Source: a virus
Taxonomy: Duplodnaviria > Heunggongvirae > Uroviricota > Caudoviricetes
Strand: one strand, 5' to 3'
DNA: 64,000 nucleotides
IMG/VR virus record: IMGVR_UViG_3300047444_000753
Location: 5,256 to 69,255 of that record
Part shown: one piece after another, positions 1-64,000 of the stretch
How the letters are laid out: each line of letters opens with the position of its first letter
Position numbering within the stretch: the first letter of the stretch is position 1
Program-made: the position numbers and the translations under genes
The notes under the pieces: model-generated
What the model was told of the DNA's origin: nothing
The model's database searches: none
Seen by the model: only the letters and a program-made list of their open reading frames with translations

Positions 1-353
1 TCGTTGAGAAACTTGGTGAACCTGCTTTGCGGATTCCGCTGAAGAGCGCGGACGCAGCAGAATTCACGGTTGCTGAGGAATTCGTCCTGATTGTCCCGAC
101 ATACGGGGCCAACGGCAAGGATTTCGTCCCAAAGCAGGTCATCAAATTTCTAAACAACATCAATAATCGTACCCTAATCCGGGGGGTCATAGGCACCGGG
201 AACCGTAACTTTTTGGAGGATTACGCCAAAAGTGGTAGGATCATAAGTGAGAAATGCCGCGTACCGCTGCTGTATACATTTGAGCTAGCCGGTATGGATG
301 AAGACGTAACGAACGTCAAAAGAGGACTGGAAAAGTTTTGGGAAACAAAGTAA
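1..353 (+). CDS. nrdI: NrdI flavodoxin-like protein (5' end cut by window)
   Basis: ORF is open to the window start and overlaps the nrdE start by 16 nt (338 vs 353). NrdI-like sequence (FVLIVPTYG..., GTGNRNF). Confidence 0.8.
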
Positions 354-2479
354 CCGAAGAGTCGTATATCGACCTCAATTCAAAGCTGAACCTTTGGACA
401 GACGACCACAAGATTGACTTCGAGGCGGACAAGGAAGCTGCTCGGCAGTACCACCTGCAGGAAGTCAACCGCAAATTCATGTACCACCCCTCCCTTGAGG
501 AAAAGCTGGACTACCTGTTTGTCAACGGGTACTACGACAAGAGCGTCTGGGACAAGTACGACGACGCGGAGATCAAGGATCTCTACAAGTACGCCTACGG
601 ATTCAAGCACCGCTTCACGTCGTTCCTTGGTGCCATGAAGTTCTACACGGCCTATGCCATGAAGTCCTTCGACGGCGAGACATGGATGGAGCGCTTCGAG
701 GACCGCGTTGTGGCTGTGGCTCTGGAGCTTGCCAATGGCAATTCGGAAGAGGCACGCCGGATCATCGAGGAGATCATCACCGGACGCCTGCAGCCCGCCA
801 CGCCGACCTTTGCCAACTGCGGTAAGATGCAGCGCGGCGAGCGTGTCTCCTGCTTCCTGATCGACATTCAGGACTCAATGAACTCCATCGGGCGTGCCGT
901 GAACACCGGCCTGCAGCTGTCCAAGCGTGGCGGCGGTGTCGGATTCAACATCTCCAACCTGCGTGAATTCGGTGCCCCGATCAAGCAGCTGGAGAACATG
1001 GCATCCGGTGTTCTGCCGGTCTGCAAGCTCTTCGATGACGCCTTCTCCTACGCCAACCAGCTGGGCTCCCGTCAGGGTGCCTGTGCCGTCTACATCTCCG
1101 CCCACCACCCGGACGTGTTCCGCGTGCTGGATGCGAAGAAGGAGAACGCTGATGAGAAGTCGCGCCTCAAGACGCTGTCAATCGGTCTAGTCCTCACGGA
1201 CAAGCTCTACGAGCTGGCCAAGAATGACGAGGTGCTCTACCAGTTTTCCCCGTACGACGTGGAGCGCTTCTACGGCGTACCGTTCTCCAAGGTGGACATC
1301 ACCGCCGAGTACGACAACATGGTTGACAACGCGGCCATCCGGAAGTACAAGCACAAGGACTACCCCAAGGCCCGTGACCTGTTCCAGCTGATCGCGGAGA
1401 TCCAGTTCGAGTCCGGCTACCCGTACATCCTCAACATTGACACTGTCAACCGCGCAAATCCTATTGCGGGTACGATTGATATGTCCAACCTCTGCTCCGA
1501 GATTGTACAGGTCTCCACCCCCTCCGTGCTGCGTGATGACCTCTCCTACGAGGAAGAGGGCCGGGACATTTCCTGCAACCTTGCTTCCATGAACGTCAAG
1601 TACGCCATGGATGGCGGCAACCTCGCCCAGACGGTCGAGACGGCTGTGCGCCTGCTGACCGAGGTCTCCGACATCACGTCGATCGATTCGGTTCCGTCTG
1701 TGCGCAATGGTAACGACAAATCGCACTCCATCGGACTGGGCCAGTTCGGCCTTCACCAATTTTTTATCACCGAAGGCATGCAGTATGGTGATGAGGACTC
1801 GCTTGACTTCACCAACATCTACTTCATGACTGTGGCTTTCCATGCCCTACGGGCATCATGCAAGTTGGCAGCGGAACGTGGGAAGCGTTTCTACGAATTC
1901 GAGAAATCAAAGTACGCGGATCCAGCCTACTTGACGGAGAAGTACTCCGATCCGTCCATGGTGGTGCCCAATGACAACACTGTGGCAATTTTCGAGAAAT
2001 ACGGCATTTGGATTCCGAACGAAGACAGCTGGGCTAACCTTGCAGAAGAAATTGCTGAGCACGGCCTCTATAACGCTTATCTCATGGCAGTGCCCCCGAC
2101 CGGATCCATCTCCTACGTCAACGGCGGGACGGCGTCCATCCACCCGTCTGTGGCCGCTGTGGAGATCCGCAAGGAGGGCAAGATCGGACGCGTGGCCTAC
2201 GCTACTCCGGGACTGACCAATGAGAACTACGCGGACTTCAAGGACGCCTACGATCTTGGCTGGCGTGCCGTTATCGACGTATATGCTGCTGCGCAGCCGC
2301 ACGTGGATCAGGCCATGTCGCTGACCCTGTTCTATACGAACCAAGACAGTACAAGGACCTTGAATCAGGCATACATTTACGCGTGGCGAAAAGGAATCAA
2401 GTCTCTTTACTACGCAAGGGTACGTAGTGACGCTCTTGAGGGTGCTGACGAATCCCAATGTGTCTCATGTACATTGTAG
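338..2479 (+). CDS. nrdE: Ribonucleotide reductase class Ib alpha subunit
   Basis: 713 aa with conserved NrdE blocks ([37 protein letters not shown]). Confidence 0.95.
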
Positions 2480-3221
2480 TGTTTTGGTAATCTACGGTTT
2501 ACGACTTTCAACCTGCTCTGAGTATAGGTATGTGGGGCTTACCACAAAAACTGCTCAGAGCAGGTTGAAAGGGCATATAAAGAGAACGAATAACCCTAAC
2601 CAGAAAAACTATCCTGTCAATGATTGGATAGCCAAGCATGGTAGCGATATGATAGTGGTTGATGTCCTGCAAGAGCTTATTGACCAGCCTTACGATGAAC
2701 TACTGCTAGCTGAAATTTATTGGATCAGTAAATTGCGTTTGGAAGGTAACCATCTTTTAAACATTGCCGAAGGCGGCAAAAGTTCTAAAGGCCACAAGTG
2801 GACTGAAGAGCGAAGAAAGATAGTGTCCGAGCGGATGAGGGGGAATACCTATGCAAAAGGTTGGCCCCAGCCGCGAGGCCCCAAGCACTCTGAATGGCAG
2901 AAGCGTAAGTGGTCTGAAGAACGTTCCGGAAGTATTACCGGTGAGCTAAACCCTAATTTTGGTAAATTCGGAGAGGATCACCCGGCATATGGACGAACTT
3001 TTTCTGAAGAGGCTCTAAAGAAAATTTCGGATGCAAAGAAGGGATCGAAAAATCCTAACTACGGCAAAGAAATGACGCAGGCGGAAAAAGATCTACGTTC
3101 TGCAGCACTTAAGGGCGTCCCTCAACCGAAGAATGCCTCCAATGCACATAAGAGACATCACACTAATAAAGGGGTTTCCAAGCCGGAAACCTGTAGGTAC
3201 TGTAAGGAAGAAAACGACTAA
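2427..3221 (+). CDS. GIY-YIG homing endonuclease with NUMOD3-like repeats (free-standing HEG)
   Basis: VIYGL...RYVGLT...R..GH motif, then repeated NPNYGK/NPNFGK/GNTYAKG modules. AT-rich (about 42% GC) compared with its neighbours. True start is probably TTG 2484; the annotated 5' end overlaps the nrdE stop. Confidence 0.8.
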   Translation: MTLLRVLTNPNVSHVHCSVLVIYGLRLSTCSEYRYVGLTTKTAQSRLKGHIKRTNNPNQKNYPVNDWIAKHGSDMIVVDVLQELIDQPYDELLLAEIYWISKLRLEGNHLLNIAEGGKSSKGHKWTEERRKIVSERMRGNTYAKGWPQPRGPKHSEWQKRKWSEERSGSITGELNPNFGKFGEDHPAYGRTFSEEALKKISDAKKGSKNPNYGKEMTQAEKDLRSAALKGVPQPKNASNAHKRHHTNKGVSKPETCRYCKEEND

Positions 3222-4165
3222 TGGTCAAAGCGATCAACTGGAATAACGTTCCAGATTTTGAGAAAAGTATCTGGAATAAGCTCACTGAGAACTTCTGGCT
3301 GCCAGAGAAGGTACCGCTATCCAACGACCTCCAGTCGTGGGGCAAGATGACGGACCACGAGAAGGAGACCACCATCAAGGTCTTCGCCGGTCTGACGTTC
3401 CTTGACACCATCCAAGGTACTACTGGGGCCGTCTCCCTGATGAAGGACGCCGGTAACCCCTTCGAAGAGGCCATTTACGCCAACATGTGCTTCATGGAGG
3501 TAGTGCACGCCAAATCCTACTCCTCCATCTTCTCCACGCTCTGCTCCACCAAAGAAATCGATGAGGTTTTCCGCTGGACCGAGGAAAATGACCAGCTGCA
3601 GTTCAAGGCCAACACGGTGCTTGAATACTACGAGGGCACTGACCCGATGAAGAAGAAGATCGCCTCCACCATGCTGGAAGGCTTCCTCTTCTACTCCGGC
3701 TTCTACCTTCCGCTGTACTGGTCTTCACGCCAGAAGCTGACCAACACCGCCGACCTGATCCGGCTCATCCTGCGCGACGAGGGGGTCCACTCCTACATGA
3801 TCGGCCAGTGGTTCCAGCGGGACCTCGCCATGTACCCGGCAGAGGTTCAGGCTGAATACAAGCAGTTCGCCTACGACCTACTCTTCGACCTCTACGAGAA
3901 CGAAGTTGAGTATACACAGGACCTCTACGACGGACTGGGCCTCACCGAGGACGTCAAGATGTTCCTGCGCTACAACGCCAACAAGTCCCTGATGAACCTC
4001 GGCTTCGATCCGCTGTTCCCCAAGGACCAGACCAACGTCAGCCCCGCCATCCTGTCGGCACTCTCCACCAACTCCGGAGAGAACCACGACTTCTTCTCGG
4101 GATCGGGATCCAGCTATGTCATCGGCAAGGTCGAGGAGAGCACGGACGAAGACTGGGATTTCTGA
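3221..4165 (+). CDS. nrdF: Ribonucleotide reductase class Ib beta subunit
   Basis: 314 aa di-iron R2 fold motifs (FWLPEKV, EVVHAKSYS, RDEGVH). Confidence 0.95.
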   Translation: MVKAINWNNVPDFEKSIWNKLTENFWLPEKVPLSNDLQSWGKMTDHEKETTIKVFAGLTFLDTIQGTTGAVSLMKDAGNPFEEAIYANMCFMEVVHAKSYSSIFSTLCSTKEIDEVFRWTEENDQLQFKANTVLEYYEGTDPMKKKIASTMLEGFLFYSGFYLPLYWSSRQKLTNTADLIRLILRDEGVHSYMIGQWFQRDLAMYPAEVQAEYKQFAYDLLFDLYENEVEYTQDLYDGLGLTEDVKMFLRYNANKSLMNLGFDPLFPKDQTNVSPAILSALSTNSGENHDFFSGSGSSYVIGKVEESTDEDWDF

Positions 4166-4200
4166 TTTGACACTGTAGATATTTAGGGTATGCTTGAGGT

Positions 4201-4407
4201 ATGGAATTTTTTACAAACGATATCGTCAAGCTTACTTCTGACGACTCGGTGAAGCTGGGCAAGATTGCTGAAATCGACGGGGACTTGATCCTCATCGGCG
4301 AAACATGGTACGATCTAAACGTATACAGCATTGAAGTCCTCTTCTCCGAGTCGTCAGGTATCGGGAATCCTCTAGTTGACACGGTCCAAACAACCGTGAT
4401 ACAATAG
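4201..4407 (+). CDS. hypothetical protein (68 aa), doubtful
   Basis: AT-rich ORF. Its 3' end contains a strong promoter that feeds the tRNA array. Confidence 0.3.
   Translation: MEFFTNDIVKLTSDDSVKLGKIAEIDGDLILIGETWYDLNVYSIEVLFSESSGIGNPLVDTVQTTVIQ
4376..4405 (+). promoter_or_regulatory. sigma70-like promoter TTGACA-18-TACAAT upstream of tRNA-Trp
   Basis: Exact -35 hexamer, 18-nt spacer, TACAAT -10 box. Confidence 0.6.
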
Positions 4408-4414
4408 AGACAAT

Positions 4415-4488
4415 GCGCAGGTAGTTTCAATTGGTTAAAATAACGGTCTCCAAAACCGTGGTTATAGGTTCGAGTCCTATCCGGCGTG
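4415..4488 (+). tRNA. tRNA-Trp (CCA)
   Basis: Cloverleaf folds. Anticodon loop CTCCAAA, T-arm ATAGG/TTCGAGT/CCTAT, one acceptor-stem mismatch, no encoded CCA. Confidence 0.75.
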
Positions 4489-4505
4489 CTGTACAACTGA
4501 ATATG

Positions 4506-4514
4506 TGGTACAAT
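4506..4514 (+). promoter_or_regulatory. extended -10 element TGgTACAAT
   Basis: TGnTACAAT directly before tRNA-Pro. The same GGTACAAT motif recurs at 8383. Confidence 0.35.
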
Positions 4515-4526
4515 GTATAAACACCT

Positions 4527-4600
4527 CGGGGTGTAGCTCAGCTTGGTAGAGCGCCTGTTTTGGGAACAGGAAGTCGCAGGTTCAAATCCTGTCTCCCCGA
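4527..4600 (+). tRNA. tRNA-Pro (TGG)
   Basis: D-arm GCTC/GAGC, anticodon stem CCTGT/ACAGG with loop TTTGGGA, T-loop TTCAAAT. Confidence 0.85.
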
Positions 4601-4611
4601 CGCAGTACAAT

Positions 4612-4682
4612 GGGATATTAGCTCAATGGTAGAGTCTCTGTCTTCCAAACAGATTACGGGAGTTCGATCCTCCCATATCCCT
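4612..4682 (+). tRNA. tRNA-Gly (TCC)
   Basis: Acceptor GGGATAT/ATATCCC, anticodon loop CTTCCAA, T-loop TTCGATC. Confidence 0.85.
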
Positions 4683-4705
4683 CGATCTGAGAGTGAGTTG
4701 TTGAT

Positions 4706-5140
4706 TTGAAGACGTGTACGTCCTGTAACGAGTCCAAACCTTTGGATGAATTTCAGAAGCGGGCATCCGCAGCTGACGGGCACACCAGCAAATGTAAGGT
4801 TTGTAAACGAGCCTACGACAATGACCACTACCGGAACAATCCAGATAGACGAGCATATATACGGGTAAATTCAAGTACTCGACGGGAAGAAAATCGGCTT
4901 TGGCTGATTGAATACCTTAGGGATCATCCCTGTGTAGACTGCTCAGAATCTGATATAGTAGTACTAGAGTTCGACCACCAGCAGGACAAGTTGTATAATA
5001 TCTCTGATATGATCAACTCACACGGTTTGTCTCGCGTTCAGGAAGAAATCTCGAAGTGTCAGGTAAGATGTGCTAACTGTCACAAGAGAAAAACGGCCCG
5101 AGATTTTGGTTGGTTGAAAGCTATAGGTTTGCCTCAATAA
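4706..5140 (+). CDS. HNH homing endonuclease
   Basis: TTG start. HNH motifs CVDCSES...LEFDH...NISD...CANCH. AT-rich, sits between tRNAs, and its 3' end overlaps tRNA-Thr. Confidence 0.85.
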   Translation: MKTCTSCNESKPLDEFQKRASAADGHTSKCKVCKRAYDNDHYRNNPDRRAYIRVNSSTRREENRLWLIEYLRDHPCVDCSESDIVVLEFDHQQDKLYNISDMINSHGLSRVQEEISKCQVRCANCHKRKTARDFGWLKAIGLPQ

Positions 5141-5205
5141 CTCAGTTCGGCCAGAGTGTCTCCTTTGTAACGAGAAAGTCGGGGGTTCGAATCCCTCTTG
5201 AGGCT
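5131..5205 (+). tRNA. tRNA-Thr (TGT)
   Basis: Acceptor GCCTCAA/TTGAGGC, D-arm ACTC/GAGT, anticodon loop TTTGTAA with a 31-39 C·C mismatch, T-loop TTCGAAT. Confidence 0.7.
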
Positions 5206-5220
5206 CGAATAATTGAATAT

Positions 5221-5293
5221 GCCCTTGAAGCTCAGGTGGTAGAGCGCTGGTCTGAAGAACCAGAGGTTTCCGGTTCGACGCCGGAGAAGGGCA
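5221..5293 (+). tRNA. tRNA-Phe (GAA)
   Basis: Anticodon stem CTGGT/ACCAG with loop CTGAAGA. T-arm TCCGG/TTCGACG/CCGGA. Confidence 0.8.
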
Positions 5294-5329
5294 CGCTTAA
5301 GCAACAGCAACCCATCGATAGGAATTACC

Positions 5330-5485
5330 ATGGCAGGTCTAGACCCAAAGCTCCAAGGATCCCAGTACACCGAACGTACCGAGAACGCACGCATCGCACT
5401 CGTCAACCAGCAGACTGGTGAGTCCGTCGCGACCGAAAACTCGGAAAACAAGCGAATTAGCAAGGTAGCCAACAAGGGCCACTAG
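5330..5485 (+). CDS. small hypothetical protein (51 aa) inside the tRNA array
   Basis: ATG preceded by AGGAA; GC-rich third codon positions. Below the ORF-track size cut-off. Confidence 0.3.
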   Translation: MAGLDPKLQGSQYTERTENARIALVNQQTGESVATENSENKRISKVANKGH

Positions 5486-5536
5486 TCTCAGCTGAGATCA
5501 GGTCCGTTGGCTACACAGCCAGCGGGCCTTTTCTTT

Positions 5537-5607
5537 TCCCCGTTCGTCTAACGGCAGGACGCTGTCTTTTGGCGGCAGCTATCGAGGTTCGAATCCTTGA
5601 CGGGGAA
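5537..5607 (+). tRNA. tRNA-Gln (TTG)
   Basis: Anticodon stem CTGTC/GGCAG with loop TTTTGGC, T-loop TTCGAAT, acceptor TCCCCGT/ACGGGGA. Confidence 0.75.
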
Positions 5608-5621
5608 CGCAGTACATTTAG

Positions 5622-5692
5622 TCCGGTGTCGTATAGCGGCATTACGCTCCCCTCTGGAGGGAGTCACTGAGGTTCGAATCCTTGCACCGGAA
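5622..5692 (+). tRNA. tRNA-Gln (CTG)
   Basis: Paralogue of the preceding Gln tRNA. Anticodon stem CTCCC/GGGAG with loop CTCTGGA. Confidence 0.75.
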
Positions 5693-5795
5693 CGCAGCTT
5701 GTATTTTCTGGAAGACCTGTGTATGCTGATAACGGATAGGCATATGAACCGTCACCGGCCCTGAGGGGAAGCGTGGAATACAAGTCATCCGTTGC

Positions 5796-5869
5796 AGTCG
5801 CTTAGCTCAGTTGGTCAGAGCGCGTCCCTGATAAGGACGAGGTCGTGAGTTCAATTCTCACAGTGGCTA
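5796..5869 (+). tRNA. tRNA-Ile (GAT)
   Basis: D-arm GCTC/GAGC, anticodon stem CGTCC/GGACG with loop CTGATAA, T-loop TTCAATT. Confidence 0.85.
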
Positions 5870-5884
5870 CGTAGTAAGAAATAG

Positions 5885-5956
5885 GCTCCCGTCTATGTTG
5901 GTTTGGATCTCGGACTTTCAATCCGGGCTACGCCGGTTCAATTCCGGTCGGGAGTA
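5885..5956 (+). tRNA. tRNA-Glu (TTC)
   Basis: Anticodon stem TCGGA/TCCGG with loop CTTTCAA, T-loop TTCAATT, acceptor GCTCCCG/CGGGAGT. Confidence 0.75.
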
Positions 5957-5957
5957 C

Positions 5958-6080
5958 GGGCTGTAGCTCAAAGTAGAGCGCTTTGGATATCGGTAGTCAT
6001 GAATGCCGATGACCACCTTCAGGGTCGCTCCCTGAGGGTCTGTGAAAAGAAGATATTCTGGGGTAACGTCCAGACGGCCT
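5958..6080 (+). other. disrupted tRNA-like element (tRNA 5' and 3' portions separated by about 75 nt containing a 9-bp hairpin)
   Basis: 5' GGGCTGT + D-arm GCTC/GAGC at 5958–5979. A T-arm-like CTGGG/TCCAG and a 7/7-complementary 3' acceptor ACGGCCT at 6056–6080. No anticodon arm. Hairpin CCTTCAGGG/CCCTGAGGG at 6015–6037. Confidence 0.3.
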
Positions 6081-6086
6081 AACCAA

Positions 6087-6159
6087 GCTCCCTTGGACTA
6101 GCGGTAATGTCGCTTCCCTCTCACGGAAGAGATCACGGGTTCGAATCCCGTAGGGAGTA
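6087..6159 (+). tRNA. tRNA-Glu (CTC)
   Basis: Acceptor GCTCCCT/AGGGAGT, anticodon stem CTTCC/GGAAG with loop CTCTCAC, T-arm ACGGG/TTCGAAT/CCCGT. Confidence 0.75.
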
Positions 6160-6213
6160 CAGGGCATCTATGCCTGTAGTATGGGCTAACCCCTCAGAGG
6201 CAAAAATAGAAAT

Positions 6214-6300
6214 GGAAGTATGGCCGAGTGGTAAGGCAGCTGTCTTGAAAACAGTAGTCGGGTGTGAAAGCCCGCGTGGGTTCAATCCCTACTACTTCCG
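6214..6300 (+). tRNA. tRNA-Ser (TGA), type II
   Basis: Long variable arm. Anticodon stem GCTGT/ACAGT with loop CTTGAAA. Acceptor GGAAGTA/TACTTCC. Confidence 0.8.
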
Positions 6301-6342
6301 CTAGCTACAGGAGGGCCTAATGGGATGGGACCTGTAGCTTCT

Positions 6343-6411
6343 GGACGGGGCGCTGGGACGCACAGGAGTTTTACACACTCCTTCCGCAGGGATCGATACC
6401 CTGACCGTCTA
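6343..6411 (+). tRNA. tRNA-Val (TAC)-like with a defective or non-canonical D-arm (possible pseudogene)
   Basis: Perfect anticodon arm GGAGT/TTTACAC/ACTCC and T-arm CAGGG/ATCGATA/CCCTG; acceptor pairs 6 of 7. The D-stem cannot be formed. Confidence 0.4.
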
Positions 6412-6412
6412 C

Positions 6413-6493
6413 GCCTTGGTGTTGGAATGGTAGACATGCTGGCCTCAAAAGCCGGTGCCTTAGTGCGTGTGGGTTCGAGTCCCACCCGAGGTA
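6413..6493 (+). tRNA. tRNA-Leu (CAA), type II
   Basis: Anticodon stem CTGGC/GCCGG with loop CTCAAAA, long variable arm, T-arm GTGGG/TTCGAGT/CCCAC. Confidence 0.75.
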
Positions 6494-6504
6494 CGCAGTA
6501 TATT

Positions 6505-6577
6505 GGCCCAGTAACTCAGCGGTGAGAGTGCCACTCTTATAAGGTGGAAGTCGAGGGATCAACACCCTCTTGGGCCA
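6505..6577 (+). tRNA. tRNA-Ile (TAT) (AUA decoder) or Met-like
   Basis: Anticodon stem CCACT/GGTGG with loop CTTATAA. Unusual T-loop ATCAACA. Acceptor GGCCCAG/TTGGGCC. Confidence 0.55.
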
Positions 6578-6658
6578 CGCACGGACTTATTTGCTACGAC
6601 GTTGCTTATCGGATCCGGAAACAGTCTCAACCTGAGGCTGCGGTAAAAGCCCGCACCT

Positions 6659-6731
6659 GCCTTCATAGCTCAGTGGATAGAGCGCTTCGCTACGGACGAA
6701 GAGGCCGGGGGTTCGAATCCCTCTGAGGGCA
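6659..6731 (+). tRNA. tRNA-Arg (ACG)
   Basis: D-arm GCTC/GAGC, anticodon stem CTTCG/CGAAG with loop CTACGGA, T-loop TTCGAAT. Confidence 0.85.
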
Positions 6732-6742
6732 CGCTAGACAAT

Positions 6743-6827
6743 GGAGAGTAAACCCAGCAGGTGCTGTGGCTTTGATTGCTAATCAGATGGCGGGTAAAAC
6801 CGTGGGTTTCGAATACTCTGCTCTCCG
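6743..6827 (+). tRNA. tRNA-Ser (GCT)-like, type II, non-canonical (possibly degenerate)
   Basis: Acceptor GGAGAGT/GCTCTCC. Anticodon stem TTTGA/TCAGA with loop TTGCTAA. Long variable arm. The T-stem closes with T53-A61 and the 8–9 linker is extended. Confidence 0.35.
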
Positions 6828-6830
6828 CGC

Positions 6831-6858
6831 TTGACACAGGTCTAATCTGTGGTATAGT
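6831..6858 (+). promoter_or_regulatory. sigma70-like promoter TTGACA-16-TATAGT inside the tRNA array
   Basis: Consensus -35 and near-consensus -10, immediately upstream of tRNA-Leu(GAG). Confidence 0.6.
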
Positions 6859-6869
6859 AGAGTAACTAT

Positions 6870-6954
6870 GTCAGTGTGGCGGAATGGTAGACGCGCTAGC
6901 TTGAGGTGCTAGTGGGCTGAAATGCTCGTGTGGGTTCGACTCCCATCATTGATA
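6870..6954 (+). tRNA. tRNA-Leu (GAG), type II
   Basis: Anticodon stem CTAGC/GCTAG with loop TTGAGGT, long variable arm, T-arm GTGGG/TTCGACT/CCCAT. Confidence 0.8.
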
Positions 6955-6955
6955 C

Positions 6956-7038
6956 GCAGGTGTGGCGCAATTGGTGGACGCGTACGATTTAGGATCGTAT
7001 ACTTTGATACACTGTGGGTTCGAATCCCATCACCTGTA
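6956..7038 (+). tRNA. tRNA-Leu (TAG), type II
   Basis: Anticodon stem TACGA/TCGTA with loop TTTAGGA, T-arm GTGGG/TTCGAAT/CCCAT. Lies 1 nt after the previous tRNA. Confidence 0.8.
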
Positions 7039-7165
7039 CGCGGGAGTTCCTGCTCCCACTCCGATAAGTAGCTGAAGAATAAACAGGCGACTGAAACGTC
7101 GTAAATCTAATCGGTAACCGGGGAACAGTCGGCTTCAGCACCTGCAGACCCCGAAGTGCCGGTAT

Positions 7166-7236
7166 GGGTCTTTCGTTCAAAGGCAGGACCGCTGGCTTTT
7201 ACCCAGCAGATAGGGTTTCGAGATCCCTAGGACCCA
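7166..7236 (+). tRNA. tRNA-Lys (TTT)
   Basis: Anticodon stem GCTGG/CCAGC with loop CTTTTAC. Acceptor GGGTCTT/AGGACCC. T-arm slightly irregular. Confidence 0.65.
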
Positions 7237-7361
7237 CTCCCGATCAAAGCCTCTGCTTGCATGCTCAAATTCGATTGAAGTACGCCGTCTTCTAGTAACG
7301 GATCCCGGACTTCACGGACGCTGGTATACCGCTCGCGGCTCTTTGAAACCGTATACCATAT

Positions 7362-7434
7362 GCCCCCGTAGCTCAGAGGACAGAGCAGGACCCTTCTAAA
7401 GTCTTGGCCGTAGGTTCGAATCCTACCGGGGGCA
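7362..7434 (+). tRNA. tRNA-Arg (TCT)
   Basis: Acceptor GCCCCCG/CGGGGGC, D-arm GCTC/GAGC, anticodon loop CTTCTAA, T-arm GTAGG/TTCGAAT/CCTAC. Confidence 0.75.
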
Positions 7435-7435
7435 C

Positions 7436-7879
7436 GTGAATACAGAATTCAATGACGCCATCTTCGATTACGAAGAACAGTCGTACACCATCAAAAATAA
7501 GTTCGAGTCCGGCACCACGGTCGAAATGGAATTTTGGCTGACGGAGACCAACAGACTCGACCCCACCCTGTACGTTGAAGTCGGACTGAGGTCCTACACC
7601 AAGAGACGGCAGCAGGATCGCCCCGACTTTGAGTTCTCTGTAACAGGCAAGGATGGCCTACGTCCTGCAATCTGGGCGACCAATCTCCTACTCAAGTTCC
7701 CTGAGTTCGTCCTCCGCGACTGGGATTTCCGGGACAAAGATCGAGTGGTCTACACCGTTTACTGGTCTGAATCTCGCCGCAGGAGCGTCTACCACAAATG
7801 GCTGTCTAGGCACGGCTTCTACTTCGATCAGGTGCTCGGTACCAAATGCCTGACAAAGGTATTTCCACGGGTCAAATAG
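7436..7879 (+). CDS. hypothetical protein (147 aa)
   Basis: GTG start 2 nt after tRNA-Arg. Coding-like composition. Confidence 0.6.
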   Translation: MNTEFNDAIFDYEEQSYTIKNKFESGTTVEMEFWLTETNRLDPTLYVEVGLRSYTKRRQQDRPDFEFSVTGKDGLRPAIWATNLLLKFPEFVLRDWDFRDKDRVVYTVYWSESRRRSVYHKWLSRHGFYFDQVLGTKCLTKVFPRVK

Positions 7880-7922
7880 TCGGTAGTGTATACTGAAAGT
7901 ACACTTACTATGAAGGAGCCTC

Positions 7923-8183
7923 ATGATGTCACTCTGGGCAATGGTACAAGGAGACCCAGTCTTCATGCGGCGCGTCAACGGATGGCTCGCCATCTTCTGG
8001 CTGGCCATGATTCCCGTCAGCATCGTCACCGGCTGGGTCAGCTCGGTCGAGTACGTCTCCGCACTCTCCATCTGGGCTCTGGTCTCTGGTCACTGGTCCG
8101 CTTGGCAGGCTGCTCGCGTCGAAGTCCGTCAGGAAGAGATCGAGAAGCAGCGTCAGGACGAATTGGACACCACAAACAACTAG
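7923..8183 (+). CDS. small membrane protein (2 predicted TM helices)
   Basis: AAGGAG RBS, then an ATG-ATG start. Hydrophobic segments WLAIFWLAMIPVSIV and ALSIWALVSG. Confidence 0.7.
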   Translation: MMSLWAMVQGDPVFMRRVNGWLAIFWLAMIPVSIVTGWVSSVEYVSALSIWALVSGHWSAWQAARVEVRQEEIEKQRQDELDTTNN

Positions 8184-8361
8184 CTGTATACTTTTACACA
8201 TGCGAATCTACAAAATGTGTGGCAGCGGTATCCGCAACGGATACCTTGAGTACGGCATCTACAAGGGCGGCACGATCCGCTGGAACATCGGCATCGGGGC
8301 TCGCCCGACGATGTCAAAGGGTGTCAAAGCCCTCGGCCCCTTCTGGTGGTCCAAGCGGTAC

Positions 8362-8390
8362 TAGACATCACTGAAAAATAGTGGTACAAT
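8362..8390 (+). promoter_or_regulatory. promoter TAGACA-17-TACAAT (with TGG extension) upstream of tRNA-Lys(CTT)
   Basis: -35-like hexamer, 17-nt spacer, extended -10 GGTACAAT. Confidence 0.45.
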
Positions 8391-8434
8391 TACTTTAGAC
8401 ACTTAGCCCCTCTGGCAACAAGGGCTAGGTTTTC

Positions 8435-8507
8435 GCCTCCATAGCTCAGTGGTTAGAGCTACTCCCTCTTAAGGAGAAGGTCCGGGGTTCAAATCCCTGT
8501 GGGGGCA
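8435..8507 (+). tRNA. tRNA-Lys (CTT)
   Basis: Acceptor GCCTCCA/TGGGGGC, D-arm GCTC/GAGC, anticodon loop CTCTTAA, T-arm CGGGG/TTCAAAT/CCCTG. Confidence 0.75.
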
Positions 8508-8508
8508 C

Positions 8509-8682
8509 ATGGCACAGACAAGAGAAGACCGTGTCTATTTGGCTTACAGGGTCTACAACATTCATTTCGTGAAGCAGGGGTCAAAGACCCCTCGCGCTCA
8601 CGCAATTCTTGAGGTCTGCGCACGATTCAACATGACGGTAAATGATGTACGAAACATCGTAAACGCCCGAGTGAAGAAGTGA
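8509..8682 (+). CDS. small hypothetical protein (57 aa), possible HTH
   Basis: ATG 2 nt after the tRNA 3' end; the GGGGG run in the tRNA tail could serve as an SD. Basic C-terminus. Confidence 0.3.
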   Translation: MAQTREDRVYLAYRVYNIHFVKQGSKTPRAHAILEVCARFNMTVNDVRNIVNARVKK

Positions 8683-8762
8683 TTTGACACTGTAGATGTA
8701 GTAAGCTAAGCTTTAGATATACGCAGTACCAACGACAAAAGACTAACGACTTAAGGAATCCA

Positions 8763-9497
8763 ATGACCAAGCTCAACCAGATCATCGCCATTGAAGGCGG
8801 ACTCAAGAACACTTCCAAGCGCGATATCACCGACGCTTACCACAAGATCCAGCGCACCACGAGCCTCAACGGCATCTCCCGTACCTACAAGCCCAAGGAC
8901 GAAGAGGGCGACCAGCTCCCGTCCGAAAGCACCCTCGTGCAGACCCGTGTTGAGGACGTACTCACCGAGGTCTCCGACTCCCTGACCCGACTCTTCGATG
9001 TCACCCTGACCAAGGAGACCGCCAACGGCTCGGCCAAGGCCGATGTCGTCGTGGACGGCAAGGTCATCGTCAAGGACGCCCCGGTCACCTACCTGCTCTT
9101 CCTTGAGAAGCAGCTCGTTGATCTGAAGACCTTCGTCGCGGCCCTCCCGACGCTGGATCCGGCAGAAGTCTGGAACCAGAACACTGCAACCGGCGACTGG
9201 GCCACCGAGGTCACTCAGACGGTGAAGACCAAGAAGATCCCGAAGAACTGGGAGAAGTCTCCGGCAACGGACAAGCACCCGGCACAGGTCGAGATCTTCC
9301 ACGAAGACGTCATCGTCGGCACGTGGAGCACCACCAAGTTCTCCGGTGCCCTGCCCCGTGAGCGCCGCAATGCGCTCCTGACCCGCGTCGATGACCTGCT
9401 GACCGCAGTCAAGTTTGCCCGCGAGGATGCAAACTCCACCACGGTCACCGATGTCGCGACCGGCAAGAAAGTTTTCGACTTCCTGTTTTCAGCGTAG
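8763..9497 (+). CDS. hypothetical protein (244 aa)
   Basis: AAGGAA RBS. No recognisable motifs. Confidence 0.7.
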   Translation: MTKLNQIIAIEGGLKNTSKRDITDAYHKIQRTTSLNGISRTYKPKDEEGDQLPSESTLVQTRVEDVLTEVSDSLTRLFDVTLTKETANGSAKADVVVDGKVIVKDAPVTYLLFLEKQLVDLKTFVAALPTLDPAEVWNQNTATGDWATEVTQTVKTKKIPKNWEKSPATDKHPAQVEIFHEDVIVGTWSTTKFSGALPRERRNALLTRVDDLLTAVKFAREDANSTTVTDVATGKKVFDFLFSA

Positions 9498-9575
9498 TCG
9501 AACAAGAATCCCCGTTGAGCGCGGGGTAGGTGCCATGCGGCACCCAAACTGAAACTGACGATTCAGATTCAAAAT

Positions 9576-9650
9576 AGCTCTCAGTGGTGGTTCGAGTCCA
9601 CCCCCTCCGACCAATCAACGGAGGGTAGCCCAAATGGTAGAGGCAGGCTC
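9576..9650 (+). other. permuted tRNA-like element: 3' half (T-arm + acceptor 3' strand + encoded ACCA), then a 5-nt linker, then 5' half (acceptor 5' strand + D-arm)
   Basis: GGTGG/TTCGAGT/CCACC + CCCTCCG + A + CCA at 9581–9611, then ATCAA, then CGGAGGG-TA-GCCC...GGGC at 9617–9645. The two acceptor strands pair 7 of 7 but in inverted gene order. Confidence 0.35.
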
Positions 9651-9729
9651 TTAGATTCAGATTATCGCTCTAGATTCAGAAGCTTCACGCTAGACTGATC
9701 GACCGTATACACGCCTTAGCTTTGAAATA

Positions 9730-9810
9730 AGGGTTCGATTCCCTTCCCGGCCTCTGTGTCCTAGACACTGTTTCACCCAAATGGCCGGGTGGCATAATGG
9801 TAATGCGCAA
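9730..9810 (+). other. second permuted tRNA-like element (T-arm + 3' acceptor upstream of the cognate 5' acceptor + D-arm)
   Basis: AAGGG/TTCGATT/CCCTT + CCCGGCC at 9730–9753. About 30 nt later comes GGCCGGG-TG-GCAT/AATGGTA/ATGC at 9784–9807. The acceptor strands pair 7 of 7. Confidence 0.3.
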
Positions 9811-9922
9811 ACTTCTTAAATTGATGTGTATACTTAAATGTGCAGTAGACTAGCATAATGTGGCTATAAACACTCAATCGAAGAGCGGCGGGAGCCGGAT
9901 ATGCTCCCGTCGCTCGCCACAT

Positions 9923-9994
9923 ATCCCTGTAGCTCAGTGGTAGAGCATCGGCATGACTCGCCGTGCGTCGGAGGTTCGAATCCTCTCGGGGATA
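9923..9994 (+). tRNA. tRNA-Val (GAC) (atypical position 37)
   Basis: D-arm GCTC/GAGC, anticodon stem TCGGC/GCCGT with loop ATGACTC, T-arm GGAGG/TTCGAAT/CCTCT, acceptor ATCCCTG/CGGGGAT. Confidence 0.55.
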
Positions 9995-10022
9995 CACAGA
10001 GACAGTTACTACGAAGGACGCT

Positions 10023-10475
10023 ATGTCGGATTACTCAGACTCTATCGCAATTATGTTCCCGGCGAATTACCCGGACGATAGGGCCGATCCGCACTGCACC
10101 CTGATCTGGCTGGGAGAAACTACCAGCTTCATGTTCTCCAAGGAGGACGTGCTGGCCGTTCTGAAGGCCGATGACTACACCCCGAACGACGAATACACCC
10201 CTCTCCCGCCCAAGATCTTCGGCAAGGATGACGAGCGCGTGGTCGTTCTCCCGCTCGATGATGCGGACGGCTCCCTGCAGGCCCTGCGTGACAAGCTAGA
10301 GAAGGCTCTGGGAGCCCTCGGGATCCAGTCCCCGTCCGAATACACCACCTATGTCCCACACGTGACCACAGAGGACTACGTCCCCGGCGTCACCAAGATG
10401 GCCAACTACCCGGTGCCGGACAAGATCAAGCTGGGCGCTGCCGAGCTCTGGTGGGGCGACGAGCGAGTCTCATAA
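10023..10475 (+). CDS. 2H phosphoesterase superfamily protein (LigT / 2'-5' RNA ligase-like or Acb1-like cyclic-nucleotide phosphodiesterase)
   Basis: 150 aa with the two H-x-T/S-x motifs of the 2H fold (HCTLIW and HVTT). GAAGGA RBS. Sits directly after a tRNA. Confidence 0.65.
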   Translation: MSDYSDSIAIMFPANYPDDRADPHCTLIWLGETTSFMFSKEDVLAVLKADDYTPNDEYTPLPPKIFGKDDERVVVLPLDDADGSLQALRDKLEKALGALGIQSPSEYTTYVPHVTTEDYVPGVTKMANYPVPDKIKLGAAELWWGDERVS

Positions 10476-10528
10476 AACGTAATACACCATGATAAAATAG
10501 TGGGACGCCCCACTATCAAGGATTTATC

Positions 10529-10924
10529 ATGGCACTTGTCGGACCCAACGCTGTCCCGGACTACACATACAAGGCAACCGTCGATAGGTGGGTGGACGGG
10601 GATACTGTCTGGCTCACCGTCGATCTCGGTTTCCGCTTCACAATGAACTCCGATTTCCGTCTCTACGGAATCAACACCCCGGAACACAACCAGCCCGGAT
10701 TTCATGAGGCCACAGCCTTTGCGGAAGCCCACGCACCGGCAGGGTCCCCCGTAGTCATCCGCAGCTACAAGGACCCTGACAAATATGGTCGCTGGATCGT
10801 ACAGATCTTCGTCGGCGGCACGGTTCTCGTCGGCCAGACGGACCTAAACGATGCCCTCGTGGCCAGCGGACTGGCTGTCCCATACTTCGGTGGAACCAAG
10901 GCTCCCGTAGCTACTGCAAAGTAG
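10529..10924 (+). CDS. SNase-like (thermonuclease family) nuclease
   Basis: RLYGINTPE motif and D..D/W pattern typical of the staphylococcal nuclease fold. Confidence 0.65.
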   Translation: MALVGPNAVPDYTYKATVDRWVDGDTVWLTVDLGFRFTMNSDFRLYGINTPEHNQPGFHEATAFAEAHAPAGSPVVIRSYKDPDKYGRWIVQIFVGGTVLVGQTDLNDALVASGLAVPYFGGTKAPVATAK

Positions 10925-10995
10925 ATAGTCTATCAGACAATGTCCAGATAAATCAAGGTAGAATGGTTATACACCATCTATTTTTGGAGATCCTT

Positions 10996-12699
10996 ATGGG
11001 ATACATCTGGCCAGTCAATGCTAGCATCAGTCAGGAATTCGGCGCTCTGCCGAACAACGGCTTCAACCCCTCCGGAGGGCACACAGGGCGCGACTTCGCG
11101 GTCTCTGTCGGCACGCCCATCCACGCAATCGGGGATGGTGTAGTCAAGGCTGTCGGACAGCTCACTGGCCTGTACAGTGACAACCCGTGGTGGATCATGC
11201 CGTCATGGGCCGGAAACATCGTCGTCATTGACCACGGCCCGATCCTGTCTATCTATGCCCACCTCTCGGCATGGAACGTCAACGTCGGAGACCGCGTCAC
11301 ACAGGGCGAAATCATCTGCCACTCCGGAGCATCGGGTGGGGCCTCAACGGGGCCTCACCTTCACTTCGAGATCATGCCGGACGGCTGGAACTTCGGCAAC
11401 GGCACCTATGGCCGCGTGAACCCGTCCCTCTACTGCAGCGGCTTCGCATCCAACGCCCTCGCGGGAAACCAGCGCATCGTCGGAAAGTACGGCGTCAACC
11501 AGCGTGCGTCTGCGTCGGCCACCGGCAAGGTCATGAACAACTTCGCTGCCGGTCTGGTGCTCGACTTCAAGGGTTATGTCCACGGCGAGACGGTCAACGG
11601 GACCAATATCTGGTTCGTCGGGGCACACACTGGCGGATACTTCTCAGCATCGGCCTTCGATGACGGAAGCGTCAACGGTCTGGCAAACCTCACCCCCGCA
11701 CCTGCGGCACCGGCCCTGAAGCCAAACCAGCGCATCACTTCGGAACCGGCAAATCAGCGCAGCGCCCCATCCACTTCCGCCCAGATCGTGAAGACCTTCG
11801 ATGCGGGTGTCATCCTTGACTTCAAGGGATTCACTCGCGCCGAAAACATCGGCGGAAACTACATGTGGTTCGTTGGTGCCTACTCAGATACCTACTTCTG
11901 GTCCGGCAACTTCAACGACAAGTCCGTAACCGGACTTGCGGATCTGACACCTAAGCCAGCTCCTGCCCCAGCACCAGCCCCTAAGCCTGTGCCAGCTCCT
12001 GCGCCTGCGCCGAACCCTACACCGGCTCCAGCGCCTGCACCTGTCCCTGCGCCGACACCGGCCCCACAGAACACCGGAGCATACTCCTTCACACCGGACT
12101 TCGACTTTGTTGAGTACCACCCAGCGGACATCAATAACGTCCGTCTCGGGGACTTCCCGGCCAACCCGGACCATGCGGTGATCCACCAGTTCGGCACACC
12201 GGGCGTGGACACCATCGGCAGCACGATCAACCAGTTCACGAACCCGAACCTCGGGCTCAAGGCTGTCTCGGCCCACTTCGTGGTTTCCGGGAACCGTATT
12301 GTTCAAATGGTATCACTAAAGGACCGTGCGTACCACGCCTACGTCGTTGGCAACAACTACGTCGGCATCGAGACGGACCCGAATCAGGATCCGGCCACCA
12401 TTGCGTCGGTAAACAAGCTGCTCCGCGCCCTCAAGGCCAAGTTCGGATACACACTCACTACGATCCGTCACAAGGACGTCCCGCAGTGTGTCACCAACTG
12501 TGGAGCCCTGATCAATCTCGCCAACTACCAGATTGATGCGCCTACTCCGGCCCCTGCACCGACCCCCACACCGGCTCCGGTGCCCACCCCTACACCAGCA
12601 CCTGTATCTACTGACCTGACAGTAGATCAGAAGCTCAAGGTCATCGCTGAATACCAGCAGTGGCAGCTAGATGCATGGAAACTGTATCTAGAAAAGTAA
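10996..12699 (+). CDS. endolysin (lysin A-like): M23 peptidase + two cell-wall-binding repeats + amidase_2/PGRP domain, joined by Pro/Ala-rich linkers
   Basis: M23 motifs HTGRDFAV...D and HLHFEI. A duplicated domain (VLDFKG...NIWFVGA). Amidase-like block AHFVVSGN...YHA...GIET. GGAGA RBS. No esterase-type lysin B is visible in the window, which would fit a non-mycolata actinobacterial host. Confidence 0.85.
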   Translation: MGYIWPVNASISQEFGALPNNGFNPSGGHTGRDFAVSVGTPIHAIGDGVVKAVGQLTGLYSDNPWWIMPSWAGNIVVIDHGPILSIYAHLSAWNVNVGDRVTQGEIICHSGASGGASTGPHLHFEIMPDGWNFGNGTYGRVNPSLYCSGFASNALAGNQRIVGKYGVNQRASASATGKVMNNFAAGLVLDFKGYVHGETVNGTNIWFVGAHTGGYFSASAFDDGSVNGLANLTPAPAAPALKPNQRITSEPANQRSAPSTSAQIVKTFDAGVILDFKGFTRAENIGGNYMWFVGAYSDTYFWSGNFNDKSVTGLADLTPKPAPAPAPAPKPVPAPAPAPNPTPAPAPAPVPAPTPAPQNTGAYSFTPDFDFVEYHPADINNVRLGDFPANPDHAVIHQFGTPGVDTIGSTINQFTNPNLGLKAVSAHFVVSGNRIVQMVSLKDRAYHAYVVGNNYVGIETDPNQDPATIASVNKLLRALKAKFGYTLTTIRHKDVPQCVTNCGALINLANYQIDAPTPAPAPTPTPAPVPTPTPAPVSTDLTVDQKLKVIAEYQQWQLDAWKLYLEK

Positions 12700-12715
12700 C
12701 AACGATAACAGCTGT

Positions 12716-12752
12716 GGAGGCAGAGGTTTGTATACCTCTGCCTCTTCTGTTA
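12716..12752 (+). terminator. rho-independent terminator
   Basis: 10-bp stem GAGGCAGAGG/CCTCTGCCTC, 8-nt loop, T-rich tail. Confidence 0.7.
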
Positions 12753-12815
12753 CAGTTGGTTGTTATGTCCAAGCAGTCGTAATATAGACAGCGTAAACAC
12801 AACAGAAAACGGAAT

Positions 12816-13514
12816 ATGAAGAACCTACAGAATACCTTTTTGACAGTTGCCATGGCCATTGGATTGGCCATCACCGGGCTCACTCCCGCTCACGCAAGCA
12901 CACCGCACACATCTGTCCAGCGAGTGACAGAAACCGTCTCTATCCCTGCCCCATCGATCACAGCCCCGGTTGTCAAGCTTCCTCCTTTTGAGAGGCCTGC
13001 CGTCCACACCAGCGCCCCCGTCCGCCAGCTACCGGCAACTGTTGTCGATGCTCCGGTGGAAATTGTTCAGCCCCCTATCAAGTCTGAATCAGTGTCCACT
13101 GTAGCTACAACCACCGTCGCAAAGGCAGCTGCACCAGCTGTCTCCCCGGCTCCAGCCCCTGCTCCTGTCCTACCAATCGCCCACTCATTCTCTGGTGGCG
13201 CAGTTGTTGCGGCAGCACTGGCCCAGTTGGGCGTTGAACAGGACTGCACGGCCCTCGTGACGCACTCCATCGCTGCGGTCGGCATCAATTTCCACGGATG
13301 GCCCGCTGGCTACCTGTCCCTAGGCCACACGGTTCCGGCATCAGCAGCACAGCCCGGAGATCTCGCCTACTACGAAAACGGCGGAATGGGCGTGCCCCAC
13401 ATCGCTGTATACGTTGGTAACGGAATGGCCGTTCACGGCGGCTGGAACGGTGGAATCACCGCACTCGCCTCTGTAAACATCGGATCCGGCCCTGTCTTCA
13501 TCCGTCTCGGATAG
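12816..13514 (+). CDS. secreted NlpC/P60-family cysteine peptidase
   Basis: Signal peptide ending AHA. Pro/Ala linker. Catalytic-type DCTALV...H...H arrangement. Confidence 0.7.
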   Translation: MKNLQNTFLTVAMAIGLAITGLTPAHASTPHTSVQRVTETVSIPAPSITAPVVKLPPFERPAVHTSAPVRQLPATVVDAPVEIVQPPIKSESVSTVATTTVAKAAAPAVSPAPAPAPVLPIAHSFSGGAVVAAALAQLGVEQDCTALVTHSIAAVGINFHGWPAGYLSLGHTVPASAAQPGDLAYYENGGMGVPHIAVYVGNGMAVHGGWNGGITALASVNIGSGPVFIRLG

Positions 13515-13617
13515 ACAGCCGTCAAATAATAAGCTACAATGGTAATGCCTGTTGCGTCTGGTGACCGGAACTCTCTCATAAGGAGCTCTAGCGGGGATCG
13601 TAACCCCGAACAGGTAC

Positions 13618-14331
13618 GTGAATGACATACTGACACCCTTCTGGACCCGTCCGCTGTGCGCCCTCGACACGGAGACCACCGGAGTTGATTCGTTCAACGA
13701 CCGGATAGTCACCTGTTCCATGATTTACGATGATGGACGAGGAAACCAGACCGAACGGGACTGGCTCATAAACCCCGGCGTCGAGATACCCACGGGTGCA
13801 TCCGACGTGCACGGCATCACCAATGAAGTTGCCCAGCGGGACGGCATGGAGCCCCAAAAAGGCATCTACGAAATTGCCACCTCGCTCTACCAGATGGTCA
13901 GTGCTGGTGTTCCGCTGGTGGTCTACAATGCACCCTTTGACCTCACCCTGCTGATCGCCGAGTTCCGGCGTTGGGGTATCGGCTGGGATCCTGTGTTCAA
14001 CAAGGTCATCGATCCTCTTGTGATCGACAAGGCCGTGGACAAGTACCGAAAGGGCAGTCGCAAGCTCATCGACACTGCCAAGCACTACGGCTACGACCTC
14101 ACCAACGCCCACGCGGCAGATGCGGACAACAAGGCGGCTATCCACATTGCCCGCCATATCTTCCCGGCCCACTTCACACCGGACACGACGCTGGAAGAGG
14201 TCCACCAGCTGCAGATCGGCTGGAAGGCGGCACAGGCCCGGAGCTTCCAAGCGTATCTGCGCAAGGAGAAGGACCCAGAGGCCGTCATCAATCAGGAATG
14301 GCCCGTCATGACAACACAGGAGAACCGATGA
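13618..14331 (+). CDS. DnaQ-like 3'-5' exonuclease (DEDDh family)
   Basis: Exo I ALDTETTG, Exo II YNAPFD, Exo III H..ADADNKAA. GTG start. Confidence 0.8.
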   Translation: MNDILTPFWTRPLCALDTETTGVDSFNDRIVTCSMIYDDGRGNQTERDWLINPGVEIPTGASDVHGITNEVAQRDGMEPQKGIYEIATSLYQMVSAGVPLVVYNAPFDLTLLIAEFRRWGIGWDPVFNKVIDPLVIDKAVDKYRKGSRKLIDTAKHYGYDLTNAHAADADNKAAIHIARHIFPAHFTPDTTLEEVHQLQIGWKAAQARSFQAYLRKEKDPEAVINQEWPVMTTQENR

Positions 14332-14537
14332 AAGTAGATGACCGCAAGCTCTACACAGACAGAGAGATGAACGTGTATATCCAAGGACAGCTCTCCATCC
14401 TCGACATCTTGGCCAAGAACATAGAGAAAAGCGGCTCATGGATACTGGTCACCTTTGCTTTACCCGTAATTGTTGAAACAAGAGGGCTAATGTTGGACAA
14501 ATATCGTAAAATCTTTCCGAAAAGCGATGTGTCTTAG
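14328..14537 (+). CDS. small membrane protein (69 aa), holin-like candidate
   Basis: AGGAG RBS. Start overlaps the previous stop (ATGA). One TM segment, WILVTFALPVIV. Confidence 0.6.
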   Translation: MKVDDRKLYTDREMNVYIQGQLSILDILAKNIEKSGSWILVTFALPVIVETRGLMLDKYRKIFPKSDVS

Positions 14538-14542
14538 GCACG

Positions 14543-14571
14543 TTGACACACATAAAATAAGTGTGTATAGT
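14543..14571 (+). promoter_or_regulatory. sigma70-like promoter TTGACA-17-TATAGT
   Basis: Consensus -35, 17-nt spacer, TATAGT -10. Upstream of 14607. Confidence 0.65.
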
Positions 14572-14606
14572 TGTTACATAAGCTTCCAACAACCTGAAAG
14601 AAGAAA

Positions 14607-15116
14607 ATGTCAAGACAAGATGTAAAAGACGGCGCTAAGATTCTCGGCGGCGGTTTCGGAATCCTGCTCCTCGTCATCCTCGGATTCATGGCCATCGGTG
14701 CCGTCATCTGGGGTGTCTCGGTCGCCACGAGCGATGTCCGTGGTCAGGGTGACGCGCAGATGCAGATCAACTCCGGCACCAACCGGATCGACCAGTATAC
14801 CCACTTCTGGACGCTGGACAAGGACATCCGTGCTGAGTCCGCGAACATCGCCACGGCAAAGCAGCAGCTGGCCGACTTCAACAAGTCGATGCCGATCTCC
14901 AAGGATGAGCCATTCAACATCTCGGAGCAGCGCACCAGCCTTCAGAACAACTACAATGGCCCGCTTCAGCTCTGCCGAGCCAACGTGGCCCAGTACAACA
15001 ACGACTCCAAGGCCTACACGTCGGCCAAGTTCAAGGACTCCCAGCTTCCGTGGAGCTACGATCCCTCGGTCTGTGACAACCCTGCCGCACTTCCTGTAGC
15101 CCCGCCCGCCCCGTAA
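14607..15116 (+). CDS. membrane-anchored hypothetical protein (169 aa, one N-terminal TM)
   Basis: TM segment ILLLVILGFMAIGAVIWGV. Coding-like. Confidence 0.7.
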   Translation: MSRQDVKDGAKILGGGFGILLLVILGFMAIGAVIWGVSVATSDVRGQGDAQMQINSGTNRIDQYTHFWTLDKDIRAESANIATAKQQLADFNKSMPISKDEPFNISEQRTSLQNNYNGPLQLCRANVAQYNNDSKAYTSAKFKDSQLPWSYDPSVCDNPAALPVAPPAP

Positions 15117-15152
15117 TTTTTTTTTACCAATGACAAAAGACGAAAGAAGATC

Positions 15153-15728
15153 ATGAAAAACACCCGAATCAAGGCATTCTCCGCTGCAGCTATTGCAACT
15201 GCTGCAGCTATCTCCCTCTCCGCCTGTGGCGGTAATCCACCCAGCTCGCAGGAAGCCAACCAAAAGGTGACCGAGCAGTATTCACAGAAGCTCACCAACG
15301 CCGAGGCGTACCCACTGTCTCAGATGAACGATTCGGCTGAACGTGCCAACCTGCGCGAAAAGCTGTTGCGTCTGAACGATCCCAACAAGATCGGTTACGT
15401 CTACGAGATGACCCAGAACGGTCAGATCATTGCCAGCTACACGGTCAAGGGCAAGGTCTCGTCCAACTCCTCGCAGCTGACCAACACCCAGAACATCAAC
15501 ACGGGCTACACGGGAAACCCGGTCACGGAGTCGATGGGTGATGATGGCTCCTACGGACCTTCGGAGCCCGGTGTCTTCTTCTTCACCACGACCGGTCAGA
15601 TGATCACGTGGAACGGGCTCTACCAGTACTCCGATGCCCCCGTGACGCTGACCTCCAAGCCGCTCATCACGATGGATGCCAATGCCCAGCCGTCCTCGAC
15701 TGCTGGACAGCTGAAGACTAGTAAGTAA
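15153..15728 (+). CDS. lipoprotein (lipobox LSAC)
   Basis: Signal peptide plus lipobox cysteine. A T9 run lies just upstream. Confidence 0.75.
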   Translation: MKNTRIKAFSAAAIATAAAISLSACGGNPPSSQEANQKVTEQYSQKLTNAEAYPLSQMNDSAERANLREKLLRLNDPNKIGYVYEMTQNGQIIASYTVKGKVSSNSSQLTNTQNINTGYTGNPVTESMGDDGSYGPSEPGVFFFTTTGQMITWNGLYQYSDAPVTLTSKPLITMDANAQPSSTAGQLKTSK

Positions 15729-15734
15729 GCCTCT

Positions 15735-15774
15735 CCAGAGGTACCGTGTTAGAGATTTGACACGGTACCTCTGG
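15735..15774 (+). terminator. 14-bp perfect inverted-repeat hairpin (terminator-like, no T tract)
   Basis: CCAGAGGTACCGTG ... CACGGTACCTCTGG. Confidence 0.45.
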
Positions 15775-15798
15775 GCATGGTATCATTGTTATACACAA

Positions 15799-15872
15799 CA
15801 CGGAGTGGGGAAGTTCGGTAACCCGTTGGGCTCATAACCCGAAGATCATCGGTTCAAATCCGATCTCCGTAA
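15799..15872 (+). tRNA. initiator tRNA-fMet (CAT)
   Basis: C1·A72 mismatch. Three consecutive G-C pairs in the anticodon stem (TTGGG/CCCGA), loop CTCATAA. T-arm ATCGG/TTCAAAT/CCGAT. Confidence 0.8.
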
Positions 15873-15888
15873 CGCAACAACTAAATAA

Positions 15889-15961
15889 TCCCCGGTAGCT
15901 CAGTTGGCAGAGCGCTTGACTGTTAATCAGGATGTCGCAGGATCGAGACCTGCCCGGGGAG
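15889..15961 (+). tRNA. tRNA-Asn (GTT)
   Basis: Acceptor TCCCCGG/CCGGGGA, D-arm GCTC/GAGC, anticodon stem CTTGA/TCAGG with loop CTGTTAA. Confidence 0.8.
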
Positions 15962-16042
15962 CGCAATTTAATGCCGCGAGGCCGTTAAACATCCCAACAG
16001 GAGTGGCGAACCCAATTCGCACAGCCGCTAGGACCGGCAACT

Positions 16043-16115
16043 GGGGAATTAGCTCATCTGGTAGAGCGCCTGCCTTGCAAGCAGGAGGCGAGCGGTTCAA
16101 GTCCGCTATTCTCCA
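16043..16115 (+). tRNA. tRNA-Ala (TGC)
   Basis: Anticodon stem CCTGC/GCAGG with loop CTTGCAA. T-arm AGCGG/TTCAAGT/CCGCT. Confidence 0.85.
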
Positions 16116-16244
16116 CAAACGCCCAGACACTTTCTTCGGGGGTAGTCTGGCGGGTCATTGCTTTGGCGAGGGAGAGATCCCCGAATGCTGCGGCACGCAA
16201 TGGCTAACCCACCCCCCATGTGGGTCGCGGCAAATGGGGATCTA

Positions 16245-16319
16245 GGCCCTGTGGTCCAGCTTGGAATGGACGCCTCCCTGTCACGGAGGAGATCGACGGT
16301 TCAAATCCGTTCAGGGTCG
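16245..16319 (+). tRNA. tRNA-Asp (GTC)
   Basis: Acceptor GGCCCTG/CAGGGTC, anticodon stem CCTCC/GGAGG with loop CTGTCAC. Confidence 0.8.
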
Positions 16320-16321
16320 CT

Positions 16322-16392
16322 GTGGCTATAGCTCAATGGTAGAGCGGCTGGTTGTGGTCCAGCATATGAGGGTTCAATTCCCTCTAGTCACC
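16322..16392 (+). tRNA. tRNA-His (GTG)
   Basis: Anticodon stem GCTGG/CCAGC with loop TTGTGGT. T-arm GAGGG/TTCAATT/CCCTC. Confidence 0.8.
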
Positions 16393-16393
16393 C

Positions 16394-16906
16394 GTGGATG
16401 ATGATAAGCATATAGGTATACACTGGCACCGAAGAAAATACAGCAAAGATCAGTTCATCGAAGCTTGGCGGACTGGCGATAGCATCACGGATGTCGTACG
16501 AAAACTGGGTCAGTATGGCTTTGCCGGAAATATTAATACAGTATCTAGAACAGCGGCTAAACTAGGCCTAACTCGGGAGCATTTCCAATATGAGGCACTG
16601 AGTAGATCTGCTGGACGAAAATTAACCATACCACTTGAAGAAATTCTTGTTTCTGGCTCTAGCTACGGTACCGATAGACTGAAACAGCGACTTTTCAAGG
16701 CAGGACTAAAAACTAGGCAGTGTGAGCAATGCAATATCACAGTCTGGCAGGGGGTTCCGGCCCCACTTAGTCTAGATCATATAAATGGTATAAGTGATGA
16801 CCATAGGCTTGAGAACCTTAGAATACTATGCTACAATTGCCATGGACTAACGGAAACTTACTCAGGTAAGAATCGTAAACCGCTTGGCCGTACCTCAGAG
16901 GTCTGA
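16394..16906 (+). CDS. HNH homing endonuclease
   Basis: GTG start abutting tRNA-His. HNH motifs CEQCN...LDHINGISDDHRLENLRILCYNCH. AT-rich. Confidence 0.8.
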   Translation: MDDDKHIGIHWHRRKYSKDQFIEAWRTGDSITDVVRKLGQYGFAGNINTVSRTAAKLGLTREHFQYEALSRSAGRKLTIPLEEILVSGSSYGTDRLKQRLFKAGLKTRQCEQCNITVWQGVPAPLSLDHINGISDDHRLENLRILCYNCHGLTETYSGKNRKPLGRTSEV

Positions 16907-17043
16907 GAATCGAGCTGTAACCTCGATGTCATTGCGACAATGTAGGATCGTTACCTACTGCGGTCACTTGGAAGTTAAGCGTATCTGTGTTAAAATACAC
17001 AGGTACGCTTTTCTTTTCAGGTTATTTTGATGAAAGACTATTA

Positions 17044-18120
17044 ATGACACAACGAATTCTTCTCACTGGCGCATCGGGATTCGTCGGCAGCCACGTTCTC
17101 CGGCACATTCTGACCACTACTGACTGGGACGTTGTATGTCCTGTTACCTTCCGCCACAAGGGCATCTCGGATCGACTGGAAACAGCGCTGGACGGACAGG
17201 ACGAGAGCCGCGTCACGATCGTCAAGACGGATCTCACCGCCCCAATCTCCCCGGTCACCGCCCACAAGTTCGGCGAAATCGACTTCATCCTCAACGTGGC
17301 CTCCGAGTCGCACGTGGACCGCTCGATCGAGGAGCCCGCAGAGTTCATCCAGAACAATGTCGCCTTGATCACCAACGTCCTCGACTACGCCCGTACCCTG
17401 CCCAACCTCAAGATCTTCCTGCAGGTCTCCACGGACGAGGTCTACGGCCCTGCGGCCCCCGGAGAAGCACACAGGGAGTGGGTGGACGGCTACAAGCCCT
17501 CCAACCCGTACTCGGCCTCCAAGGCTGCACAGGAAGCCATCGCGTACTCCTACTGGCGCACCTACGACATCCCGCTGATTATTTCAAACACCATGAACAT
17601 TATCGGCGAGACACAGGATTCCGAGAAGTTTTTCCCGAAGACTCTCAAGAAAGTCCTTGCTGGCGAAGAGATGCCAATCCACGCCTCGGCAGCCGGTGAG
17701 ATCGGATCCCGTTTCTACCTGCACGCCCGCAATCAGGCGGATGGCCTGCTTTTCCTGCTGGAATACTACGATCTTCAGCAGGTCCTTGGCGCACCCGCCC
17801 CCATATTTGACCCGGAGTCCGGTGAATACGAGTCCCTGCGCTATTCGCATGGCGGAACCGTCCCGTACCGCTTCCACATCGTGGGAAACCGTGAAGTGGA
17901 CAACCTTGAGCTGGCCCAGATGATTGCCGCCGCTGTCGGAAAGCCGCTGTCTTACCGGCTGGAGGACTTCCACTCCTCCCGGCCCGGACACGACCTGCGG
18001 TACGCCCTGAACGGCGACAAGATCGAAGCCCTTGGCTGGAAGGCACCCGTCTCGCTGGAGGATTCCATCAAATCCACCGTGGACTGGACATTGGCCCACA
18101 AGGAATGGTTGAAACTGTAA
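17044..18120 (+). CDS. NAD-dependent epimerase/dehydratase (SDR, RmlB/GalE-like)
   Basis: Rossmann GASGFVGSH motif and catalytic YSASK. Start moved to ATG 17044 (MTQRILLTGASG). Confidence 0.85.
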   Translation: MTQRILLTGASGFVGSHVLRHILTTTDWDVVCPVTFRHKGISDRLETALDGQDESRVTIVKTDLTAPISPVTAHKFGEIDFILNVASESHVDRSIEEPAEFIQNNVALITNVLDYARTLPNLKIFLQVSTDEVYGPAAPGEAHREWVDGYKPSNPYSASKAAQEAIAYSYWRTYDIPLIISNTMNIIGETQDSEKFFPKTLKKVLAGEEMPIHASAAGEIGSRFYLHARNQADGLLFLLEYYDLQQVLGAPAPIFDPESGEYESLRYSHGGTVPYRFHIVGNREVDNLELAQMIAAAVGKPLSYRLEDFHSSRPGHDLRYALNGDKIEALGWKAPVSLEDSIKSTVDWTLAHKEWLKL

Positions 18121-18137
18121 GCTGCGTATGTTAGACT

Positions 18138-18184
18138 GAGTCGGTGCAGGAAAAGAGCTTGACCTGCGCCGACTCTTTTCTTTC
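18138..18184 (+). terminator. rho-independent terminator
   Basis: 13-bp stem GAGTCGGTGCAGG/CCTGCGCCGACTC with one mismatch, followed by TTTTCTTTCT. Confidence 0.7.
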
Positions 18185-18201
18185 TCACGACAAAGGACAT
18201 C

Positions 18202-18807
18202 ATGACAAATCCAGACTATACAGCTCTGCTCTTCATTATCGATGAATCCGGTTCCATGTACGGCATCGCCCGTGATATGGAGGGCGGCATCGAAACGATC
18301 CTCGAAGAGCAGGCCAAGCTTCCCGGCAAGCTCACCGTGGATGTTGCCTACTTCGACGGCGACTTCCGCTACCCGACCTCCATGGTTGCCGCAGCAGAAG
18401 CCGACATCAAGATCATCCCGCAGGGATCCACCTCGCTCCACGACGCCATTGTCCGCGCCAGCACTCAGTTCGGGAAGACCCTCTCGGATCTCCCTGAAGA
18501 CGAGCGCCCCGGCAACGTCATCGTCACCATCGTCACTGACGGTTTCGAGAACTCCAGCACTGAATCCACCAAATCGGACGTGAAGGAGCTCATCACCAAG
18601 CAGCAGGACGAATTCAACTGGAGCTTCCTGTTCCTCGGTGCCAATCAGGACGCTGTTCTCACGGGCGAATCCTTTGGCCTGCGCAAGGGCGCTTCGATGA
18701 CCTACAACGCAACCTCCGCAGGCACAGTCGATGCAGCCACCATCACTGCCGGAACCATCACGTCGGCCCGCATCAAGGGTGGACCGGCCACGTTCCTCAA
18801 TGTCTAA
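18202..18807 (+). CDS. von Willebrand factor A (vWA) domain protein
   Basis: MIDAS motif IIDESGSM, plus ...TDGFEN. Confidence 0.8.
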   Translation: MTNPDYTALLFIIDESGSMYGIARDMEGGIETILEEQAKLPGKLTVDVAYFDGDFRYPTSMVAAAEADIKIIPQGSTSLHDAIVRASTQFGKTLSDLPEDERPGNVIVTIVTDGFENSSTESTKSDVKELITKQQDEFNWSFLFLGANQDAVLTGESFGLRKGASMTYNATSAGTVDAATITAGTITSARIKGGPATFLNV

Positions 18808-19048
18808 TCAGCAGGCCACTGACTCCCTCGGCAACCTTGTCTCCATTGGGGACAGGGTTGCCGTGGTCTTCAGGGAAGAACAGTTGCGCATCGGCACCGT
18901 GGACTCCTTCAGCAGCCGCCAGTATATGGGCTACGATGTGCCCACCATGCGCGTGAAGTGGGAGAAGAGTAGCGGGTACCTGCCGGACAAGGTCACAGCG
19001 GTTGACTTTCATTCTCGGCTCTTTTTGAAACTCTTTGAGGAAAAGTAG
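18800..19048 (+). CDS. hypothetical protein (82 aa)
   Basis: ATG overlaps the vWA stop (translational coupling). Confidence 0.55.
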   Translation: MSNQQATDSLGNLVSIGDRVAVVFREEQLRIGTVDSFSSRQYMGYDVPTMRVKWEKSSGYLPDKVTAVDFHSRLFLKLFEEK

Positions 19049-19056
19049 TCACAGAG

Positions 19057-19085
19057 TTGCACACTGATGTTTAGGTGTGTATAGT
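19057..19085 (+). promoter_or_regulatory. promoter TTGCAC-17-TATAGT
   Basis: Near-consensus -35 and -10. Upstream of the rIIA-like gene. Confidence 0.55.
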
Positions 19086-19124
19086 AGTTACTACAAGACA
19101 TACCAACGACAAAAGGACAAAGAA

Positions 19125-21260
19125 ATGATCATTGAGGCCAGCAAGAACGAAACCACCATCGTCTCCAACATCACTGTTGGCGAGGTGATCGAGATGACCG
19201 TCAGTGAAGCAGGCATGGCGTACGCAATGAGCGCGCTGTCCAACATGTACAACGACCCCAAGCTGGCAGTTATCCGTGAGTACTTCACGAATGCTCTGGA
19301 CTCCCACACCAAGGCCGGACAGACGGATCCGGTGCTGGTCAGCCTGCCGACCAACTACAACAAGATGTATGTTGTACAGGATTTCGGCGTCGGCATGGAC
19401 ATTGACACCATCCGGTCGGTCTACTCCAAGTACTGGGAGTCCACCAAGCGCGACTCGAACACCCAGATCGGCGCTTTCGGTCTTGGAGCCAAGTCGGCTC
19501 TGGCCATCGCCAACCAGTTCACGCTGGCCTCGGTAAAAGACGGTGTAAAGGTCACCGTGATCGTGCAGAAGGCAGGGGACGGTTCCGGCAAGCCTAAGAT
19601 GCTTGTGGTGTCCGCCATCGAAACCGATGAGCCCAACGGCGTCATGATCTCCATCCCGATCGATGACCCTTACACCTTCAACAACAAGGCCCGGGAATTC
19701 TTCCGCTTCGTGGATCCGGAACTGGTGCTCGTTGACGGCTACAAGCCCTCCTCGGTCTTCGATTCTGTGAAGCGTCTGGAGGACATCTCCGTCCCCGATG
19801 TAGACATCTACGTTGATCTGGACAACAGGTACGGCACCTCCTACGTCATCATGGGTCAGGTGGCCTACGCCCTGACCACCTCCAACATCGAAGAGGCTGC
19901 CGAGCGTCTGGGGATCTCCGCCAGCTACGAACTGCGCAGCATGCCGGTCTACTTCAAGGTCGGCATCGGCGATGTGAACCTGACCCCGAACCGCGAAGGC
20001 TTGCTCTTCGATGACAAGACCAACGCACTGATCGACTCCGTCATTGAAGCCTACTTGGAGACGGTCAAGAAGACGGCACAGGAGGAAATCGACGCGATCG
20101 AGAGCCGCTTCGATGTCTACTCGGTGGCCGAACGCTGGTCCGACCGTCTGGGTGTCAAGCTGGAATGGCGCGGGGAGAAAATCCGCACCAAGATCGGCAC
20201 GGCAGAGCCCTCCAGCACCATCAAGCGCACCTCATGGGACAAGTCCACCCACGGCAGCACGTACGATGTCAATGTCAAGGACCTCTCCACCAAGAAGATC
20301 ATCGTCACCGGCAAGCCGTTCGACAAGTACAAGCGGATGGCCAACTACATCACGGACTACTTGGCCATGATGGACATCAATAACGGTGCCAACTTCTACT
20401 TCCGCGAAAACTTGGATGAGCTGGACAACGAATGGGTTACCGAAAACCCGGCGTTCATCTTCGAGGACTTCGAGGATATGATCCAGCGCGTCAAGGACCA
20501 CCGGAAGGCCGAAAAGGCAGCTGCCAAGGCTCTGCTCCCGAAGGAGCTGCGGGACCGTCCGGCCAAGCTGGAGTACCCGGTGCTGGATATCGATGACAAA
20601 ACCCTCACCCGCACTGCCTACGACGCCATCCCTGCAGGATCCTTCTACATCCACGCTAATGATGTTGTGGACCCGGCAAAGCACAAGGACTTCTTCGAAG
20701 GCATCTACGCATCGCCCGGATACGTGGAATACCTGAAGGACATTGTGGGGGAGGGTGCAACGGTGGTCTTCATCTCCAAGGTCCGTTCGCTCGAATCCTT
20801 CAAGGCCCGCACAAAGGACATCCACGGCCTGCGTAGCATCCACGACGCCCTTCCTGATGTTCAGGAGCGCATCAACGAGCTCATGACCGATGATGTTCTG
20901 CGTGCCCGCAACCTGCGGCTCACACACACTGCTAACCGCAACCTCGCACGCCTCAGCCCCAAACTGATCGCGCAGATTCTGGATGACGAAGTGCGCGAAC
21001 AGCTGACCCCTGCGGACCCGGCACTGCTTGAGCAGGGTAACGCCGCTGTCTCGCTCTTCAGCTCCGTAATCCGCTTCGGTATCGCCCCGACCACCGTAAC
21101 ACTGCCGGAACTGGCAGAGGAGGCTGTGGAACTGGACACGTCGGATAAGTACCCGCTCACCGAGCTGCTCGGGATCTGGCCGAGCGAGGCTGCGCAGAAG
21201 GACATCATCCGCTACATGAACATGGTCTACACCGAGCAGTTGACACTTGTAGATGCATAA
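19125..21260 (+). CDS. rIIA: RIIA-like protein with N-terminal GHKL (HATPase_c) ATPase domain
   Basis: Bergerat-fold motifs: N-box EYFTNALDS, G1 DFGVGMD, G2 GAFGLGAKS. 711 aa (from ATG 19125), similar to T4 rIIA (725 aa). Followed by an rIIB-like gene. Confidence 0.7.
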   Translation: MIIEASKNETTIVSNITVGEVIEMTVSEAGMAYAMSALSNMYNDPKLAVIREYFTNALDSHTKAGQTDPVLVSLPTNYNKMYVVQDFGVGMDIDTIRSVYSKYWESTKRDSNTQIGAFGLGAKSALAIANQFTLASVKDGVKVTVIVQKAGDGSGKPKMLVVSAIETDEPNGVMISIPIDDPYTFNNKAREFFRFVDPELVLVDGYKPSSVFDSVKRLEDISVPDVDIYVDLDNRYGTSYVIMGQVAYALTTSNIEEAAERLGISASYELRSMPVYFKVGIGDVNLTPNREGLLFDDKTNALIDSVIEAYLETVKKTAQEEIDAIESRFDVYSVAERWSDRLGVKLEWRGEKIRTKIGTAEPSSTIKRTSWDKSTHGSTYDVNVKDLSTKKIIVTGKPFDKYKRMANYITDYLAMMDINNGANFYFRENLDELDNEWVTENPAFIFEDFEDMIQRVKDHRKAEKAAAKALLPKELRDRPAKLEYPVLDIDDKTLTRTAYDAIPAGSFYIHANDVVDPAKHKDFFEGIYASPGYVEYLKDIVGEGATVVFISKVRSLESFKARTKDIHGLRSIHDALPDVQERINELMTDDVLRARNLRLTHTANRNLARLSPKLIAQILDDEVREQLTPADPALLEQGNAAVSLFSSVIRFGIAPTTVTLPELAEEAVELDTSDKYPLTELLGIWPSEAAQKDIIRYMNMVYTEQLTLVDA

Positions 21261-21311
21261 CAAACCTGCTAAACTGATATTACTCAACCACCAACGACAA
21301 AAGGACTCGAA

Positions 21312-22448
21312 ATGACAATGTTTTCCATGGCCGGTACGACTCCGGATCGCACCCTCTCGGTTATCTATGCCACTGGCGACACCGCCACCATCCCGGAATC
21401 GCACGACCGCTTCGAAGAGCTCCTTACCCTGCTCTTCTCGGGGGCCGAAGACGAAGAGGTCGGCGATCTCGTAGATGTGATGCTGGCTGTCACCAAGAGG
21501 ATGGCCCAGCTCTCCGAACGCGTCAGCATCCGTGGTCGCTCGGTCTACTTCGACGGAGACCAGCTGCGCGGCGAACTCGCTGACGTTCTCGTGGAGATCT
21601 TCGAGACCGGAAACCCAGAGTCCCTGCGCCCGGTGGTCAACTTCCTTGAGAAGGCCGCGACCAACCCATCCCGCCAGTCGGTCGATGACCTCTACCGCTG
21701 GATCACCAAGGGTGATCTCATCATCCACGAGGACGGCGACTTCCTTGCCTACAAGGGCACCCGCACCACGAAGGATGGAACCCGCACCTCGATCAACGAG
21801 GGAACGGCATTCGTGGACGGCGTGGAAGTCACCGGACACATCCCCAACCCGGACGGTGCTGTCGTCACGATGCCGCGTTCGGAGGTGGATGACAACTCCA
21901 TGGAAGGCTGCTCCACCGGACTGCACGCCGGTACTGCGGACTACGCGTTTGGATTCGCTTGGTCCGAGACGGTTCTGGTCAAGATCAACCCCCGTGACGT
22001 TGTGTCGGTCCCGACAGACTCCTCCAACCAGAAGCTGCGCGTCTGCCGCTACGTGGTTCAGGGCAAGGTCGAGGAGCGCCGCACCAGCCGGGTCTTCCGC
22101 GAGCCGGTTGCGGATGGGGTCACTGCGCCCCTGTTCACCGTGATCGGCTTCGACGTCTTCGATGCCAACGAAGATGACGGCGAGCTGGAGGTCGATGGGT
22201 CGATCGAAGAGTCCACGCTCGATGACTCGGTCCAGACTGACGAGGAGCGTCTGGCAAGCGAGGAGGCCCTTGCGGCTCTCCGCGAGAAGCTGCAGGATCT
22301 GCAGACTCCGCCGCAGAGCGAGGCCGAGGCAGAAGCTGAGGCCGAAGCTGCCGAAAAGGTCATCCGTGACGCCAAGGGCCGCTTCACCAGCGAGAGCGCG
22401 GCGAAGGCAGTCCGCAACGCCAAGGGACAGTTTACAAGGCAGTCCTAG
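21312..22448 (+). CDS. rIIB: RIIB-like protein
   Basis: Follows the rIIA-like gene. Acidic EAEAEA C-terminal tail. AAAGGA RBS. Confidence 0.55.
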   Translation: MTMFSMAGTTPDRTLSVIYATGDTATIPESHDRFEELLTLLFSGAEDEEVGDLVDVMLAVTKRMAQLSERVSIRGRSVYFDGDQLRGELADVLVEIFETGNPESLRPVVNFLEKAATNPSRQSVDDLYRWITKGDLIIHEDGDFLAYKGTRTTKDGTRTSINEGTAFVDGVEVTGHIPNPDGAVVTMPRSEVDDNSMEGCSTGLHAGTADYAFGFAWSETVLVKINPRDVVSVPTDSSNQKLRVCRYVVQGKVEERRTSRVFREPVADGVTAPLFTVIGFDVFDANEDDGELEVDGSIEESTLDDSVQTDEERLASEEALAALREKLQDLQTPPQSEAEAEAEAEAAEKVIRDAKGRFTSESAAKAVRNAKGQFTRQS

Positions 22449-22459
22449 TCGTATACAAT

Positions 22460-22497
22460 AGAAGCACCACTCCTACAGGGGTGGTGCTTCTATTTTG
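22460..22497 (+). terminator. rho-independent terminator
   Basis: 11-bp stem AGAAGCACCAC/GTGGTGCTTCT followed by ATTTTG. Confidence 0.75.
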
Positions 22498-22568
22498 CCT
22501 ACATCGTCCAAGGGATAGGGCGACAGCCTCCTAAGCTGTAAATTCTGGTTCGAGTCCAGATGTAGGTA
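22497..22568 (+). tRNA. tRNA-Arg (CCT)
   Basis: Acceptor GCCTACA/TGTAGGT, D-arm GTCC/GGGC, anticodon stem ACAGC/GCTGT with loop CTCCTAA, T-arm TCTGG/TTCGAGT/CCAGA. Confidence 0.75.
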
Positions 22569-22569
22569 C

Positions 22570-23073
22570 ATGATCAACATATATCAAGACGTAGACGGTG
22601 TCCTTAGCCCCTTCTCCAAGGGTGCCCCGAGGACAAACACCATGTGGAAGGGCGAGTGGCGCACGGAGCGTATAGCAGGCTTTGACATGCTGTGGTCCGT
22701 AGAGCTCATCGACGCCCTGAAGGAGCTCGACAACCGGGAGGATGTCAAGTTCATCTGGCTCACCTCATGGGAGGACATGGCGGTCGAATTCTTCGCCCCC
22801 GTGGTCGGTATCGGCGCAGACTGGCCGGTACTCTCCTCCAACGACGCACAGGACGATCTCAAGACGTGGTGGAAGCTGCGTGCGATCCACGAGCACATCG
22901 CCGCAACAGCACCGGAAAAAGCTGTCTGGCTGGATGACGACATCAACTACGATGTCGGCGGAAAGACGTTCGTACAAGAGATGGGTGACAGCTTGCTGGC
23001 CGTCAACCCCAACCGAAACCATGGACTGACTGTAAAGCACCTCAAGAGGATACAGGAATTCATTGACAACTAG
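22570..23073 (+). CDS. HAD-superfamily hydrolase/phosphatase-like protein
   Basis: N-terminal DVDGVL (HAD motif I, DxDG). Starts 2 nt after the tRNA. Confidence 0.5.
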   Translation: MINIYQDVDGVLSPFSKGAPRTNTMWKGEWRTERIAGFDMLWSVELIDALKELDNREDVKFIWLTSWEDMAVEFFAPVVGIGADWPVLSSNDAQDDLKTWWKLRAIHEHIAATAPEKAVWLDDDINYDVGGKTFVQEMGDSLLAVNPNRNHGLTVKHLKRIQEFIDN

Positions 23074-23134
23074 CAGCTTATGTGCAGTGCCCTGCTAGAA
23101 TTAAGTGATAACGTATCACGATTCTAAGGCGAAC

Positions 23135-23680
23135 ATGGAACTCCTCGGACAGGTCGGGCTCATCCCGGACGGCAAGACATTCATCCCCGAACTCATCGAC
23201 TGGGCCACGCGCTCCACTGTCCATCACGTGATCATGGCGATCTCCGAGACGGAGTGCATCGGAGCCGAGCCCAATGGCGCGATCATCCGCCCGCTGTCGT
23301 TCTTTCCCAACGCCATCTGGTCCCAGTTCGACCTCACCCCACAGCAGGCCCGAGACGCTGCTGACTGGGCTCGTGCCCGCGAGGGACGCCCCTACAACTG
23401 GGTGGACGACGGGATCATTGGGTTCCAGTGCATCACAGGCATCGTCTTCCCGAAGTTCGTCACAGACCACTATGACAACGACGACTCCTACGAATGTGCA
23501 CAGCTGGCGGACGCGGCCCTGACCCACGGTGCCAACTTCAGCGTCTTTGACGATAACCGCCCACCCGGCCTTGTCTACCCGGGATCTTTCGAGAAACTGT
23601 ATCGTCAAAATGGCTGGTGGACTCGCCCGGACCTGCTCCCGCGTTCCCCGAAGGGTACTCCGGTCCTCGCCCGACTGTAA
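23135..23680 (+). CDS. hypothetical protein
   Basis: ATG with AAGGCG RBS. An upstream GTG at 23105 is also possible. Confidence 0.6.
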   Translation: MELLGQVGLIPDGKTFIPELIDWATRSTVHHVIMAISETECIGAEPNGAIIRPLSFFPNAIWSQFDLTPQQARDAADWARAREGRPYNWVDDGIIGFQCITGIVFPKFVTDHYDNDDSYECAQLADAALTHGANFSVFDDNRPPGLVYPGSFEKLYRQNGWWTRPDLLPRSPKGTPVLARL

Positions 23681-23687
23681 CTCGGGT

Positions 23688-23715
23688 TTGACACATACTT
23701 GTATCATGATATACT
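23688..23715 (+). promoter_or_regulatory. promoter TTGACA-16-TATACT
   Basis: Consensus -35, good -10. Upstream of tRNA-Cys. Confidence 0.6.
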
Positions 23716-23732
23716 GTGACATGTATGTTCTT

Positions 23733-23803
23733 GGCGGTTGGGATGGATGGAAAGTCGCTCCCCTGCAAAGGGATAGATGCCGGTTCGATTCCGGCAATCG
23801 CCT
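23733..23803 (+). tRNA. tRNA-Cys (GCA)
   Basis: Acceptor GGCGGTT/AATCGCC, anticodon loop CTGCAAA, T-arm GCCGG/TTCGATT/CCGGC. Confidence 0.7.
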
Positions 23804-23870
23804 CCAAGTAGTTTACTTCTGTGTGTTTTTATGCTAATCTTGACGTAACGATTCGAAGAAAGGATGACAA

Positions 23871-24371
23871 GTGAGTACTATTACATCATCGGCAATACGC
23901 GTGGATGTTATGAACGCGACCTATGAGCCTCTGGGGGCTGCAAAGCTCTCACGCGCCCTAGCGCTTGTCATCGAAGGCCGAGCCGTCATCGTGGAGTCGG
24001 ACGACACTCGGATGGTCCGTTCCATGGGCGTGGATTTCCCACTTCCCAAGGTGATCCGGCTGCTCTCCGCCCTCAAGGTCCCCTTCTACACGGCTGAGGT
24101 CTACTTCTCCCGCGAGGGTCTGCTGGACCGAGACCGCCACAAGTGCGGCTACTGCAGTGAGCACGCCACCACCCACGACCACATCCTGCCGAAGTCCCGT
24201 GGCGGACGTGACGAGTGGATGAACGCGATCGCTGCCTGCAGCCGCTGCAACAACCGCAAGGGTGACAGGACTCCGGAAGAGGCAGGAATGCCACTTCTGT
24301 TTAAGCCGACCATCCCCATGAGGATCTACCTGCGCAGTGACAAGAAGCCGCGCCGCAAGGTCCGCAACTAG
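23871..24371 (+). CDS. HNH endonuclease
   Basis: HNH motifs CGYC...HDHILPKSRGG...N...CSRCN. GTG start with AAAGGA RBS. Confidence 0.8.
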   Translation: MSTITSSAIRVDVMNATYEPLGAAKLSRALALVIEGRAVIVESDDTRMVRSMGVDFPLPKVIRLLSALKVPFYTAEVYFSREGLLDRDRHKCGYCSEHATTHDHILPKSRGGRDEWMNAIAACSRCNNRKGDRTPEEAGMPLLFKPTIPMRIYLRSDKKPRRKVRN

Positions 24372-24378
24372 CTGTACC

Positions 24379-24451
24379 GCCTTTGTAGCTCAGTGGATAG
24401 AGCACGGTCCTCCGGAGACCGGGGTCGGGAGTTCGATTCTCCCCAAGGGCA
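24379..24451 (+). tRNA. tRNA-Arg (CCG)
   Basis: D-arm GCTC/GAGC, anticodon stem CGGTC/GACCG with loop CTCCGGA, T-arm GGGAG/TTCGATT/CTCCC. Confidence 0.85.
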
Positions 24452-24476
24452 CTCCATCAACGACGAATGAGGACCC

Positions 24477-24983
24477 ATGATTCAGATCAATGTTGGCTGC
24501 GGAGAATTCCGTGCTGAAGGCTGGCTCAACGTAGACATCTACAGCGGAGACGAAGGCCCTCAGCCTGACATCATCGCTTCCGCCGATGACCTGCCGTTTG
24601 GCAGCGGTACCGTGGACCGGATCTACGCCGGACATATCCTTGAGCACATCGAGCTGAGCAAGGTTCCAAAGATCCTCCGGGAGTTCAAGCGTGTCCTCTC
24701 ACCCACTGGAGGTCTCCTTGTGGTCGGCCCTGATCTAGACCGCGCTGAGGTTGACTTCCCTGAAGAGGTCGAGCTGATCAAGACGGGCGGTCACCGCTGG
24801 CCCGGGGACGCACATCTCTGGGAGAGCCGGGAATCCACCATGCTGGCACTGCTAGTCACTGGCGGCTGGGATGTCGCTACAGCTGACGTACATGAGGTAT
24901 ATTCTTCCGGGACGTGGCCGGTAACCAGTGGTGTCGGCTGGCAGTTTGCAATTTTTGCAACAAAGCTCCCAGAGGTGGCCTGA
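24477..24983 (+). CDS. class I SAM-dependent methyltransferase
   Basis: Motif I VGCGEF and DLPF acidic loop. 168 aa. Confidence 0.65.
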   Translation: MIQINVGCGEFRAEGWLNVDIYSGDEGPQPDIIASADDLPFGSGTVDRIYAGHILEHIELSKVPKILREFKRVLSPTGGLLVVGPDLDRAEVDFPEEVELIKTGGHRWPGDAHLWESRESTMLALLVTGGWDVATADVHEVYSSGTWPVTSGVGWQFAIFATKLPEVA

Positions 24984-24984
24984 C

Positions 24985-25395
24985 GTGGGGATGTACACCG
25001 AAATCCACTTCAGGGCAGAGCTTATCAAAAATGTCCCGGAAGAAGTCATCAAAGTGCTGCAGCACCTGATTGATCGAGAATTCGCTCAAGAGTTTACTGA
25101 CCCGCTTCCAGATCACGAGCTCTTCCAGTGCCCTCGCTGGGATCTGTTGGCGCGCTGCAATTCCGCATACTTCCCGGACCACCCGGAGTCCTTTATCCAC
25201 GAGGACGAATACACTGGCCGATGGCACGTCACCATGAATGCCGACCTGAAGAACTACGGCGGAGAGATCGCGAAGTTCTTTGACTGGATCGATCCGTACG
25301 TCAGTGGGCATGAGGGCCAGTTCCTTGGGTACTCACTCTACGAAGAGTCCGATGATCCGATCATTTACCACAAACAATCAGCTAGCAGCTGGTAA
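24985..25395 (+). CDS. hypothetical protein
   Basis: GTG 24985 (or ATG 24991) after a GAGGTGG RBS. Confidence 0.55.
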   Translation: MGMYTEIHFRAELIKNVPEEVIKVLQHLIDREFAQEFTDPLPDHELFQCPRWDLLARCNSAYFPDHPESFIHEDEYTGRWHVTMNADLKNYGGEIAKFFDWIDPYVSGHEGQFLGYSLYEESDDPIIYHKQSASSW

Positions 25396-25396
25396 A

Positions 25397-25434
25397 GAAA
25401 TACCCCGCCAAATTCGATTCGACGGGGTATTTCT
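25397..25434. terminator. bidirectional terminator between convergent genes
   Basis: Perfect 12-bp stem AGAAATACCCCG/CGGGGTATTTCT, with A/T tracts on both sides. Confidence 0.75.
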
Positions 25435-25443
25435 ATGTCCTGA

Positions 25444-26472
25444 TTACTTCTGTGTTGCCAGCCATGCGTTCGCAGCTGTCTTGAGGTACGCCGGGAGGTT
25501 GTGGTGGGCGAGTGCGCGTTCCAGTGCCGCTACCAGATCCTTGTCCACCGTGTCTGCCGGAACAGGCGCAGGCGTCGGCTCCGGGGCTGGAGCAGGGGCA
25601 GGAGCCGGTGTCGGCTCAGGAGTGGGTGCCGGAGCCGGAGCAGGCGTCGGAAGCGGGAGATCGCCGCCTGTGAGCTGCTTGAACAGGCTCGCCAGCGTCG
25701 GCAGGTCGATGCCCATGAGGAAGGACTTGTCCTTGAGCATTTCGGGCCAGATGACCACCCATGCCTCATCTTCCTGCTGGGTGACGAATCCGCGAGTCAT
25801 GGCGACATCGGTAGCCCACGTGATGATGTCCACGCGGTCAGAGGCCGTGCCGGACGGGTCGTTGTACTTTCCGGCCAATACGGCGTGTCCGCCCCAGTCC
25901 GGGGATCCCGAGACATAGTCCCAGACCTTCTGGCGCTGCTGCGCGGTCTTCAGGCTCAGGCCGAGCAGGACGCCGCCGAAGAGGGCAATCGCCTTGTCCA
26001 AGGTATCCATGTCGCCCGGTGCGATCTTGGCGAAGGCGACAGGCTTGGCTCCGCCGATGCCACCCTTCATCAGAGCCTCAAGCATGGTCTGCATGTCCAC
26101 GCCGTTGTCGTCCTGCTTGGAGGAGCCGTCCGGCAGCGTCGGATCAAACTTGGGGTTGCCCGAGCGGCGGTACAGATCGAAGACATCGTTGAGTGCCGGA
26201 GCCTGCTCTGCGCCCAGCATGGCCGAAGTCACGAGACGACGGTGGTTGGCCACGGAGGTAGGGCCGCAGGTGCCGAAGCGGTCATTGGCTCCGAGCTCCC
26301 AGCCGGTTGCCTGTGAGAAGTGGTCCACGAAAGTCGGAACTTCCGGAGTAGTTCCAGTGAGGAAATCGCGGAGCATCAGTGCGGGCTTGTGGGAAGGGTT
26401 GCGCTTTCCGAGTTTTACGGACTCGAATGGGAATTCAGTGTTGTCAGAAGTAGACATTGGTGACTTTCTCAA
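25444..26472 (-). CDS. putative papain-like cysteine peptidase with Pro/Ala/Thr linker and C-terminal helical domain
   Basis: Candidate C/H/D triad (GTCGPT ... GGHAVLAG ... DIITW). TPAPAPAP linker resembles the endolysin linkers. Confidence 0.45.
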   Translation of the reverse strand: MRKSPMSTSDNTEFPFESVKLGKRNPSHKPALMLRDFLTGTTPEVPTFVDHFSQATGWELGANDRFGTCGPTSVANHRRLVTSAMLGAEQAPALNDVFDLYRRSGNPKFDPTLPDGSSKQDDNGVDMQTMLEALMKGGIGGAKPVAFAKIAPGDMDTLDKAIALFGGVLLGLSLKTAQQRQKVWDYVSGSPDWGGHAVLAGKYNDPSGTASDRVDIITWATDVAMTRGFVTQQEDEAWVVIWPEMLKDKSFLMGIDLPTLASLFKQLTGGDLPLPTPAPAPAPTPEPTPAPAPAPAPEPTPAPVPADTVDKDLVAALERALAHHNLPAYLKTAANAWLATQK

Positions 26473-26517
26473 AGATTTACAGGAGCATGGACTAGTATAC
26501 GCGGCAAAGCTGGGAAT

Positions 26518-27843
26518 TTACTCATAGTCCATGAATTTAATCTTGCCATTACGGGTCAAGAATGTGACTGCGGACGGATTTCCGACCAAACCAGTGCGGT
26601 GGCGGAAATATGTGGACTCTTTCTCGAATGCAGGCGTCCGGATCATGTGCTTGAAGTTCTGCTGCTCGTAAACGCCGGAGTGCAGGTGGCCGCAGATGAG
26701 AATATCGGCCTTACCGGGCTCGTGATCGCCCCAGTGCTGTCCGCGCCACCACTCCCAGTGCTTACCACGCGCCCACTGGTGTCCGTGGGCGTGCGTGATG
26801 ATGCTGCCAGCGACCTCTACAGTCGTCGTAAGCTCGTCGTAGGGCACAACTTCACAGGTGACGTGTCCGAAGGCCTCAGGATTGAAGGAAAGGGCCTCCG
26901 AGACGGCTACAAGGGCGTCAACTGCCCAAGAATCCGAGAAATCGGTCGCCACGGGCTCGCGCTGGGCCTCATCGTGGTTTCCGGGGACGGAAACGACGCG
27001 CAAATCGTCAGTCAGCGGGGCAAAAGCCTTGATTGTCTCGGTCATGAGCAGACGGAGGAGCTTTGCCTGCTGTGTGGTACTCAATTCGGTCCTGCGGGCG
27101 TTCCTACCGCCCTGTGAGACCATGCCCTCGATGCAATCGCCCACCCACGAGATGAGAATGGGACCGTACATGTCCCGGAGGGCGTGAGCCTTGTTCACGG
27201 CCAGCTGGAGGGATTCCCGGTAGCGTTTTACGATTCCCTCCGTACCATCAGCATCGGATTTTCCGAGCTGGAGATCTCCTGCGGCGAATACGAAGGCGTA
27301 ATCTCCGGGAGAATCGACTTCGGCGTGCGGTACGACGTCCTTGATGTTCTCAACGATGTACGCAATGTCCTGAATGGTCTTACGCTTGCGGATGTTGAAC
27401 TTGTAGTAGGAGAGCCAGTCACCGCCGTAGGCCTGCCACTGGCGGACCTGAATGGTCTCATCGATGACCTCGAAAACGTCGGGATCAATCTGGAAAAAGC
27501 GCAGGATGTCGGAGAAATCCTTCAGATCCGGCTTGTTCTGTGCCGGGGAGCAGACCTCGCCCTCATCGCCCTTGACCGTCGCCTGCGGTTCCCAGCCCTT
27601 GGGCGGCTTTCCGAGGAAAGGCTGCACAGGTTTGTCGCTCTTCTTGGCGTGGAACCTGCGGTGATTTGACAAAGCCTTGCGTGATATGGATATATTGTAG
27701 GTAGAGAGAAGTCGGCGGGAGATCTCGGCAGACTCCACTTGCTCATCGAACCAGCCGTGGATCTCATTTGCGATATTGTCTCGCAAATTGCAGGTGAGGC
27801 ACTGTGGATTGTAGTCAAACAGTGCGGTTTTTTCTGTTGTCAT
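26518..27843 (-). CDS. calcineurin-like metallophosphoesterase with N-terminal CxxC zinc-finger
   Basis: MPP motifs GDLQLG, GNHDE, GHLH; N-terminal CLTC. Confidence 0.7.
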   Translation of the reverse strand: MTTEKTALFDYNPQCLTCNLRDNIANEIHGWFDEQVESAEISRRLLSTYNISISRKALSNHRRFHAKKSDKPVQPFLGKPPKGWEPQATVKGDEGEVCSPAQNKPDLKDFSDILRFFQIDPDVFEVIDETIQVRQWQAYGGDWLSYYKFNIRKRKTIQDIAYIVENIKDVVPHAEVDSPGDYAFVFAAGDLQLGKSDADGTEGIVKRYRESLQLAVNKAHALRDMYGPILISWVGDCIEGMVSQGGRNARRTELSTTQQAKLLRLLMTETIKAFAPLTDDLRVVSVPGNHDEAQREPVATDFSDSWAVDALVAVSEALSFNPEAFGHVTCEVVPYDELTTTVEVAGSIITHAHGHQWARGKHWEWWRGQHWGDHEPGKADILICGHLHSGVYEQQNFKHMIRTPAFEKESTYFRHRTGLVGNPSAVTFLTRNGKIKFMDYE

Positions 27844-27945
27844 ACTGGGTATCGTACCACATTTTGGTGTGGTAGTATAACTTTCATGCCGAATACGACA
27901 TTGACACCCGCAAATAGTGAAACACCATCAACAAACGAAGTGGAT

Positions 27946-28164
27946 ATGGTGAATTCACCACCCCACTACAATGGCCACCCCAAAGGGTACGAAGCCATTG
28001 ACATCATCGAGGACAACACCTTCCTGAACCTCGGAAACGCCATGAAGTATCTCTGGCGCGTCTCATGGGGCAGCAAGGGCCGCGACATCGAGGACCTGCA
28101 AAAGGCCATCTGGTATATCCAGCGCGAGATCTCCCGCCGTCTCAAGAATGCGGTGAGCAAGTAA
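27946..28164 (+). CDS. DUF3310-family phage protein
   Basis: Characteristic SPPHYNGHPKGYEAIDII...NAMKYLWR...DL.KA.WY signature. Confidence 0.7.
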   Translation: MVNSPPHYNGHPKGYEAIDIIEDNTFLNLGNAMKYLWRVSWGSKGRDIEDLQKAIWYIQREISRRLKNAVSK

Positions 28165-28382
28165 TGGCGTTCATCGATCCGGGCAACTCCCAGACCTACG
28201 AAGCGACCGTCAAACTCACGTGGTCCAGCGAAATCTTCGAGGGTGATCCCGACGACGTGTTCGAACTGGCAGGCCTTGAGCGGGTCTTCCTTGCAACCGT
28301 CTTGGACACTGCGGTACTCGCACTGAATCCCGAAGACGCCACCTTCGACATCATCGCCATCGATCCGGTTCTGGAGCCCTAA
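28164..28382 (+). CDS. hypothetical protein (72 aa)
   Basis: ATG overlaps the previous stop (TAATG). Confidence 0.55.
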   Translation: MAFIDPGNSQTYEATVKLTWSSEIFEGDPDDVFELAGLERVFLATVLDTAVLALNPEDATFDIIAIDPVLEP

Positions 28383-29437
28383 TGAAAATTCTCGCCCTCT
28401 CCGCCGATGAAGGTGGCTGCGAGTTCTACCGCATCAAGGAGCCTGCGAGAGTAGCGCGTCAGCTCGGCGTGGACATCGAGGTATCACACTCCATCGATGT
28501 CCGCGCCGAGACAACCCCTGATGGCCTGACAACGGTGCACGAGATCCACTCGGACGCCGACATCATCATCATGCAGCGCCCACTGGACAACTCCTTTACC
28601 TCGCTGATCAAGCAGGCCAAGCGTCAGGGCATCACCACTGTGGTGGAGCTCGATGACGACTACGAGACGATCAGCACGGCGAACGTCGCCTACGGGCAGG
28701 TCAATGGTAAGACTGCCATGGGTCCGTACTGGCTGCGACAGGCCACCGAATCCGCCGACCATGTCACCGTCTCAACCCCCGCGCTGGAGAAGTACGCACC
28801 CCATGGCCGGGTGTCGCTGCTGCGCAACTGCGTCCCCGAACGATTCTTCGAGATGCCTCCCGCCTATGAACTGCACGACGGGATCCCGCCAGTGCTTGGC
28901 TGGTCCGGAACTGTCGGCACCCACCCCTATGACCTGCAGGAGGCTGGCCGGACGGTTGGCGAGATTCTGCGGAAGAACGACCTGAATTTTTACGTGGTCG
29001 GAGACGGCGGAAGGGTAGAGCAGAATCTCGACATCCGGAACGGGAAGATGCAGGCAAGTGGCTGGGTCGATGTCAACGAGTACCACAAGTACCTTCTGGG
29101 CATGACCCTCGGTATCGTCCCACTGGAGATTACCCCCTTCAATCAGGCCAAGTCCTCCCTCAAGGGCATGGAGATGGCGGCAATGGGCATCCCGTTCGTG
29201 GCATCCCCAACCCGTGAATACCTCCGTCTGGAAGCCTACGGCGTAGGCAAGACCGCCCGGAACCCGAGTGAGTGGCGCAGGCACCTGCAGCGCTGGATTG
29301 ACCGCCCTGAGGAGCTCCGTAGGGACGCGGAGCGCTACCGCAGTGAGGTACAATTGTCTATGACGTATGAAAAAAATGCTGCCGATTGGGTAGCTGCATG
29401 GAACAAAGCTTTGTCCTACAGAAAGTCCCAGTCATGA
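28382..29437 (+). CDS. glycosyltransferase (GT-B fold, family 4-like)
   Basis: 351 aa. GT4-type C-terminal domain with an EX7E-like region and GIPFVAS. Confidence 0.65.
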   Translation: MKILALSADEGGCEFYRIKEPARVARQLGVDIEVSHSIDVRAETTPDGLTTVHEIHSDADIIIMQRPLDNSFTSLIKQAKRQGITTVVELDDDYETISTANVAYGQVNGKTAMGPYWLRQATESADHVTVSTPALEKYAPHGRVSLLRNCVPERFFEMPPAYELHDGIPPVLGWSGTVGTHPYDLQEAGRTVGEILRKNDLNFYVVGDGGRVEQNLDIRNGKMQASGWVDVNEYHKYLLGMTLGIVPLEITPFNQAKSSLKGMEMAAMGIPFVASPTREYLRLEAYGVGKTARNPSEWRRHLQRWIDRPEELRRDAERYRSEVQLSMTYEKNAADWVAAWNKALSYRKSQS

Positions 29438-29679
29438 CACCCGAAGAACTGATCTCCTTTGTACAGAAGAACCCCACCAGCCTCATCTTGGTGGCATCCG
29501 ACGCAGAGGGCAACAGTTTCTCCTCGCTCGATGAGGTCTGTGCAGCCTACGTGCTGAAGGACTATGAGGGCGGGCGCACCGACGAGGTGTTCGACGCTGT
29601 GGACCTTGTCGATGAAACGGACCCGGATGAGGCAGTGCTGGAACACTTCAAGCCGGTTCTGGTCATCTATCCGTCTTAG
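29434..29679 (+). CDS. hypothetical protein (81 aa)
   Basis: ATGA overlap with the glycosyltransferase stop. Acidic. Confidence 0.55.
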   Translation: MTPEELISFVQKNPTSLILVASDAEGNSFSSLDEVCAAYVLKDYEGGRTDEVFDAVDLVDETDPDEAVLEHFKPVLVIYPS

Positions 29680-29714
29680 GGATCAAAGTCCGTCAAAAGA
29701 TTTTTTCCATAGGT

Positions 29715-29743
29715 GTTGACATAAATTTCTTGAGGGCCTAAGC
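29715..29743 (+). promoter_or_regulatory. promoter TTGACA-17-TAAGCT
   Basis: Consensus -35, weaker -10. Confidence 0.45.
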
Positions 29744-29786
29744 TATTTACAAGAGCAAGGCACAGACCAAGAAAAGGAAAAACACC

Positions 29787-30743
29787 ATGGCACACGCACT
29801 CGAAATCAAGGCAGACGGCAAGGCAAGCATGTTCTCCGGCGAGGGAAAGACCCCTTGGCACGGACTCGGTGAGGTAGTCTCCGGACTGGCCACCGCAGCA
29901 GAGGCACTGGAGTACGCAGGCCTTGACTGGACTGTCGAAAAGCAGCCCATCTTCTTCGGCGAACAGTTCAACGGTTTCCCGGGACGCTTCGCCACTGTCC
30001 GGACCTCGGATCAGAAGCCGCTCGGCATCGTCTCCGATGGCTACCACATCTTCCAGAACGTCGAAGCCTTCGACTTCTTCGACGCCGTCACCGATCACGG
30101 TACCGGCGAGGCACACTACACTGCAGCTGGATCCCTCTTCGGTGGGCAGCGCGTTTTCCTCACGGCCAAGATCGGCGATACCTTCGAGGTGGCCGGTCAG
30201 GATGCACACGACATGTATCTCCTGATCACTAACTCCCACGACGGCACGCAGGCCTTCACGGCAGCCATCACCACCATCCGCGCCGTCTGCAACAATACGG
30301 TCACCCTCGGCCTGAACTCCGCGAAGACCAAGTGGTCCATCCGCCACAAGTCCTCGCTCGAAGGCAAGGTCCACGAGGCCCGCGAGTCGCTGATGATGTC
30401 CTACAAGTACCGTGACGCCTTCCAAGAGGAAGTCGAAAAGATGATGGCGGTTCAGGTCAACAAGGACCAGTTCAAGAAGATCATCGAGGGCATCGTCCCT
30501 CCCTCCAAGTTCCAGCACGACAAGGCTGTTGCCGGAATGATGGACGTCTTCGAGAACGAGCCCACGGTCATCAACACTGAGGCCAACGGCACCGGCTACG
30601 GCGCATACAACGCCGTCACCTTCTGGTCCGACTGGGTCCGCAACTACCAGACCACCGACTCCCGCTTCAAGTCCCTTGTCGGCGGCGGCATCGCCGAGAC
30701 CCTGCGGGACAAGATGCACAGCAAGGTTCTGGCTCTCGGATAG
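29787..30743 (+). CDS. DUF932-family (phage/plasmid-like) protein
   Basis: N-terminal MAHALE...ADG signature typical of DUF932. Confidence 0.65.
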   Translation: MAHALEIKADGKASMFSGEGKTPWHGLGEVVSGLATAAEALEYAGLDWTVEKQPIFFGEQFNGFPGRFATVRTSDQKPLGIVSDGYHIFQNVEAFDFFDAVTDHGTGEAHYTAAGSLFGGQRVFLTAKIGDTFEVAGQDAHDMYLLITNSHDGTQAFTAAITTIRAVCNNTVTLGLNSAKTKWSIRHKSSLEGKVHEARESLMMSYKYRDAFQEEVEKMMAVQVNKDQFKKIIEGIVPPSKFQHDKAVAGMMDVFENEPTVINTEANGTGYGAYNAVTFWSDWVRNYQTTDSRFKSLVGGGIAETLRDKMHSKVLALG

Positions 30744-30808
30744 TATTGAAGCCTAGTAGTAAAAGTGGTAGGGTGTCTATAGATGCCCTACCACTTTTAT
30801 GAGGACCT

Positions 30809-31459
30809 ATGTATAAAGTCGGGATCGGTGTCATCACCATCCAGAAACGCGAACTCCACCCCAACCTGCTGAACCTGATCAGCCGCCCCACACAGTTCTA
30901 TGTCTACACGGACTACGAGCGCCGGGGTCCGGCCTACGGGCGCAACGAGTGCATCAAGAATCTGTACGAGGCAGGGTGCGACTTCATCTTCCTGTTCGAT
31001 GACGACACGTACCCACAGCTGGAGAACTGGCAGGAATATCTGATCGGCTGCCACGAACAGAGCGGCTACCACTGCTTCAGCTACCCGGACAAGAGAATCG
31101 CCACGCTCTACAAGAGCGAAGATCTCATCGACTTCTGGGCACACAACACCGGCTGTTTCAAGTCCATCACGCGTGAGCTGGTGGAGATGATCGGCTACTT
31201 CAACACCGCCTACAAGACCTACGGGCACGAGGACATCGCGTACCTGTACCGTGCCCGTGCATCAGGTCTGTCCGGAGACGGGATGGCAGACGCCAGCCCA
31301 AAGCTGATCCACGAGTACATCTTCAGCGAGGACATCTCCGGAAACCCTACGATACACAACATGACAGTGGCCGAGAAGACCGCTGCCATTGAGGCTAACC
31401 GCCCCGCATTCACGCAGGAGGTCTCCTCAGGAGTGCTGTATTACCCGTACACCAACTAG
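30809..31459 (+). CDS. nucleotide-diphospho-sugar (GT-A fold) glycosyltransferase-like protein
   Basis: DxD motif FLFDDDTYP. GAGGA RBS. Confidence 0.55.
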   Translation: MYKVGIGVITIQKRELHPNLLNLISRPTQFYVYTDYERRGPAYGRNECIKNLYEAGCDFIFLFDDDTYPQLENWQEYLIGCHEQSGYHCFSYPDKRIATLYKSEDLIDFWAHNTGCFKSITRELVEMIGYFNTAYKTYGHEDIAYLYRARASGLSGDGMADASPKLIHEYIFSEDISGNPTIHNMTVAEKTAAIEANRPAFTQEVSSGVLYYPYTN

Positions 31460-31526
31460 ACTTGCACTGTAAGTCCCTGTATGTTAGAGTTATTACACAA
31501 GCCCACCAACGACAGAAAGACATCAA

Positions 31527-32516
31527 ATGCCCGGAATTATTATCTTCCTCATTCTCACCCTTGTGGCCCTCGGGTTCGCAAAGTTCTTCAAGCACGAGGT
31601 CCCCGGCGTTACCGAGGACATGTACGGTCGCAAGAAGAGCGACGGAACGATCAAGACCAACCGCCTGCCCAACCGGATCGCGTACGGTGTTGCAGGACTC
31701 TTTGGAGCCCTTACCCTGCTGTTCTTGATGCTCAGCACCGTCTACACACAGGGCGTCGGAGAAGCCAGCGTCATCAAGTCCTTCACAGGTGAGATCGTAG
31801 GCTACAACGACAAGAGCGGCCTTGCTACTAAGGCACCGTGGGATGACCGTATCACCTACGACATTCTGAACCAGCAGGCCATCTTCTCCAACCCGAACAA
31901 CGTCCACGAGGACCAGAAGGACTTCGTCAAGGGCGGCGAGATCTCAGTCACTGACTCGGAAGGCGTTGGAGCCAATGTCGATGTCGCGGTCACGTACTCG
32001 ATTCGGGCCGACAAGGTCATTGACACCTTCAGCCACTACGGCGATCAGAAGGCTTTCGAAGCGAAGCTCGTGACGCAGGATGTGCGGACCATGGTCCGTG
32101 AGGCACCGTCAACCTTCACCACGATTGAAGTGCTCACCAAGCGCGATCAGGTCGAGGCCAAGATCGTTGAGGAGCTGAAGGCCCGCTGGGAGAAGGAGGG
32201 TGTTCAGGTAGAGAAGGTACAGCTGCAGGACATCCGCTACCCGGACTCCACCCGCCAGAAGTTCACTGATGCCCAGAACGCCCGGACTCAGGCAATTCAG
32301 GCTCAGGCCGAGCTGGACGCCACTAAGATCTCCTCGCAGCAGAAGGTTGTTCAGGCCAAGGCTGACGCAGAGGCCAACCGCGTGCTCAACGCATCCCTGA
32401 CCCCGGCAATCCTCCAGATCCGTGCACAGGATGCCTTCAAGGACGCAGCCAGCCACGGCAACATGGTAGTCACCGATGGAAGCACGATGCTCCAGCTTCC
32501 GGTAGCCAAGAAGTAG
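31527..32516 (+). CDS. SPFH/band-7 (stomatin/prohibitin-like) membrane protein
   Basis: N-terminal TM, band-7 core, coiled-coil tail (AQAELDATK...). Confidence 0.8.
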   Translation: MPGIIIFLILTLVALGFAKFFKHEVPGVTEDMYGRKKSDGTIKTNRLPNRIAYGVAGLFGALTLLFLMLSTVYTQGVGEASVIKSFTGEIVGYNDKSGLATKAPWDDRITYDILNQQAIFSNPNNVHEDQKDFVKGGEISVTDSEGVGANVDVAVTYSIRADKVIDTFSHYGDQKAFEAKLVTQDVRTMVREAPSTFTTIEVLTKRDQVEAKIVEELKARWEKEGVQVEKVQLQDIRYPDSTRQKFTDAQNARTQAIQAQAELDATKISSQQKVVQAKADAEANRVLNASLTPAILQIRAQDAFKDAASHGNMVVTDGSTMLQLPVAKK

Positions 32517-32525
32517 TAACAAGCA

Positions 32526-32580
32526 AAAGGGAAGCAGTCTGGCGTTCATTCGTCGGACTGCTTCCCTTTTTGTTGCTTTT
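32526..32580 (+). terminator. rho-independent terminator
   Basis: 14-bp stem AAAGGGAAGCAGTC/GACTGCTTCCCTTT followed by TTTGTTGCTTTT. Confidence 0.8.
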
Positions 32581-32617
32581 CCCGTGCTAATATTTCAGTA
32601 GTGTATAGTTAATTGAA

Positions 32618-32902
32618 ATGGTTACAACACCGATGGCGGGAACCCCAATGCTCGAATACGTATACACCAAACAACAACACAAGAGGACGATGACGATCCT
32701 CTTGACTCTTTGGGCGTTGCTATTTGTTGCCCGGATCGTCCTCTTCTCCATCTACTCGTGGGACTTCGTCTACTCCAGCTACAACCTGACGCTGGTGTCC
32801 GTCTCAGGCATCCTCGTAGGCCTCATCATCAGGACCCTGATCATCCGTAAGAGGTCCGTCGAACTGTCCCCGGAGACGATCGTCCTGCCCGTCCAAGAGT
32901 AG
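32618..32902 (+). CDS. small membrane protein (2 TM)
   Basis: Hydrophobic segments LLTLWALLFVARIVLF and LVSVSGILVGLII. Confidence 0.65.
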   Translation: MVTTPMAGTPMLEYVYTKQQHKRTMTILLTLWALLFVARIVLFSIYSWDFVYSSYNLTLVSVSGILVGLIIRTLIIRKRSVELSPETIVLPVQE

Positions 32903-32931
32903 TTGACACTCTGGAAGATACTGTGTATTCT
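32903..32931 (+). promoter_or_regulatory. promoter TTGACA-17-TATTCT
   Basis: Consensus -35. Confidence 0.45.
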
Positions 32932-32996
32932 TGTAATACAAACCAACGCAGTATCTCACCAGAGGTACAATGTACTAACTACTTAGAGGAGACACC

Positions 32997-33278
32997 ATGA
33001 CTACCACCGCCACCGCTCCGGCTGCATCCGCTCACAAGGTCAGCGAAAAATCATGGGAAGAGGGTACGGCCCCCCGTTTCAATGCCAAGGACCGCTGCGA
33101 TCTCTGCGGGGCTCAGGCCTATGTCGAGGCCGTCTTCACCAGCGGAAACAAGCTTCTATTCTGCTCCCACGACGCCAACGCCCAGCGCCCGCACATGGAA
33201 TCCAAGGGTGTTTTGGTGCTGTGGTACTCAGAAACTGGCCGTCTCAACGAGAACCGCAAGCAAGGATCCGAAAACTAA
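32997..33278 (+). CDS. hypothetical Cys-rich protein (93 aa)
   Basis: GGAGA RBS. CDLCG...CSH zinc-binding-like pattern. Confidence 0.6.
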   Translation: MTTTATAPAASAHKVSEKSWEEGTAPRFNAKDRCDLCGAQAYVEAVFTSGNKLLFCSHDANAQRPHMESKGVLVLWYSETGRLNENRKQGSEN

Positions 33279-33348
33279 AGGTTTACAGCACGGCCACTAT
33301 GGTGTAGAATGGGATACTGTAAGACGATTCCTGTTCCTACCAGCGTAA

Positions 33349-34632
33349 GTGAACAATATGCCAGCAATCATGGTTCTTGATACGAGTGTACTTCTAGCCG
33401 CAGGGAAGAAGGCCTTGTACTCATTTGAACAAAATGATCTGGTCATTCCTTACACCGTGCTGAAAGAGCTTGAGTCCAAGAAATCCGATCCGGAACTGGG
33501 CCGCATGGCGCGTTCGGTAATCAAGGAGCTCGACAACCTCAACGAGACGGGCGACATCAAGACCGGCGTCAGCCTTGGAGAAGATTTCGGTAGCATTCGG
33601 GTCGAGGTCAATCATGTCGGAGATGTCCCGGAGATCCTTCAGCCGTATCCTTCAAACGATACCAAGATCATCACGGTTGCCGCCTACCTGACCGGACAGG
33701 CCGATCAAGAAGTCTTCCTCGTTTCCAAGGACATCGCGCTCCGCATCGTCGCCTCTACGGTGGACGTCAAGACCCGGGACTTCACCCCGAACTTCGACGG
33801 CAACTTCATTGACAAGGTGGAGTCCTTCGACGTTCCGGTCGAGGCCATCGATGAGATCCACGAAGAGGGCGACGTCAAGCTGACGCTAAAGGTGCCCATG
33901 AACGCTGGTGTCATCCTGCGCTCCGAGATCAACCCCAAGCACTCGGCCCTCGCCATCGCCAAGGGGGATTACTCCTTCAAGATCATCGATGACCAGAAGG
34001 TCAAGGGCCTTGAATCGCACAGCGCCGAACAGGCCATCGCGATCGAGTACCTGATGGATCCGAAGATCAAGATCGTCTCCCTCGGTGGCCGTGCCGGTAC
34101 AGGTAAGACCACACTGGCGCTGGCCGCTGGCATCGAGCAGCTGAACGACTACAAGAAGATCACGGTGTTCCGCTCCATGCACGCTGTCGGCGGCGAGGAG
34201 CTTGGCTTCCTCCCGGGCACCGAGCAGGAGAAGATGGATCCTTGGACACAGGCGATCTACGACTCCCTCGAATCCTTCATGGACAAGAGCCAGATCAACG
34301 CTCTCAAGATGAAGGGCCAGATCGAAGTCCTGCCGCTGACCCACATCCGTGGCCGTACGCTCCACAACCGCTTCGTGATCGTGGATGAGGCGCAGAACCT
34401 CCACAAGGATGTCCTGATGACCGCTCTGTCCCGTCTGGGTCAGAAGTCCAAGGCCGTCCTGAGCTGGGACGCCGCACAGCGTGACAACATGTACGTTGGC
34501 CGCTTCGATGGGGTCTATGAGGTCGCCAGCCGACTTCTCGGGGAAAAGCTCTTCGGCCACGTATCGCTGCAGCGCTCCGAGCGTTCGGACGTTGCGGACC
34601 TTGTGACCCGGAAGCTGGACGATCTCAACTAG
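33349..34632 (+). CDS. PhoH-like ATPase with N-terminal PIN domain (YlaK-like)
   Basis: PIN-like IMVLDTSVLL, then Walker A GGRAGTGKTTLA. Confidence 0.85.
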   Translation: MNNMPAIMVLDTSVLLAAGKKALYSFEQNDLVIPYTVLKELESKKSDPELGRMARSVIKELDNLNETGDIKTGVSLGEDFGSIRVEVNHVGDVPEILQPYPSNDTKIITVAAYLTGQADQEVFLVSKDIALRIVASTVDVKTRDFTPNFDGNFIDKVESFDVPVEAIDEIHEEGDVKLTLKVPMNAGVILRSEINPKHSALAIAKGDYSFKIIDDQKVKGLESHSAEQAIAIEYLMDPKIKIVSLGGRAGTGKTTLALAAGIEQLNDYKKITVFRSMHAVGGEELGFLPGTEQEKMDPWTQAIYDSLESFMDKSQINALKMKGQIEVLPLTHIRGRTLHNRFVIVDEAQNLHKDVLMTALSRLGQKSKAVLSWDAAQRDNMYVGRFDGVYEVASRLLGEKLFGHVSLQRSERSDVADLVTRKLDDLN

Positions 34633-34657
34633 AAACTGGGTATACAATAGATAGACT

Positions 34658-35350
34658 ATGATAAATCTATTGGCCAGTGGGCTTCTCCTAGCAATTTCCG
34701 CCGTAGCGCCTACACCTTCTCCGGACTGTGTAGGTGCTACGGTCGCGCCAATAATCTCTACCACTGTGTGCCCACTACCCACAGATCCAGTGACACTCCC
34801 GCCTGCGGTGTCCGTGACGCCTCCAACTGCTCTGCCAGTGCCTCCGGTGACGATCACACTGCCTCCGGCACTTGTTGTACCATCGAAGCCCCCGGTACAC
34901 ACACCTGCGCCCGTGCCTGCCCCCGCACCAGCTCCGCTTCCGTACGTGCCCTACCAGCCTCCGGTCTACCAGCCTCCTGTGTATCAGGCTCCGACACCCG
35001 CCCAGCCGGTCCCGGACATCACCACAGCACCTGTCCACGTGCAGAAGCTCCCGACCCCTGCAGCACCTGCCACACGGCCAGCAGTCACAGGCCTACAGCT
35101 GATCAAGCACTTTGGTACCGGAACCGCGAAGCCTCAAGACTCTGTGACGGCCCCCGAGGCTGTTCCGCACCGCCAGCCGCCCTTTGACAACTCCATTGCC
35201 GGGGTCATCGGAAACACGGCGGCACAGTTCCCAGACCTTGGCTGGATCTTCCTTGCCCTCTGCGGGCTCGGCGTTATTGTGCTGACCGAAAAACTTGATA
35301 GATCACCAAAAATCAAGCCGGTCGGACGCCACTCAACTAAGCTGAAATAG
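34658..35350 (+). CDS. proline-rich secreted/membrane-anchored protein
   Basis: N-terminal signal peptide, PAPVPAP repeats, C-terminal TM. Confidence 0.55.
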   Translation: MINLLASGLLLAISAVAPTPSPDCVGATVAPIISTTVCPLPTDPVTLPPAVSVTPPTALPVPPVTITLPPALVVPSKPPVHTPAPVPAPAPAPLPYVPYQPPVYQPPVYQAPTPAQPVPDITTAPVHVQKLPTPAAPATRPAVTGLQLIKHFGTGTAKPQDSVTAPEAVPHRQPPFDNSIAGVIGNTAAQFPDLGWIFLALCGLGVIVLTEKLDRSPKIKPVGRHSTKLK

Positions 35351-35402
35351 TCTGATTCTTAAAAATCTTGTCATTTTGGCTTACCCTGTGTATACTCAAT
35401 AG

Positions 35403-36845
35403 GTGTTGAAGGACAGCACCGATATACTAAAGGGACACGTGAAACGCATAATCTCAGACATGTTCAAATCCAGCGGATCACCCGAGAATGACGGGAAGCT
35501 GGATACACTGGAAATTCTCCGGGAGATGACGACCATTGTCTCGCTTTCGGCAAACCTCACCGGCAACAAGCGCCTCGCCAAGGCCGTCACCGGAATCAGT
35601 GTCGCAACATCCCTGAGCACCGTGGCAAGCCACTTCATCGGTATCTACCAGAAGCGCGGGTCCTCCTCTGAATTCGTGATCAAGATCTCCGAGACCGATC
35701 CGATCTTCACTGTCGCCGAGAAGTGGCTGAATGACGCCCTGCCCGCCGACCAGCAGAAGTCCATCTTTCTCCGGACCAGCACACCCGCCAACGCCAACTA
35801 CGCATCCCACACCGACCACCCGGTGTCCGACACCCCGGGCAGCGCACGCCCCGCACGCATCGATCTCAAGCGACAGATCGACGGCACGATTACCCAGAGC
35901 GTCACCATCGCCGGGTTCCCCGTGACCATTGGAACCAACAACCCGTCGATCTCGGACGACAAGCAAAAGAAAAACTTCTACACCGCCCGGTCCATCGTCA
36001 TCACCTGCCGGTCCCTCGCGGCCCGTGATGCAGTGCTGGGGCGGCTGGATCTAGAAGCCCAGAAGTTGATCAACCAGAAGCCCACCTTCAGCACCTCGAT
36101 GAGCTGGGGAAGCTTCCGCGTTGTCTCCGACACCCCCGTGCGTCCGATCGACTCCGTCATCCTCAAGGACGGGCAGATGGAGCGCATCCTCGCCTTCCTG
36201 CGCCGGTTCCTCGACAATGAGGCGACCTACGTCAAGCTCGGAATCCCCTACCGCACCGGACTGATGCTGCATGGCAACCCGGGGTCCGGAAAGTCCTCCA
36301 CGGCCACGGCGATCGCCAACGAACTCGGCCTGAACATCTACTACATCTCCCTGTCCGGACTGGACGACGATGATGCACTGGCCCGCGCCTTCGGTGAAAT
36401 CCCCGCCTACTCTCTCGCTGTCCTCGAAGACGTGGATGTCTACAGCAGCACCAAGATCCGCACCGACAAGGATACCGGCGAATCCAAGGGAATCACCAAG
36501 GCAGGCCTGCTCAACTGTCTTGACGGTCTGACGGCACCACACGGTGTCATCACCGTCATGACCACCAACTTCCTCAACGCCATCGACCCGGCCATCATCC
36601 GGCCCGGACGCGTGGACCTGATGGAAGAGCTCAACGAGCTGGACACCGATCAGCTGCGCCGCCTCTGCGAGTACTTTGTCGGCTACGTGCCCTTCGGTCT
36701 GCCTGAGGTTACCGTGGAGGACGGAATCACCAGTGCCCAGATCGTGGACATCATCCGGAAACACATCCCGATGGTCGAAGATTCGGCGGATGATATCCTG
36801 AAATTCGTCGTAAGTAAAGTACGTAGCTTTACAAAAATATCTTGA
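35403..36845 (+). CDS. AAA+ ATPase (BCS1-like)
   Basis: Walker A GNPGSGKSS and Walker B LAVLEDVD. GTG start, uncertain. Confidence 0.75.
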   Translation: MLKDSTDILKGHVKRIISDMFKSSGSPENDGKLDTLEILREMTTIVSLSANLTGNKRLAKAVTGISVATSLSTVASHFIGIYQKRGSSSEFVIKISETDPIFTVAEKWLNDALPADQQKSIFLRTSTPANANYASHTDHPVSDTPGSARPARIDLKRQIDGTITQSVTIAGFPVTIGTNNPSISDDKQKKNFYTARSIVITCRSLAARDAVLGRLDLEAQKLINQKPTFSTSMSWGSFRVVSDTPVRPIDSVILKDGQMERILAFLRRFLDNEATYVKLGIPYRTGLMLHGNPGSGKSSTATAIANELGLNIYYISLSGLDDDDALARAFGEIPAYSLAVLEDVDVYSSTKIRTDKDTGESKGITKAGLLNCLDGLTAPHGVITVMTTNFLNAIDPAIIRPGRVDLMEELNELDTDQLRRLCEYFVGYVPFGLPEVTVEDGITSAQIVDIIRKHIPMVEDSADDILKFVVSKVRSFTKIS

Positions 36846-36891
36846 TAGTGTAGAATCATATGGTACGCCCCCAATTTGAGGACACCCCCAT

Positions 36892-37140
36892 ATGCCAAAT
36901 TACACGGTACAGTATGCATTTAGTAACGATACTGCAGACACAAAAGAGAAGAAATTTGGGTATGCCAAGACCCAGATCAATACCGACCTCCCGGTGGAAA
37001 CCGAGGAGCACCGGATCGAAATCGGCAGGTTCATCGGCCAGAAGAACGGCTACACTGCCGTAGGCATCATGGACATCCAGCCGTCTGACCACTTCACCGA
37101 TGACTCCGAGACCGTCTACGAGGGCGAAATTGTCATCTAA
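36892..37140 (+). CDS. hypothetical protein (82 aa)
   Basis: GAGGACA RBS. Confidence 0.6.
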   Translation: MPNYTVQYAFSNDTADTKEKKFGYAKTQINTDLPVETEEHRIEIGRFIGQKNGYTAVGIMDIQPSDHFTDDSETVYEGEIVI

Positions 37141-37534
37141 TTCCGGGAAACATTGGACAGATGACGCGGCCTGCCTTGGGCTAGAACAGTTCTTCCACTC
37201 CTACAAGGATGAAGAAAAGAAGATCGCCAAGGGCATCTGCGCCGAATGCCCGGTGAGACTGGAGTGCTTGCAGGATGCTCTTGACATCCACGAACGTTTC
37301 GGGATCCGTGGTGGCGTGGACGAGCGCGAGCTCCGTATCGCACAGGGCATCAACCATAAAGGTGAGACAGCTGTAGACCCCAACAGGCGTATCCGCTGCC
37401 TGTACTGCGGCCCGCGCACCAGCGACCAGCTGGAGGTCGTGGAACGCAAGCGGACCAAGACCGAAGTAAAATGTACGGTGTGTGGCCTAAAGTGGTGGAC
37501 TCGCAAGCTTATCAATAAGAAGAACAATTTCTAA
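37100..37534 (+). CDS. WhiB-family transcription factor
   Basis: Four conserved Cys (AACLG...CAECPVRLECL) and GIRGG turn. Start could be TTG 37130. Confidence 0.8.
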   Translation: MTPRPSTRAKLSSNSGKHWTDDAACLGLEQFFHSYKDEEKKIAKGICAECPVRLECLQDALDIHERFGIRGGVDERELRIAQGINHKGETAVDPNRRIRCLYCGPRTSDQLEVVERKRTKTEVKCTVCGLKWWTRKLINKKNNF

Positions 37535-37613
37535 AATATGCTTGATTGACAATGTATATGCCACCCTGTAGGCTTCCACATAGGAACCAACAAGGATCAG
37601 GTAGGATATACAA

Positions 37614-39716
37614 TTGACAACATGGACTGAAGTCTTCGCGCCTGTCGCCGCAAAGGGCCGGGAAGCAAGATCAGGACAGGCACTTCTGGGACAGGCCGTC
37701 CTCGACGTGATCGAAAAGGGCGGGTCCCTGATGGGCGAAGCCGCCACCGGCACGGGAAAATCATTCGCCACCCTCATCCCCATCATCCACGCCATCCGCA
37801 CGGCCAAGAATGAGAAGAAGACATACAGGGGTGTCGTCTCCACGGAGACCCTGACGCTGCAGCGCCAGCTTACCCAGAAGGATCTGCCCTTCCTCGAAAC
37901 CCTCTACCCGGGGTTCACGTTCCGGAAACTCATGGGACGTGCCAATTACCTGTGCCTGCCGCAGGCCAAGCTCAACGGTCGCGGCAACGCCCAGACCGCT
38001 GCCATGGTGGAGAAGCTGAAGATCCGCCAGAGCAACCTCGGCGACGGGGAGCTTGGCGACGTGTGCCGGGTGCTGGGACGCGAGATCTCCAAAGAGGAAT
38101 GGGATTCCCTCACGGGATCCTCCAAGTTCTGCGCGGACAACCAGTGCGATGCCAAGGACTGCTACTCCACTGCCGCACGTGCCAAGGCCATGGCGGCGGA
38201 CCTTGTCGTCGTCAACCACGCCCTGCTCATCACCGACGTGGAGATGAAGGTCAACAACGGCGGAGGACCATTCGCTGACGGCATGCTGGGGCAGATCGAC
38301 TGCCTTGTGGTGGATGAGGCCCACAAGCTGGAGGGCGTGATGATCGACCAGTGGACGAAGAAGATCAACGACTGGGAGCTCTCCGAGATGTCCGCCTCCG
38401 TCATGGACGGGATCGAAGCGGGCAAGAACTTTGTCTCCAACGCCTCCATCGGATACACGGTGGACGAGGGTCTGGAGAAGTTCACGGACGTGCTCAACAA
38501 CATCCGGAAGTACTTCGCCGCCATGGCCCAGAACGGCAACGAAGAGTGGAAGAACAACTCCTTTGCCCTCTGCCCGAAAAACCATAGTTCATCGGATCCC
38601 CAGCACATCCTGACCATGATGACGGAGTTTGAGACGGAGAACCCGGCGCGTCTGGTAAAGGTCATCGAAGTGCTCGAAAAGGCTACCAAGTACCTCAAGG
38701 CAGCACAGGAGCCAGCGTCGGAGCAAAAGGGCACCGGCCTGCGGAAAATCAACAAGGCCATCCGCGCCTGCAAGGACCTCACCGAGACCGCTGAGATCAT
38801 TTCTAAGGCCCTAGAATCCTCCAACGGGGTAGTCAGCCAGTACGGTGCCTACGGGGCGATCGTAGACGGCTGGGAGCGCCGCAACGGGGAAAAGGGGATG
38901 ACCTTGCGTCTGGTGCCTTTGGACGTCTCCACGCGGGCCAAGTCGGTCTGGAAGGAAAACCGGACCAACATCATGGTCTCGGCCACCTTGACCGACCTCA
39001 CGGACGGCACCCTGAAGTACGCCCGCGAGAGCGTGGGCTTCCCGGAAGGCCGGGAGCTGAAGGTTGGCACCCCGTTTGCCCTCTCGGATGTCCAGCGTGT
39101 ATACCTTACTTCCGCCAAGGGCGAGAAAACCGAGGGAGCCCAGTACGATTTCAACGAACTGGTGGCGCTCCTCAAGGTATCCAAGGGGCGTGCCCTTGTC
39201 CTGTTTACCTCCCGGGTGGAGCTGGACACGGCAGCCATGATGCTCCGGGCACTATACAACAGTGGCGAATTCCCGTATCGTGTTCTGGTGCAAGAAAAGG
39301 ATTCCGATAAGGACAAGCTGGCAGACGACTTCAAGGAAGACGTGCACTCGGTCCTGCTGGCAACCAAGTCCTTCTTCACGGGATTTGACGCTCCGGGCGA
39401 GACGCTGTCTATGGTAGTCATGTGCAAGTTCCCGCTGCCCCGGTACTCTGTCGAATGCAAGATGATGATCGAGCACTGGCGTAAGCGGGGCTTCCCGAAC
39501 TGGTACTCGCGTCTGGCACTGACGGATCTTGAACAGGCCTTTGGCCGACTCATCCGATCCAGCCAGTGCCGGGGCATTCTGGCCATGCTGGACTTCCGGG
39601 TAGTCGCCTCCAACACGAATGTGGGTAAGACCGCCGCCATTGGCCTGAGCGCCATTGGATCCCCGATCACCTATGACATGAACGCTGCCGGGGCCTTCAT
39701 CGACCAAGCAGCATAA
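37614..39716 (+). CDS. DinG/XPD-family (Rad3-like) SF2 DNA helicase with Fe-S domain
   Basis: Walker A AATGTGKS, DEAH box VVDEAH, and CADNQCDAKDC cysteine cluster. Confidence 0.85.
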   Translation: MTTWTEVFAPVAAKGREARSGQALLGQAVLDVIEKGGSLMGEAATGTGKSFATLIPIIHAIRTAKNEKKTYRGVVSTETLTLQRQLTQKDLPFLETLYPGFTFRKLMGRANYLCLPQAKLNGRGNAQTAAMVEKLKIRQSNLGDGELGDVCRVLGREISKEEWDSLTGSSKFCADNQCDAKDCYSTAARAKAMAADLVVVNHALLITDVEMKVNNGGGPFADGMLGQIDCLVVDEAHKLEGVMIDQWTKKINDWELSEMSASVMDGIEAGKNFVSNASIGYTVDEGLEKFTDVLNNIRKYFAAMAQNGNEEWKNNSFALCPKNHSSSDPQHILTMMTEFETENPARLVKVIEVLEKATKYLKAAQEPASEQKGTGLRKINKAIRACKDLTETAEIISKALESSNGVVSQYGAYGAIVDGWERRNGEKGMTLRLVPLDVSTRAKSVWKENRTNIMVSATLTDLTDGTLKYARESVGFPEGRELKVGTPFALSDVQRVYLTSAKGEKTEGAQYDFNELVALLKVSKGRALVLFTSRVELDTAAMMLRALYNSGEFPYRVLVQEKDSDKDKLADDFKEDVHSVLLATKSFFTGFDAPGETLSMVVMCKFPLPRYSVECKMMIEHWRKRGFPNWYSRLALTDLEQAFGRLIRSSQCRGILAMLDFRVVASNTNVGKTAAIGLSAIGSPITYDMNAAGAFIDQAA

Positions 39717-39723
39717 GGAAAAA

Positions 39724-40905
39724 ATGAGACTCGCAGATAAGCGCGGAGAGATCGAAATCTCCGCTGACCTTGCCAAGCAGTACGTCAAGGCGTGGTTCAA
39801 GCCAACGGACTTGATCACAATCGTCGGACGGCGTTCTGTTCCGACCGGGAATTTCGATACAATAACGCAAACAGTGGTGGCCAAGGAGTTTCTTGAGCAC
39901 CTTGATAATGATTCACTACAGTCAATTGTCTTCGATTCCGATGGCAGCTCGTGGAACATCTACGCCGGAATCTGCCCGGTCAAGGAAGAGCTGAGCATTT
40001 ACCGGCGCGGGACCAAGGAGAATATCGCCTACGTTCCCGGGCTCTGGGCCGACATCGACATCAAGGCCGGATCCTTCGACACCGAGCAGGACATCATCAA
40101 CTGGCTCCACTCTCTGGACCTGCAGCCCACGATGATCTGCGGGTCCGGGTCCGGTGGCATCCACGCCTACTGGCGGGCGCACTGGACCGAACAGTTCGAT
40201 GAAAATCTGGTCGAGCGCTGGTGGAGCTACCTCGATGAGAAGGCCGGGGAGAACCGACACATTGACAAGCTGATCGACAGCACCCGCATGCTCCGTCTTC
40301 CCGGCACCGTGCACTTCCCCAAGCTGACCTCCTCTTCCAGTGACGCCTCGCGCAAGCTGGGCATGGTCAAGATCATCGAGCTGACCGGCATAACCTACGG
40401 CACACAGCAGGTCATGGACATCTCCGAGGGTGCCTACCTGCGTCGTGGCGAGCGCCGCAAGCGGCTGGTCGGCGAGGATGCACAGCGCCGGATCGACGGG
40501 GATGCACTGGCCAAGAGCCTGCTGTCCGGCCAGAAGCCCGGTCGCTGGAAGCTGCTCCGGGCCATTGCATATGTCGAGGACATTGTCAACGACACCTACT
40601 CATGGGACGAGATCCTTGCCCCCATGGGCTGGACGTGGATGAAGGAACTTCGGGACGGGTCCAACGAATGGGCACGCCCGGGACGCTCCGAACGCTCGGC
40701 TGTGGTGGATTTTGAGGGTTCCCCAGTGATGAGCCTGCTGTCCACCTCGCTTGAGACGGGGCTGGCGGATCTCAAGGATGCCGGGATCCACCTCAGCAAG
40801 TACCGCGTGCTGCTCCGTCTGCACTTCAACGACGACATCGATGCCCTGATTTCAGCGGTCATCGGTAGAAACAACCAACAGGAACAGGAACCATACTATG
40901 TCTAA
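39724..40905 (+). CDS. bifunctional primase-polymerase (AEP/PrimPol)
   Basis: D.D motif (ADIDIK) and sGsGGIHAYW motif. Confidence 0.75.
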   Translation: MRLADKRGEIEISADLAKQYVKAWFKPTDLITIVGRRSVPTGNFDTITQTVVAKEFLEHLDNDSLQSIVFDSDGSSWNIYAGICPVKEELSIYRRGTKENIAYVPGLWADIDIKAGSFDTEQDIINWLHSLDLQPTMICGSGSGGIHAYWRAHWTEQFDENLVERWWSYLDEKAGENRHIDKLIDSTRMLRLPGTVHFPKLTSSSSDASRKLGMVKIIELTGITYGTQQVMDISEGAYLRRGERRKRLVGEDAQRRIDGDALAKSLLSGQKPGRWKLLRAIAYVEDIVNDTYSWDEILAPMGWTWMKELRDGSNEWARPGRSERSAVVDFEGSPVMSLLSTSLETGLADLKDAGIHLSKYRVLLRLHFNDDIDALISAVIGRNNQQEQEPYYV

Positions 40906-41074
40906 TGATGATTTTGGCGCGGCTTTCGGGAGCAAGAAAATTGTGATCGAGCCCACTGCAGAGATGCGTCAGAACGCCACAGCACTGTTTCAGATGAAGC
41001 AGGCATGGATCGATGCCGGGTTCACCGAGACGCAGGCCATGCAGCTCGTCCTTGCAATAATTGCAAAAGGTTGA
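40898..41074 (+). CDS. small hypothetical protein (58 aa)
   Basis: ATG overlaps the previous stop. GGAAC/AGGAA RBS. Confidence 0.45.
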   Translation: MSNDDFGAAFGSKKIVIEPTAEMRQNATALFQMKQAWIDAGFTETQAMQLVLAIIAKG

Positions 41075-41077
41075 TCC

Positions 41078-41380
41078 ATGCCAGTGACACGGGGGACTTC
41101 AAACTCGAACTCGCGTGGCAGCTCTGAGGACAGGCGTCGTCGCCGGAAGTACGTCATTGACACTTTCGGCGACGGCGTCACCGCACGCTGCAGTTTCGAC
41201 GGCTGCACGGTGATGCTCACCGTTGACACCGTCACCATTGACCGGATCAAGCCCGGTGCACTCGGCGGAAGATATACACGTGACAATATCCGTCCAGCGT
41301 GCGGACCCCACAATTTCTCGGACGGCGCTACCAATGTCAAGGAACAAGTGAGGAAGGCACGACTTGAAGTATTTGCGTGA
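41078..41380 (+). CDS. small HNH endonuclease
   Basis: C..C ... DRIKP ... N ... CGPHN pattern. Confidence 0.65.
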   Translation: MPVTRGTSNSNSRGSSEDRRRRRKYVIDTFGDGVTARCSFDGCTVMLTVDTVTIDRIKPGALGGRYTRDNIRPACGPHNFSDGATNVKEQVRKARLEVFA

Positions 41381-41651
41381 TGATGTAGACCAGTTTTATC
41401 GTCTCCGTATGATCGCCACCTTCAAAAGCGGGCGCATACATCAGGAGATCTACGGCCCTTTCACCAAGGAGTCCAAGGCCCGAGAAATTCGGACCCGCAT
41501 GACTAAGGTCTGGTCCGGATGCTTTTCGGATCGCAGACAGAATCCGGCACGTGGTGATAACCACATTGTCCAAAGTATTCGATTCGTTACCGAAGTTCTT
41601 CCCAGCTTTGGATGGCATATCAAATCCGACGACACCATTACGACGGATTGA
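41364..41651 (+). CDS. hypothetical protein (95 aa)
   Basis: TTG start with GAGGAAGG RBS. Confidence 0.55.
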   Translation: MKYLRDDVDQFYRLRMIATFKSGRIHQEIYGPFTKESKAREIRTRMTKVWSGCFSDRRQNPARGDNHIVQSIRFVTEVLPSFGWHIKSDDTITTD

Positions 41652-41682
41652 CCCCAACTCCTACAGCATGTAGAATAGACAG

Positions 41683-41712
41683 GTGCGAACTTCGGTTCGC
41701 ACTTGCTGTTTA
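41683..41712 (+). terminator. rho-independent terminator
   Basis: Stem GTGCGAAC / TTCG loop / GTTCGCAC, then TTGCTGTTT. Confidence 0.65.
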
Positions 41713-41803
41713 CGCAGTAAATATACACCCCCAACAGCTAAAGCTCCAACTAAGGCATGCTAGAATTATTGCCTAATGATATGAAGAAATACAGGTAAAG
41801 AAA

Positions 41804-42088
41804 ATGAGTGAAACCCCCGCCTCTGTACGACGCCGCGTCGGTAACAAGAAGATCTGGCGTTTCGTGAATGTCATCCTTGACCACGAACCCGGCAAGTACA
41901 TCTGCATCCAAGAACTTGACGGCGATTTCGGTGAGCCCAACGTTGACGGCCACGATGAAAACGGCTGGCGAGACGCCGACATTCCGGCATCCACGCGCAT
42001 CATCCGCGTCACCATTGACGACTCCGGTACCGCACGCACAGATCACAAGCCGTATGACGGCGACAGGATTTCGCTGCGCGACTCCTAA
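41804..42088 (+). CDS. hypothetical protein (94 aa)
   Basis: Coding-like. Confidence 0.55.
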   Translation: MSETPASVRRRVGNKKIWRFVNVILDHEPGKYICIQELDGDFGEPNVDGHDENGWRDADIPASTRIIRVTIDDSGTARTDHKPYDGDRISLRDS

Positions 42089-42145
42089 ATGACTGAGTGA
42101 CACAAGACAAAGAAAATAACATACACAGTCATATAAAGGTAAGGC

Positions 42146-43828
42146 ATGGGAGAAACAGATATCCTAGCGAGACTCCGGAAGGAGCTTCGCCTCGACGTAT
42201 GGTGGCACGACCTGATTGGTCAGGCCCCACGAGTCGAAGGTTTTGATTACGACAAAGCCGCAGAGGCATTGCCTCGCACTGAGGCCACGGCATCCGCCGC
42301 GATTGCCTCCAAGCTCAAAGACCTCTTGTCCTACACCGAAAAGGACAACCGCTGGTACCTCTGGGATGAACGGATCCACACACCCTGTGACGGCGAGATC
42401 GTGGCGCTTCAGGTTGCCAAGATCTTCTACGATGCCCTCTGTGACGCGCTGGAATTCATTCAGGACGCGTGCTACAGCAACGCGGACCAGATGGCCATCT
42501 CCGGTGTTCCAGACGCCGACAAGAAGGCTCAGGCCATCCGGGACGCCTACGACAAGTTCATCTTCCCCAAGCACCGCGCATTCCGCGACCGCATGGCGGA
42601 GAGCTCCGGGATCAGTGCCCTGATCAAGATGCTCCGGATCGACTGCGTCGTGCCCGGGGACTACTACGAAAATGACCAACGCTGGTTCGTCATGCGCAAC
42701 AAGGTCCTTGATCTGGACGCGCTCCGGGACTTTTCTTCGGGGAAACTGCAGTGGGTCTTCCTTGACCACTCCCCGTCACGCCCAGTGACCAAGTACTTCG
42801 ACGCGGACTGGGAAGCTGTCTTGGGGACGGATGACTGGGTGAACTTCCTTGGCCGGTCCATCCCGGATGAAGCCAGCCGCAACTACATCCAGCGTGTCGT
42901 CGGCGCGGCCTTCATGGGCACGTCAAAGCTCAAGTGTGTCATAAACCTCCAAGGACCACCCAACTCGGGCAAGTCGGTCTTCGGCGGTACCCTGTTCAAG
43001 CTGGGGAAGCCCGGTGCAGGCTATTCGGCCATGCCGGACTCCAAGGTGGTTACCAAGGTGAACGGACAGAACTTCGAGCAGGATTCCTGCCGTGGCCGAC
43101 GTGTCGTCGTTATCTCCGAGCCGAGCTCCTCCGAGCGGATCGATGATGACTTCATCAAGCAGTTTACAGGTGACGACTGGATCGAGACCCGTACCCTGAA
43201 CGTTAAGAGCTCCGGCTGGGTCCCACAGGGTGTCATCTTCGTGCTGTCCAACGACCGGCTCAAGATCAACACCCGTGACAAGGCCATCGTGGACCGTGTC
43301 CAGACCATCTCCTTCCCGATCCACTTTGAGGCGGAGATCCCGGGCATTTCACACGTTCCCGAAGAACGGCGCATGATCGAAGGGCTGGAGGGGAAGCTGA
43401 TGGATGACCGTGCGGCCATCCTGCAGTGGATCGTCTATGGCATGGGCCACTTCGTCAAGGAGGGCCAGAAGCTCAACCCACCGGAGTCTGTGAAGCAGCA
43501 GGCTGGTGACGCCGTTGCGGACGCCTCACAGGCCCTGCGGTGGCTCGGTGAATACGTGGAGGAAGGCCTGCTGGAGATCGATTTCTCCGAAGAGGCCCAG
43601 TATTTCCTGCCTGTCATGGAAGCCTACTCGCGTTACAAAATGTGGGCAGTGTTTTCCGGGGAGAACCGTCCTTTGTCTAAGAAGCTTTTTGAAAAGGATA
43701 TCGAAAATAGGTACGGAGCAAAGGTCCGTGCCGCTGATGAATTGCGATTTACTGCAATAAAACCCACCCTCAAGTACCGTAAAAAGTACGGAATTGGAAT
43801 AGATAATTCCGTTGACGCCGGGTTCTGA
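42146..43828 (+). CDS. D5/P4-type primase-helicase (SF3 NTPase)
   Basis: Walker A GPPNSGKS, Walker B VVVISE, D5-N-like N-terminus. Confidence 0.8.
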   Translation: MGETDILARLRKELRLDVWWHDLIGQAPRVEGFDYDKAAEALPRTEATASAAIASKLKDLLSYTEKDNRWYLWDERIHTPCDGEIVALQVAKIFYDALCDALEFIQDACYSNADQMAISGVPDADKKAQAIRDAYDKFIFPKHRAFRDRMAESSGISALIKMLRIDCVVPGDYYENDQRWFVMRNKVLDLDALRDFSSGKLQWVFLDHSPSRPVTKYFDADWEAVLGTDDWVNFLGRSIPDEASRNYIQRVVGAAFMGTSKLKCVINLQGPPNSGKSVFGGTLFKLGKPGAGYSAMPDSKVVTKVNGQNFEQDSCRGRRVVVISEPSSSERIDDDFIKQFTGDDWIETRTLNVKSSGWVPQGVIFVLSNDRLKINTRDKAIVDRVQTISFPIHFEAEIPGISHVPEERRMIEGLEGKLMDDRAAILQWIVYGMGHFVKEGQKLNPPESVKQQAGDAVADASQALRWLGEYVEEGLLEIDFSEEAQYFLPVMEAYSRYKMWAVFSGENRPLSKKLFEKDIENRYGAKVRAADELRFTAIKPTLKYRKKYGIGIDNSVDAGF

Positions 43829-43897
43829 TTGCTGATACTGTGTATATTGTAGTTACAATGTACGTAATTGCAATTCACTACCAAAGATAGGCCCCCA

Positions 43898-44185
43898 ATG
43901 ACTGCACTGCGCGGCGACAAAATCGAATCACTCCTCTGGGAAAACGGATTCGAGGTACGACACAGACTGCAGCTTCAGGGGCCATCCGAGGTAGAGGTGT
44001 TCGCCGACTCCTTTTCGATCATTCTCGGTGAGACATGGGTCGAAGACGGCGACTGGATGCTGGACGGGTTCTCCACCTACTACGAATGTGTTCAGGGCGG
44101 GGAAGTGTTTGACATGGGCTATCTCGATGACGCCCACACGGAAGATGATCTGGTGGCGCGGATCGTGGAGATAGGGGAACGATGA
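43898..44185 (+). CDS. hypothetical protein
   Basis: ATG 43898; an alternative TTG at 43868 exists. Confidence 0.5.
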   Translation: MTALRGDKIESLLWENGFEVRHRLQLQGPSEVEVFADSFSIILGETWVEDGDWMLDGFSTYYECVQGGEVFDMGYLDDAHTEDDLVARIVEIGER

Positions 44186-44188
44186 GTC

Positions 44189-44362
44189 ATGGTGCTCTTC
44201 AGCAGGGAAACGAAGCGTCTCCGAGCTAGGCGCAACCAACTTCAAGCCGAGGTCTACGGCCTTGCCTCACGAGAGAGGCGGCTTGCGGACCAGCTCCGCA
44301 AGCTCGCCCAGCGGGAGGACATGCTGCGGGCTGACAAGACTGAGATGGATGATGGAGACTGA
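44189..44362 (+). CDS. small coiled-coil protein (57 aa)
   Basis: Overlaps both neighbours. Charged heptad-like sequence. Confidence 0.35.
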   Translation: MVLFSRETKRLRARRNQLQAEVYGLASRERRLADQLRKLAQREDMLRADKTEMDDGD

Positions 44363-44546
44363 CTTCAGCGACGGGCAGACGTTCCGGTTCCACCGCTTCG
44401 GCGTGGGGCCGGACATCTATGTCGCCATCAGGCAAAACTCGCTCTGGAGCGTTACTCTAGAGGGGAACACCAACCTGTGGATGTGCTGGCTGATCAATGA
44501 TGCAGGCGTTCGGGATCGGTGTTGGGACTACCGCTTGACAGACTGA
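44349..44546 (+). CDS. hypothetical protein (65 aa)
   Basis: ATG-ATG start. Confidence 0.5.
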   Translation: MMETDFSDGQTFRFHRFGVGPDIYVAIRQNSLWSVTLEGNTNLWMCWLINDAGVRDRCWDYRLTD

Positions 44547-44604
44547 CTCAATGTGGCCTATTGTATATATTACAAGTCAACCACTGAGACAAAGGAGCAA
44601 GACA

Positions 44605-44967
44605 ATGACCGAGACCCAGATTCAGACACAGGCCGAGATCGCCCTCGCGGAAGAACTCGAAGCAGCACGGCAGGAAGGTGCCGAGCCGATCAGCGCTGAA
44701 ATCCTCGAACTCGTGGAGCGCTACCGTGAACTCAACAAGCTCATGGCCCCATTCAAGGTCGAGCAGGATGCGATCAAGGAACTGGTCATTGACCTGATGC
44801 ACAAGGACCACGTCAAGACCCTGACCCTCAACGGCGTTCCTCAGGTCGAGCTCGTCAAGGCCACCCGCCAGAAGACGGACACCAAGGCCCTCGCTGCGGA
44901 TCTGCCGGAGGTCTACGCCGCCTACGTCTCCACCACCACCTACGAGCGCTTCGACGCGAAGAAGTAG
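44605..44967 (+). CDS. hypothetical protein (120 aa)
   Basis: AAAGGAG RBS. Confidence 0.7.
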   Translation: MTETQIQTQAEIALAEELEAARQEGAEPISAEILELVERYRELNKLMAPFKVEQDAIKELVIDLMHKDHVKTLTLNGVPQVELVKATRQKTDTKALAADLPEVYAAYVSTTTYERFDAKK

Positions 44968-44969
44968 TC

Positions 44970-45116
44970 GTGGCTGAACTAACCAACGCACAGGTAGCCC
45001 TGCAGGCTGCGGTAGCAACCTACGCCGAAGTCTCAGGGACCTACCTATCCACCTCCACAATCATTAATCGGGCCGATGAGTTCAAGAAGTGGCTCGACAA
45101 GAAGGACAGAGAATGA
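44970..45116 (+). CDS. small hypothetical protein (48 aa)
   Basis: GTG start after the previous stop. Its stop overlaps the macro gene start (ATGA). Confidence 0.35.
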   Translation: MAELTNAQVALQAAVATYAEVSGTYLSTSTIINRADEFKKWLDKKDRE

Positions 45117-45613
45117 CATTCGAAATCATCCAAGGGGATCTGTTTGATCCCGACCACGACTTCACCGCCATCGCTCAGGGCGTGAACTGTCAGGGCGTCA
45201 TGGGTGCCGGGATAGCCGTTCCTTTCCGTCTACGCTATCCGGAGATGTACGAGGAATATAAGGCCCTCTGCAGCACCAATAAGCACCTCCTGCCGGGAAC
45301 TGTTCATTCGTACATGGTAGACCAGTCGGACAGCCGACCCGATGTGTTCAATCTCTTCACGCAGTTCCAGCCGGGGAGTAATGGGGACTACGCCTATCTT
45401 GAGCAGGCCATCTACAATATGAAGAATGCCATCGCAATGACCAAGAGTGTGTTTCACATCATCTACGGGCAGTCCCTGCCGTACCGGGTGGGCATGCCTT
45501 GGATCGGCTGCGGCATTGCGGGTCTGGAGAAGCACAACGTGGAGCACATTCTGCGCTGGCACCTGACCGATTCTGTGGACGAATTCGTCCTCGTAGAGCA
45601 GCCAACAGTGTAA
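45113..45613 (+). CDS. macro-domain (ADP-ribose binding/processing) protein
   Basis: IIQGDLF...AIAQGVNCQGVMGAGIA signature of the macro / Appr-1-p fold. Confidence 0.75.
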   Translation: MTFEIIQGDLFDPDHDFTAIAQGVNCQGVMGAGIAVPFRLRYPEMYEEYKALCSTNKHLLPGTVHSYMVDQSDSRPDVFNLFTQFQPGSNGDYAYLEQAIYNMKNAIAMTKSVFHIIYGQSLPYRVGMPWIGCGIAGLEKHNVEHILRWHLTDSVDEFVLVEQPTV

Positions 45614-45716
45614 GTTGCATTCTCCTGCTGGAGATGTTAGAATTACATTGTTGGTCAAACAACAGAGAACAGGGCGTTTGTCTCCTTTAGTCCTGCTGTT
45701 GGGCGCATAGCGCCGG

Positions 45717-45771
45717 GTCCCCGTAGTTGAGCGGTTGTTGGTACCATAAGCTCCTACGGGGATCTTTTTTG
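45717..45771 (+). terminator. terminator (8-bp stem, large loop, T6 tail)
   Basis: TCCCCGTA ... TACGGGGA, then TCTTTTTTG. Confidence 0.55.
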
Positions 45772-45780
45772 CCCAAAACC

Positions 45781-45809
45781 TTGACTACACACATACAAAG
45801 CTGTACACT
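45781..45809 (+). promoter_or_regulatory. promoter TTGACT-17-TACACT
   Basis: Upstream of the HTH gene. Confidence 0.55.
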
Positions 45810-45831
45810 ACTAAAAGCGAAAGGATATCGA

Positions 45832-46170
45832 ATGCCCAAGGTCGATCTAGCAATTCCCAGCAATAGGGTACGAGTAAACATCGGTGGCGTCTCTTACTGG
45901 CGTGAGCCTGAGAAGGTCACCGTTCGTGTCCCGTCGCGCATGGGACCTATGCGCCTGTTCATGGGCGAGGTCCTGCGGGAAGAGCGGAAGGCTCAGGGAA
46001 AGAGTCTCCGGGACATCGACGGCATTGCCCTCGGGTTCGTGTCGGAGATCGAGCGCGGAATCAAGGAGCCCTCCAGTGAAGTACTGGAAACGTTCTGCAA
46101 GAACCTTGATCTGGACCTTGTGGAAGCCCTTCGCCGAACCGCTGACAAAATCGAAACCGCACGTATTTAA
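45832..46170 (+). CDS. XRE-family helix-turn-helix transcriptional regulator
   Basis: HTH region SLRDIDGIALGFVSEIERG. AAAGGA RBS. Confidence 0.7.
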   Translation: MPKVDLAIPSNRVRVNIGGVSYWREPEKVTVRVPSRMGPMRLFMGEVLREERKAQGKSLRDIDGIALGFVSEIERGIKEPSSEVLETFCKNLDLDLVEALRRTADKIETARI

Positions 46171-46181
46171 AGGATAGTCTT

Positions 46182-46382
46182 TTGGAAAAAGTGTACTACA
46201 GCAACGTCCTGATCCCGAAGCAACTGGACTGGAGGTTTGAGGCCACCCACCTGATCGAAGACATCATGGCCGGGTTCCGGCTGGTCAACACCACCCGTTC
46301 CGGTAACTGGGTGGTCCAGATTTCCTCGGCGGAAAAGAAGAACCTCAAGAAGATTCTTGATCGAGCGATCGAGAAATACTAA
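46182..46382 (+). CDS. hypothetical protein (66 aa)
   Basis: TTG start with AAGGAT RBS. Confidence 0.5.
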   Translation: MEKVYYSNVLIPKQLDWRFEATHLIEDIMAGFRLVNTTRSGNWVVQISSAEKKNLKKILDRAIEKY

Positions 46383-46537
46383 TGCCCGAGGATCCGGCAC
46401 TGGTATTCTTCAACCAAGCCAACCGGACAGCACACGAGAACTGGGATTTTGATGTCACCGGATACCTCCAGCGGTCGGCGACTGACCTCTACAACGCGCT
46501 TGCGAGGTCGGCACGAGAGCTGGACGAAACAGCGTAA
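46382..46537 (+). CDS. small hypothetical protein (51 aa)
   Basis: ATG overlaps the previous stop. Confidence 0.4.
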   Translation: MPEDPALVFFNQANRTAHENWDFDVTGYLQRSATDLYNALARSARELDETA

Positions 46538-46540
46538 AGA

Positions 46541-46575
46541 AAAATCCCCCGTCAATCACTGGCGGGGGATCTCTC
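46541..46575. terminator. bidirectional terminator
   Basis: Stem ATCCCCCG/CGGGGGAT between convergent genes. Confidence 0.65.
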
Positions 46576-48012
46576 TTAGCGTCTGCGTATGGATGGCCTG
46601 TGTGGCTGCGTACGCCCTGTTGCCAGTCCTGTGGGTAGTTTACGGTGCGCTGCGGAAGTAGTGGACACCTTACCCACTTTGAGCTCCTTAGGCGGCGTCA
46701 CGAGGGTTGCAATGACGCCCCAGACAAACGCGTCCATCCTGTCCGGAGAATAGGTCGAGTTGGCCGGGTCGAAGAACAGTAGCTGCTCCTCTAGCGTCGG
46801 CATGTAGTCCACGAACCTGACACGCTTCTGCTGCATGGCAATCACGACAGGTTCCGCACGGACGGTCTTACCCTTGACGGCGACCACCAGCATGACCTTC
46901 AGGGTCGGATCGACGGCATTGATCGCCATCTGCAGGAGCTGTCCGCCCTGATTCTTCTCCACGACAACGAACTTGGTGCGGTGCGCTTCGGCGGCATCGA
47001 CAACCTGCTTGGCCCAGATATCCGGCGAGGCACGCAGCGAGTAGTCACCCAGCACGTAGGCACGGCGGCGGGAGAGGTCACGCTCGGCTGTGGCACCGAT
47101 GGCAATGATGCCGCACTCGTCGGCTGCGGACGGATCGCCGGAGACGGACGGATCCACGGCGATGATGCGCAGCGGCAGGTTCGGCACGATCTCGTTGTCC
47201 AGAAGACGCGCATCGTCAATCATGCTCTGCTTGAAGACCAGACCTTCGGCGTCGTCCAGCATCTGCCCGTAGAGCTCCTGCTTGGCGAGATCCGAGTTGC
47301 CGTATCTGCGGACAAGGTTTTCGATGTACAGGTTGGACAGCGAGGTGTTATCGAAGGTGGAGCCACGGATGATGTTGATGCGCTCCTTGGGGTCCTGAGA
47401 GAGCTTCATCAGATCCTGCATGACCTTGGTACGCTTGGGCGTCGTGGCAAGCAGGATCTGCGGATTCTGCCCCAGACGGGTGGCAGCGATCATGTTGGAG
47501 TACAGCGTGGCACCGGAGGAGTCCACGGTGGTCTTCCACGCCGCAAACTCGTCCCCAACCGAAAAGTGGAACTGCGGACCACGGGCGGAGTCGGGGGATT
47601 CCGAGGACAATAGTAGGGCACTGGAGCCGTTAGGCCAGTGCAGGGAGGTGGTGGACGGCTTGTACTCTGGCATCTCGGACGGCGAGTGCACGGACATGAC
47701 GCCGGACTCTCCAGTGATCACGGTACTTCGGTGGTCGGCGGCACGACGGGCGGCAATGCCGATACGGCAGCCCGGGTTTTCCAAGGCCTTGCGCTTAATC
47801 CAGTGGGCGATGGCCAGCGTCTTTCCGAAACCACGACCAGCGACAAGGGCGGTAATTCCCCAGTCACCGTCAGGAATCATCTGCTCTGGACGCAGCCAGA
47901 ATTTGGCGTCGAACTGCAGATTGGCCGCGTCTTCCATTGATAGTTCATTAAGAACTTCGAGACGCTGTGCCTCCGGCAGTTCGGCTAGTTGTTCAGCTAG
48001 GGATTTTCCCAT
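46576..48012 (-). CDS. terminase large subunit
   Basis: Walker A-like GRGFGKT, ATPase and nuclease blocks. 478 aa from ATG 48012, with AAGAAGG RBS. Confidence 0.85.
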   Translation of the reverse strand: MGKSLAEQLAELPEAQRLEVLNELSMEDAANLQFDAKFWLRPEQMIPDGDWGITALVAGRGFGKTLAIAHWIKRKALENPGCRIGIAARRAADHRSTVITGESGVMSVHSPSEMPEYKPSTTSLHWPNGSSALLLSSESPDSARGPQFHFSVGDEFAAWKTTVDSSGATLYSNMIAATRLGQNPQILLATTPKRTKVMQDLMKLSQDPKERINIIRGSTFDNTSLSNLYIENLVRRYGNSDLAKQELYGQMLDDAEGLVFKQSMIDDARLLDNEIVPNLPLRIIAVDPSVSGDPSAADECGIIAIGATAERDLSRRRAYVLGDYSLRASPDIWAKQVVDAAEAHRTKFVVVEKNQGGQLLQMAINAVDPTLKVMLVVAVKGKTVRAEPVVIAMQQKRVRFVDYMPTLEEQLLFFDPANSTYSPDRMDAFVWGVIATLVTPPKELKVGKVSTTSAAHRKLPTGLATGRTQPHRPSIRRR

Positions 48013-48265
48013 GGGGAGCCTTCTTTGTAGACAAAGGCTCGACAAGCAGGAACAGGGCGGACGGGCCGAGATCCTTCTGGTGTGCAAGTAGCTGGTCCGC
48101 TACGTCAACCGGGAGCCCCTGTGGCAGTGTGGGGGATAGCCGGTGCAGGCACTCGTTTTCCGGGAAATGTTCGTTGGTAATCGACGTTGCAATTTCTGCA
48201 AGTCGCGCCGTTCCGGGGTCTTCCGCCAGAAGAAATGTCGCACCGTGGTATGTAGAATTCGTCAT
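47993..48265 (-). CDS. hypothetical protein overlapping the terminase start (small-terminase candidate)
   Basis: 90 aa. GGAGT immediately abuts the ATG (no spacer), so ribosome-binding support is weak. Ends 20 nt inside the terminase gene. Confidence 0.4.
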   Translation of the reverse strand: MTNSTYHGATFLLAEDPGTARLAEIATSITNEHFPENECLHRLSPTLPQGLPVDVADQLLAHQKDLGPSALFLLVEPLSTKKAPHGKIPS

Positions 48266-48367
48266 ACTCCATTGTATCTTGGGGAAAAAGCCCGATTGTG
48301 TGGAATAGACAGCTAGCTTATGGTATTATGTATAGGTTAACGAAACTAGACAGATTGGTTATAACTA

Positions 48368-48535
48368 ATGGGATCTCTTGCAATTTGGATTATCGGAATC
48401 GCGCTCGCGCTTATCGTCGGCCTTTGGCTGGCGTTCGCGGCAGCCGGACTCATCATCCACATTCTGGGCTACATTCTTCTGATCGCTGCGGTGATCGGTA
48501 TCTTCAAGCTCGCAACCCGAGGCAGTACCCGCTAG
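48368..48535 (+). CDS. small membrane protein (55 aa, 2 TM)
   Basis: Very hydrophobic. Followed by terminator 48552..48594. Confidence 0.4.
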   Translation: MGSLAIWIIGIALALIVGLWLAFAAAGLIIHILGYILLIAAVIGIFKLATRGSTR

Positions 48536-48551
48536 CTAGCAGACACAAAGT

Positions 48552-48594
48552 GCACCCCCTGTTGACATTGATCAGCAGGGGGTGTATCTTTTAT
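48552..48594 (+). terminator. rho-independent terminator
   Basis: 9-bp stem CACCCCCTG/CAGGGGGTG, then TATCTTTTAT. Confidence 0.65.
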
Positions 48595-48597
48595 ATA

Positions 48598-48780
48598 TCA
48601 GTTCACCGGAAAAACAGTGAGGCTGCTGCGGTCTCTACTGATGCTGTAGCAGAAGCGCTGGTGATCTGAGAAGAACTGAGTGTAGATCGCATGCGCCAGA
48701 CCAATGATCTGCTCGGAGTTGTACCCTGCGGGGACAGGTACCGAGACACCGTTGTCTGGCTTGCGGGAAGAATTGGCCAT
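48598..48780 (-). CDS. hypothetical protein (60 aa), possibly leaderless
   Basis: TATAAT box 7 nt upstream of the ATG on the − strand, with no SD. Confidence 0.4.
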   Translation of the reverse strand: MANSSRKPDNGVSVPVPAGYNSEQIIGLAHAIYTQFFSDHQRFCYSISRDRSSLTVFPVN

Positions 48781-48848
48781 GTTGCAATTATACAGCACAT
48801 GGATGTAAGATTAATCACACACTACGACAAAAGACAAAGGACAAGAAC

Positions 48849-49193
48849 ATGACCGACCTCAAAGCATTCCACCTCGGAGACCTGATCTCCATTACGGACG
48901 GCCATCTCGTGGCCCCCCGCCACATGGATGCCATCTATGACATTCTTGGATACCTCGCGGAGGATGACGGCCTCACCACTATCGCACTGCCGATGGTCGG
49001 TCGGATCATGGAGCCCGTGGTCCGGGAGCAGCACCCGTTCCTGAACGACATCGTCTGGGACGAATCGATCAGCGACATCGAAGACATTGACGAGCGCAAG
49101 GCCGCGATCGATGTCTGGCTGAAGAACCTGACCGACCAGTACGGTGAATTCCACACCGTCGTACCGGCCTCTGACTGGAAGGCAGGCAAGTAA
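48849..49193 (+). CDS. hypothetical protein (114 aa)
   Basis: AAAGGACAAG RBS. Confidence 0.7.
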   Translation: MTDLKAFHLGDLISITDGHLVAPRHMDAIYDILGYLAEDDGLTTIALPMVGRIMEPVVREQHPFLNDIVWDESISDIEDIDERKAAIDVWLKNLTDQYGEFHTVVPASDWKAGK

Positions 49194-50077
49194 TGGGACG
49201 CGAGATCAAGCGAGTAGCCCTCGATTTTTACTGGCCGCTCAACAAGGTCTGGGAAGGGTTCCTGCTGCCCCAGACTCTTCGGCAGACCACCTGTGAGACG
49301 TGCGATGGCCGAGGATACAGCCCGGAAGCTCTGCACCTTGAGCAGCGCTGGTACGGCAAGGTACCCTTCTCGCCGGAGGAAACCGGCTCCACGCCGTTCA
49401 CGCCGGAGACTCCTGAAGTCCGGGCCTTCGCGGAGCGCAACGTCTCCGGGGCTGAGTGGTATTACGGATCGGGAGAGATGGCCATCCAGAAGGAAGCCCG
49501 ACGCCTTTCCGATCTGTGGAACGGGATGTGGATGCACCACCTCTCGCAGGATGAGGTGGATGTGTTGGTTGCAAATGATGGCCTTCGCGACTACACCCAT
49601 GCGTGGTCGAGGGAGGATGGGTGGCAGAAGATCGAGCCTACACCTGAGGTTATCGCAGAGCAGGTCAACCGCCGATCTTTGTCAAGCTGGTCGGGGTCCA
49701 GTGGTTTGGGTACCTTGATGGAACACTACCTGAAACTGCAGGGCAAGAGCGACAGGTGCAAGGTGTGCGACGGCCACGGCTGCATCGAGTCCTATCCCGG
49801 ACAGCGTGCCGAACAGGAGAAGTGGTACGAGGAAGAACACGAACCTCCGGCAGGTGAAGGCTGGCAGGTCTGGGAAACCGTCTCGGAGGGCTCACCGATC
49901 TCTCCGGTCTTTGCCGACCGGGAGGGACTGATCCAGTGGCTCATGTCCCCCGCATACACATGGGGCACGTCCCGACCGCTGACCCGGGAGCAGGCCGAGA
50001 ATTTCACTGAAGCTGCATGGGCACCCACAGGCATCGTGACGTCTGAGGGCGTCTTCCCCGGAGACCAGATGAGTTGA
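49193..50077 (+). CDS. hypothetical protein with two CxxC pairs (zinc-ribbon-like)
   Basis: CETC...CKVCDGHGC. Confidence 0.65.
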   Translation: MGREIKRVALDFYWPLNKVWEGFLLPQTLRQTTCETCDGRGYSPEALHLEQRWYGKVPFSPEETGSTPFTPETPEVRAFAERNVSGAEWYYGSGEMAIQKEARRLSDLWNGMWMHHLSQDEVDVLVANDGLRDYTHAWSREDGWQKIEPTPEVIAEQVNRRSLSSWSGSSGLGTLMEHYLKLQGKSDRCKVCDGHGCIESYPGQRAEQEKWYEEEHEPPAGEGWQVWETVSEGSPISPVFADREGLIQWLMSPAYTWGTSRPLTREQAENFTEAAWAPTGIVTSEGVFPGDQMS

Positions 50078-50082
50078 CATCT

Positions 50083-50111
50083 ATGTCTCCTAGCCCTAGA
50101 CTGGATATATA
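50083..50111 (+). promoter_or_regulatory. promoter TTGACA-17-TAGACT
   Basis: Consensus -35. Confidence 0.45.
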
Positions 50112-50146
50112 CCGACCAACAACCTAGGATATACAAGGAGACCACG

Positions 50147-50431
50147 ATGCCCACGCATAGCTACGATACAGAGGTATACTACAAGATCCTCATTCCCACA
50201 CCCAAGATCAGAAACCAGATGAAAATCTGCACGCTGCAGGACTTCGATGAGTATCATTACGTCGAGTCCGAGTGGCTGGCCGACGATGACGGCGTCGTGA
50301 GCTTTGACACCGAGCAGGAGGCACGGCAGTATCTCGCGGACCACGTCGATGACGTATGGATCTGCGATGCCGACCGGCTCCCGAAGTCCCACGTCAGCAA
50401 CTGGAAGGCCCATCACCACCATGAGGACTAG
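50147..50431 (+). CDS. hypothetical protein (94 aa)
   Basis: AAGGAGA RBS. His-rich C-terminus. Confidence 0.7.
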   Translation: MPTHSYDTEVYYKILIPTPKIRNQMKICTLQDFDEYHYVESEWLADDDGVVSFDTEQEARQYLADHVDDVWICDADRLPKSHVSNWKAHHHHED

Positions 50432-50603
50432 TGATGAGGTCTACCGGGAACTCGAAGCCACCAGCGGCTTGATCGCCATGGCCAAGTACATGGGAGAAGA
50501 CGTCAGCTACATCTATGCCCTTACAATCAAGAGAGACAATCTGCGCAATGAATACAACCTCCTCAACACAGTCCCGGGTAAAGACACGCCGGGACAGGGT
50601 TAA
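50421..50603 (+). CDS. hypothetical protein (60 aa), doubtful
   Basis: Weak RBS. Overlaps the next gene by at least 56 nt. Confidence 0.3.
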   Translation: MRTSDEVYRELEATSGLIAMAKYMGEDVSYIYALTIKRDNLRNEYNLLNTVPGKDTPGQG

Positions 50604-50739
50604 AGCTCTGGCCCTCAAGGGCAAGAGCCGTGCCGAGATCTCCCGAGAGCTGGGCACCGACTACCAGACCATCCGTCAGGACCTCAAGGTCTTGGGAATC
50701 ATCCCGGCCTCCACCTACAAACTCAAGGAGAAAGCATGA
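50548..50739 (+). CDS. small HTH DNA-binding protein
   Basis: KGKSRAEISRELGTDYQTIRQDL helix-turn-helix. Start uncertain (ATG 50515 or 50548). Confidence 0.5.
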   Translation: MNTTSSTQSRVKTRRDRVKALALKGKSRAEISRELGTDYQTIRQDLKVLGIIPASTYKLKEKA

Positions 50740-51002
50740 ACGACAACGACCTTACCGACATGATGGAGCACATTGCCTCCGACTACTGGGACTCGCGCAT
50801 CATGATCGATGGCCGGGAACCGTGGTCCGAGCAGCCTGTCGCTGTCAAGAACCAGCTCAAGGAAGCGATCCTGCCATGGGTCTTCCGGGCAGCGCCGCTG
50901 CTGGAGCAGAAAGTCATCGAGGGCAACCGCAGCTTCATCGCACAGGCCCGCGAGGCGGGTGCCACCGACACGGAAATCCTCGACCTGATGCTGGCAGCCT
51001 AG
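50736..51002 (+). CDS. hypothetical protein (88 aa)
   Basis: AAGGAGAAAG RBS. Overlapping ATGA start. Confidence 0.7.
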   Translation: MNDNDLTDMMEHIASDYWDSRIMIDGREPWSEQPVAVKNQLKEAILPWVFRAAPLLEQKVIEGNRSFIAQAREAGATDTEILDLMLAA

Positions 51003-51040
51003 AGGGTGGTGGACGCTAGACTAGTCACGGGAGGAGAGGA

Positions 51041-51340
51041 ATGACAATGGACGACATTGACATCGCGATCCTTGACATGAGCGCCTTTGAATTCAAGGTC
51101 GAGTGTGACGTGGCCTACAAGCACAAGGGTGACGGCGTGATCATGCACCGTGGTTCGACCGAGGCAACACACTTCGTCAAGGCCACGTGCGCCTACTGCC
51201 AGACCGAGACGGAGGAGACTGCCGTATGCCTCAGCTTCATTGCCGAGGCGTACGGCAAGCTCAATCTGCAGTGGCGGTGCCTGCATTGCCGGAGCCTGAA
51301 TCGCTATTCGGCCACCTTGAAGGCCGTCGAGATTCGATGA
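51041..51340 (+). CDS. hypothetical Cys-rich protein (99 aa)
   Basis: GGGAGGAGAGG RBS. CAYC...CLHC zinc-ribbon. Confidence 0.7.
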   Translation: MTMDDIDIAILDMSAFEFKVECDVAYKHKGDGVIMHRGSTEATHFVKATCAYCQTETEETAVCLSFIAEAYGKLNLQWRCLHCRSLNRYSATLKAVEIR

Positions 51341-51416
51341 TATACAGCGTCAAGTAGACATCTGTGGCCTTTGGTGTTAGAATCGACCTAATTCTATCAA
51401 TTACAAAGGACACACG

Positions 51417-51794
51417 ATGGCTGAACTGACAGCAATTGATTTTTCCGACATCAAGGCCGGGGATACAATCCGCACCATCCGCAAGAGCGATGGACTGCTC
51501 ACCACGATCGAGGGTGTGGTGTCTCAGCAGGATAGCGACGGGGACTGGCTCAACGACCAAGACGATCTCATTACCTACTCGGATGGTTATGCCGAGACCT
51601 ACTTCCTTGTCCGTGGTGATCTTCCGGAGGACCCGGGGTCCTACATCACCTTCGGCAGCACCACGAGCGACAGCCCGGTGTTCGCGGTGAAGATGTATGG
51701 CGGGGCCGGATGGCTTGCGTCCTTCCCGGACGGCAGCTACGGCGTCTTCTCGGACACCTACATCGGCAACAAGGACTGGGCTCTGATTCGCTAA
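51417..51794 (+). CDS. hypothetical protein (125 aa)
   Basis: AAAGGA RBS. Confidence 0.7.
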   Translation: MAELTAIDFSDIKAGDTIRTIRKSDGLLTTIEGVVSQQDSDGDWLNDQDDLITYSDGYAETYFLVRGDLPEDPGSYITFGSTTSDSPVFAVKMYGGAGWLASFPDGSYGVFSDTYIGNKDWALIR

Positions 51795-51807
51795 GCTTAG
51801 GGGAATC

Positions 51808-51834
51808 GGCACCTTCGGGTGCCTTTTCTTTTGC
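51808..51834 (+). terminator. rho-independent terminator
   Basis: Stem GGCACC / TTCG loop / GGTGCC, then TTTTCTTTTG. Confidence 0.75.
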
Positions 51835-51900
51835 TTGCACTATCGACAACTGTATGTCATACTGATAAGAGATAACCCAAAGACTACGAAAGGCACTGAC

Positions 51901-52341
51901 ATGGCAGACAACCTAGTGAATGACCTCGCCACCTCCATCTCGGACTCTCTCTTGCAGGGAGGCCCGAGTAGCGCTGCCCGGGATATCCTTGAGGACTACG
52001 CCGTCATCCCGGTCTCCGAGCTCCCCAAGGTCGAGCGCGAAGGTGACACCCTATGGATCAATGGACATATCTTCGCCTACGGGATGGTGACAGAGCAGGC
52101 GATGCACCAGATGGCCCTCAGGGGCCTTGCCGGGTTGCGTTTCTTAGAGCTTGAGGCCGAGGCCAGAGCTAAGGCTGAACAGGCTGAGAAGGATGCCCTG
52201 CTCACCGAGGCCTTCACCCTCTGGAAATCCACCCACCCAGAGCCCATGGCCCAGTGGGAGTTCGAGATTCTGGTGAACGACGAGGAGCGGGAGAAGTGGC
52301 TCAGCATTGCCCGTGCCGCCCGGAGTCTCCACGTAAAGTGA
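51901..52341 (+). CDS. hypothetical protein (146 aa)
   Basis: GAAAGG RBS; start chosen at the internal ATG. Confidence 0.65.
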   Translation: MADNLVNDLATSISDSLLQGGPSSAARDILEDYAVIPVSELPKVEREGDTLWINGHIFAYGMVTEQAMHQMALRGLAGLRFLELEAEARAKAEQAEKDALLTEAFTLWKSTHPEPMAQWEFEILVNDEEREKWLSIARAARSLHVK

Positions 52342-52405
52342 CTAATCTCGGCGGGTCGCGTAATATAGTCAGTGCACTTACTCAACCACACAGAAGGATG
52401 TCCCG

Positions 52406-52756
52406 ATGAGCAAACTGCACGACGCGATCCTAGCCGAGACCAAGAAGCGGAAACCCACCACCGGATCTGGCTCCACCTACGGTAAGGGCTGGAATGCGGC
52501 GATGGAGAACATCGCTCGCATGTTGGAAAGCTTTGAGGACGACGGCTCCAGTGAGAGCCGGGTCCGCTATGAGTGGGCCATCCGGGATGACACTGGGGCC
52601 GTTCACGGCATCACCGTGGCCCGATCCATTGCCGAGATTGAGCTGACACAGCAGCTGGAGCGACATCCGGGAATCAAGGCCGAGCTGGTTTCCAGCCGAG
52701 TGGTGGGCGAAATGCGCAGCGCTTGGACTGTTCCGAGCGAGGCTGGGGTATACTAG
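52406..52756 (+). CDS. hypothetical protein (116 aa)
   Basis: GAAGGA RBS. Confidence 0.7.
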   Translation: MSKLHDAILAETKKRKPTTGSGSTYGKGWNAAMENIARMLESFEDDGSSESRVRYEWAIRDDTGAVHGITVARSIAEIELTQQLERHPGIKAELVSSRVVGEMRSAWTVPSEAGVY

Positions 52757-52783
52757 CACCCGCATTATACCACAGTCTCTAAA

Positions 52784-52825
52784 GCCGCCTGTAGTGTTTC
52801 CCCTCACACTGCAGGCGGTTTTTTG
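52784..52825 (+). terminator. rho-independent terminator
   Basis: 13-bp stem CCGCCTGTAGTGT/ACACTGCAGGCGG, then TTTTTTG. Confidence 0.8.
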
Positions 52826-52829
52826 CGTC

Positions 52830-52858
52830 TTGACAGCTGTACACGTCAGTTGTACACT
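52830..52858 (+). promoter_or_regulatory. promoter TTGACA-17-TACACT
   Basis: Directly after the terminator. Confidence 0.6.
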
Positions 52859-52864
52859 GTATAT

Positions 52865-53017
52865 ATGACAACCAAGAAGGCAGCCACACCGGCTTGTGGC
52901 ATCGATGATCGCCCCACCCAGTGGGATCCCGAAGTCAAGGCGTGGCGCTGCACACGCTGCGGAGCCTACTGGACCGAAACCAACGGCGCGGACTACGCGC
53001 CACCGAAGGAGAACTAA
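52865..53017 (+). CDS. small zinc-ribbon protein (50 aa)
   Basis: CG...C..C pattern. Start moved out of the promoter. Confidence 0.55.
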   Translation: MTTKKAATPACGIDDRPTQWDPEVKAWRCTRCGAYWTETNGADYAPPKEN

Positions 53018-53022
53018 GACTC

Positions 53023-53388
53023 ATGGCACCAACAAACTCAACCAAGCTCATGGAGTGGACCGACCCGCCCGAGCCCGGACGCAGCGCCGACGACTGGCCC
53101 TACCCCACGACACACGTCAAGTACCTGATCAGCGGGGAGCTCGCCGATCGGATCCGTGCGCGTCTGGGCCAGCCTGCCGAGACTCCGGTAGTCATGACCG
53201 AGGATCAGGAGAGCGGTGGGTACTCCGAGTACACGCAAGAGACGGATTACAGCCATACTATCGACTGCGGGCCTCACACGGTCCAATTGGGCTATGCCCC
53301 TTGGGGCCTCAACTCGATCTCCGCATACGGGAGGAACGGCCTGACAAACCTGCTCGAATGGCTGGACAAGGTCGATGAAGGCCTGTGA
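53023..53388 (+). CDS. hypothetical protein (121 aa)
   Basis: AAGGAGAAC RBS. Confidence 0.7.
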   Translation: MAPTNSTKLMEWTDPPEPGRSADDWPYPTTHVKYLISGELADRIRARLGQPAETPVVMTEDQESGGYSEYTQETDYSHTIDCGPHTVQLGYAPWGLNSISAYGRNGLTNLLEWLDKVDEGL

Positions 53389-53716
53389 GTACTGTGGTGG
53401 GGAATTTTCTCCATACAGTATTGAACAAGTCTACTGCAGCCGATCCCATGCCAAGAAGGCCTCCAAGAAGCGGGCAGAAGAGCGCAAGCTGATCCGTGAG
53501 ATGACCATCAACGGGACAGGCCATGGCATCTGCCCGCACCCCTACAAGCGCGGTTACAGCTCTCCAGAGCAGGCGGCACTGGATGAGTTCCCCGCCGCCA
53601 ACTACGAACTTTACAGATGTGTATGTGGTGGGCTACACTATACAAGTAACCTAACGAGAAACCCGAACAGAAAGACATTCAATGATAGACGAGAGCCTGC
53701 TGGAGCCATTCTTTGA
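53375..53716 (+). CDS. zinc-finger protein (113 aa)
   Basis: CEYCG...CSRSH and CVCGG motifs. Confidence 0.65.
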   Translation: MKACEYCGGEFSPYSIEQVYCSRSHAKKASKKRAEERKLIREMTINGTGHGICPHPYKRGYSSPEQAALDEFPAANYELYRCVCGGLHYTSNLTRNPNRKTFNDRREPAGAIL

Positions 53717-54077
53717 GATCGTCCTCTCCGAGAGCATCGGGGACTACCAAGGCGACACGCTGCTGGTACTGAGGAACAAGAGCGACTACGGCTGGCGCTG
53801 GACGGACTCTGAGAGCAAGGTGTGGGGCTTCCTTGTCACCGGCTACGGGTCCTGCTCCGGCTGTGACGTATGGGAGGGAGCGGAGACCGGAACCCAGAAG
53901 TTCGCACTGCTGGCCGAGGAGATTGAGGGCATCAGGTGGTTCCAAACCCTTCCTCAGCTTCAGGCCTACGTCACCGACAAGTACACCACGGAGCTGGAGT
54001 GGTGGGGCAACGAGCCTGACTACAAAGCTTTTGCAAAGACAGTATCGGAACTAACGGGAGGAGAGACAGATGGGTAA
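53682..54077 (+). CDS. hypothetical protein (131 aa)
   Basis: Coding-like. CSGC motif. Confidence 0.65.
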   Translation: MIDESLLEPFFEIVLSESIGDYQGDTLLVLRNKSDYGWRWTDSESKVWGFLVTGYGSCSGCDVWEGAETGTQKFALLAEEIEGIRWFQTLPQLQAYVTDKYTTELEWWGNEPDYKAFAKTVSELTGGETDG

Positions 54078-54630
54078 CATTTTCTACACGTCAGATCTAC
54101 ATTTCAACCACGACTTCGTCGCAGCGACCCGCGACTTCTCCACGGCGGAAGAGCACGACGAGGCCTTGATCGAGCGCTTCAACAAGGTGCTCACCAAGCG
54201 TGACCAGCTCTGGGTCCTCGGGGACGTGTTCATGGGCTCGGTGGCCAAGGGGCTGCCTCTGGTGGCTCGGATCAACGGCACCAGTCATCTGGTGCTGGGC
54301 AACCACGACGCACCCCACCCGCGACACAAGAAATCGCACACGCAGCAGCGCCGGTTCCTTGAGGTCTTCGAGTCGGTCCACGTGCACGAACAGCACGTGA
54401 TCGCCAGTCAGAAGGTACTGCTGAGCCACTACCCGTACACCGGGGACCACTCCGACCGGGAGGACCGCGATGTCCAGTGGCGTCTGCGGGACGAGGGCCA
54501 GCCCCTGCTGCACGGCCACGTGCACGACGAGTGGCTGCACAACGGTCGGCAGTTCAACGTCGGCGTAGACCACAGCCCGGAGCCGGTGCCTGTGGACGCG
54601 GTGGCGGAGTGGCTTGCCAACCTCAGCTAA
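54070..54630 (+). CDS. metallophosphoesterase (lambda-phosphatase-like Ser/Thr phosphatase family)
   Basis: SDLHFNH, GDVF, GNHD and GHVH motifs. GGAGAGA RBS. Confidence 0.8.
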   Translation: MGNIFYTSDLHFNHDFVAATRDFSTAEEHDEALIERFNKVLTKRDQLWVLGDVFMGSVAKGLPLVARINGTSHLVLGNHDAPHPRHKKSHTQQRRFLEVFESVHVHEQHVIASQKVLLSHYPYTGDHSDREDRDVQWRLRDEGQPLLHGHVHDEWLHNGRQFNVGVDHSPEPVPVDAVAEWLANLS

Positions 54631-54642
54631 ACCATATACACT
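54614..54642 (+). promoter_or_regulatory. promoter TTGCCA-17-TACACT
   Basis: Lies in the 3' end of the previous gene. Same -10 as 56727 and 59119. Confidence 0.45.
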
Positions 54643-54673
54643 TGTAGTAACGACGACGACGAAAGGAAAACAC

Positions 54674-54934
54674 ATGAGCTTCTCAGAGGAATTCGACAAG
54701 AGATTGCGCCGCGTCTGCGGTGTCGAGGATGACACCCGCAGTGTCAGCTACGAGGTCGAATTCGACAAGGCCTACTTCACCGGCTGCGACACTTGTGGGT
54801 ACGGCGGCGACGATGACCGAACCTACGTCACGGTAACCGTAATGGGCGAGGACAACTCGTGGCGTGGACAGACGAGCCGTGAATTTCCGGACCTAGGCTC
54901 GTTGATGCGTGCCGTGGATGATGTGACCTTGTGA
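54674..54934 (+). CDS. hypothetical protein (86 aa)
   Basis: GAAAGGAAAA RBS. Confidence 0.7.
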   Translation: MSFSEEFDKRLRRVCGVEDDTRSVSYEVEFDKAYFTGCDTCGYGGDDDRTYVTVTVMGEDNSWRGQTSREFPDLGSLMRAVDDVTL

Positions 54935-55188
54935 AAGAGGACATCGACTACCATACATGGCCGAAGGGTGAGATATTCGAGAGAAAGAGGACTCTGCTGG
55001 AACGAATCGCCTCTGACTACTCGGATACAGGTGAGGTCACCGAGAACGACTTCAACTACCTATGGGACAAGAGCAAACACTTTTGGGTGCTCTTCAACCA
55101 CTTCGCTGAGTCCCGCGTGCAATGGATGACGGAAGCAATGTTGAAGGATATCGAAATCGCTGACCTGCGCAAGCAGATCGGTAAATAA
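54931..55188 (+). CDS. hypothetical protein (85 aa)
   Basis: GTGA overlap start. Confidence 0.55.
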   Translation: MKEDIDYHTWPKGEIFERKRTLLERIASDYSDTGEVTENDFNYLWDKSKHFWVLFNHFAESRVQWMTEAMLKDIEIADLRKQIGK

Positions 55189-55216
55189 CAAACACTACAA
55201 AGAAAAGGACAAGACA

Positions 55217-55813
55217 ATGGGAACACGCGGACTGATGGCCTTTGCCCACAACGGCGAGATCAAGGCAATGTACAACCACTGGGACTCCTACCCCACGGGA
55301 CTGGGCGAGGTTATGGTCAAGTGGATGCTGGCGCAGGACGGCGACTTCTCCGATGCCATCGAGAAGTTCGACCGTCTCACTGCCGTGGACGAGAACGCGG
55401 AGCCGACCGAAGACCAGAAGCTGGCACTGGTCCGGTATCTGAACCTGAGCGTCGGAAGCCGGACGGACAGTGACTGGTACAACCTGCTGCGGGACACACA
55501 GGGAAATCCCGTAGGTGCCCTTGAGGCTGGTTTCTTTGCGGACTACTTCAAGTTCGGTGAGGACTCACTCTTCTGCGAATACGGCTACGTCGTGGATCTG
55601 GACCGGAAGGTGCTGGAGGTCTACAAAGGCTTCCAGACCGCTCCACACGAGGAGGGCCGCTGGGCAGGTGGGGCGAGCCGTACCGTGGATTTCGGTAGCC
55701 GGGATACCTACCACCCGATCAAGCTGATCGAGGAGTTCACCCTTCCGGACCTGATCCAGAATCCAGACGTCATGGAGATTCTGGAAGCGAAGCTGGACTC
55801 CGAAGAGGATTAG
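55217..55813 (+). CDS. hypothetical protein (198 aa)
   Basis: AAAGGACAAG RBS. Confidence 0.75.
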   Translation: MGTRGLMAFAHNGEIKAMYNHWDSYPTGLGEVMVKWMLAQDGDFSDAIEKFDRLTAVDENAEPTEDQKLALVRYLNLSVGSRTDSDWYNLLRDTQGNPVGALEAGFFADYFKFGEDSLFCEYGYVVDLDRKVLEVYKGFQTAPHEEGRWAGGASRTVDFGSRDTYHPIKLIEEFTLPDLIQNPDVMEILEAKLDSEED

Positions 55814-55843
55814 TTGACAGGTATGTATCCAGTGGTCTACACT
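55814..55843 (+). promoter_or_regulatory. promoter TTGACA-18-TACACT
   Basis: Consensus -35. Confidence 0.5.
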
Positions 55844-55879
55844 GGATACATACCAACAACCACTACAAAGGAGAACTAA

Positions 55880-56119
55880 ATGTCATACGGATACCGAAAC
55901 CGCGAACAACGCCTCAACGACCGCAGAGCCACTGAACTCATCGGGGCGGCAAAGAAGGCGGCTAGTTCCAACGTCAACACTGACCTGCTGCTCGGCAAGC
56001 TGATTGCCGAAGTCCAGCTCTCCAACCTCCTCGCTGTCGCCAATGGTGAGAGCTTCCCCAAGGCTGTCCGGGATGAGGCTCGGGACACCGCGCTGGATAT
56101 CCTGAGGGAGCAGGCATAA
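55880..56119 (+). CDS. hypothetical protein (79 aa)
   Basis: AAAGGAGAAC RBS. Confidence 0.7.
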   Translation: MSYGYRNREQRLNDRRATELIGAAKKAASSNVNTDLLLGKLIAEVQLSNLLAVANGESFPKAVRDEARDTALDILREQA

Positions 56120-56313
56120 TGGCCGGAGGATACGCTGACGCACAGCAAGAACTGCGGATGTGCGTTCAGGTTGCTTGGGAGAAGGCCATGGACGTCTTCT
56201 ATGAGAATCTGGACAGAATCCCGCGTGACAACGACGATGATGTTCTGGGTGCTGTTCGTACCCAAATTGACGAAGAGACGGCAGATGCCTATCAGGAATG
56301 GATTGACGCATGA
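56119..56313 (+). CDS. hypothetical protein (64 aa)
   Basis: TAATG overlap. Acidic. Confidence 0.55.
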   Translation: MAGGYADAQQELRMCVQVAWEKAMDVFYENLDRIPRDNDDDVLGAVRTQIDEETADAYQEWIDA

Positions 56314-56639
56314 GCTACGACGTTTCCCTTGGCACCTACGTGCGGGACCGCTGGTACGAGATCATCGACATCGGCAACATGACCTCCAACGTGGCGGGCA
56401 TGTGGCGTCTCGCCAGCCCCGACACGGACGGCCTGAAGGGTCTGCACGGTATGACGGCGGGGGAGGCCATCGGACCCCTGAGCAAGGCGATCCTGCGCAT
56501 GCGTGCGGATCCTGACGCCTACGCCCCACTGACCCCGTCCAACGGGTGGGGCAGCTACGAGGGGGCAATGGGATTCATGGATGACATCCTCAGGGCTTGC
56601 CGCTCGCACCCATGGCTCACGATCAGTGTTGACGTCTGA
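56310..56639 (+). CDS. hypothetical protein (109 aa)
   Basis: ATGA overlap. Confidence 0.65.
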   Translation: MSYDVSLGTYVRDRWYEIIDIGNMTSNVAGMWRLASPDTDGLKGLHGMTAGEAIGPLSKAILRMRADPDAYAPLTPSNGWGSYEGAMGFMDDILRACRSHPWLTISVDV

Positions 56640-56655
56640 TATACTGGTACCAACA

Positions 56656-56700
56656 CGACTGGTCACCTTTCCTAGATGGAACGGTGGCCAGTTCTTTTTG
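56656..56700 (+). terminator. rho-independent terminator
   Basis: Stem GACTGGTCACC/GGTGGCCAGTT, then CTTTTTG. Confidence 0.75.
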
Positions 56701-56703
56701 CCC

Positions 56704-56732
56704 TTGCGCACCCCAAACTAATGGCATACACT
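56704..56732 (+). promoter_or_regulatory. promoter TTGCGC-17-TACACT
   Basis: Part of a 38-bp unit repeated at 59096. Confidence 0.5.
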
Positions 56733-56767
56733 TGTAATAGATATAGACAAATGACACAGGAGACACC

Positions 56768-57010
56768 GTGACAGACAGCAAGCACGCCATCCATGTCCGC
56801 AGGGCATGGTACGACCACGAGCCGGAACGACTGACGGTCTCCGTCGAGTCGGACGGCCAGACCGGCGATCGGTACACCGTGTTCACCACCTCCAGCACAT
56901 GGCTGGACCCGACGCAGGTGGACCAGCTGATTGACTACCTGCAGTACTGCAAGGTGGTCATGGCGGAGGAGGACACCTTCGACGGCGTAACCAAAGAACT
57001 GAAAGACTAA
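56768..57010 (+). CDS. hypothetical protein (80 aa)
   Basis: GTG start with AGGAGA RBS. Confidence 0.65.
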   Translation: MTDSKHAIHVRRAWYDHEPERLTVSVESDGQTGDRYTVFTTSSTWLDPTQVDQLIDYLQYCKVVMAEEDTFDGVTKELKD

Positions 57011-57019
57011 GGAGAAAAC

Positions 57020-57265
57020 ATGTTCCCCAAATTCACTCCAGAAGAGCTCCACGTTGCTCGCGACATGCTGGGCTTCTACGGACTGCCCGGTGGCTATAGC
57101 CCCGGATCCTTCACTACCAACCTGATCCGGACACTGGAAGTGGCCGACTCATACAACACCGCACGAATCCTGAACGAGTTCCACGAGTTCCGGACGGCCT
57201 ACTCTGTGTTGACCACCTACGGCGGGGAGACCCTAGCCAAGATGGTTGAGGAACAGTCGAAGTAA
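57020..57265 (+). CDS. hypothetical protein (81 aa)
   Basis: AAGGAGAAAA RBS. Confidence 0.7.
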   Translation: MFPKFTPEELHVARDMLGFYGLPGGYSPGSFTTNLIRTLEVADSYNTARILNEFHEFRTAYSVLTTYGGETLAKMVEEQSK

Positions 57266-57347
57266 ACTAGACAGTTGCGTAGTTGACATGCACGTGCCAT
57301 ACTAAGGAGTACTAGCAGTAACCAAACAAACAACAAGGAGAAAGATC

Positions 57348-57911
57348 ATGAAAAAGCTCGCTATCAGTACAGCCATCGCCGCCTTCGCCATCGCTGCCCT
57401 CACCGGCTGTGGGTCCGAGTCGTCAGGAAACACCATCAGCAGTGCGTCCGCTGCTGCACCTGCGGCAGCTGCAGCCCCAGCCTCTTCGGCTCCGGCAGCC
57501 ATCCCGGGAGCGGCCAAGTTCGGCCAGACCGTTACCTTCCCGTCCGGCGTCTCGGTTACCGTCACGCCCGAGGTACACACCGCCAGCGAAAGTGCAGCTG
57601 GGGCCATCGATGGAAAGATCGTCTACTTCAACGTCAAGATCCACAACGGATCCAAGGCCACGATCAATGGCTCGCTCTCCTCCTCTCCGACCGTCAGCTA
57701 CGGTGCTGACGGGACCGAGGCGTCCTCCGGCGTGGACTTGGGTACCAAGGGCGGCGACACCGGCTGGGTCAGGACTCTCCTGCCCGGTGAGACGAAGACT
57801 GCACGCTCCGGCGTCGGTATCCCCACCAAGTACTTCGGTGATGTCCGGGTTGAGGTCTCCTCTCCCGACATGTCTGACGAGCCCGCCATCTTCAAGGGCT
57901 CCGTCAAATAG
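57348..57911 (+). CDS. lipoprotein (lipobox LTGC)
   Basis: Signal peptide plus Cys. AAGGAGAAAG RBS. Confidence 0.75.
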   Translation: MKKLAISTAIAAFAIAALTGCGSESSGNTISSASAAAPAAAAAPASSAPAAIPGAAKFGQTVTFPSGVSVTVTPEVHTASESAAGAIDGKIVYFNVKIHNGSKATINGSLSSSPTVSYGADGTEASSGVDLGTKGGDTGWVRTLLPGETKTARSGVGIPTKYFGDVRVEVSSPDMSDEPAIFKGSVK

Positions 57912-57995
57912 CATTTCCGGTAGGGGACTAGACACCTAGTTCCCTACCGTGTATGCTTGATTTATACCAACCAAGACAAAGAAAAGGGACAGACC

Positions 57996-58574
57996 ATGAC
58001 ACTCAGCACCGACATCTACCTCACCGGACCCGTGGACGCCAAGGAGGTCTTCGACTTCTGCAACTCCCTGATGGGAGCGAAGAACCCCTCCTTCAGCAAC
58101 GAGGAGTCCAGCTGGAGCGAGGGCCGCTGGTCCTACCTGAATGCCCCCGGACAGGGCTACAACGCGTGGATGGGCGTCTACTACCGTCCGGATGGGCCGC
58201 TGGCTGCGGAGGATGTCTGGGTTGAGGATACGGATGTCTGGACTGAAGACGGTAGTGTCTACCGCTATCTGGATCAGAAGGCGTGCACCGTCCGGATCAA
58301 CTTCGACACCGGCTACGGCTACCGGGACGAATTCGGCGGATGCTCTGAGCTCCATGGCCGGTACATCGTCGCACTGCACCGCTGGGCCGAGGATCACGGG
58401 GCCACGCTCGAATGGCAGAACGAATTCACGGGCGAGTACTTCAAGGGTCTGGACGGGCTCTCGGACTTCGGCGGCGAGGGAGACAAGGCCGCTGACTGGG
58501 TGAAGGAGATCTACCAGCTCATCAAGGCCAGCGTTGTCGAGGACATCGCCAAGAAGTTTGAAGACACCAAGTAA
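57996..58574 (+). CDS. hypothetical protein (192 aa)
   Basis: AAAGGGACAG RBS. Confidence 0.7.
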   Translation: MTLSTDIYLTGPVDAKEVFDFCNSLMGAKNPSFSNEESSWSEGRWSYLNAPGQGYNAWMGVYYRPDGPLAAEDVWVEDTDVWTEDGSVYRYLDQKACTVRINFDTGYGYRDEFGGCSELHGRYIVALHRWAEDHGATLEWQNEFTGEYFKGLDGLSDFGGEGDKAADWVKEIYQLIKASVVEDIAKKFEDTK

Positions 58575-58601
58575 CCACACCAATCTAGGAAGAGAATCAA
58601 T

Positions 58602-59051
58602 ATGGGTTATTACGACGAGAAGTTTACGGCACTGAACGGAAAGACCGTTCGCGAGATCTGGATGAGCGACGACTACCTGACCTTTGTCACGGACGACGGC
58701 AAGGTCACCTACGCGGTATACGGGGACTGCTGCTCCGACAGCGCGTTCTTCGACTTCTACGGGGTCGAGAACGTACTGGGCCGGGAGGTTGTGGCCTTCG
58801 AATCGGTCAGCCTATCACCGGGGGATCCCGGCTACCGTGCGGAGACCTTTGAGACCCCCGCAAATGACTACGGTGAGACACAGGTCTACGGCTACCGGAT
58901 CACCACGGAGCACCCGATGTTCGGCCACGTCTCGGCGGTGATGAGTTTCCGGAACGAGTCCAACGGCTACTACGGCGGCTGGATGGAGCTGACGGACTAC
59001 GAGCCGACGTACCTGCCTGAATGTCAGCTGCTCACCGACAAGGTCGGCTAA
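58602..59051 (+). CDS. hypothetical protein (149 aa)
   Basis: AGGAAGAG RBS. Confidence 0.7.
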   Translation: MGYYDEKFTALNGKTVREIWMSDDYLTFVTDDGKVTYAVYGDCCSDSAFFDFYGVENVLGREVVAFESVSLSPGDPGYRAETFETPANDYGETQVYGYRITTEHPMFGHVSAVMSFRNESNGYYGGWMELTDYEPTYLPECQLLTDKVG

Positions 59052-59054
59052 CAC

Positions 59055-59092
59055 ACTGGCCGTCACCGAAAGGTGGCGGTCAGTTTTGTTTG
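59055..59092 (+). terminator. rho-independent terminator
   Basis: Stem ACTGGCCGTCACC / GAAA loop / GGTGGCGGTCAGT, then TTTGTTT. Confidence 0.75.
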
Positions 59093-59095
59093 GGC

Positions 59096-59124
59096 TTGCG
59101 TCCCGAACCAATAGGGTATACACT
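59096..59124 (+). promoter_or_regulatory. promoter TTGCGT-17-TACACT
   Basis: Repeat of the unit at 56704. Confidence 0.5.
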
Positions 59125-59157
59125 TGTATTACCAACCAAGACAACCAAGGAGACACC

Positions 59158-59454
59158 ATGAACGACATCGACCCGAACCTCGTCAAGCAGATGGCAAACA
59201 TGCCGGAAACGCACGCCCTCACCATCGGCATGGGCGTCAAGATGATGGGCATGAAGCAGGCCGTCGTCACCATCTTTGACGGAGCCCTCTTCAAGGACGA
59301 GACCCTGAAAGACCTCGCCATGAACGCGTTCCGCGTCTGGATGGACAACAGCGAAGAGGCCAACAACTGGGAGCCCTCGATGATCTGGCTGGACGAGAAG
59401 GACGGCGGAGCCTACCGGGCTACCCGCTACGTCACCATGCGGAAGATGCGATGA
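59158..59454 (+). CDS. hypothetical protein (98 aa)
   Basis: AAGGAGACACC RBS (identical context to 56768). Confidence 0.7.
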   Translation: MNDIDPNLVKQMANMPETHALTIGMGVKMMGMKQAVVTIFDGALFKDETLKDLAMNAFRVWMDNSEEANNWEPSMIWLDEKDGGAYRATRYVTMRKMR

Positions 59455-59636
59455 CCGGCGTAACCACGGGCCGCATGTCTCGCAAGGAGAACACCGCGCT
59501 CTGGCTAGGCCGCAAGGCCTTCGTGCCCAACAAGGACACCGTCTACGTGCTGGATCAGCACATGTCTAAGCTGCTGCTGGACTACGATCCCGGTGAGGGA
59601 TTCGAAGTCCATCTGCCTGCCGTGAGCCGTGATTAA
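59451..59636 (+). CDS. hypothetical protein (61 aa)
   Basis: ATGA overlap. Confidence 0.5.
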   Translation: MTGVTTGRMSRKENTALWLGRKAFVPNKDTVYVLDQHMSKLLLDYDPGEGFEVHLPAVSRD

Positions 59637-59702
59637 AGTCACACACTTGTTTAATCTTCATGATAGACTTGCAAGTAATGCACCGTCTATCATGGGACTG
59701 AT

Positions 59703-60440
59703 ATGGCCAACCCCGCGAACCTACAATATTGCAAAGTCTTTGGAAGTTTCAAGGCCTTTGTAGCTGACTCCTCGGACGCGGACGATCTTCCAGACCTCAT
59801 CCCGATGACAGGCACAGGCGAGATCTACGCCAACATCGACCGCGCCAAGGACCTAACGCCGGGACAAAAGTCGATCTACTTCAACACGTCGATTCCGGTC
59901 ACGGTCGATTCCGATGGAGACCTCTCGCAGGGTGGCCGCAAGTATGTCATGGTGCTGGCCCCGTCCGATACCATCAGCCCCGTAGGATTCAACTACACCA
60001 TCAAGCTGACGCTGAGTGTTCCGGGGATTTCGGGTACCCGAACCTTCGGACCCTTCGCCATCCCCGTTGTCGGCGGAACCGAGGTCGATCTGGCGGACTT
60101 CCTGCCGGTCTCGTCATCGGCGGGCACCCCTGTCATTACCGGACCCATGGGACCAGCGGGACCTCCCGGGGCGTCGGTCACCGGACCAGCTGGGCCTGCA
60201 GGTCCTGCCGGACCACAGGGACCTGCGGGGGAGTCAATCACAGGCCCTGCGGGACCTGTAGGTCCTGCCGGTCCAATGGGGCCTGCGGGGGCCGACTCAA
60301 CCGTTCCGGGTCCGAAGGGTGATACGGGTGCGACGGGTCCAGTCGGTCCTGAGGGGCCAGTCGCAGGGGCAAAGGTCACCGTCTCCGCTACTGCACCCGC
60401 AAGCCCTGCCGAGGGTGACGTCTGGTTCGACATTTCATGA
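59703..60440 (+). CDS. minor tail / tail-fibre protein with collagen-like Gly-X-Y repeats
   Basis: About 25 consecutive GPxGPx triplets ([31 protein letters not shown]...). Confidence 0.75.
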
Positions 60441-61117
60441 CAGACTATAGTCTTTTCCAGAGCTTTCCGGATGTTCAGCCAGCGCTCAGCGACAACGATG
60501 CTGTCACGCTTGGCACCCAGTTCTCCGTCACTGGTCCTGCGTGGCTGACAGCGATACGTTACCCGCATGCCGTAACCGCTGACGAGTTCGCCCAGCGCAC
60601 GGCAGCGCTCTATAAGCTGACCGACCTCAACTGGGGTGTTGTAGCTACAGGACCATTGACCATGCCGGTCCCGGTTGCCGGGGAATGGTGCGTCGTGGAG
60701 CTACCAACACCGTTCCAGTTGGAACAGGGGGCCAGTTACCGCGTAGCCGTTCTGCACCCGGGCGGACATTACCCGGCTACCGGAGCCTACTTCAAGGACG
60801 GCCCCGGCAGTACGGAGCAGGATTTCGGCCCACTACACCTGCCCAATATGGACAACGTCGCCTACTACAATCAGGGCTCGTTTTTCTATGGCACGGCGAT
60901 GACATTCCCCGACAAGTCCTTTAACGGCGCGTCCTACTTCTCTGACGTTGTAGTCTCCGACGTGGACCCGGCACTGGCAGGGCCTAGGGTAAGTCTCAAG
61001 ACCCTTGAGTCCGGCCTGTGGGCCACGCACAGCGCCACCCCGAAGGTCTTTTCTGCCGGGGCATGGGTGCCAAAGGCACCTAAGCGCTGGGACGGAACGG
61101 GATGGGTCAATCTCTAG
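60437..61117 (+). CDS. tail-fibre-associated / minor tail protein candidate
   Basis: ATGA-coupled to the collagen-like gene. Confidence 0.55.
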
Positions 61118-61119
61118 GG

Positions 61120-61148
61120 TTGACATCTAACCATCTTTAGATTAGTCT
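61120..61148 (+). promoter_or_regulatory. promoter TTGACA-17-TAGTCT
   Basis: Consensus -35, weak -10. Confidence 0.4.
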
Positions 61149-61188
61149 TAGTACATAGGGATTACCAACACCCACTAAGGAGAGACTA

Positions 61189-61353
61189 ATGGAAGAGAAC
61201 GACCTGAAGAACCTCATCCCGGAGCGGATCTCGATGACCCCCATCCAGTTCGAGCGCTTCGAGAAGATGCTGGACGCCGAGCCCAAGGACATGCCCAAGC
61301 TACGTGCCCTGATGAACCGTCCGGTGATCTGGACAGACGAGCCGTGCTCATGA
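61189..61353 (+). CDS. small hypothetical protein (54 aa)
   Basis: Strong AAGGAGAG RBS. Confidence 0.55.
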   Translation: MEENDLKNLIPERISMTPIQFERFEKMLDAEPKDMPKLRALMNRPVIWTDEPCS

Positions 61354-61625
61354 GCACCAAGGCACGCGTCGAGGCATTCTGCGCGAAACACAACATCGAG
61401 CTCGATGATTCGAGTACCCGCTACGACATCGACATCTCCGTGTATACGCCCAAGGGGATCCGCTTCAAGGCTACGAACTGCCACAGCGCCGTGACGGCCT
61501 TCAGCTATCTCGAAGGCAACAAGGAGGACGGATGGCGTCATGTCTGGGACGACCTGTCTTTCGGGCTGGAAGAGTGCGACGAGCCCAACTGCGGCTTCTG
61601 CGAGCGGGGATTGCGTAACGTCTAG
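61350..61625 (+). CDS. hypothetical Cys-rich protein (91 aa)
   Basis: ATGA overlap. CDEPNCGFC motif. Confidence 0.65.
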   Translation: MSTKARVEAFCAKHNIELDDSSTRYDIDISVYTPKGIRFKATNCHSAVTAFSYLEGNKEDGWRHVWDDLSFGLEECDEPNCGFCERGLRNV

Positions 61626-61683
61626 CTTGGTAGACATCAAGGGGATATCGTAAGGTGGTCTCATCAACCACCAAAGGAGTCAC

Positions 61684-62010
61684 ATGTCTCGGTCCACGAA
61701 CAGCCACTCTGACAACGAAAGAGCGGGGTCTAGTTTTGAGGAAGAGGGCATCCACGAGATCAGATACTACGACGCCGTGGGGCGTCCCCGGAAACTCGCC
61801 AGCGGGGCCATGACAGCCATGCAGCGCGAGTTCCAGTACGGGACACCCACCAAGGAGCTTGCCAGCCGGTACGGAGTCTCTGTCTCGCTTGTGCTAACAA
61901 TCTGCTATCACGTACCCAAGGGACAGCCACGCAAGCGTCCGGCACCGCAGAGCATGCGTCCGGTCATCTATGCCGTCCCTGATGACTCAACAGGAGTTGC
62001 AAATGATTAG
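61684..62010 (+). CDS. HTH DNA-binding protein (108 aa)
   Basis: AAAGGAG RBS. TPTKELASRYGVSVSLVLTI helix-turn-helix. Confidence 0.65.
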   Translation: MSRSTNSHSDNERAGSSFEEEGIHEIRYYDAVGRPRKLASGAMTAMQREFQYGTPTKELASRYGVSVSLVLTICYHVPKGQPRKRPAPQSMRPVIYAVPDDSTGVAND

Positions 62011-62461
62011 TCTCAACGACATCACGGCGGCGAACACTCTGCTTATCTCACTCGGCGGAGAGGACCAGATGAGCCGGATCGCCGCCACCGCGATTGACCG
62101 CTCACTCGAACTGCAGCACCGGGTGGACCGGGCATTGAAGTATGCGTCGGAGGCACCGGCAAACTCGGTGCACGCCAAGAACATGGCCCGCATCCTAGAC
62201 GGATCCATCACCGTGGACGATGAGCTGAATGAGGTCGCGGAGCAGAACCTACCGCAGCCCCAGCGGCTCAAGGCAGTCGTGGCCAAGAGTTCCCGGGGGA
62301 TGGGGCTCAAGGGCCGGTCCACGAAGGAGCGGAAGGCCTTCCGTGACTGGCTGCAGACCCACAACATCGACCTGCCCAAGTACGGGCCGATCGACCAGAG
62401 CTACATCGATGCGTTCGATGAGGACATGGCCAACAAGGGCAGAGGCACCGTCAGCGCCTAG
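62003..62461 (+). CDS. hypothetical protein (152 aa)
   Basis: CAGGAG RBS. ATG overlaps the previous stop. Confidence 0.65.
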   Translation: MISLNDITAANTLLISLGGEDQMSRIAATAIDRSLELQHRVDRALKYASEAPANSVHAKNMARILDGSITVDDELNEVAEQNLPQPQRLKAVVAKSSRGMGLKGRSTKERKAFRDWLQTHNIDLPKYGPIDQSYIDAFDEDMANKGRGTVSA

Positions 62462-62465
62462 GAGA

Positions 62466-62500
62466 GCCCAGCCTCAGTCTTGGGGCTGGGTTTCTCTTTG
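62466..62500 (+). terminator. rho-independent terminator
   Basis: Stem CCCAGCC / GGCTGGG, then TTTCTCTTTG. Confidence 0.75.
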
Positions 62501-62509
62501 TCTGGGTAG

Positions 62510-62561
62510 TTGACAGGCCTGTATGGTGGAACTAGACATAGCCACACATAATGTGTACACT
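62510..62561 (+). promoter_or_regulatory. tandem promoters TTGACA-17-TAGACA and TAGACA-17-TACACT
   Basis: The first -10-like hexamer doubles as the -35 of a second promoter. Confidence 0.45.
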
Positions 62562-62593
62562 GTATGTAATAGACCAACAACTAAGGAGTAAAT

Positions 62594-62800
62594 ATGGGCG
62601 ACAGCAACATCGAACTGAGTTTCACTGATGACGACGAAGAGGTGTTCACCGTCAAGGATCTTGCGGACGGGCACATGATCGAGCTGTCAGTAAAGACCCC
62701 TGACGGATCTTACAAGAACATCCAGTTCTACACGGCGGACGCTAAGACGTTGGTCCACATGATCGCGACTGTCGCCCGGGGTCAGGGGGTGGAGGTGTGA
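62594..62800 (+). CDS. hypothetical protein (68 aa)
   Basis: TAAGGAG RBS. Confidence 0.7.
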   Translation: MGDSNIELSFTDDDEEVFTVKDLADGHMIELSVKTPDGSYKNIQFYTADAKTLVHMIATVARGQGVEV

Positions 62801-62952
62801 CCTTCGACCCGATGTTCATCACGACGAACTTCTTCCTGCAGTCCCAGCGGGCTGCAGAGCTTATGGCCGAGCGCGACGAGAAGATGATCAAGGTCATCGA
62901 AGACCTGCGGGTGTCCGGCTACTCGCTCAAATCCATCAGCTACGACTACTGA
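62797..62952 (+). CDS. small hypothetical protein (51 aa)
   Basis: GTGA overlap start preceded by GGGGGTGGAGG. Confidence 0.45.
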   Translation: MTFDPMFITTNFFLQSQRAAELMAERDEKMIKVIEDLRVSGYSLKSISYDY

Positions 62953-62965
62953 AAGGACATACACT

Positions 62966-63343
62966 ATGACAAGTTTTGAAGATGCCGAAAGACGCATTGG
63001 TATGCATATCAAGTCTGACCACCCCTACGCCTACAACTCCGGCAAATGGGCCACGATCGTCTCGGTCGAGCAGCGCCCTGACCGGATCGTCTGGGGTCTG
63101 GTCTGGCCGGACGGCAAGGCGGACACGTGGGTCGTGGACGACGAGCTGGGGGACTACAAGTTCCGGGACCCCTTCCAGTCCGTGGAGATCGCTCTGCGGG
63201 CACTGGACACCCTGCAGGAGATCGCGCTGGCCGTAATGTGGGACGAGATGACGGAAGGTGTCCGTGCCCCGCGTGAGCTGCGCAACGAGCTGAAGCGGCT
63301 CCTTGAGGACTACCCCCGGAAGAAAGCGGCGGCGGAAGCATGA
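62966..63343 (+). CDS. hypothetical protein (125 aa)
   Basis: GAAAGGACAT RBS. Confidence 0.7.
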   Translation: MTSFEDAERRIGMHIKSDHPYAYNSGKWATIVSVEQRPDRIVWGLVWPDGKADTWVVDDELGDYKFRDPFQSVEIALRALDTLQEIALAVMWDEMTEGVRAPRELRNELKRLLEDYPRKKAAAEA

Positions 63344-63564
63344 CCGAACGCGAGTGGGGCGTCGTCTACACCCGGCACGGGAACATCCACACCAAGTGGG
63401 GCTACATCCGGAACCCGCTGGACCAGCTTGACGCGGACGGACAGATCAATATCGGCAAGCGCGACTGGGTCGATGTCTACGAGATCAAGAGCCGTCCCGT
63501 AATGGAAGAACGCAGTGAGTGGCAGTCACCTGACTGCCCGTGGAGAAAGGAAACCGACGCGTGA
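63340..63564 (+). CDS. hypothetical protein (74 aa)
   Basis: ATGA overlap. Confidence 0.6.
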   Translation: MTEREWGVVYTRHGNIHTKWGYIRNPLDQLDADGQINIGKRDWVDVYEIKSRPVMEERSEWQSPDCPWRKETDA

Positions 63565-63692
63565 GAAACTTCAGCATTCTGACCCCGTTCTGCGCCCTGA
63601 TGGGGCACGACTACCGGGACACACGGAACACCACCAACTACATCTATCAGGAGTACAGGCTGTGCAGCGCGGAACGGAAGCTCAAGAAATGA
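63561..63692 (+). CDS. small hypothetical protein (43 aa)
   Basis: GTGA overlap at its 5' end and ATGA overlap at its 3' end. Confidence 0.35.
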   Translation: MRNFSILTPFCALMGHDYRDTRNTTNYIYQEYRLCSAERKLKK

Positions 63693-63898
63693 GCCTGCGC
63701 CGGGGAGGAAACTACGATGACTACGCCTTTGTCAAGGTGGTAGACATCGAGAAGCGGGCATGGGCCGATGTTGAACGCCTGCGCCTCAAGGGGGCGTCGG
63801 ATGCCGATGTCGAACGCGCCACGCTGCGAGCACAGAGCTGGACGGATCTGATCCACACATACCTCAAGGGAAAGAAGATGCAAGATGGAGTTGAGTAA
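63689..63898 (+). CDS. hypothetical protein (69 aa)
   Basis: ATGA overlap. Confidence 0.55.
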   Translation: MSLRRGGNYDDYAFVKVVDIEKRAWADVERLRLKGASDADVERATLRAQSWTDLIHTYLKGKKMQDGVE

Positions 63899-64000
63899 AT
63901 TCGCGGAGAAATACTTCTCCGAATACGCCGGTCGGAGCGTTCCACTGGATCTGCTTCTCGCATGGCTGTCAGAGAACCACTGGCACCCGGAGCCTGATGA
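63885..64000 (+). CDS. hypothetical protein (3' end cut by window)
   Basis: ATG overlapping the previous gene. Open to the window edge. Confidence 0.45.
   Translation, partial: MELSKFAEKYFSEYAGRSVPLDLLLAWLSENHWHPEPD

What the first reader, a model, noticed from the sequence alone, without database searches (positions are those of the whole stretch)
9923..10924. Compact 2H-phosphoesterase (Acb1/LigT-like) plus SNase-like nuclease directly after the tRNA set: candidate anti-signalling or tRNA-repair module
The 150-aa protein at 10023–10475 carries the two H-x-T/S-x motifs of the 2H phosphoesterase fold. That fold includes LigT 2'-5' RNA ligases and cyclic phosphodiesterases, and also phage Acb1, which degrades CBASS cyclic-oligonucleotide signals and is about the same size. 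It begins 28 nt after a tRNA and is followed by an SNase-fold nuclease. Two hypotheses follow. (i) It heals tRNAs cut by host anticodon nucleases, which would fit a phage carrying its own tRNAs. (ii) It destroys cyclic-nucleotide immune second messengers.
Basis: partly seen in the sequence, partly recalled or inferred. Interest (0 to 1): 0.7.

Follow-up and report, generated by a model that had tools for sequence, protein, structure and literature searches.

The report
Stand-alone phage 2H phosphoesterase gene
The gene really encodes a small two-histidine (2H) phosphodiesterase sitting among a large phage's tRNA genes, but it belongs to neither the Acb1 nor the LigT/ThpR family, is not paired with the neighbouring nuclease, and sequence analysis cannot tell whether it heals cut RNA ends or destroys immune signal nucleotides.

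Summary

- The protein belongs to a compact 2H clade (about 114 cluster representatives) found only in uncultured viral sequence. It is absent from 50,697 phage records and 185,579 genomes.
- It fails the ThpR test: the essential HxTxxR arginine is missing and TIGR02258 scores 25 against a cut-off of 65.7.
- The SNase gene is a backbone gene ahead of the endolysin. Arthrobacter phage Racecar has it without any 2H gene, and some relatives carry a PLD-like nuclease in its place. This is not a two-gene module.

Context leans weakly towards RNA end healing. The gene lies in a tRNA and Y-RNA-like island, and sister phages add Ro60, RNA ligase or a CCA-adding enzyme. I put that at about 0.4 and an Acb1-like anti-signalling role at about 0.33. 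It is a new member of a known kind, of moderate interest.

The parts
10023..10475 (+). Gene for a 150-aa stand-alone 2H phosphoesterase of a compact clade seen only in uncultured viral sequence (the 'LWWG' clade)
10092..10115 (+). Motif 1: H24-C-T26-L-I-W29-L-G31, i.e. HxTxx[aromatic]LG. This is the proposed general-acid His plus a base-stacking aromatic residue.
   Evidence: H24, T26 and G31 are invariant and position 29 is Y/F/W in 60 of 66. It matches the ThpR extended motif HxTxxF (PMC4201822).
10359..10370 (+). Motif 2: H113-V-T115-T, the proposed general-base His. It is followed by E-D, so the Arg of the ThpR motif HxTxxR is absent.
   Evidence: H113 is invariant and T115 is T or S in 66 of 66. 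Position 118 is E/K/P/D/S and never R among the listed residues.
10446..10457 (+). C-terminal L142-W143-W144-G145 signature of the clade, on a predicted terminal beta-strand
   Evidence: W143 in 65 of 66, W144 in 62 of 66, G145 in 57 of 66. Strands E141-144 and E147-149 in the model.
10013..10018 (+). Shine-Dalgarno-like GAAGGA, 4 nt before the ATG
   Evidence: Read from the sequence.
9923..9995 (+). tRNA-Val(GAC), 27 nt upstream. The same tRNA precedes the 2H gene in L001, L002, L003, L005, L006 and L007.
   Evidence: ARAGORN and Rfam.
9555..9674 (+). Context: Y-RNA-like (YrlA-like) tRNA-mimic element in a highly conserved spacer. A second T-arm/D-arm-like unit lies at about 9707-9812.
   Evidence: RF02553 at 22.1 bits, E 0.031, below the gathering score of 69. 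The spacer is 90% identical among four phages. Seven of 10 stem pairs show compensatory changes. Equivalent hits occur in Racecar, GodonK, L011 and L032.
10497..10516 (+). 8-bp GC-rich hairpin (ATAGTGGG-ACGC-CCCACTAT) between the 2H and SNase genes, with no T-run
   Evidence: Read from the sequence. The terminator scan did not call it.
10529..10924 (+). Neighbour, not a partner: SNase-like nuclease (131 aa), a backbone gene ahead of the endolysin
   Evidence: PF00565 at 33.6 bits and phrog_452 at 9e-28. Active-site alignment. An orthologue, gp147, is in Racecar, which has no 2H gene.
22570..23073 (+). Possible downstream partner (inferred): HAD phosphatase of the 'Swiss Army Knife' RNA-repair type. 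It starts at the base after tRNA-Arg(CCT).
   Evidence: PF18143 HAD_SAK_2 at 33.4 bits, cut-off 27.5. A DVDGV motif is at residues 7-11.

Best explanation
Shown:
- The gene encodes a catalytically intact-looking, metal-independent 2H phosphoesterase. It belongs to a compact clade found only in viral and metagenomic sequence.
- It is an accessory gene. It is present in the window's clade and in L032 but missing from the nearest cultured relative, the 194-kb Arthrobacter phage Racecar.
- It lies inside the phage's tRNA and Y-RNA-like island.

Inferred, most likely role: RNA 3'-end healing.
- His24 and His113, helped by Thr26 and Thr115, open the 2',3'-cyclic phosphate that host metal-independent ribonucleases (anticodon nucleases, toxin RNases) leave on tRNAs or tRNA-like RNAs. 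Trp29 and Phe12 would hold the terminal nucleotide, as Phe48 and Phe8 do in E. coli ThpR.
- The resulting phosphomonoester would then be removed by a phosphatase. Candidates in the window are HAD_SAK_2 (22570-23073) and the metallophosphatase homologue (54070-54630).
- The healed end could then be used by a CCA-adding enzyme or a ligase supplied by the host or encoded outside the window.

The SNase-like gene next door is not part of this.
For: Fold and active site.

Sequence and structure ties to CPDases:
- The best sequence ties are to LigT-type cyclic phosphodiesterases. The family profile matches PH0099 at E 2e-8 and P. furiosus 2fyh at 1e-7, against Acb1 at 0.073.
- PF13563 is hit by 50 of 66 members. 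The only NCBIfam hit is TIGR02258.
- The ThpR nucleotide-holding aromatics are conserved: HxTxx[YFW] and the beta-1 aromatic.

Context:
- The 2H gene sits inside tRNA arrays in five lineages: the window clade, L032, L011, L008 and L053.
- Within 2-9 kb of it lie other RNA-handling genes. L008 has an Rnl1-type RNA ligase, a CCA-adding enzyme, a Macro domain and a metallophosphatase. L032 has a Racecar-gp161-type RNA ligase and Ro60/TROVE. L011 has TROVE, YrlA-like RNA and cREC. L028 has a CCA-adding enzyme.
- In the window a YrlA-like RNA lies directly upstream.
- The window also encodes HAD_SAK_2, plus Macro and metallophosphatase homologues of the L008 genes.

Against: - The Arg of HxTxxR is absent from the whole clade. 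R130A abolishes ThpR activity.
- No RNA ligase, polynucleotide kinase or CCA-adding enzyme was found in the 64-kb window. The site where Racecar and L032 carry an RNA ligase, between tRNA-Asp and tRNA-His, is empty here: the two tRNAs are at 16245-16320 and 16322-16393.
- Racecar has the ligase but no 2H gene, so the two do not co-vary.
- Many family members sit in smaller phages among early or replication genes with 0-1 tRNA and no ligase nearby.
- tRNA islands in these phages also hold lysins and other unrelated genes, so position is weak evidence.
- A 2'-phosphate product would also need a Tpt1/KptA step, which was not searched for.
Confidence: 0.4

Rival explanations
1. Anti-signalling nuclease that works like Acb1 but is not an Acb1 family member. 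The 2H site cleaves 3'-5' (or 2'-5') bonds of host cyclic oligonucleotide second messengers from CBASS or type III CRISPR, through a 2',3'-cyclic intermediate. This disarms abortive-infection effectors.
For: - The protein is compact (150 aa against 152 aa for Acb1), stand-alone, virus-only and patchily present, like an accessory counter-defence gene.
- The motif-2 block of the family consensus, F-P-D-Y-R-P-H-V-T, is residue for residue the FBB1 Acb1 block Y-P-D-Y-R-P-H-I-T. The Acb1 base-stackers W74 and F107 align with the conserved F66 and F/Y107.
- 19 of 66 members hit Pfam Acb1 weakly. 27 of 66 hit phrog_755, which is the T4 Acb1 family.
- Local hhalign of the family against an Acb1 alignment gives 91% probability, against 85% for ThpR.
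- The closest viral structure models are 2H domains fused to MuF or capsid-morphogenesis proteins of actinophages, with TM 0.68-0.74 (also L009). Those are predicted to be injected against nucleotide signals (PMC9503650).
- Many members stand alone in small phages without RNA-repair genes.
- A relative, L001, carries an Acb2/Tad1-type sponge gene in the same tRNA island.
- T4 acb1 also lies beside tRNA genes.
Against: - The window protein itself gives no hit to PF23474 or phrog_755. BLASTP to T4 Acb1 gives E 0.03.
- The order of secondary-structure elements in the N-terminal lobe differs. Here the helix follows motif 1. In Acb1, read from its sequence, the helix precedes it.
- The protein ends 6 residues after the WW strand, so there is no counterpart of the Acb1 lid 145-152 with W147.
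- Nothing is known about signalling defences in the unknown host.
Confidence: 0.33
2. Processing of small cyclic-phosphate metabolites rather than RNA ends. Two candidate substrates: ADP-ribose 1'',2''-cyclic phosphate from KptA/Tpt1-type reactions, working with the Macro-domain protein; or 2',3'-cNMPs and short oligonucleotides released during host nucleic-acid breakdown, as nucleotide salvage alongside the neighbouring nuclease and the RNR genes.
For: - A Macro-domain gene is in the window (45089-45613). Its homologue sits 1.1 kb from the 2H gene in L008.
- 2H enzymes such as Cpd1 and Arabidopsis CPDase act on Appr>p (PMC4201822; PMC9503650).
- A non-specific nuclease, SNase or a PLD-like replacement, lies near the 2H gene in the window clade, L032 and L039.
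- RNR genes lie upstream.
Against: - The Macro protein looks like a DarG-type DNA de-ADP-ribosylase (NF048014, 66 bits) rather than a Poa1-type enzyme.
- No KptA was identified.
- SNase is known to yield 3'-phosphates without cyclic intermediates (own knowledge), so it creates no 2H substrate.
- SNase occurs without 2H in Racecar.
Confidence: 0.15
3. The protein binds nucleotides or RNA without turnover, or is a decaying accessory gene of no current function.
For: The ThpR-type Arg is missing. Pfam and NCBIfam scores are below threshold.
Against: - Both His and both Thr are invariant or nearly so across proteins down to 26% identity, together with about ten further positions.
- Codon bias is intact and the start is conserved.
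- Other active 2H enzymes also lack that Arg: Acb1, CNPase, Usb1 and AKAP18.
Confidence: 0.05

Closest known systems
LigT/ThpR-type RNA 2',3'-cyclic phosphodiesterases (E. coli ThpR; Pyrococcus PH0099, PDB 1vdx/1vgj; D. radiodurans CPDase)
   Same: - Motif 1 is HxTxx[aromatic]-L-G followed by a helix.
- Aromatic residue in beta-1.
- P-H-[VI]-T in motif 2.
   Different: - 150 aa against 171-184 aa. There is no helix between beta-1 and motif 1.
- The essential Arg of HxTxxR is absent.
- Scores fall below TIGR02258 (25.3 against 65.7) and PF13563 (24.1 against 27).
- The clade has a C-terminal LWWG signature and was found only in viral and metagenomic sequence.
Acb1 anti-CBASS nuclease (T4 gp57B; Erwinia phage FBB1, PDB 7t26/7t27; PF23474; phrog_755)
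   Same: - Phage-encoded, about 150 aa, stand-alone, with an HxT/HxT tetrad.
- Shared [FY]-P-D-Y-x-P-H-[IV]-T block.
- Conserved aromatics at the positions of Acb1 W74 and F107.
- Lies near tRNA genes in T4 as well.
   Different: - No significant pairwise similarity (E 0.03) and no PF23474 or phrog_755 hit for the window protein.
- The N-lobe elements are in a different order.
- There is no C-terminal lid.
- Motif 1 is LigT-like (HCTLIWLG against HSTICYSR).
Viral 2',5'-phosphodiesterases (rotavirus VP3 C-terminal domain 4ye2/4rpt/5af2; MHV ns2; AKAP7) and penguinpox cGAMP PDE (9bkq)
   Different: 12-19% identity, from eukaryotic viruses. Their substrates, 2-5A and 2'3'-cGAMP, are not known signals in Actinobacteria. 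No sequence-level match was detected.
2H domains at the C-termini of MuF, portal or capsid-morphogenesis 'polyvalent' proteins of actinophages (Gordonia, Microbacterium and Rhodococcus phages; phrog_2659 and phrog_18402)
   Same: They are the closest viral structure models, with TM 0.68-0.74 normalised to the query. L009 carries such a fusion that matches the family. Fusion proteins also appear among the profile hits (P0115-P0117).
   Different: Those are domains of 550-1100-aa virion proteins. Here the 2H protein is free-standing and sits in a tRNA island.
T4-type tRNA repair (Pnkp + Rnl1) and 'Swiss Army Knife' RNA repair proteins (2H-SAK and HAD-SAK domains)
   Same: A 2H enzyme and a HAD_SAK_2 phosphatase are both encoded in the window, each directly after a tRNA gene. 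Relatives add an Rnl1-type ligase.
   Different: The genes are separate and 12 kb apart. There is no kinase or ligase in the window. T4 itself heals ends with the HAD-type Pnkp, not with a 2H enzyme.

Membership tests
2H phosphoesterase superfamily | Two H-x-T/S-x motifs, one in each lobe | tested here: met
   HCTL at 24-27 and HVTT at 113-116. H24, T26 and H113 are invariant and T115 is T or S in 66 of 66.
2H phosphoesterase superfamily | Two-lobed alpha+beta 2H fold | tested here: met
   [not shown]
ThpR/LigT subfamily (RNA 2',3'-cyclic phosphodiesterase) | Extended proximal motif HxTxxF (stacking aromatic) | tested here: met
   H24-C-T-L-I-W29. The position is Y/F/W in 60 of 66 family members.
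ThpR/LigT subfamily (RNA 2',3'-cyclic phosphodiesterase) | Extended distal motif HxTxxR (essential Arg130) | tested here: not met
   The sequence is H113-V-T-T-E-D118. The family column is E/K/P/D/S, never R among the listed residues.
ThpR/LigT subfamily (RNA 2',3'-cyclic phosphodiesterase) | Score above the curated model cut-offs (TIGR02258, PF13563, PF02834) | tested here: not met
   TIGR02258 scores 25.3 against 65.7. PF13563 scores 24.1 against 27. PF02834 scores 12 against 23.3.
ThpR/LigT subfamily (RNA 2',3'-cyclic phosphodiesterase) | Hydrolysis of RNA>p to RNA 2'-phosphate | not testable with these tools
   Needs an enzyme assay.
Acb1 (anti-CBASS nuclease) | Sequence membership (PF23474 or phrog_755; similarity to T4 or FBB1 Acb1) | tested here: not met
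   The window protein gives no PF23474 or phrog_755 hit. BLASTP gives E 0.03. Profile against FBB1 gives E 0.073. Only weak sub-threshold hits occur, in 19 of 66 and 27 of 66 relatives.
Acb1 (anti-CBASS nuclease) | HxT/HxT catalytic tetrad | tested here: met
   H24, T26, H113 and T115.
Acb1 (anti-CBASS nuclease) | Four base-stacking aromatics (Y12, W74, F107, W147) and the adenine contact E141 | tested here: inconclusive
   F66 aligns with W74 and Y107 with F107 by hhalign. The beta-1 aromatic F12 matches only by eye. No aligned counterpart was found for W147 or E141.
Acb1 (anti-CBASS nuclease) | Flexible C-terminal lid (residues 145-152) that closes over the ligand | tested here: not met
   The protein ends at residue 150. 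Residues 141-149 are modelled as two beta-strands with pLDDT about 90.
Acb1 (anti-CBASS nuclease) | Cleavage of 3'3'-cGAMP, cA3 and related signals, and rescue from CBASS | not testable with these tools
   Needs biochemistry and plaque assays.
Phage tRNA repair pathway (healing plus sealing) | RNA ligase encoded with the healing enzyme | tested here: not met
   There is none in the window, by Pfam or PHROG scans of most ORFs of 120 aa or more (the six left unscanned are listed under what was tried) and by tblastn with four ligases. A ligase is present near the 2H gene in L008 and L032. The rest of the genome lies outside the window.
Phage tRNA repair pathway (healing plus sealing) | 5'-OH polynucleotide kinase and a 2'/3'-phosphatase | tested here: inconclusive
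   No kinase was found: T4 Pnkp by tblastn gives E > 0.1. Phosphatase candidates are HAD_SAK_2 at 22570-23073 and the metallophosphatase homologue at 54070-54630. KptA/Tpt1 was not searched for.
Staphylococcal nuclease (SNase) family, for the neighbouring ORF 10529-10924 | Pfam cut-off and catalytic residues (D21, R35, D40, E43, R87) | tested here: met
   PF00565 scores 33.6 against 21. DGDT, FRLYGINTPE and DKYGR align with SNase. D40 is replaced by N.

The most novel reading that the evidence does not exclude
The 2H enzyme could be the catalytic arm of an undescribed, Ro60-independent phage RNA-surveillance cassette. The cassette would be DUF7873 protein, one or two YrlA-like tRNA-mimic RNAs, tRNA-Val and the 2H gene. 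DUF7873 would occupy the place that Ro60/TROVE holds next to YrlA-like RNAs in the sister phages L011 and L032. The 2H protein would trim or heal cyclic-phosphate ends of tRNAs or of the mimic RNAs.

A less exotic but still new reading is that this 'LWWG' clade is a second, Acb1-independent family of phage nucleases against cyclic-oligonucleotide signalling in Actinobacteria (probability about 0.3).
Probability: 0.1. Interest if true: 0.75.

Novelty: new member of a known kind. Interest (0 to 1): 0.35.

Why it matters
Phage 2H phosphoesterases sit at a real fork. The same small fold heals RNA ends in ThpR-type enzymes and destroys immune second messengers in Acb1, the poxvirus cGAMP phosphodiesterase and rotavirus VP3.

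This clade of about 114 cluster representatives is seen only in uncultured phages. It combines a LigT-like first motif with an Acb1-like second motif, so its substrate cannot be read from homology. One biochemical experiment would assign a function to the whole clade, and probably to the related 2H domains fused to actinophage virion proteins.
- If it cleaves cyclic oligonucleotides, it extends anti-CBASS or anti-type-III enzymes to Actinobacteria phages.
- If it is a cyclic phosphodiesterase, it adds a healing step to the idea that large phages carry their own tRNAs to survive tRNA-targeting defences.

As it stands the gene is an ordinary, plausible annotation: a 2H phosphoesterase of unknown substrate.

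Tried and rejected
- Near DNA match and tblastn of the 2H protein, and of three relatives, against 50,697 phage records gave nothing. P0017 gave only weak partial hits to Acb1-type 'RNA ligase' genes of Pseudomonas jumbo phages.
- phmmer of the single protein against PDB gave nothing. A profile was needed.
P0013 and P0024 as single queries found nothing.
- Two genome-contig scans found no cellular copy. The metagenome scan added only short contigs.
- The 2H-plus-SNase operon idea is rejected on synteny.
- Filing the protein as Acb1 or as ThpR is rejected. Both fail a defining feature (see the membership tests).
- The promoter and terminator scan around the gene showed nothing above shuffled expectation.
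- The search for RNA ligase, Pnkp, CCA-adding enzyme, TROVE and cREC in the window by tblastn was negative.
- The last large protein search, with E. coli ThpR, returned only close enterobacterial ThpR sequences. The ThpR profile used is therefore shallow, and the 85% against 91% comparison should not be over-read.
- PDB and literature searches for DUF7873 found nothing.
- Six + strand ORFs of about 120-155 aa were never scanned against any profile library: 24928-25395, 37100-37534, 51417-51794, 59086-59454, 62966-63343 and, at 116 aa, 52406-52756.
Full report
**What the window is.** The 64-kb window is 56.6% G+C with nearly all genes on the + strand. It carries 28 tRNA genes interspersed with protein genes.
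- Around the finding the order is: class I RNR (338-4165), tRNAs, DUF7873 (8763-9497), a 425-nt spacer, tRNA-Val(GAC) (9923-9995), the 2H ORF (10023-10475), an SNase-like ORF (10529-10924), an endolysin with M23 and amidase_2 domains (10963-12699), NlpC/P60 (12816-13514), an RNase_T-type exonuclease (13618-14331), more tRNAs, then rIIA- and rIIB-like genes.
- No phage record matches the DNA.
- The terminase is 64-65% identical, and DUF7873 58% identical, to the 192-194-kb Arthrobacter globiformis phages Atuin, Racecar, Mimi and Talia1610. The window therefore comes from an uncultured relative of that group.

**The observation.** The ORF, its start and the two motifs are as described.
- GAAGGA lies 4 nt before the ATG. 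Twelve homologues of 65-94% identity start at the same Met.
- H24-C-T26-L and H113-V-T115-T are invariant in those twelve. H24, T26 and H113 stay invariant across 66 members of 26-94% identity.
- An AlphaFold2 model built on the alignment has pLDDT 87 and pTM 0.80.
- The SNase call is sound. PF00565 scores 33.6 bits against a cut-off of 21, and phrog_452 gives E 9e-28. The counterparts of SNase D21, R35, E43, Y85 and R87 are present, and D40 is replaced by N.
- Two small corrections apply. The gap to the tRNA is 27 nt, and the gene lies inside the tRNA region, not after it.

**Which 2H protein it is.** An exhaustive profile search found 114 cluster representatives at E of 1e-3 or better. Most are 135-170 aa.
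- The clade signature is: [FYW]-P in beta-1; H-x-T-x-x-[YFW]-L-G; F-G; S-x-[FY]-x-x-[YF]-x-P-H-[VI]-T; and a C-terminal L-W-W-G-[DN]-[ED]-[RH].
- No member was found in 50,697 phage records or in one genome for each of 185,579 species. The clade is currently known only from viral and metagenomic contigs.

*Against the LigT/ThpR family.*
- The family profile's best solved relatives are PH0099 (E 2e-8) and its P. furiosus homologue (1e-7). PF13563 is hit by 50 of 66 members.
- The window protein nevertheless stays below every curated cut-off: PF13563 24.1 against 27, and TIGR02258 25.3 against 65.7.
- Remus et al. define the ThpR subfamily by HxTxxF and HxTxxR, and the R130A mutant is inert (PMC4201822). 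The first motif is kept here (W29). The Arg is absent from the whole clade.

*Against Acb1.*
- T4 gp57B is the seed of phrog_755, scoring 228 bits.
- Yet 19 of 66 relatives hit PF23474 weakly and 27 of 66 hit phrog_755 weakly.
- The family consensus F-P-D-Y-R-P-H-V-T equals the FBB1 Acb1 block Y-P-D-Y-R-P-H-I-T. F66 and F/Y107 align with the Acb1 base-stackers W74 and F107.
- Local hhalign gives 91% probability to a 7-sequence Acb1 alignment and 85% to a shallow ThpR alignment.

*Architecture.* The model goes straight from beta-1 to the motif-1 strand and puts a helix after it. In Acb1, judged from its sequence, the helix lies before motif 1, and there is a C-terminal lid that this protein is too short to have.

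*Verdict on family.* This is a separate, differently minimised 2H clade, roughly equidistant from ThpR and Acb1. Its first lobe is LigT-like and its second-lobe motif is Acb1-like. Its nearest viral structure models are 2H domains fused to MuF or capsid-morphogenesis proteins of Gordonia, Microbacterium and Rhodococcus phages, with TM 0.68-0.74. L009 is such a fusion.

**The SNase 'module'.**
- In L005 the two genes are adjacent, as in the window.
- In L001-L004 two small ORFs lie between them.
- In L006 and L007 the SNase gene is missing. A 216-aa ORF with HKD-like motifs, read from its sequence and probably a PLD/Nuc-type nuclease, fills the slot.
- In L032 the order is SNase then 2H.
- Racecar has the SNase orthologue gp147 ahead of its endolysin but has no 2H gene.
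- Most other family loci have no SNase gene within 10 kb.
- SNase is therefore a backbone gene of the block next to the lysis genes. The 2H gene is an accessory insert beside it. I found no sign of a functional pair.

**Context bearing on function.** In five lineages the 2H gene is embedded in tRNA arrays: the window clade, L032/L052, L011, L008 and L053.
- L008, from a 120-kb contig, has these genes within 6 kb of the 2H gene: a Macro domain, a CCA-adding enzyme, a metallophosphatase, an Rnl1-type RNA ligase (PF09511, E 4e-16) and a tmRNA.
- L032 has Ro60/TROVE and an RNA ligase 89% identical to Racecar gp161.
- L011 has TROVE, a YrlA-like RNA and a cREC domain.
- L028 has a CCA-adding enzyme 2 kb away.
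- The window encodes a HAD_SAK_2 phosphatase that starts at the base after tRNA-Arg(CCT). Its motif I is D-V-D-G-V. The window also has homologues of the L008 Macro and metallophosphatase genes.

Against a repair pathway:
- No ligase, kinase or CCA-adding enzyme was found in the window.
- The site where Racecar and L032 carry their ligase, between tRNA-Asp and tRNA-His, is empty here.
- Racecar has the ligase without a 2H gene.
- A large part of the clade sits in smaller phages among early or replication genes, with 0-1 tRNA nearby.
- T4 acb1 itself is 1.4 kb from the T4 tRNA cluster, so tRNA proximity does not discriminate.
- L001 carries an Acb2/Tad1-hairpin gene in the same island. These islands therefore also collect anti-signalling genes.

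**A side observation that colours the context.** The 425-nt 'non-coding' spacer just upstream (9498-9922) is 90% identical among four phages whose 2H proteins are only about 77% identical to the window's.
- It holds two tRNA-mimic units, each with a T-arm followed by a D-arm. The first gives a sub-threshold match to the Y-RNA-like family YrlA (22 bits, E 0.031, gathering score 69).
- Better sub-threshold YrlA matches lie directly after TROVE/Ro60 in L011 (41 bits, E 1e-5) and L032 (32 bits). They also lie directly after DUF7873 in Racecar (33 bits) and Gordonia phage GodonK (38 bits, E 2e-5).
- The stem joining the two boxes shows compensatory changes at 7 of 10 pairs.
- YrlA RNAs next to Ro60 in bacteria and mycobacteriophages are known (PMC4201824). 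A link to DUF7873 is not in the searched literature.
- This places the 2H gene in an RNA-handling neighbourhood. Racecar keeps the RNA element without the 2H gene, so the link is loose.

**Mechanism and verdict.**
- Shown: a conserved 2H active site in a well-predicted fold; restriction to viral sequence; accessory status; and the locations described above.
- Inferred: the substrate.
- I rank RNA 2',3'-cyclic-phosphate end healing first, at about 0.40. The grounds are the LigT-like sequence and structure ties, the conserved ThpR-type nucleotide-holding aromatics and the repeated RNA-repair neighbours.
- An Acb1-like attack on cyclic oligonucleotide signals comes second, at about 0.33. The grounds are the Acb1-like second motif, the stand-alone occurrence in small phages, the kinship to virion-fused 2H domains and the patchy distribution.
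- Processing of small cyclic-phosphate metabolites gets about 0.15. A non-catalytic or decaying gene gets about 0.05.
[quoted passage not shown] The finding is therefore a new member of a known kind, of moderate interest, and a simple substrate panel would settle it.

Noticed in passing
window 9498-9922: The spacer between DUF7873 and tRNA-Val is 90% identical in DNA among the window, L001, L005 and L007. It contains two permuted tRNA-mimic units, each with a T-arm followed by a D-arm. Unit 1 (9555-9674) gives a sub-threshold YrlA (Y-RNA-like) match, and its central stem covaries at 7 of 10 pairs. Unit 2 (about 9707-9812) folds similarly but is invariant.
   Followed up: partly
window 8763-9497; L050 9001-9735 and 9954-10085; L059 2501-3235 and 3492-3600; L011 1255-3149; L032 893-3001: YrlA-like elements lie directly after DUF7873 in the window, in Arthrobacter phage Racecar and in Gordonia phage GodonK. 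They lie directly after Ro60/TROVE in L011 and L032. DUF7873, which has no literature and no PDB relative, may therefore be a Y-RNA partner protein. GodonK gp151, a 129-nt reverse ORF, overlaps the RNA hit and looks spurious.
   Followed up: partly
window 22570-23073: A HAD phosphatase of the 'Swiss Army Knife' RNA-repair type (PF18143, 33 bits, DVDGV motif) starts at the base after tRNA-Arg(CCT) (22497-22569).
   Followed up: partly
window 45089-45613: A Macro-domain protein most similar to the DarG antitoxin macrodomain (NF048014, 66 bits, below cut-off). It could be a counter to DarT-type DNA ADP-ribosylation. A 40%-identical homologue lies beside the 2H gene in L008.
   Followed up: no
L001 4613-4777: A relative carries a 54-aa Acb2/Tad1-hairpin (PF24729) sponge-like gene inside the tRNA array. 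The window has no homologue.
   Followed up: partly
L007 8624-9274 (also L006): In these relatives the SNase slot between the 2H gene and the endolysin is filled by a 216-aa ORF with HKD-like motifs (HRKMVIVD...GSTNWS). This looks like non-orthologous replacement of one non-specific nuclease by another. It was read by eye and not tested against profiles.
   Followed up: partly
L050 16795-17763; window 16245-16393: Racecar and L032 carry a 322-aa RNA ligase (KIDG motif) between tRNA-Asp and tRNA-His. In the window and in L001, L005 and L007 these two tRNAs are adjacent and the ligase is absent.
   Followed up: yes
L011 12991-13375: A GOLLD RNA (RF02032, 210 bits, above the gathering score of 150) lies inside the tRNA array of this 2H-bearing phage contig.
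   Followed up: no
window 10497-10516: An 8-bp GC-rich hairpin with a 4-nt loop and no T-run lies between the 2H and SNase genes. This is the interval where L001-L004 carry two extra small ORFs.
   Followed up: no
L009 967-3333: A 788-aa ORF in a 70% G+C viral contig carries a C-terminal 2H domain (PF13563, residues 614-726). It is probably a virion-packaged polyvalent protein, like the BFVD top hits.
   Followed up: no
window 19077-22448 and 33349-34632: rIIA- and rIIB-like genes (phrog_612 and phrog_609) and a PIN-PhoH fusion protein are present in an actinophage-type genome.
   Followed up: no
window 54070-54630: A 186-aa protein with no Pfam hit is 37% identical (E 1e-25) to the L008 metallophosphatase that sits between the CCA-adding enzyme and the RNA ligase.
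   Followed up: no

Follow-up and report, generated by a model that had tools for sequence, protein, structure and literature searches.

We infer that two leftward genes in a 64,000-nucleotide stretch of viral DNA (IMG/VR record IMGVR_UViG_3300047444_000753, positions 5,256 to 69,255; this whole stretch is hereafter the window) form one compact leftward transcription unit, a small operon. The full explanation that we favor, and hold with moderate confidence, is that this single unit combines a core repair-type nuclease with an accessory lysis-stage peptidase and does not encode a two-protein system; the two genes are linked by position only. Both open reading frames, of 441 and 342 aa, are present as originally predicted, and the unit comprises the following features.

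27870..27878, plus strand: extended -10 element TGGTAGTAT, for the rightward DUF3310 gene, ending 7 nt before the ATG at 27886
27851..27859, minus strand: extended -10 element TGGTACGAT, ending 7 nt before the nuclease ATG
26518..27843, minus strand: 441-aa nuclease gene (phrog_284, Pfam Metallophos)
26473..26517, minus strand: spacer between the nuclease and peptidase genes, without a terminator
25444..26472, minus strand: peptidase gene, a 342-aa open reading frame with a likely start at ATG 26457 (337 aa)
25396..25434, no strand assigned: intrinsic, probably bidirectional terminator hairpin, with arms 25396-25413 and 25417-25434 and a perfect outer 12 bp

The phage is a large soil phage, a Racecar-like actinophage. 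Protein-level searches identified Racecar, Mimi and Talia1610 as relatives, and the window is collinear with Racecar 87-145 kb, while megablast of the region against 50,697 phage records returned no match. Among window genes with a Racecar counterpart, only the 441-aa nuclease and the terminase run leftward, in agreement with the earlier description of a genome transcribed almost entirely rightward.

Comparative alignment and RNA folding were used in place of a two-hexamer promoter scan and a simple terminator scan. The divergent promoter region that had been proposed takes the form of two back-to-back extended -10 elements, the leftward of which is conserved, although a simple two-hexamer sigma-70 scan found no promoter in the divergent region. 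Together these elements form a palindrome, TACCACA-N6-TGTGGTA (27855-27874), and the ATG at 27886 that follows the rightward one is in frame with the DUF3310 open reading frame. The pattern TGnTAnnAT-N7-ATG occurs three times in the window, compared with 0.2 occurrences expected. Furthermore, the leftward TG-n-TA-nn-AT is kept 6-7 nt before the nuclease start codon in all eight aligned relatives, and the alignment reads as showing the rightward element also in the relatives L003, L010 and L011. The promoter of the leftward unit looks host-type. Because the -10 element ends only 7 nt before the nuclease ATG and a Shine-Dalgarno sequence is lacking there, the nuclease-peptidase mRNA is probably leaderless. 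As an observation in its own right, a back-to-back pair of leaderless extended -10 promoters may be of use to actinophage annotators.

At the other end of the unit, the hairpin between the peptidase gene and a converging rightward 155-aa gene is an intrinsic terminator and probably works in both directions. The perfect 12-bp bidirectional terminator described earlier is borne out by the outer 12 bp and by strong folding on both strands, at -28 kcal/mol (z -6.7) on the leftward RNA, followed by UUU, and at -20 kcal/mol (z -3.2) on the plus strand, with none of 200 shuffles folding as well on either. On the leftward RNA the hairpin reaches 18 pairs, with flanking A and U runs, and it combines the stable GC-rich stem-loop, U run and location at the end of a transcription unit by which intrinsic (rho-independent) terminators are recognized. 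The simple terminator scan missed this main hairpin and gave only a smaller overlapping stem. An equivalent hairpin comes directly after the stop codon of whichever gene is last, the peptidase gene in L010-L013 and L093 or the nuclease gene in Racecar, L094 and L095, so that in every relative the leftward unit closes with a terminator. In eight relatives these hairpins are flanked on either side by A and U runs. Because the spacer carries no terminator, the nuclease and peptidase genes should be co-transcribed: the 90 nt that follow the nuclease stop codon, covering the spacer and the first part of the peptidase gene, yield no local fold better than -3.9 kcal/mol, and relatives without the peptidase gene have a terminator of -22 to -25 kcal/mol directly after the nuclease stop codon.

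By family, motifs, predicted fold and conserved position, the nuclease is the lineage's conserved Mre11/DP1-type metallophosphoesterase and an ordinary DNA-metabolism gene. It matches phrog_284, an actinophage "MRE11-like exonuclease" family, at E 1e-70 and Pfam Metallophos at E 8.7e-5 (23.5 bits; cutoff 21.5). A three-helix Cys2-His2 finger (residues 1-65) is followed by a beta-rich segment (~80-155), possibly OB-like, and by the metallophosphoesterase domain (~180-441). The finger residues C15, C18, H61 and H65 (CxxC…HxxxH) are invariant, and the metal-binding residues are likewise invariant in 54 homologs, with motif I reading D190-L-Q192 and the other motifs G235-D236, N289-H290, H353 and H386-x-H388. 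The original prediction of a calcineurin-like phosphoesterase with an N-terminal CxxC finger was thus correct, the CxxC being part of the invariant Cys2-His2 set. Homologs were found in 818 phage records, and many of these carry an MRE11-like or exonuclease annotation. The nuclease gene occupies the same position in Racecar, L093, L094 and L095, inverted and on its own, and in Mimi and Talia1610 same-strand matches lie at similar coordinates, so that the earlier view of the cassette as something other than a syntenic core gene fails for the nuclease.

The likeness to Mre11/SbcD, the label given to this family by SEA-PHAGES annotators, lies in the metallophosphoesterase fold with intact metal-binding motifs and in the location among DNA-metabolism genes. 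The window nuclease differs in its motif I, which is D-L-Q and not D-x-H, and in its zinc finger and beta-rich module, which are lacking in Mre11. Mre11/SbcD enzymes work with a Rad50/SbcC ATPase that is usually encoded alongside, but no Rad50/SbcC gene flanks the nuclease gene in the window or in eight relatives, and none appears among the annotated genes of Racecar 1-100 kb and 105-172 kb. In its predicted structure the protein appears closer to DP1, the small exonuclease subunit of the archaeal D-family polymerase, than to Mre11, and NCBIfam gave weak matches to PolII small subunit. Identity to DP1 and to the eukaryotic polymerase B-subunits is only 13%, however, no DP2-like catalytic partner is known here, Racecar has a family-A polymerase, and the N-terminal finger is unlike the N-terminal region of DP1. 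Members of the PolD DP1/B-subunit family carry an OB-fold followed by a phosphoesterase domain, an order that the window nuclease may share through its possibly OB-like segment. A DP1-like rather than Mre11-like architecture may be of use to actinophage annotators. In the cell, the nuclease would most likely act as an exo- or endonuclease on phage DNA ends in replication or recombination.

The peptidase gene, by comparison, is an accessory gene that one sub-clade carries, through either gain there or loss elsewhere, between the nuclease gene and the terminator. The window, L003, L010-L014 and L093 have it; Racecar, L094 and L095 lack it, and in these three the terminator directly follows the nuclease gene. 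Searches by tblastn found no match in three cultured relatives and, among 50,697 phage records at E <= 1e-5, no homolog except in one metagenomic myovirus. An indel among related phages, as had been suggested for the cassette, was therefore observed for the peptidase gene but not for the cassette as a whole. Where present, the peptidase is kept at 65-86% identity across at least eight diverged relatives, and its place, with the nuclease gene on one side and the terminator of the unit on the other, never changes; this retention argues for selection. The wider family numbers ~4,300 cluster representatives (50% identity) in phages and prophages of Actinomycetota and Chloroflexota; it corresponds to no Pfam family, and its only library match is an unnamed PHROG.

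This distribution bears on two other explanations of the gene pair. The original prediction had presented the genes as a moron-like pair with a defence, anti-defence or abortive-infection role, and a functional module of this kind, to which superinfection exclusion may be added, would have the two proteins act jointly or one control the other. It would fit two adjacent, co-oriented and co-transcribed genes that have their own promoter and terminator and run against the main genome direction, and the adjacency is kept even in L012-L014, where the nuclease catalytic domain is of a different subtype. However, the reading is largely refuted by gene distribution: Racecar, L094 and L095 have the nuclease gene at this position by itself, a homing-endonuclease-like gene on the other strand separates the two genes in L093, and an Mre11-like neighbor of the peptidase family was found at none of 50 bacterial-genome loci and at six of 80 viral loci, all with the gene order of the window lineage. 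Neither protein matched a family among the PADLOC defence models at E <= 0.01, the GC content of the two-gene region is not atypical for the window, and the peptidase family is associated instead with endolysin and holin genes (described below). Overexpression of actinophage homologs of the nuclease is toxic, which could speak for a module, but this toxicity was attributed to nonspecific nuclease activity of ordinary replication genes (PMC11797047). We consider a two-gene module very improbable. It is likewise very improbable that the peptidase gene is a passenger without a role here, recombined into the interval between the HNH and nuclease genes and kept transiently. That interval is indeed variable, since a methyltransferase gene, a phrog_4334 gene, a tRNA gene and the peptidase gene are all missing from it in Racecar and the homing endonuclease gene of L093 lies within it, yet all catalytic and family-invariant residues of the peptidase are intact, and its identity and constant place in diverged relatives also stand against a passenger. 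Candidacy as a defence or anti-defence cassette can be dropped, the nuclease being an already annotated core gene, and the remaining value of the locus lies in the peptidase.

On the basis of its structure model (pLDDT 90.6), the second protein is a cysteine peptidase of the papain family (C1-like, xylellain-type), in which Cys69 and His196 form the dyad and Asn63 takes the oxyanion position. Its more likely start is the ATG at 26457, because the database copy P0001 has 337 aa, the N-termini of homologs align to M6 and a Shine-Dalgarno-like sequence, GAGAAAG, lies upstream. A conserved N-terminal extension (~17-60) precedes the papain-fold domain, which is followed by a Pro/Ala linker (~274-305) and a tail of two helices (306-323 and 328-341) containing the near-invariant W337; the TPAPAP linker and helical tail noted earlier were both recovered. 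The model has the two lobes of papain, a helical L lobe and a beta-barrel R lobe, with C69 at the beginning of helix 69-86 and H196 in strand 192-204. N63, C69 and H196 are invariant in 59 homologs, and an intein at the C69 position in three homologs also speaks for this cysteine as catalytic, so that the Cys and His of the Cys/His/Asp triad proposed earlier are supported, whereas Asp as the third residue was not established. Membership in papain family C1 comes from the predicted structure only: Pfam Peptidase_C1 did not match at E <= 1, and the family profile found no C1 chain in the PDB. Matches in Pfam, NCBIfam and the PDB to internalin K, TonB and E2 enzymes were confined to the low-complexity Pro/Ala linker and were rejected as compositional.

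The closest known likeness is to xylellain and the short bacterial C1A enzymes, with which the peptidase shares a Cys at the start of a long helix, a His on a beta-strand, a polar residue six positions before the Cys, as Gln19 precedes Cys25 in papain, and a catalytic domain preceded by an N-terminal extension. A survey described the acquisition of xylellain-type C1A genes by tailed phages (PMC10380794). The window peptidase differs from these enzymes in several respects. Sequence similarity is undetectable, and the invariant N63 at position -6 from C69 places an Asn where papain has the oxyanion Gln. As read from the sequence alignment, the likely counterpart of the papain N-S-W is [IV]-[TS]-W219, in which the Trp is kept and the triad Asn is apparently replaced by Ile or Val. 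The Pro/Ala linker and the C-terminal helical tail are additions, and the lysis-cassette association of the family has not been described for xylellain-type enzymes.

Given that members of its family recur next to endolysin and holin genes or are fused to them, the peptidase is most likely a lysis-stage cell-envelope peptidase. Neighborhoods of family loci were studied by all-ORF homology clustering, HMM iteration and bulk Pfam scans. Homologs adjoin small membrane proteins and Amidase_2, CHAP, PG_binding, GH25/Rv2525c-like or annotated amidase genes, and the bulk scans of neighbors returned GH25, Amidase_2, NlpC/P60, PG_binding_1 and r1t holin. An endolysin-type hydrolase lies within 2 kb of the peptidase gene at 23 of 82 non-redundant loci, always on the same strand and within 300 bp at 21 of them, and the number of loci with a hydrolase or holin-like gene beside the peptidase rises to 33 of 82. 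Around the peptidase gene, holin-like open reading frames with two TM segments reach ~5 times the density seen farther away in these loci. In addition, one homolog (P0104) is fused to Phage_holin_2 (E 3e-15), another (P0300) is fused to an r1t-holin-like segment, and TM-bearing extensions occur in at least 15 family representatives. Pfam scans of 20 long members left the extensions nearly all unmatched, apart from two holin-like segments and an Ig-like domain. The peptidase model itself gave weak fold matches to mycobacteriophage Lysin A, a phage muramidase and PeiR.

The association has limits. Approximately 60% of family loci have no recognizable lysis neighbor, and only six of 50 bacterial-genome loci have one; in the bulk Pfam scan many of the bacterial neighbors were ordinary host genes, which makes the lysis link less universal. 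In the window, no recognizable hydrolase or holin adjoins the peptidase gene, whose neighbors are the nuclease gene and the terminator, and tblastn of the hydrolases and holin-like proteins from homolog loci found no counterpart in the window. Its sharing of a transcript with a DNA-metabolism gene, under an apparently host-type promoter, likewise counts against a lysis role. The peptidase resembles the cysteine-peptidase modules of phage endolysins (CHAP, NlpC/P60, actinophage Lysin A and PeiW/PeiR) in its papain-like fold and Cys/His site, in the location of family members beside glycosidase/amidase and holin genes, and in the lack of a signal peptide. It differs in having the full two-lobe C1 architecture and not a minimal CHAP or NlpC core, in that no cell-wall-binding domain was recognized in it, and in that the window copy lies outside a lysis cassette.

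C1 enzymes normally cut proteins, so the substrate of the window peptidase may not be peptidoglycan. An alternative that we regard as unlikely is that the enzyme is a protein-directed protease working around lysis or host takeover, which would process or activate holin or endolysin, degrade a proteinaceous envelope layer or cleave a host protein, and would not hydrolyze peptidoglycan. The papain-like enzymes known to cleave peptidoglycan belong to the CHAP/NlpC-P60/amidase cluster and not to C1 (PMC10318531). Moreover, members of the peptidase family often accompany a complete hydrolase gene and need not be the wall hydrolase themselves, and the holin-like fusions could mean action on, or with, the holin. 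Against this, a candidate protein substrate is not evident, and split endolysins, which are commonly annotated in actinophages and place a separate peptidase gene beside glycosidase or amidase and holin genes, give the same gene order. A related but bolder conjecture, which we find doubtful, is that the family constitutes an unrecognized class of lysis proteins in phages of monoderm Actinomycetota and Chloroflexota: a C1 protease kept latent like a zymogen, which holins release or anchor, would strip a non-peptidoglycan (proteinaceous) envelope layer or activate the lysis machinery, as a third lysis function with a logic like that of LysB or the spanins, and in the Racecar-like lineage it would have moved from the lysis cassette to the promoter of a DNA-metabolism gene. 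A role as capsid-maturation protease was considered and rejected, as Racecar has its own, annotated by the portal and capsid genes, and the sampled neighborhoods rarely held head genes.

Under the favored explanation, a core nuclease joined to an accessory lysis-stage peptidase, transcription would start at the extended -10 promoter that is one half of the divergent pair, cross the nuclease gene, enter the peptidase gene without meeting a terminator and end at the strong hairpin. The peptidase would accumulate in the cytoplasm and act at lysis. After the membrane is breached, it would cleave peptide bonds of the envelope, whether in wall-associated protein or in the stem peptides or cross-bridges of peptidoglycan, acting as the peptidase counterpart to an endolysin of the glycosidase or amidase type. 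More speculatively, the conserved N-terminal extension may hold the enzyme latent; prosegments that keep papain-family enzymes latent provide the model for this step.

If the lysis role is true, the endolysin toolbox against high-GC Gram-positive bacteria, e.g. Streptomyces and Frankia, would gain a new catalytic module in this peptidase, and thousands of soil phage and prophage genes, members of a large family whose papain-C1 nature is visible only via structure prediction, could be better annotated. Finally, three peptidase homologs have an intein inserted exactly before the catalytic cysteine, and these inteins may also be of use to actinophage annotators.

The window, with 28 tRNA genes, is a portion of a large actinobacteriophage genome and is collinear at the protein level with ~87-145 kb of the Arthrobacter phage Racecar (194 kb). 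The view that this genome is transcribed almost entirely rightward proved correct, since the nuclease and terminase (46576..48087) genes are the sole leftward genes among those with a Racecar counterpart; both are inverted in Racecar as well. Both leftward reading frames of the proposed cassette are also present, in a region whose GC content is unremarkable for the window, and are followed by a hairpin:

26518..27843, minus strand: nuclease gene, 441 aa
25444..26472, minus strand: peptidase ORF, 342 aa
25396-25413 / 25417-25434: arms of the terminator hairpin, which folds on both strands

The ATG at 26457 is the probable peptidase start, yielding a 337-aa product, because the identical database protein P0001 has this length, the N-termini of homologs line up with M6, and a Shine-Dalgarno-like GAGAAAG precedes this ATG.

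The hairpin predicted to delimit the cassette is real, with a perfect outer 12 bp and low fold energy on either strand: the leftward RNA forms 18 pairs (-28 kcal/mol, z = -6.7) and the plus strand folds at -20 kcal/mol (z = -3.2). At five related loci carrying the peptidase gene (L010, L011, L012, L013, and L093), a hairpin composed of an A run, GC stem, and U run lies no more than ~15 nt past the peptidase stop, and in Racecar and the relatives L094 and L095, which lack this gene, an equivalent hairpin comes after the stop codon of the nuclease gene. No fold was found in the 90 nt past the window nuclease stop, including the 45-nt intergenic spacer (best -3.9 kcal/mol). From these hairpin positions and the absence of a fold in the spacer, the peptidase gene is placed between the nuclease gene and the terminator of the nuclease unit, and the two genes should be co-transcribed.

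A two-hexamer scan of the divergent region found no promoter. In an alignment of eight relatives, TG-n-TA-nn-AT is invariant and ends 6-7 nt upstream of the nuclease ATG, which has no Shine-Dalgarno sequence. Drawing on actinobacterial promoter architecture, we infer that this is an extended -10 element, positioned such that it would give a leaderless nuclease mRNA. The window holds three matches to TGnTAnnAT-N7-ATG (0.2 expected); the second is a mirror image on the plus strand (27870-27888), its ATG in frame with the DUF3310 gene, and the palindrome TACCACA-N6-TGTGGTA (7-bp arms) is no more than these two TGnTA elements back to back. The conserved element and its mirror image thus confirm and sharpen the suggestion of a divergent promoter region.

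The nuclease family is already known. The protein scores above the curated Pfam Metallophos cutoff and matches phrog_284 ('exonuclease') at E 1e-70, with weak NCBIfam matches to PolII small subunit and PdeM. A tblastn search gave homologs in 818 phage records, among them phages of Mycobacterium, Propionibacterium/Cutibacterium, Streptomyces, and Gordonia, and many of the homologs are annotated as 'MRE11 double-strand break endo/exonuclease' or 'exonuclease'. Cluster K mycobacteriophage proteins, likened here by their shared annotation, were treated as DNA-metabolism genes and were moderately to highly toxic when overexpressed, an effect attributed to nonspecific nuclease activity (PMC11797047). 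The metal-binding residues D190 (in D-L-Q), G235-D236, N289-H290, H353, and H386-x-H388 are invariant in 54 homologs, and the N-terminal CxxC is part of an invariant set, C15, C18 ... H61, H65. In the AlphaFold model (pLDDT 89), the beta-rich segment 87-153 together with extra aligned residues would fit an OB-like domain. Compared with Mre11, the architecture is DP1-like, and the label 'Mre11' undersells it; no Rad50/SbcC gene adjoins the nuclease gene, and none is annotated in Racecar at 1-100 kb and 105-172 kb. The first ~155 residues, comprising the finger and beta-rich module, are kept even in three loci where the nuclease has another catalytic-domain subtype and overall identity to the window protein is 30-34%:

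L012:3893-5335, nuclease with the other phosphoesterase subtype (compared with window 26518-27843)
L013:3306-4700, the same
L014:4532-5902, the same

This combination of a conserved N-terminal module with a different phosphoesterase subtype suggests domain-level mosaicism. The module is nearly identical between L012 and L011. In a metagenomic myovirus (L002, MW202816), genes annotated as 'archaeal DNA polymerase II' and 'Zn-ribbon protein' (7402-9092) lie ~2 kb from a peptidase homolog; phmmer found no match of the window nuclease to either product, and these genes may merit attention given the DP1-like fold of the nuclease.

In Racecar, L093, and L095, the nuclease gene stands alone in inverted orientation at the same position, flanked by an HNH endonuclease gene or tRNAs on one side and a small-gene/glycosyltransferase/DUF932 block on the other; it is also lone and inverted in L094, with different neighbors on one side. 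Racecar, L094, and L095 have no peptidase gene behind the nuclease gene, and tblastn with the peptidase gave no hit in any of the three cultured relatives and a single hit, in L002, across the whole phage collection. The peptidase gene is present in the window, L003, L010, L011, L012-L014, and L093, with identities to the window copy of 78-85% in L010 and L011 and 65% in L093. In L093, a NUMOD3 homing-endonuclease-like gene on the opposite strand (7295-8041) separates the two genes. An Mre11-like neighbor of the peptidase family was found at 6 of 80 viral loci (L010-L014 and the separately fetched L003), all with the gene order of the window lineage, and at none of 50 loci in bacterial genomes. 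Neither protein matched a PADLOC model. The two-gene island of the original prediction stands in nearly every detail as an observation, and its paired defence-type function is not supported by this distribution or by the PADLOC search; by the prediction's own reasoning, a syntenic core gene, as the nuclease is in Racecar, L093, and L095, argues against a defence cassette. We conclude with considerable confidence that the two genes do not form a functional pair. What is conserved is a monocistronic nuclease operon, which in one sub-clade also carries an accessory peptidase gene. While the defence headline falls, the peptidase family is a worthwhile lead for annotation and enzymology.

Sequence libraries matched the peptidase solely within its Pro/Ala linker, save for the unnamed phrog_19005. 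A word-indexed protein search recovered 410 homologs, nearly all of them unannotated metagenomic proteins without a Pfam domain, and an exhaustive profile search of cluster representatives recovered 4,313 at E <= 1e-3 and 2,755 at E <= 1e-10. Residues N63, C69 (FGTCGP), H196 (WGGHAV), E236, and W242 are invariant in 59 aligned homologs. N63 lies six residues ahead of the cysteine, like Gln19 of papain; the papain N-S-W element is apparently replaced by [IV]-[TS]-W219, and a putative Cys/His dyad is therefore all that is claimed for the active site. Because the family profile reaches no C1 chain by sequence, the C1-type assignment rests on the predicted structure (pLDDT 90.6); the predicted folds of both proteins are very probably correct. 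A viral structure library returned 'Peptidase_C1' proteins of uncultured tailed phages, with weaker matches to mycobacteriophage Lysin A and a phage muramidase. Acquisition of xylellain-type C1A genes by Caudoviricetes was reported in a phylogenomic survey, which did not assign their function (PMC10380794).

Several loci place peptidase homologs beside lysis-type genes:

MW202816: homolog overlaps the end of an N-acetylmuramoyl-L-alanine amidase gene
L004: Amidase_2, 79-aa membrane protein, homolog
Microbispora corallina, prophage-like: large upstream genes, CHAP, homolog, 124-aa multi-TM protein
L007: PG_binding/CHAP-like protein, 75-aa membrane protein, homolog
L008: homolog, Rv2525c/GH25-like protein, 122-aa multi-TM protein

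Iterated HMMs from three hydrolase seeds found a hydrolase within 2 kb of the peptidase gene at 23 of 82 non-redundant loci, always on the same strand (23/23) and mostly within 300 bp (21/23); by a rough estimate, any one gene type would adjoin it by chance in 1-3% of cases in a phage of 60-200 genes. Bulk Pfam scans of neighbors gave GH25 (6), PG_binding_1 (4), Amidase_2 (3), NlpC/P60 (2), Rv2525c-like (2), and r1t holin. Small ORFs on the same strand that contain two or more hydrophobic segments are ~5-fold denser within 1.5 kb than distally at the same loci (0.099/kb vs 0.019/kb), and 33 of the 82 loci have a hydrolase or holin-like neighbor. N-terminal extensions with 1-4 TM segments occur in at least ten family representatives and C-terminal TM extensions in five; P0104 begins with a Phage_holin_2 domain (E 3e-15), P0300 has an r1t-holin-like N-terminus, and other representatives carry Ig-like domains inserted ahead of the conserved Trp-bearing helix at the C-terminus. 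Across 51 species genomes, the hosts belong to Actinomycetota (Streptomyces, Frankia, Microbispora, Nakamurella, Acidimicrobiia, and Thermoleophilia) and, in some cases, to Chloroflexota.

On balance, a lysis-stage envelope role is modestly favored for the peptidase. A recognizable lysis neighbor is absent from ~60% of family loci and present at only 6 of 50 in bacterial genomes, where many neighbors are host genes, and the window copy is not within a lysis cassette. No endolysin is annotated in Racecar at 1-100 kb and 105-172 kb, where the sole candidate, gp253 ('glycoside hydrolase'), is encoded well away from this region. Because wall-cleaving papain-like enzymes known so far cluster apart from C1 (PMC10318531), the enzyme could act on protein instead of peptidoglycan. 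As a phage-lysis-associated cysteine peptidase, the enzyme is of a known kind; what is new is an unannotated clade with a predicted C1-type fold.

Fusions to holin-like or other TM segments, 1-4 in number and at either terminus, were seen in P0104, P0300, P0247, P0264, P0326, P0288, P0377, P0252, P0289, and others, some with a single N-terminal TM segment resembling the signal anchor of SAR endolysins. In P0249, P0287, and P0356, a ~270-residue intein directly precedes the catalytic cysteine; it starts with Cys, contains LAGLIDADG-type 'YLAGAFDGEG', and ends '...GLASHN' before 'CGPTS', such that the active-site cysteine would be the +1 splicing nucleophile. The C-terminal 145 residues of P0332 hold a Cys/His-rich repeat in triplicate, NW-x-WC-x-KC...AG-x-P...GG-x-H-x-H-x-GS; Pfam gave no match to this region, which may act as a binding module.

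Elsewhere in the window, an extended -10-like element, TGATACAAT (4397-4415), lies 9 nt before tRNA-Trp, the first gene of the 28-tRNA region, and may be the promoter of the array. The other inverted gene is that of the terminase large subunit (46576-48087, minus strand), as in Racecar gp209/gp210; upstream, a small leftward ORF (to ~48265) has its ATG 5 nt after TACAAT and may also be leaderless. Products of 19077-21260 (727 aa) and 21312-22448 (378 aa) match Racecar gp165/gp166, annotated hypothetical; their likely L095 counterparts carry Pfam HATPase_c_3 and Phage_T4_rIIB, and the two may be an rIIA/rIIB-like pair. The interval from the HNH gene to the nuclease gene (24379-25395) varies: at this place Racecar lacks counterparts of tRNA-Arg(ccg), of the small methyltransferase encoded at 24477-24983, and of the phrog_4334 protein encoded at 24928-25395. 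Since the latter two ORFs as listed share 56 nt, the phrog_4334 protein probably begins later, near 24988.
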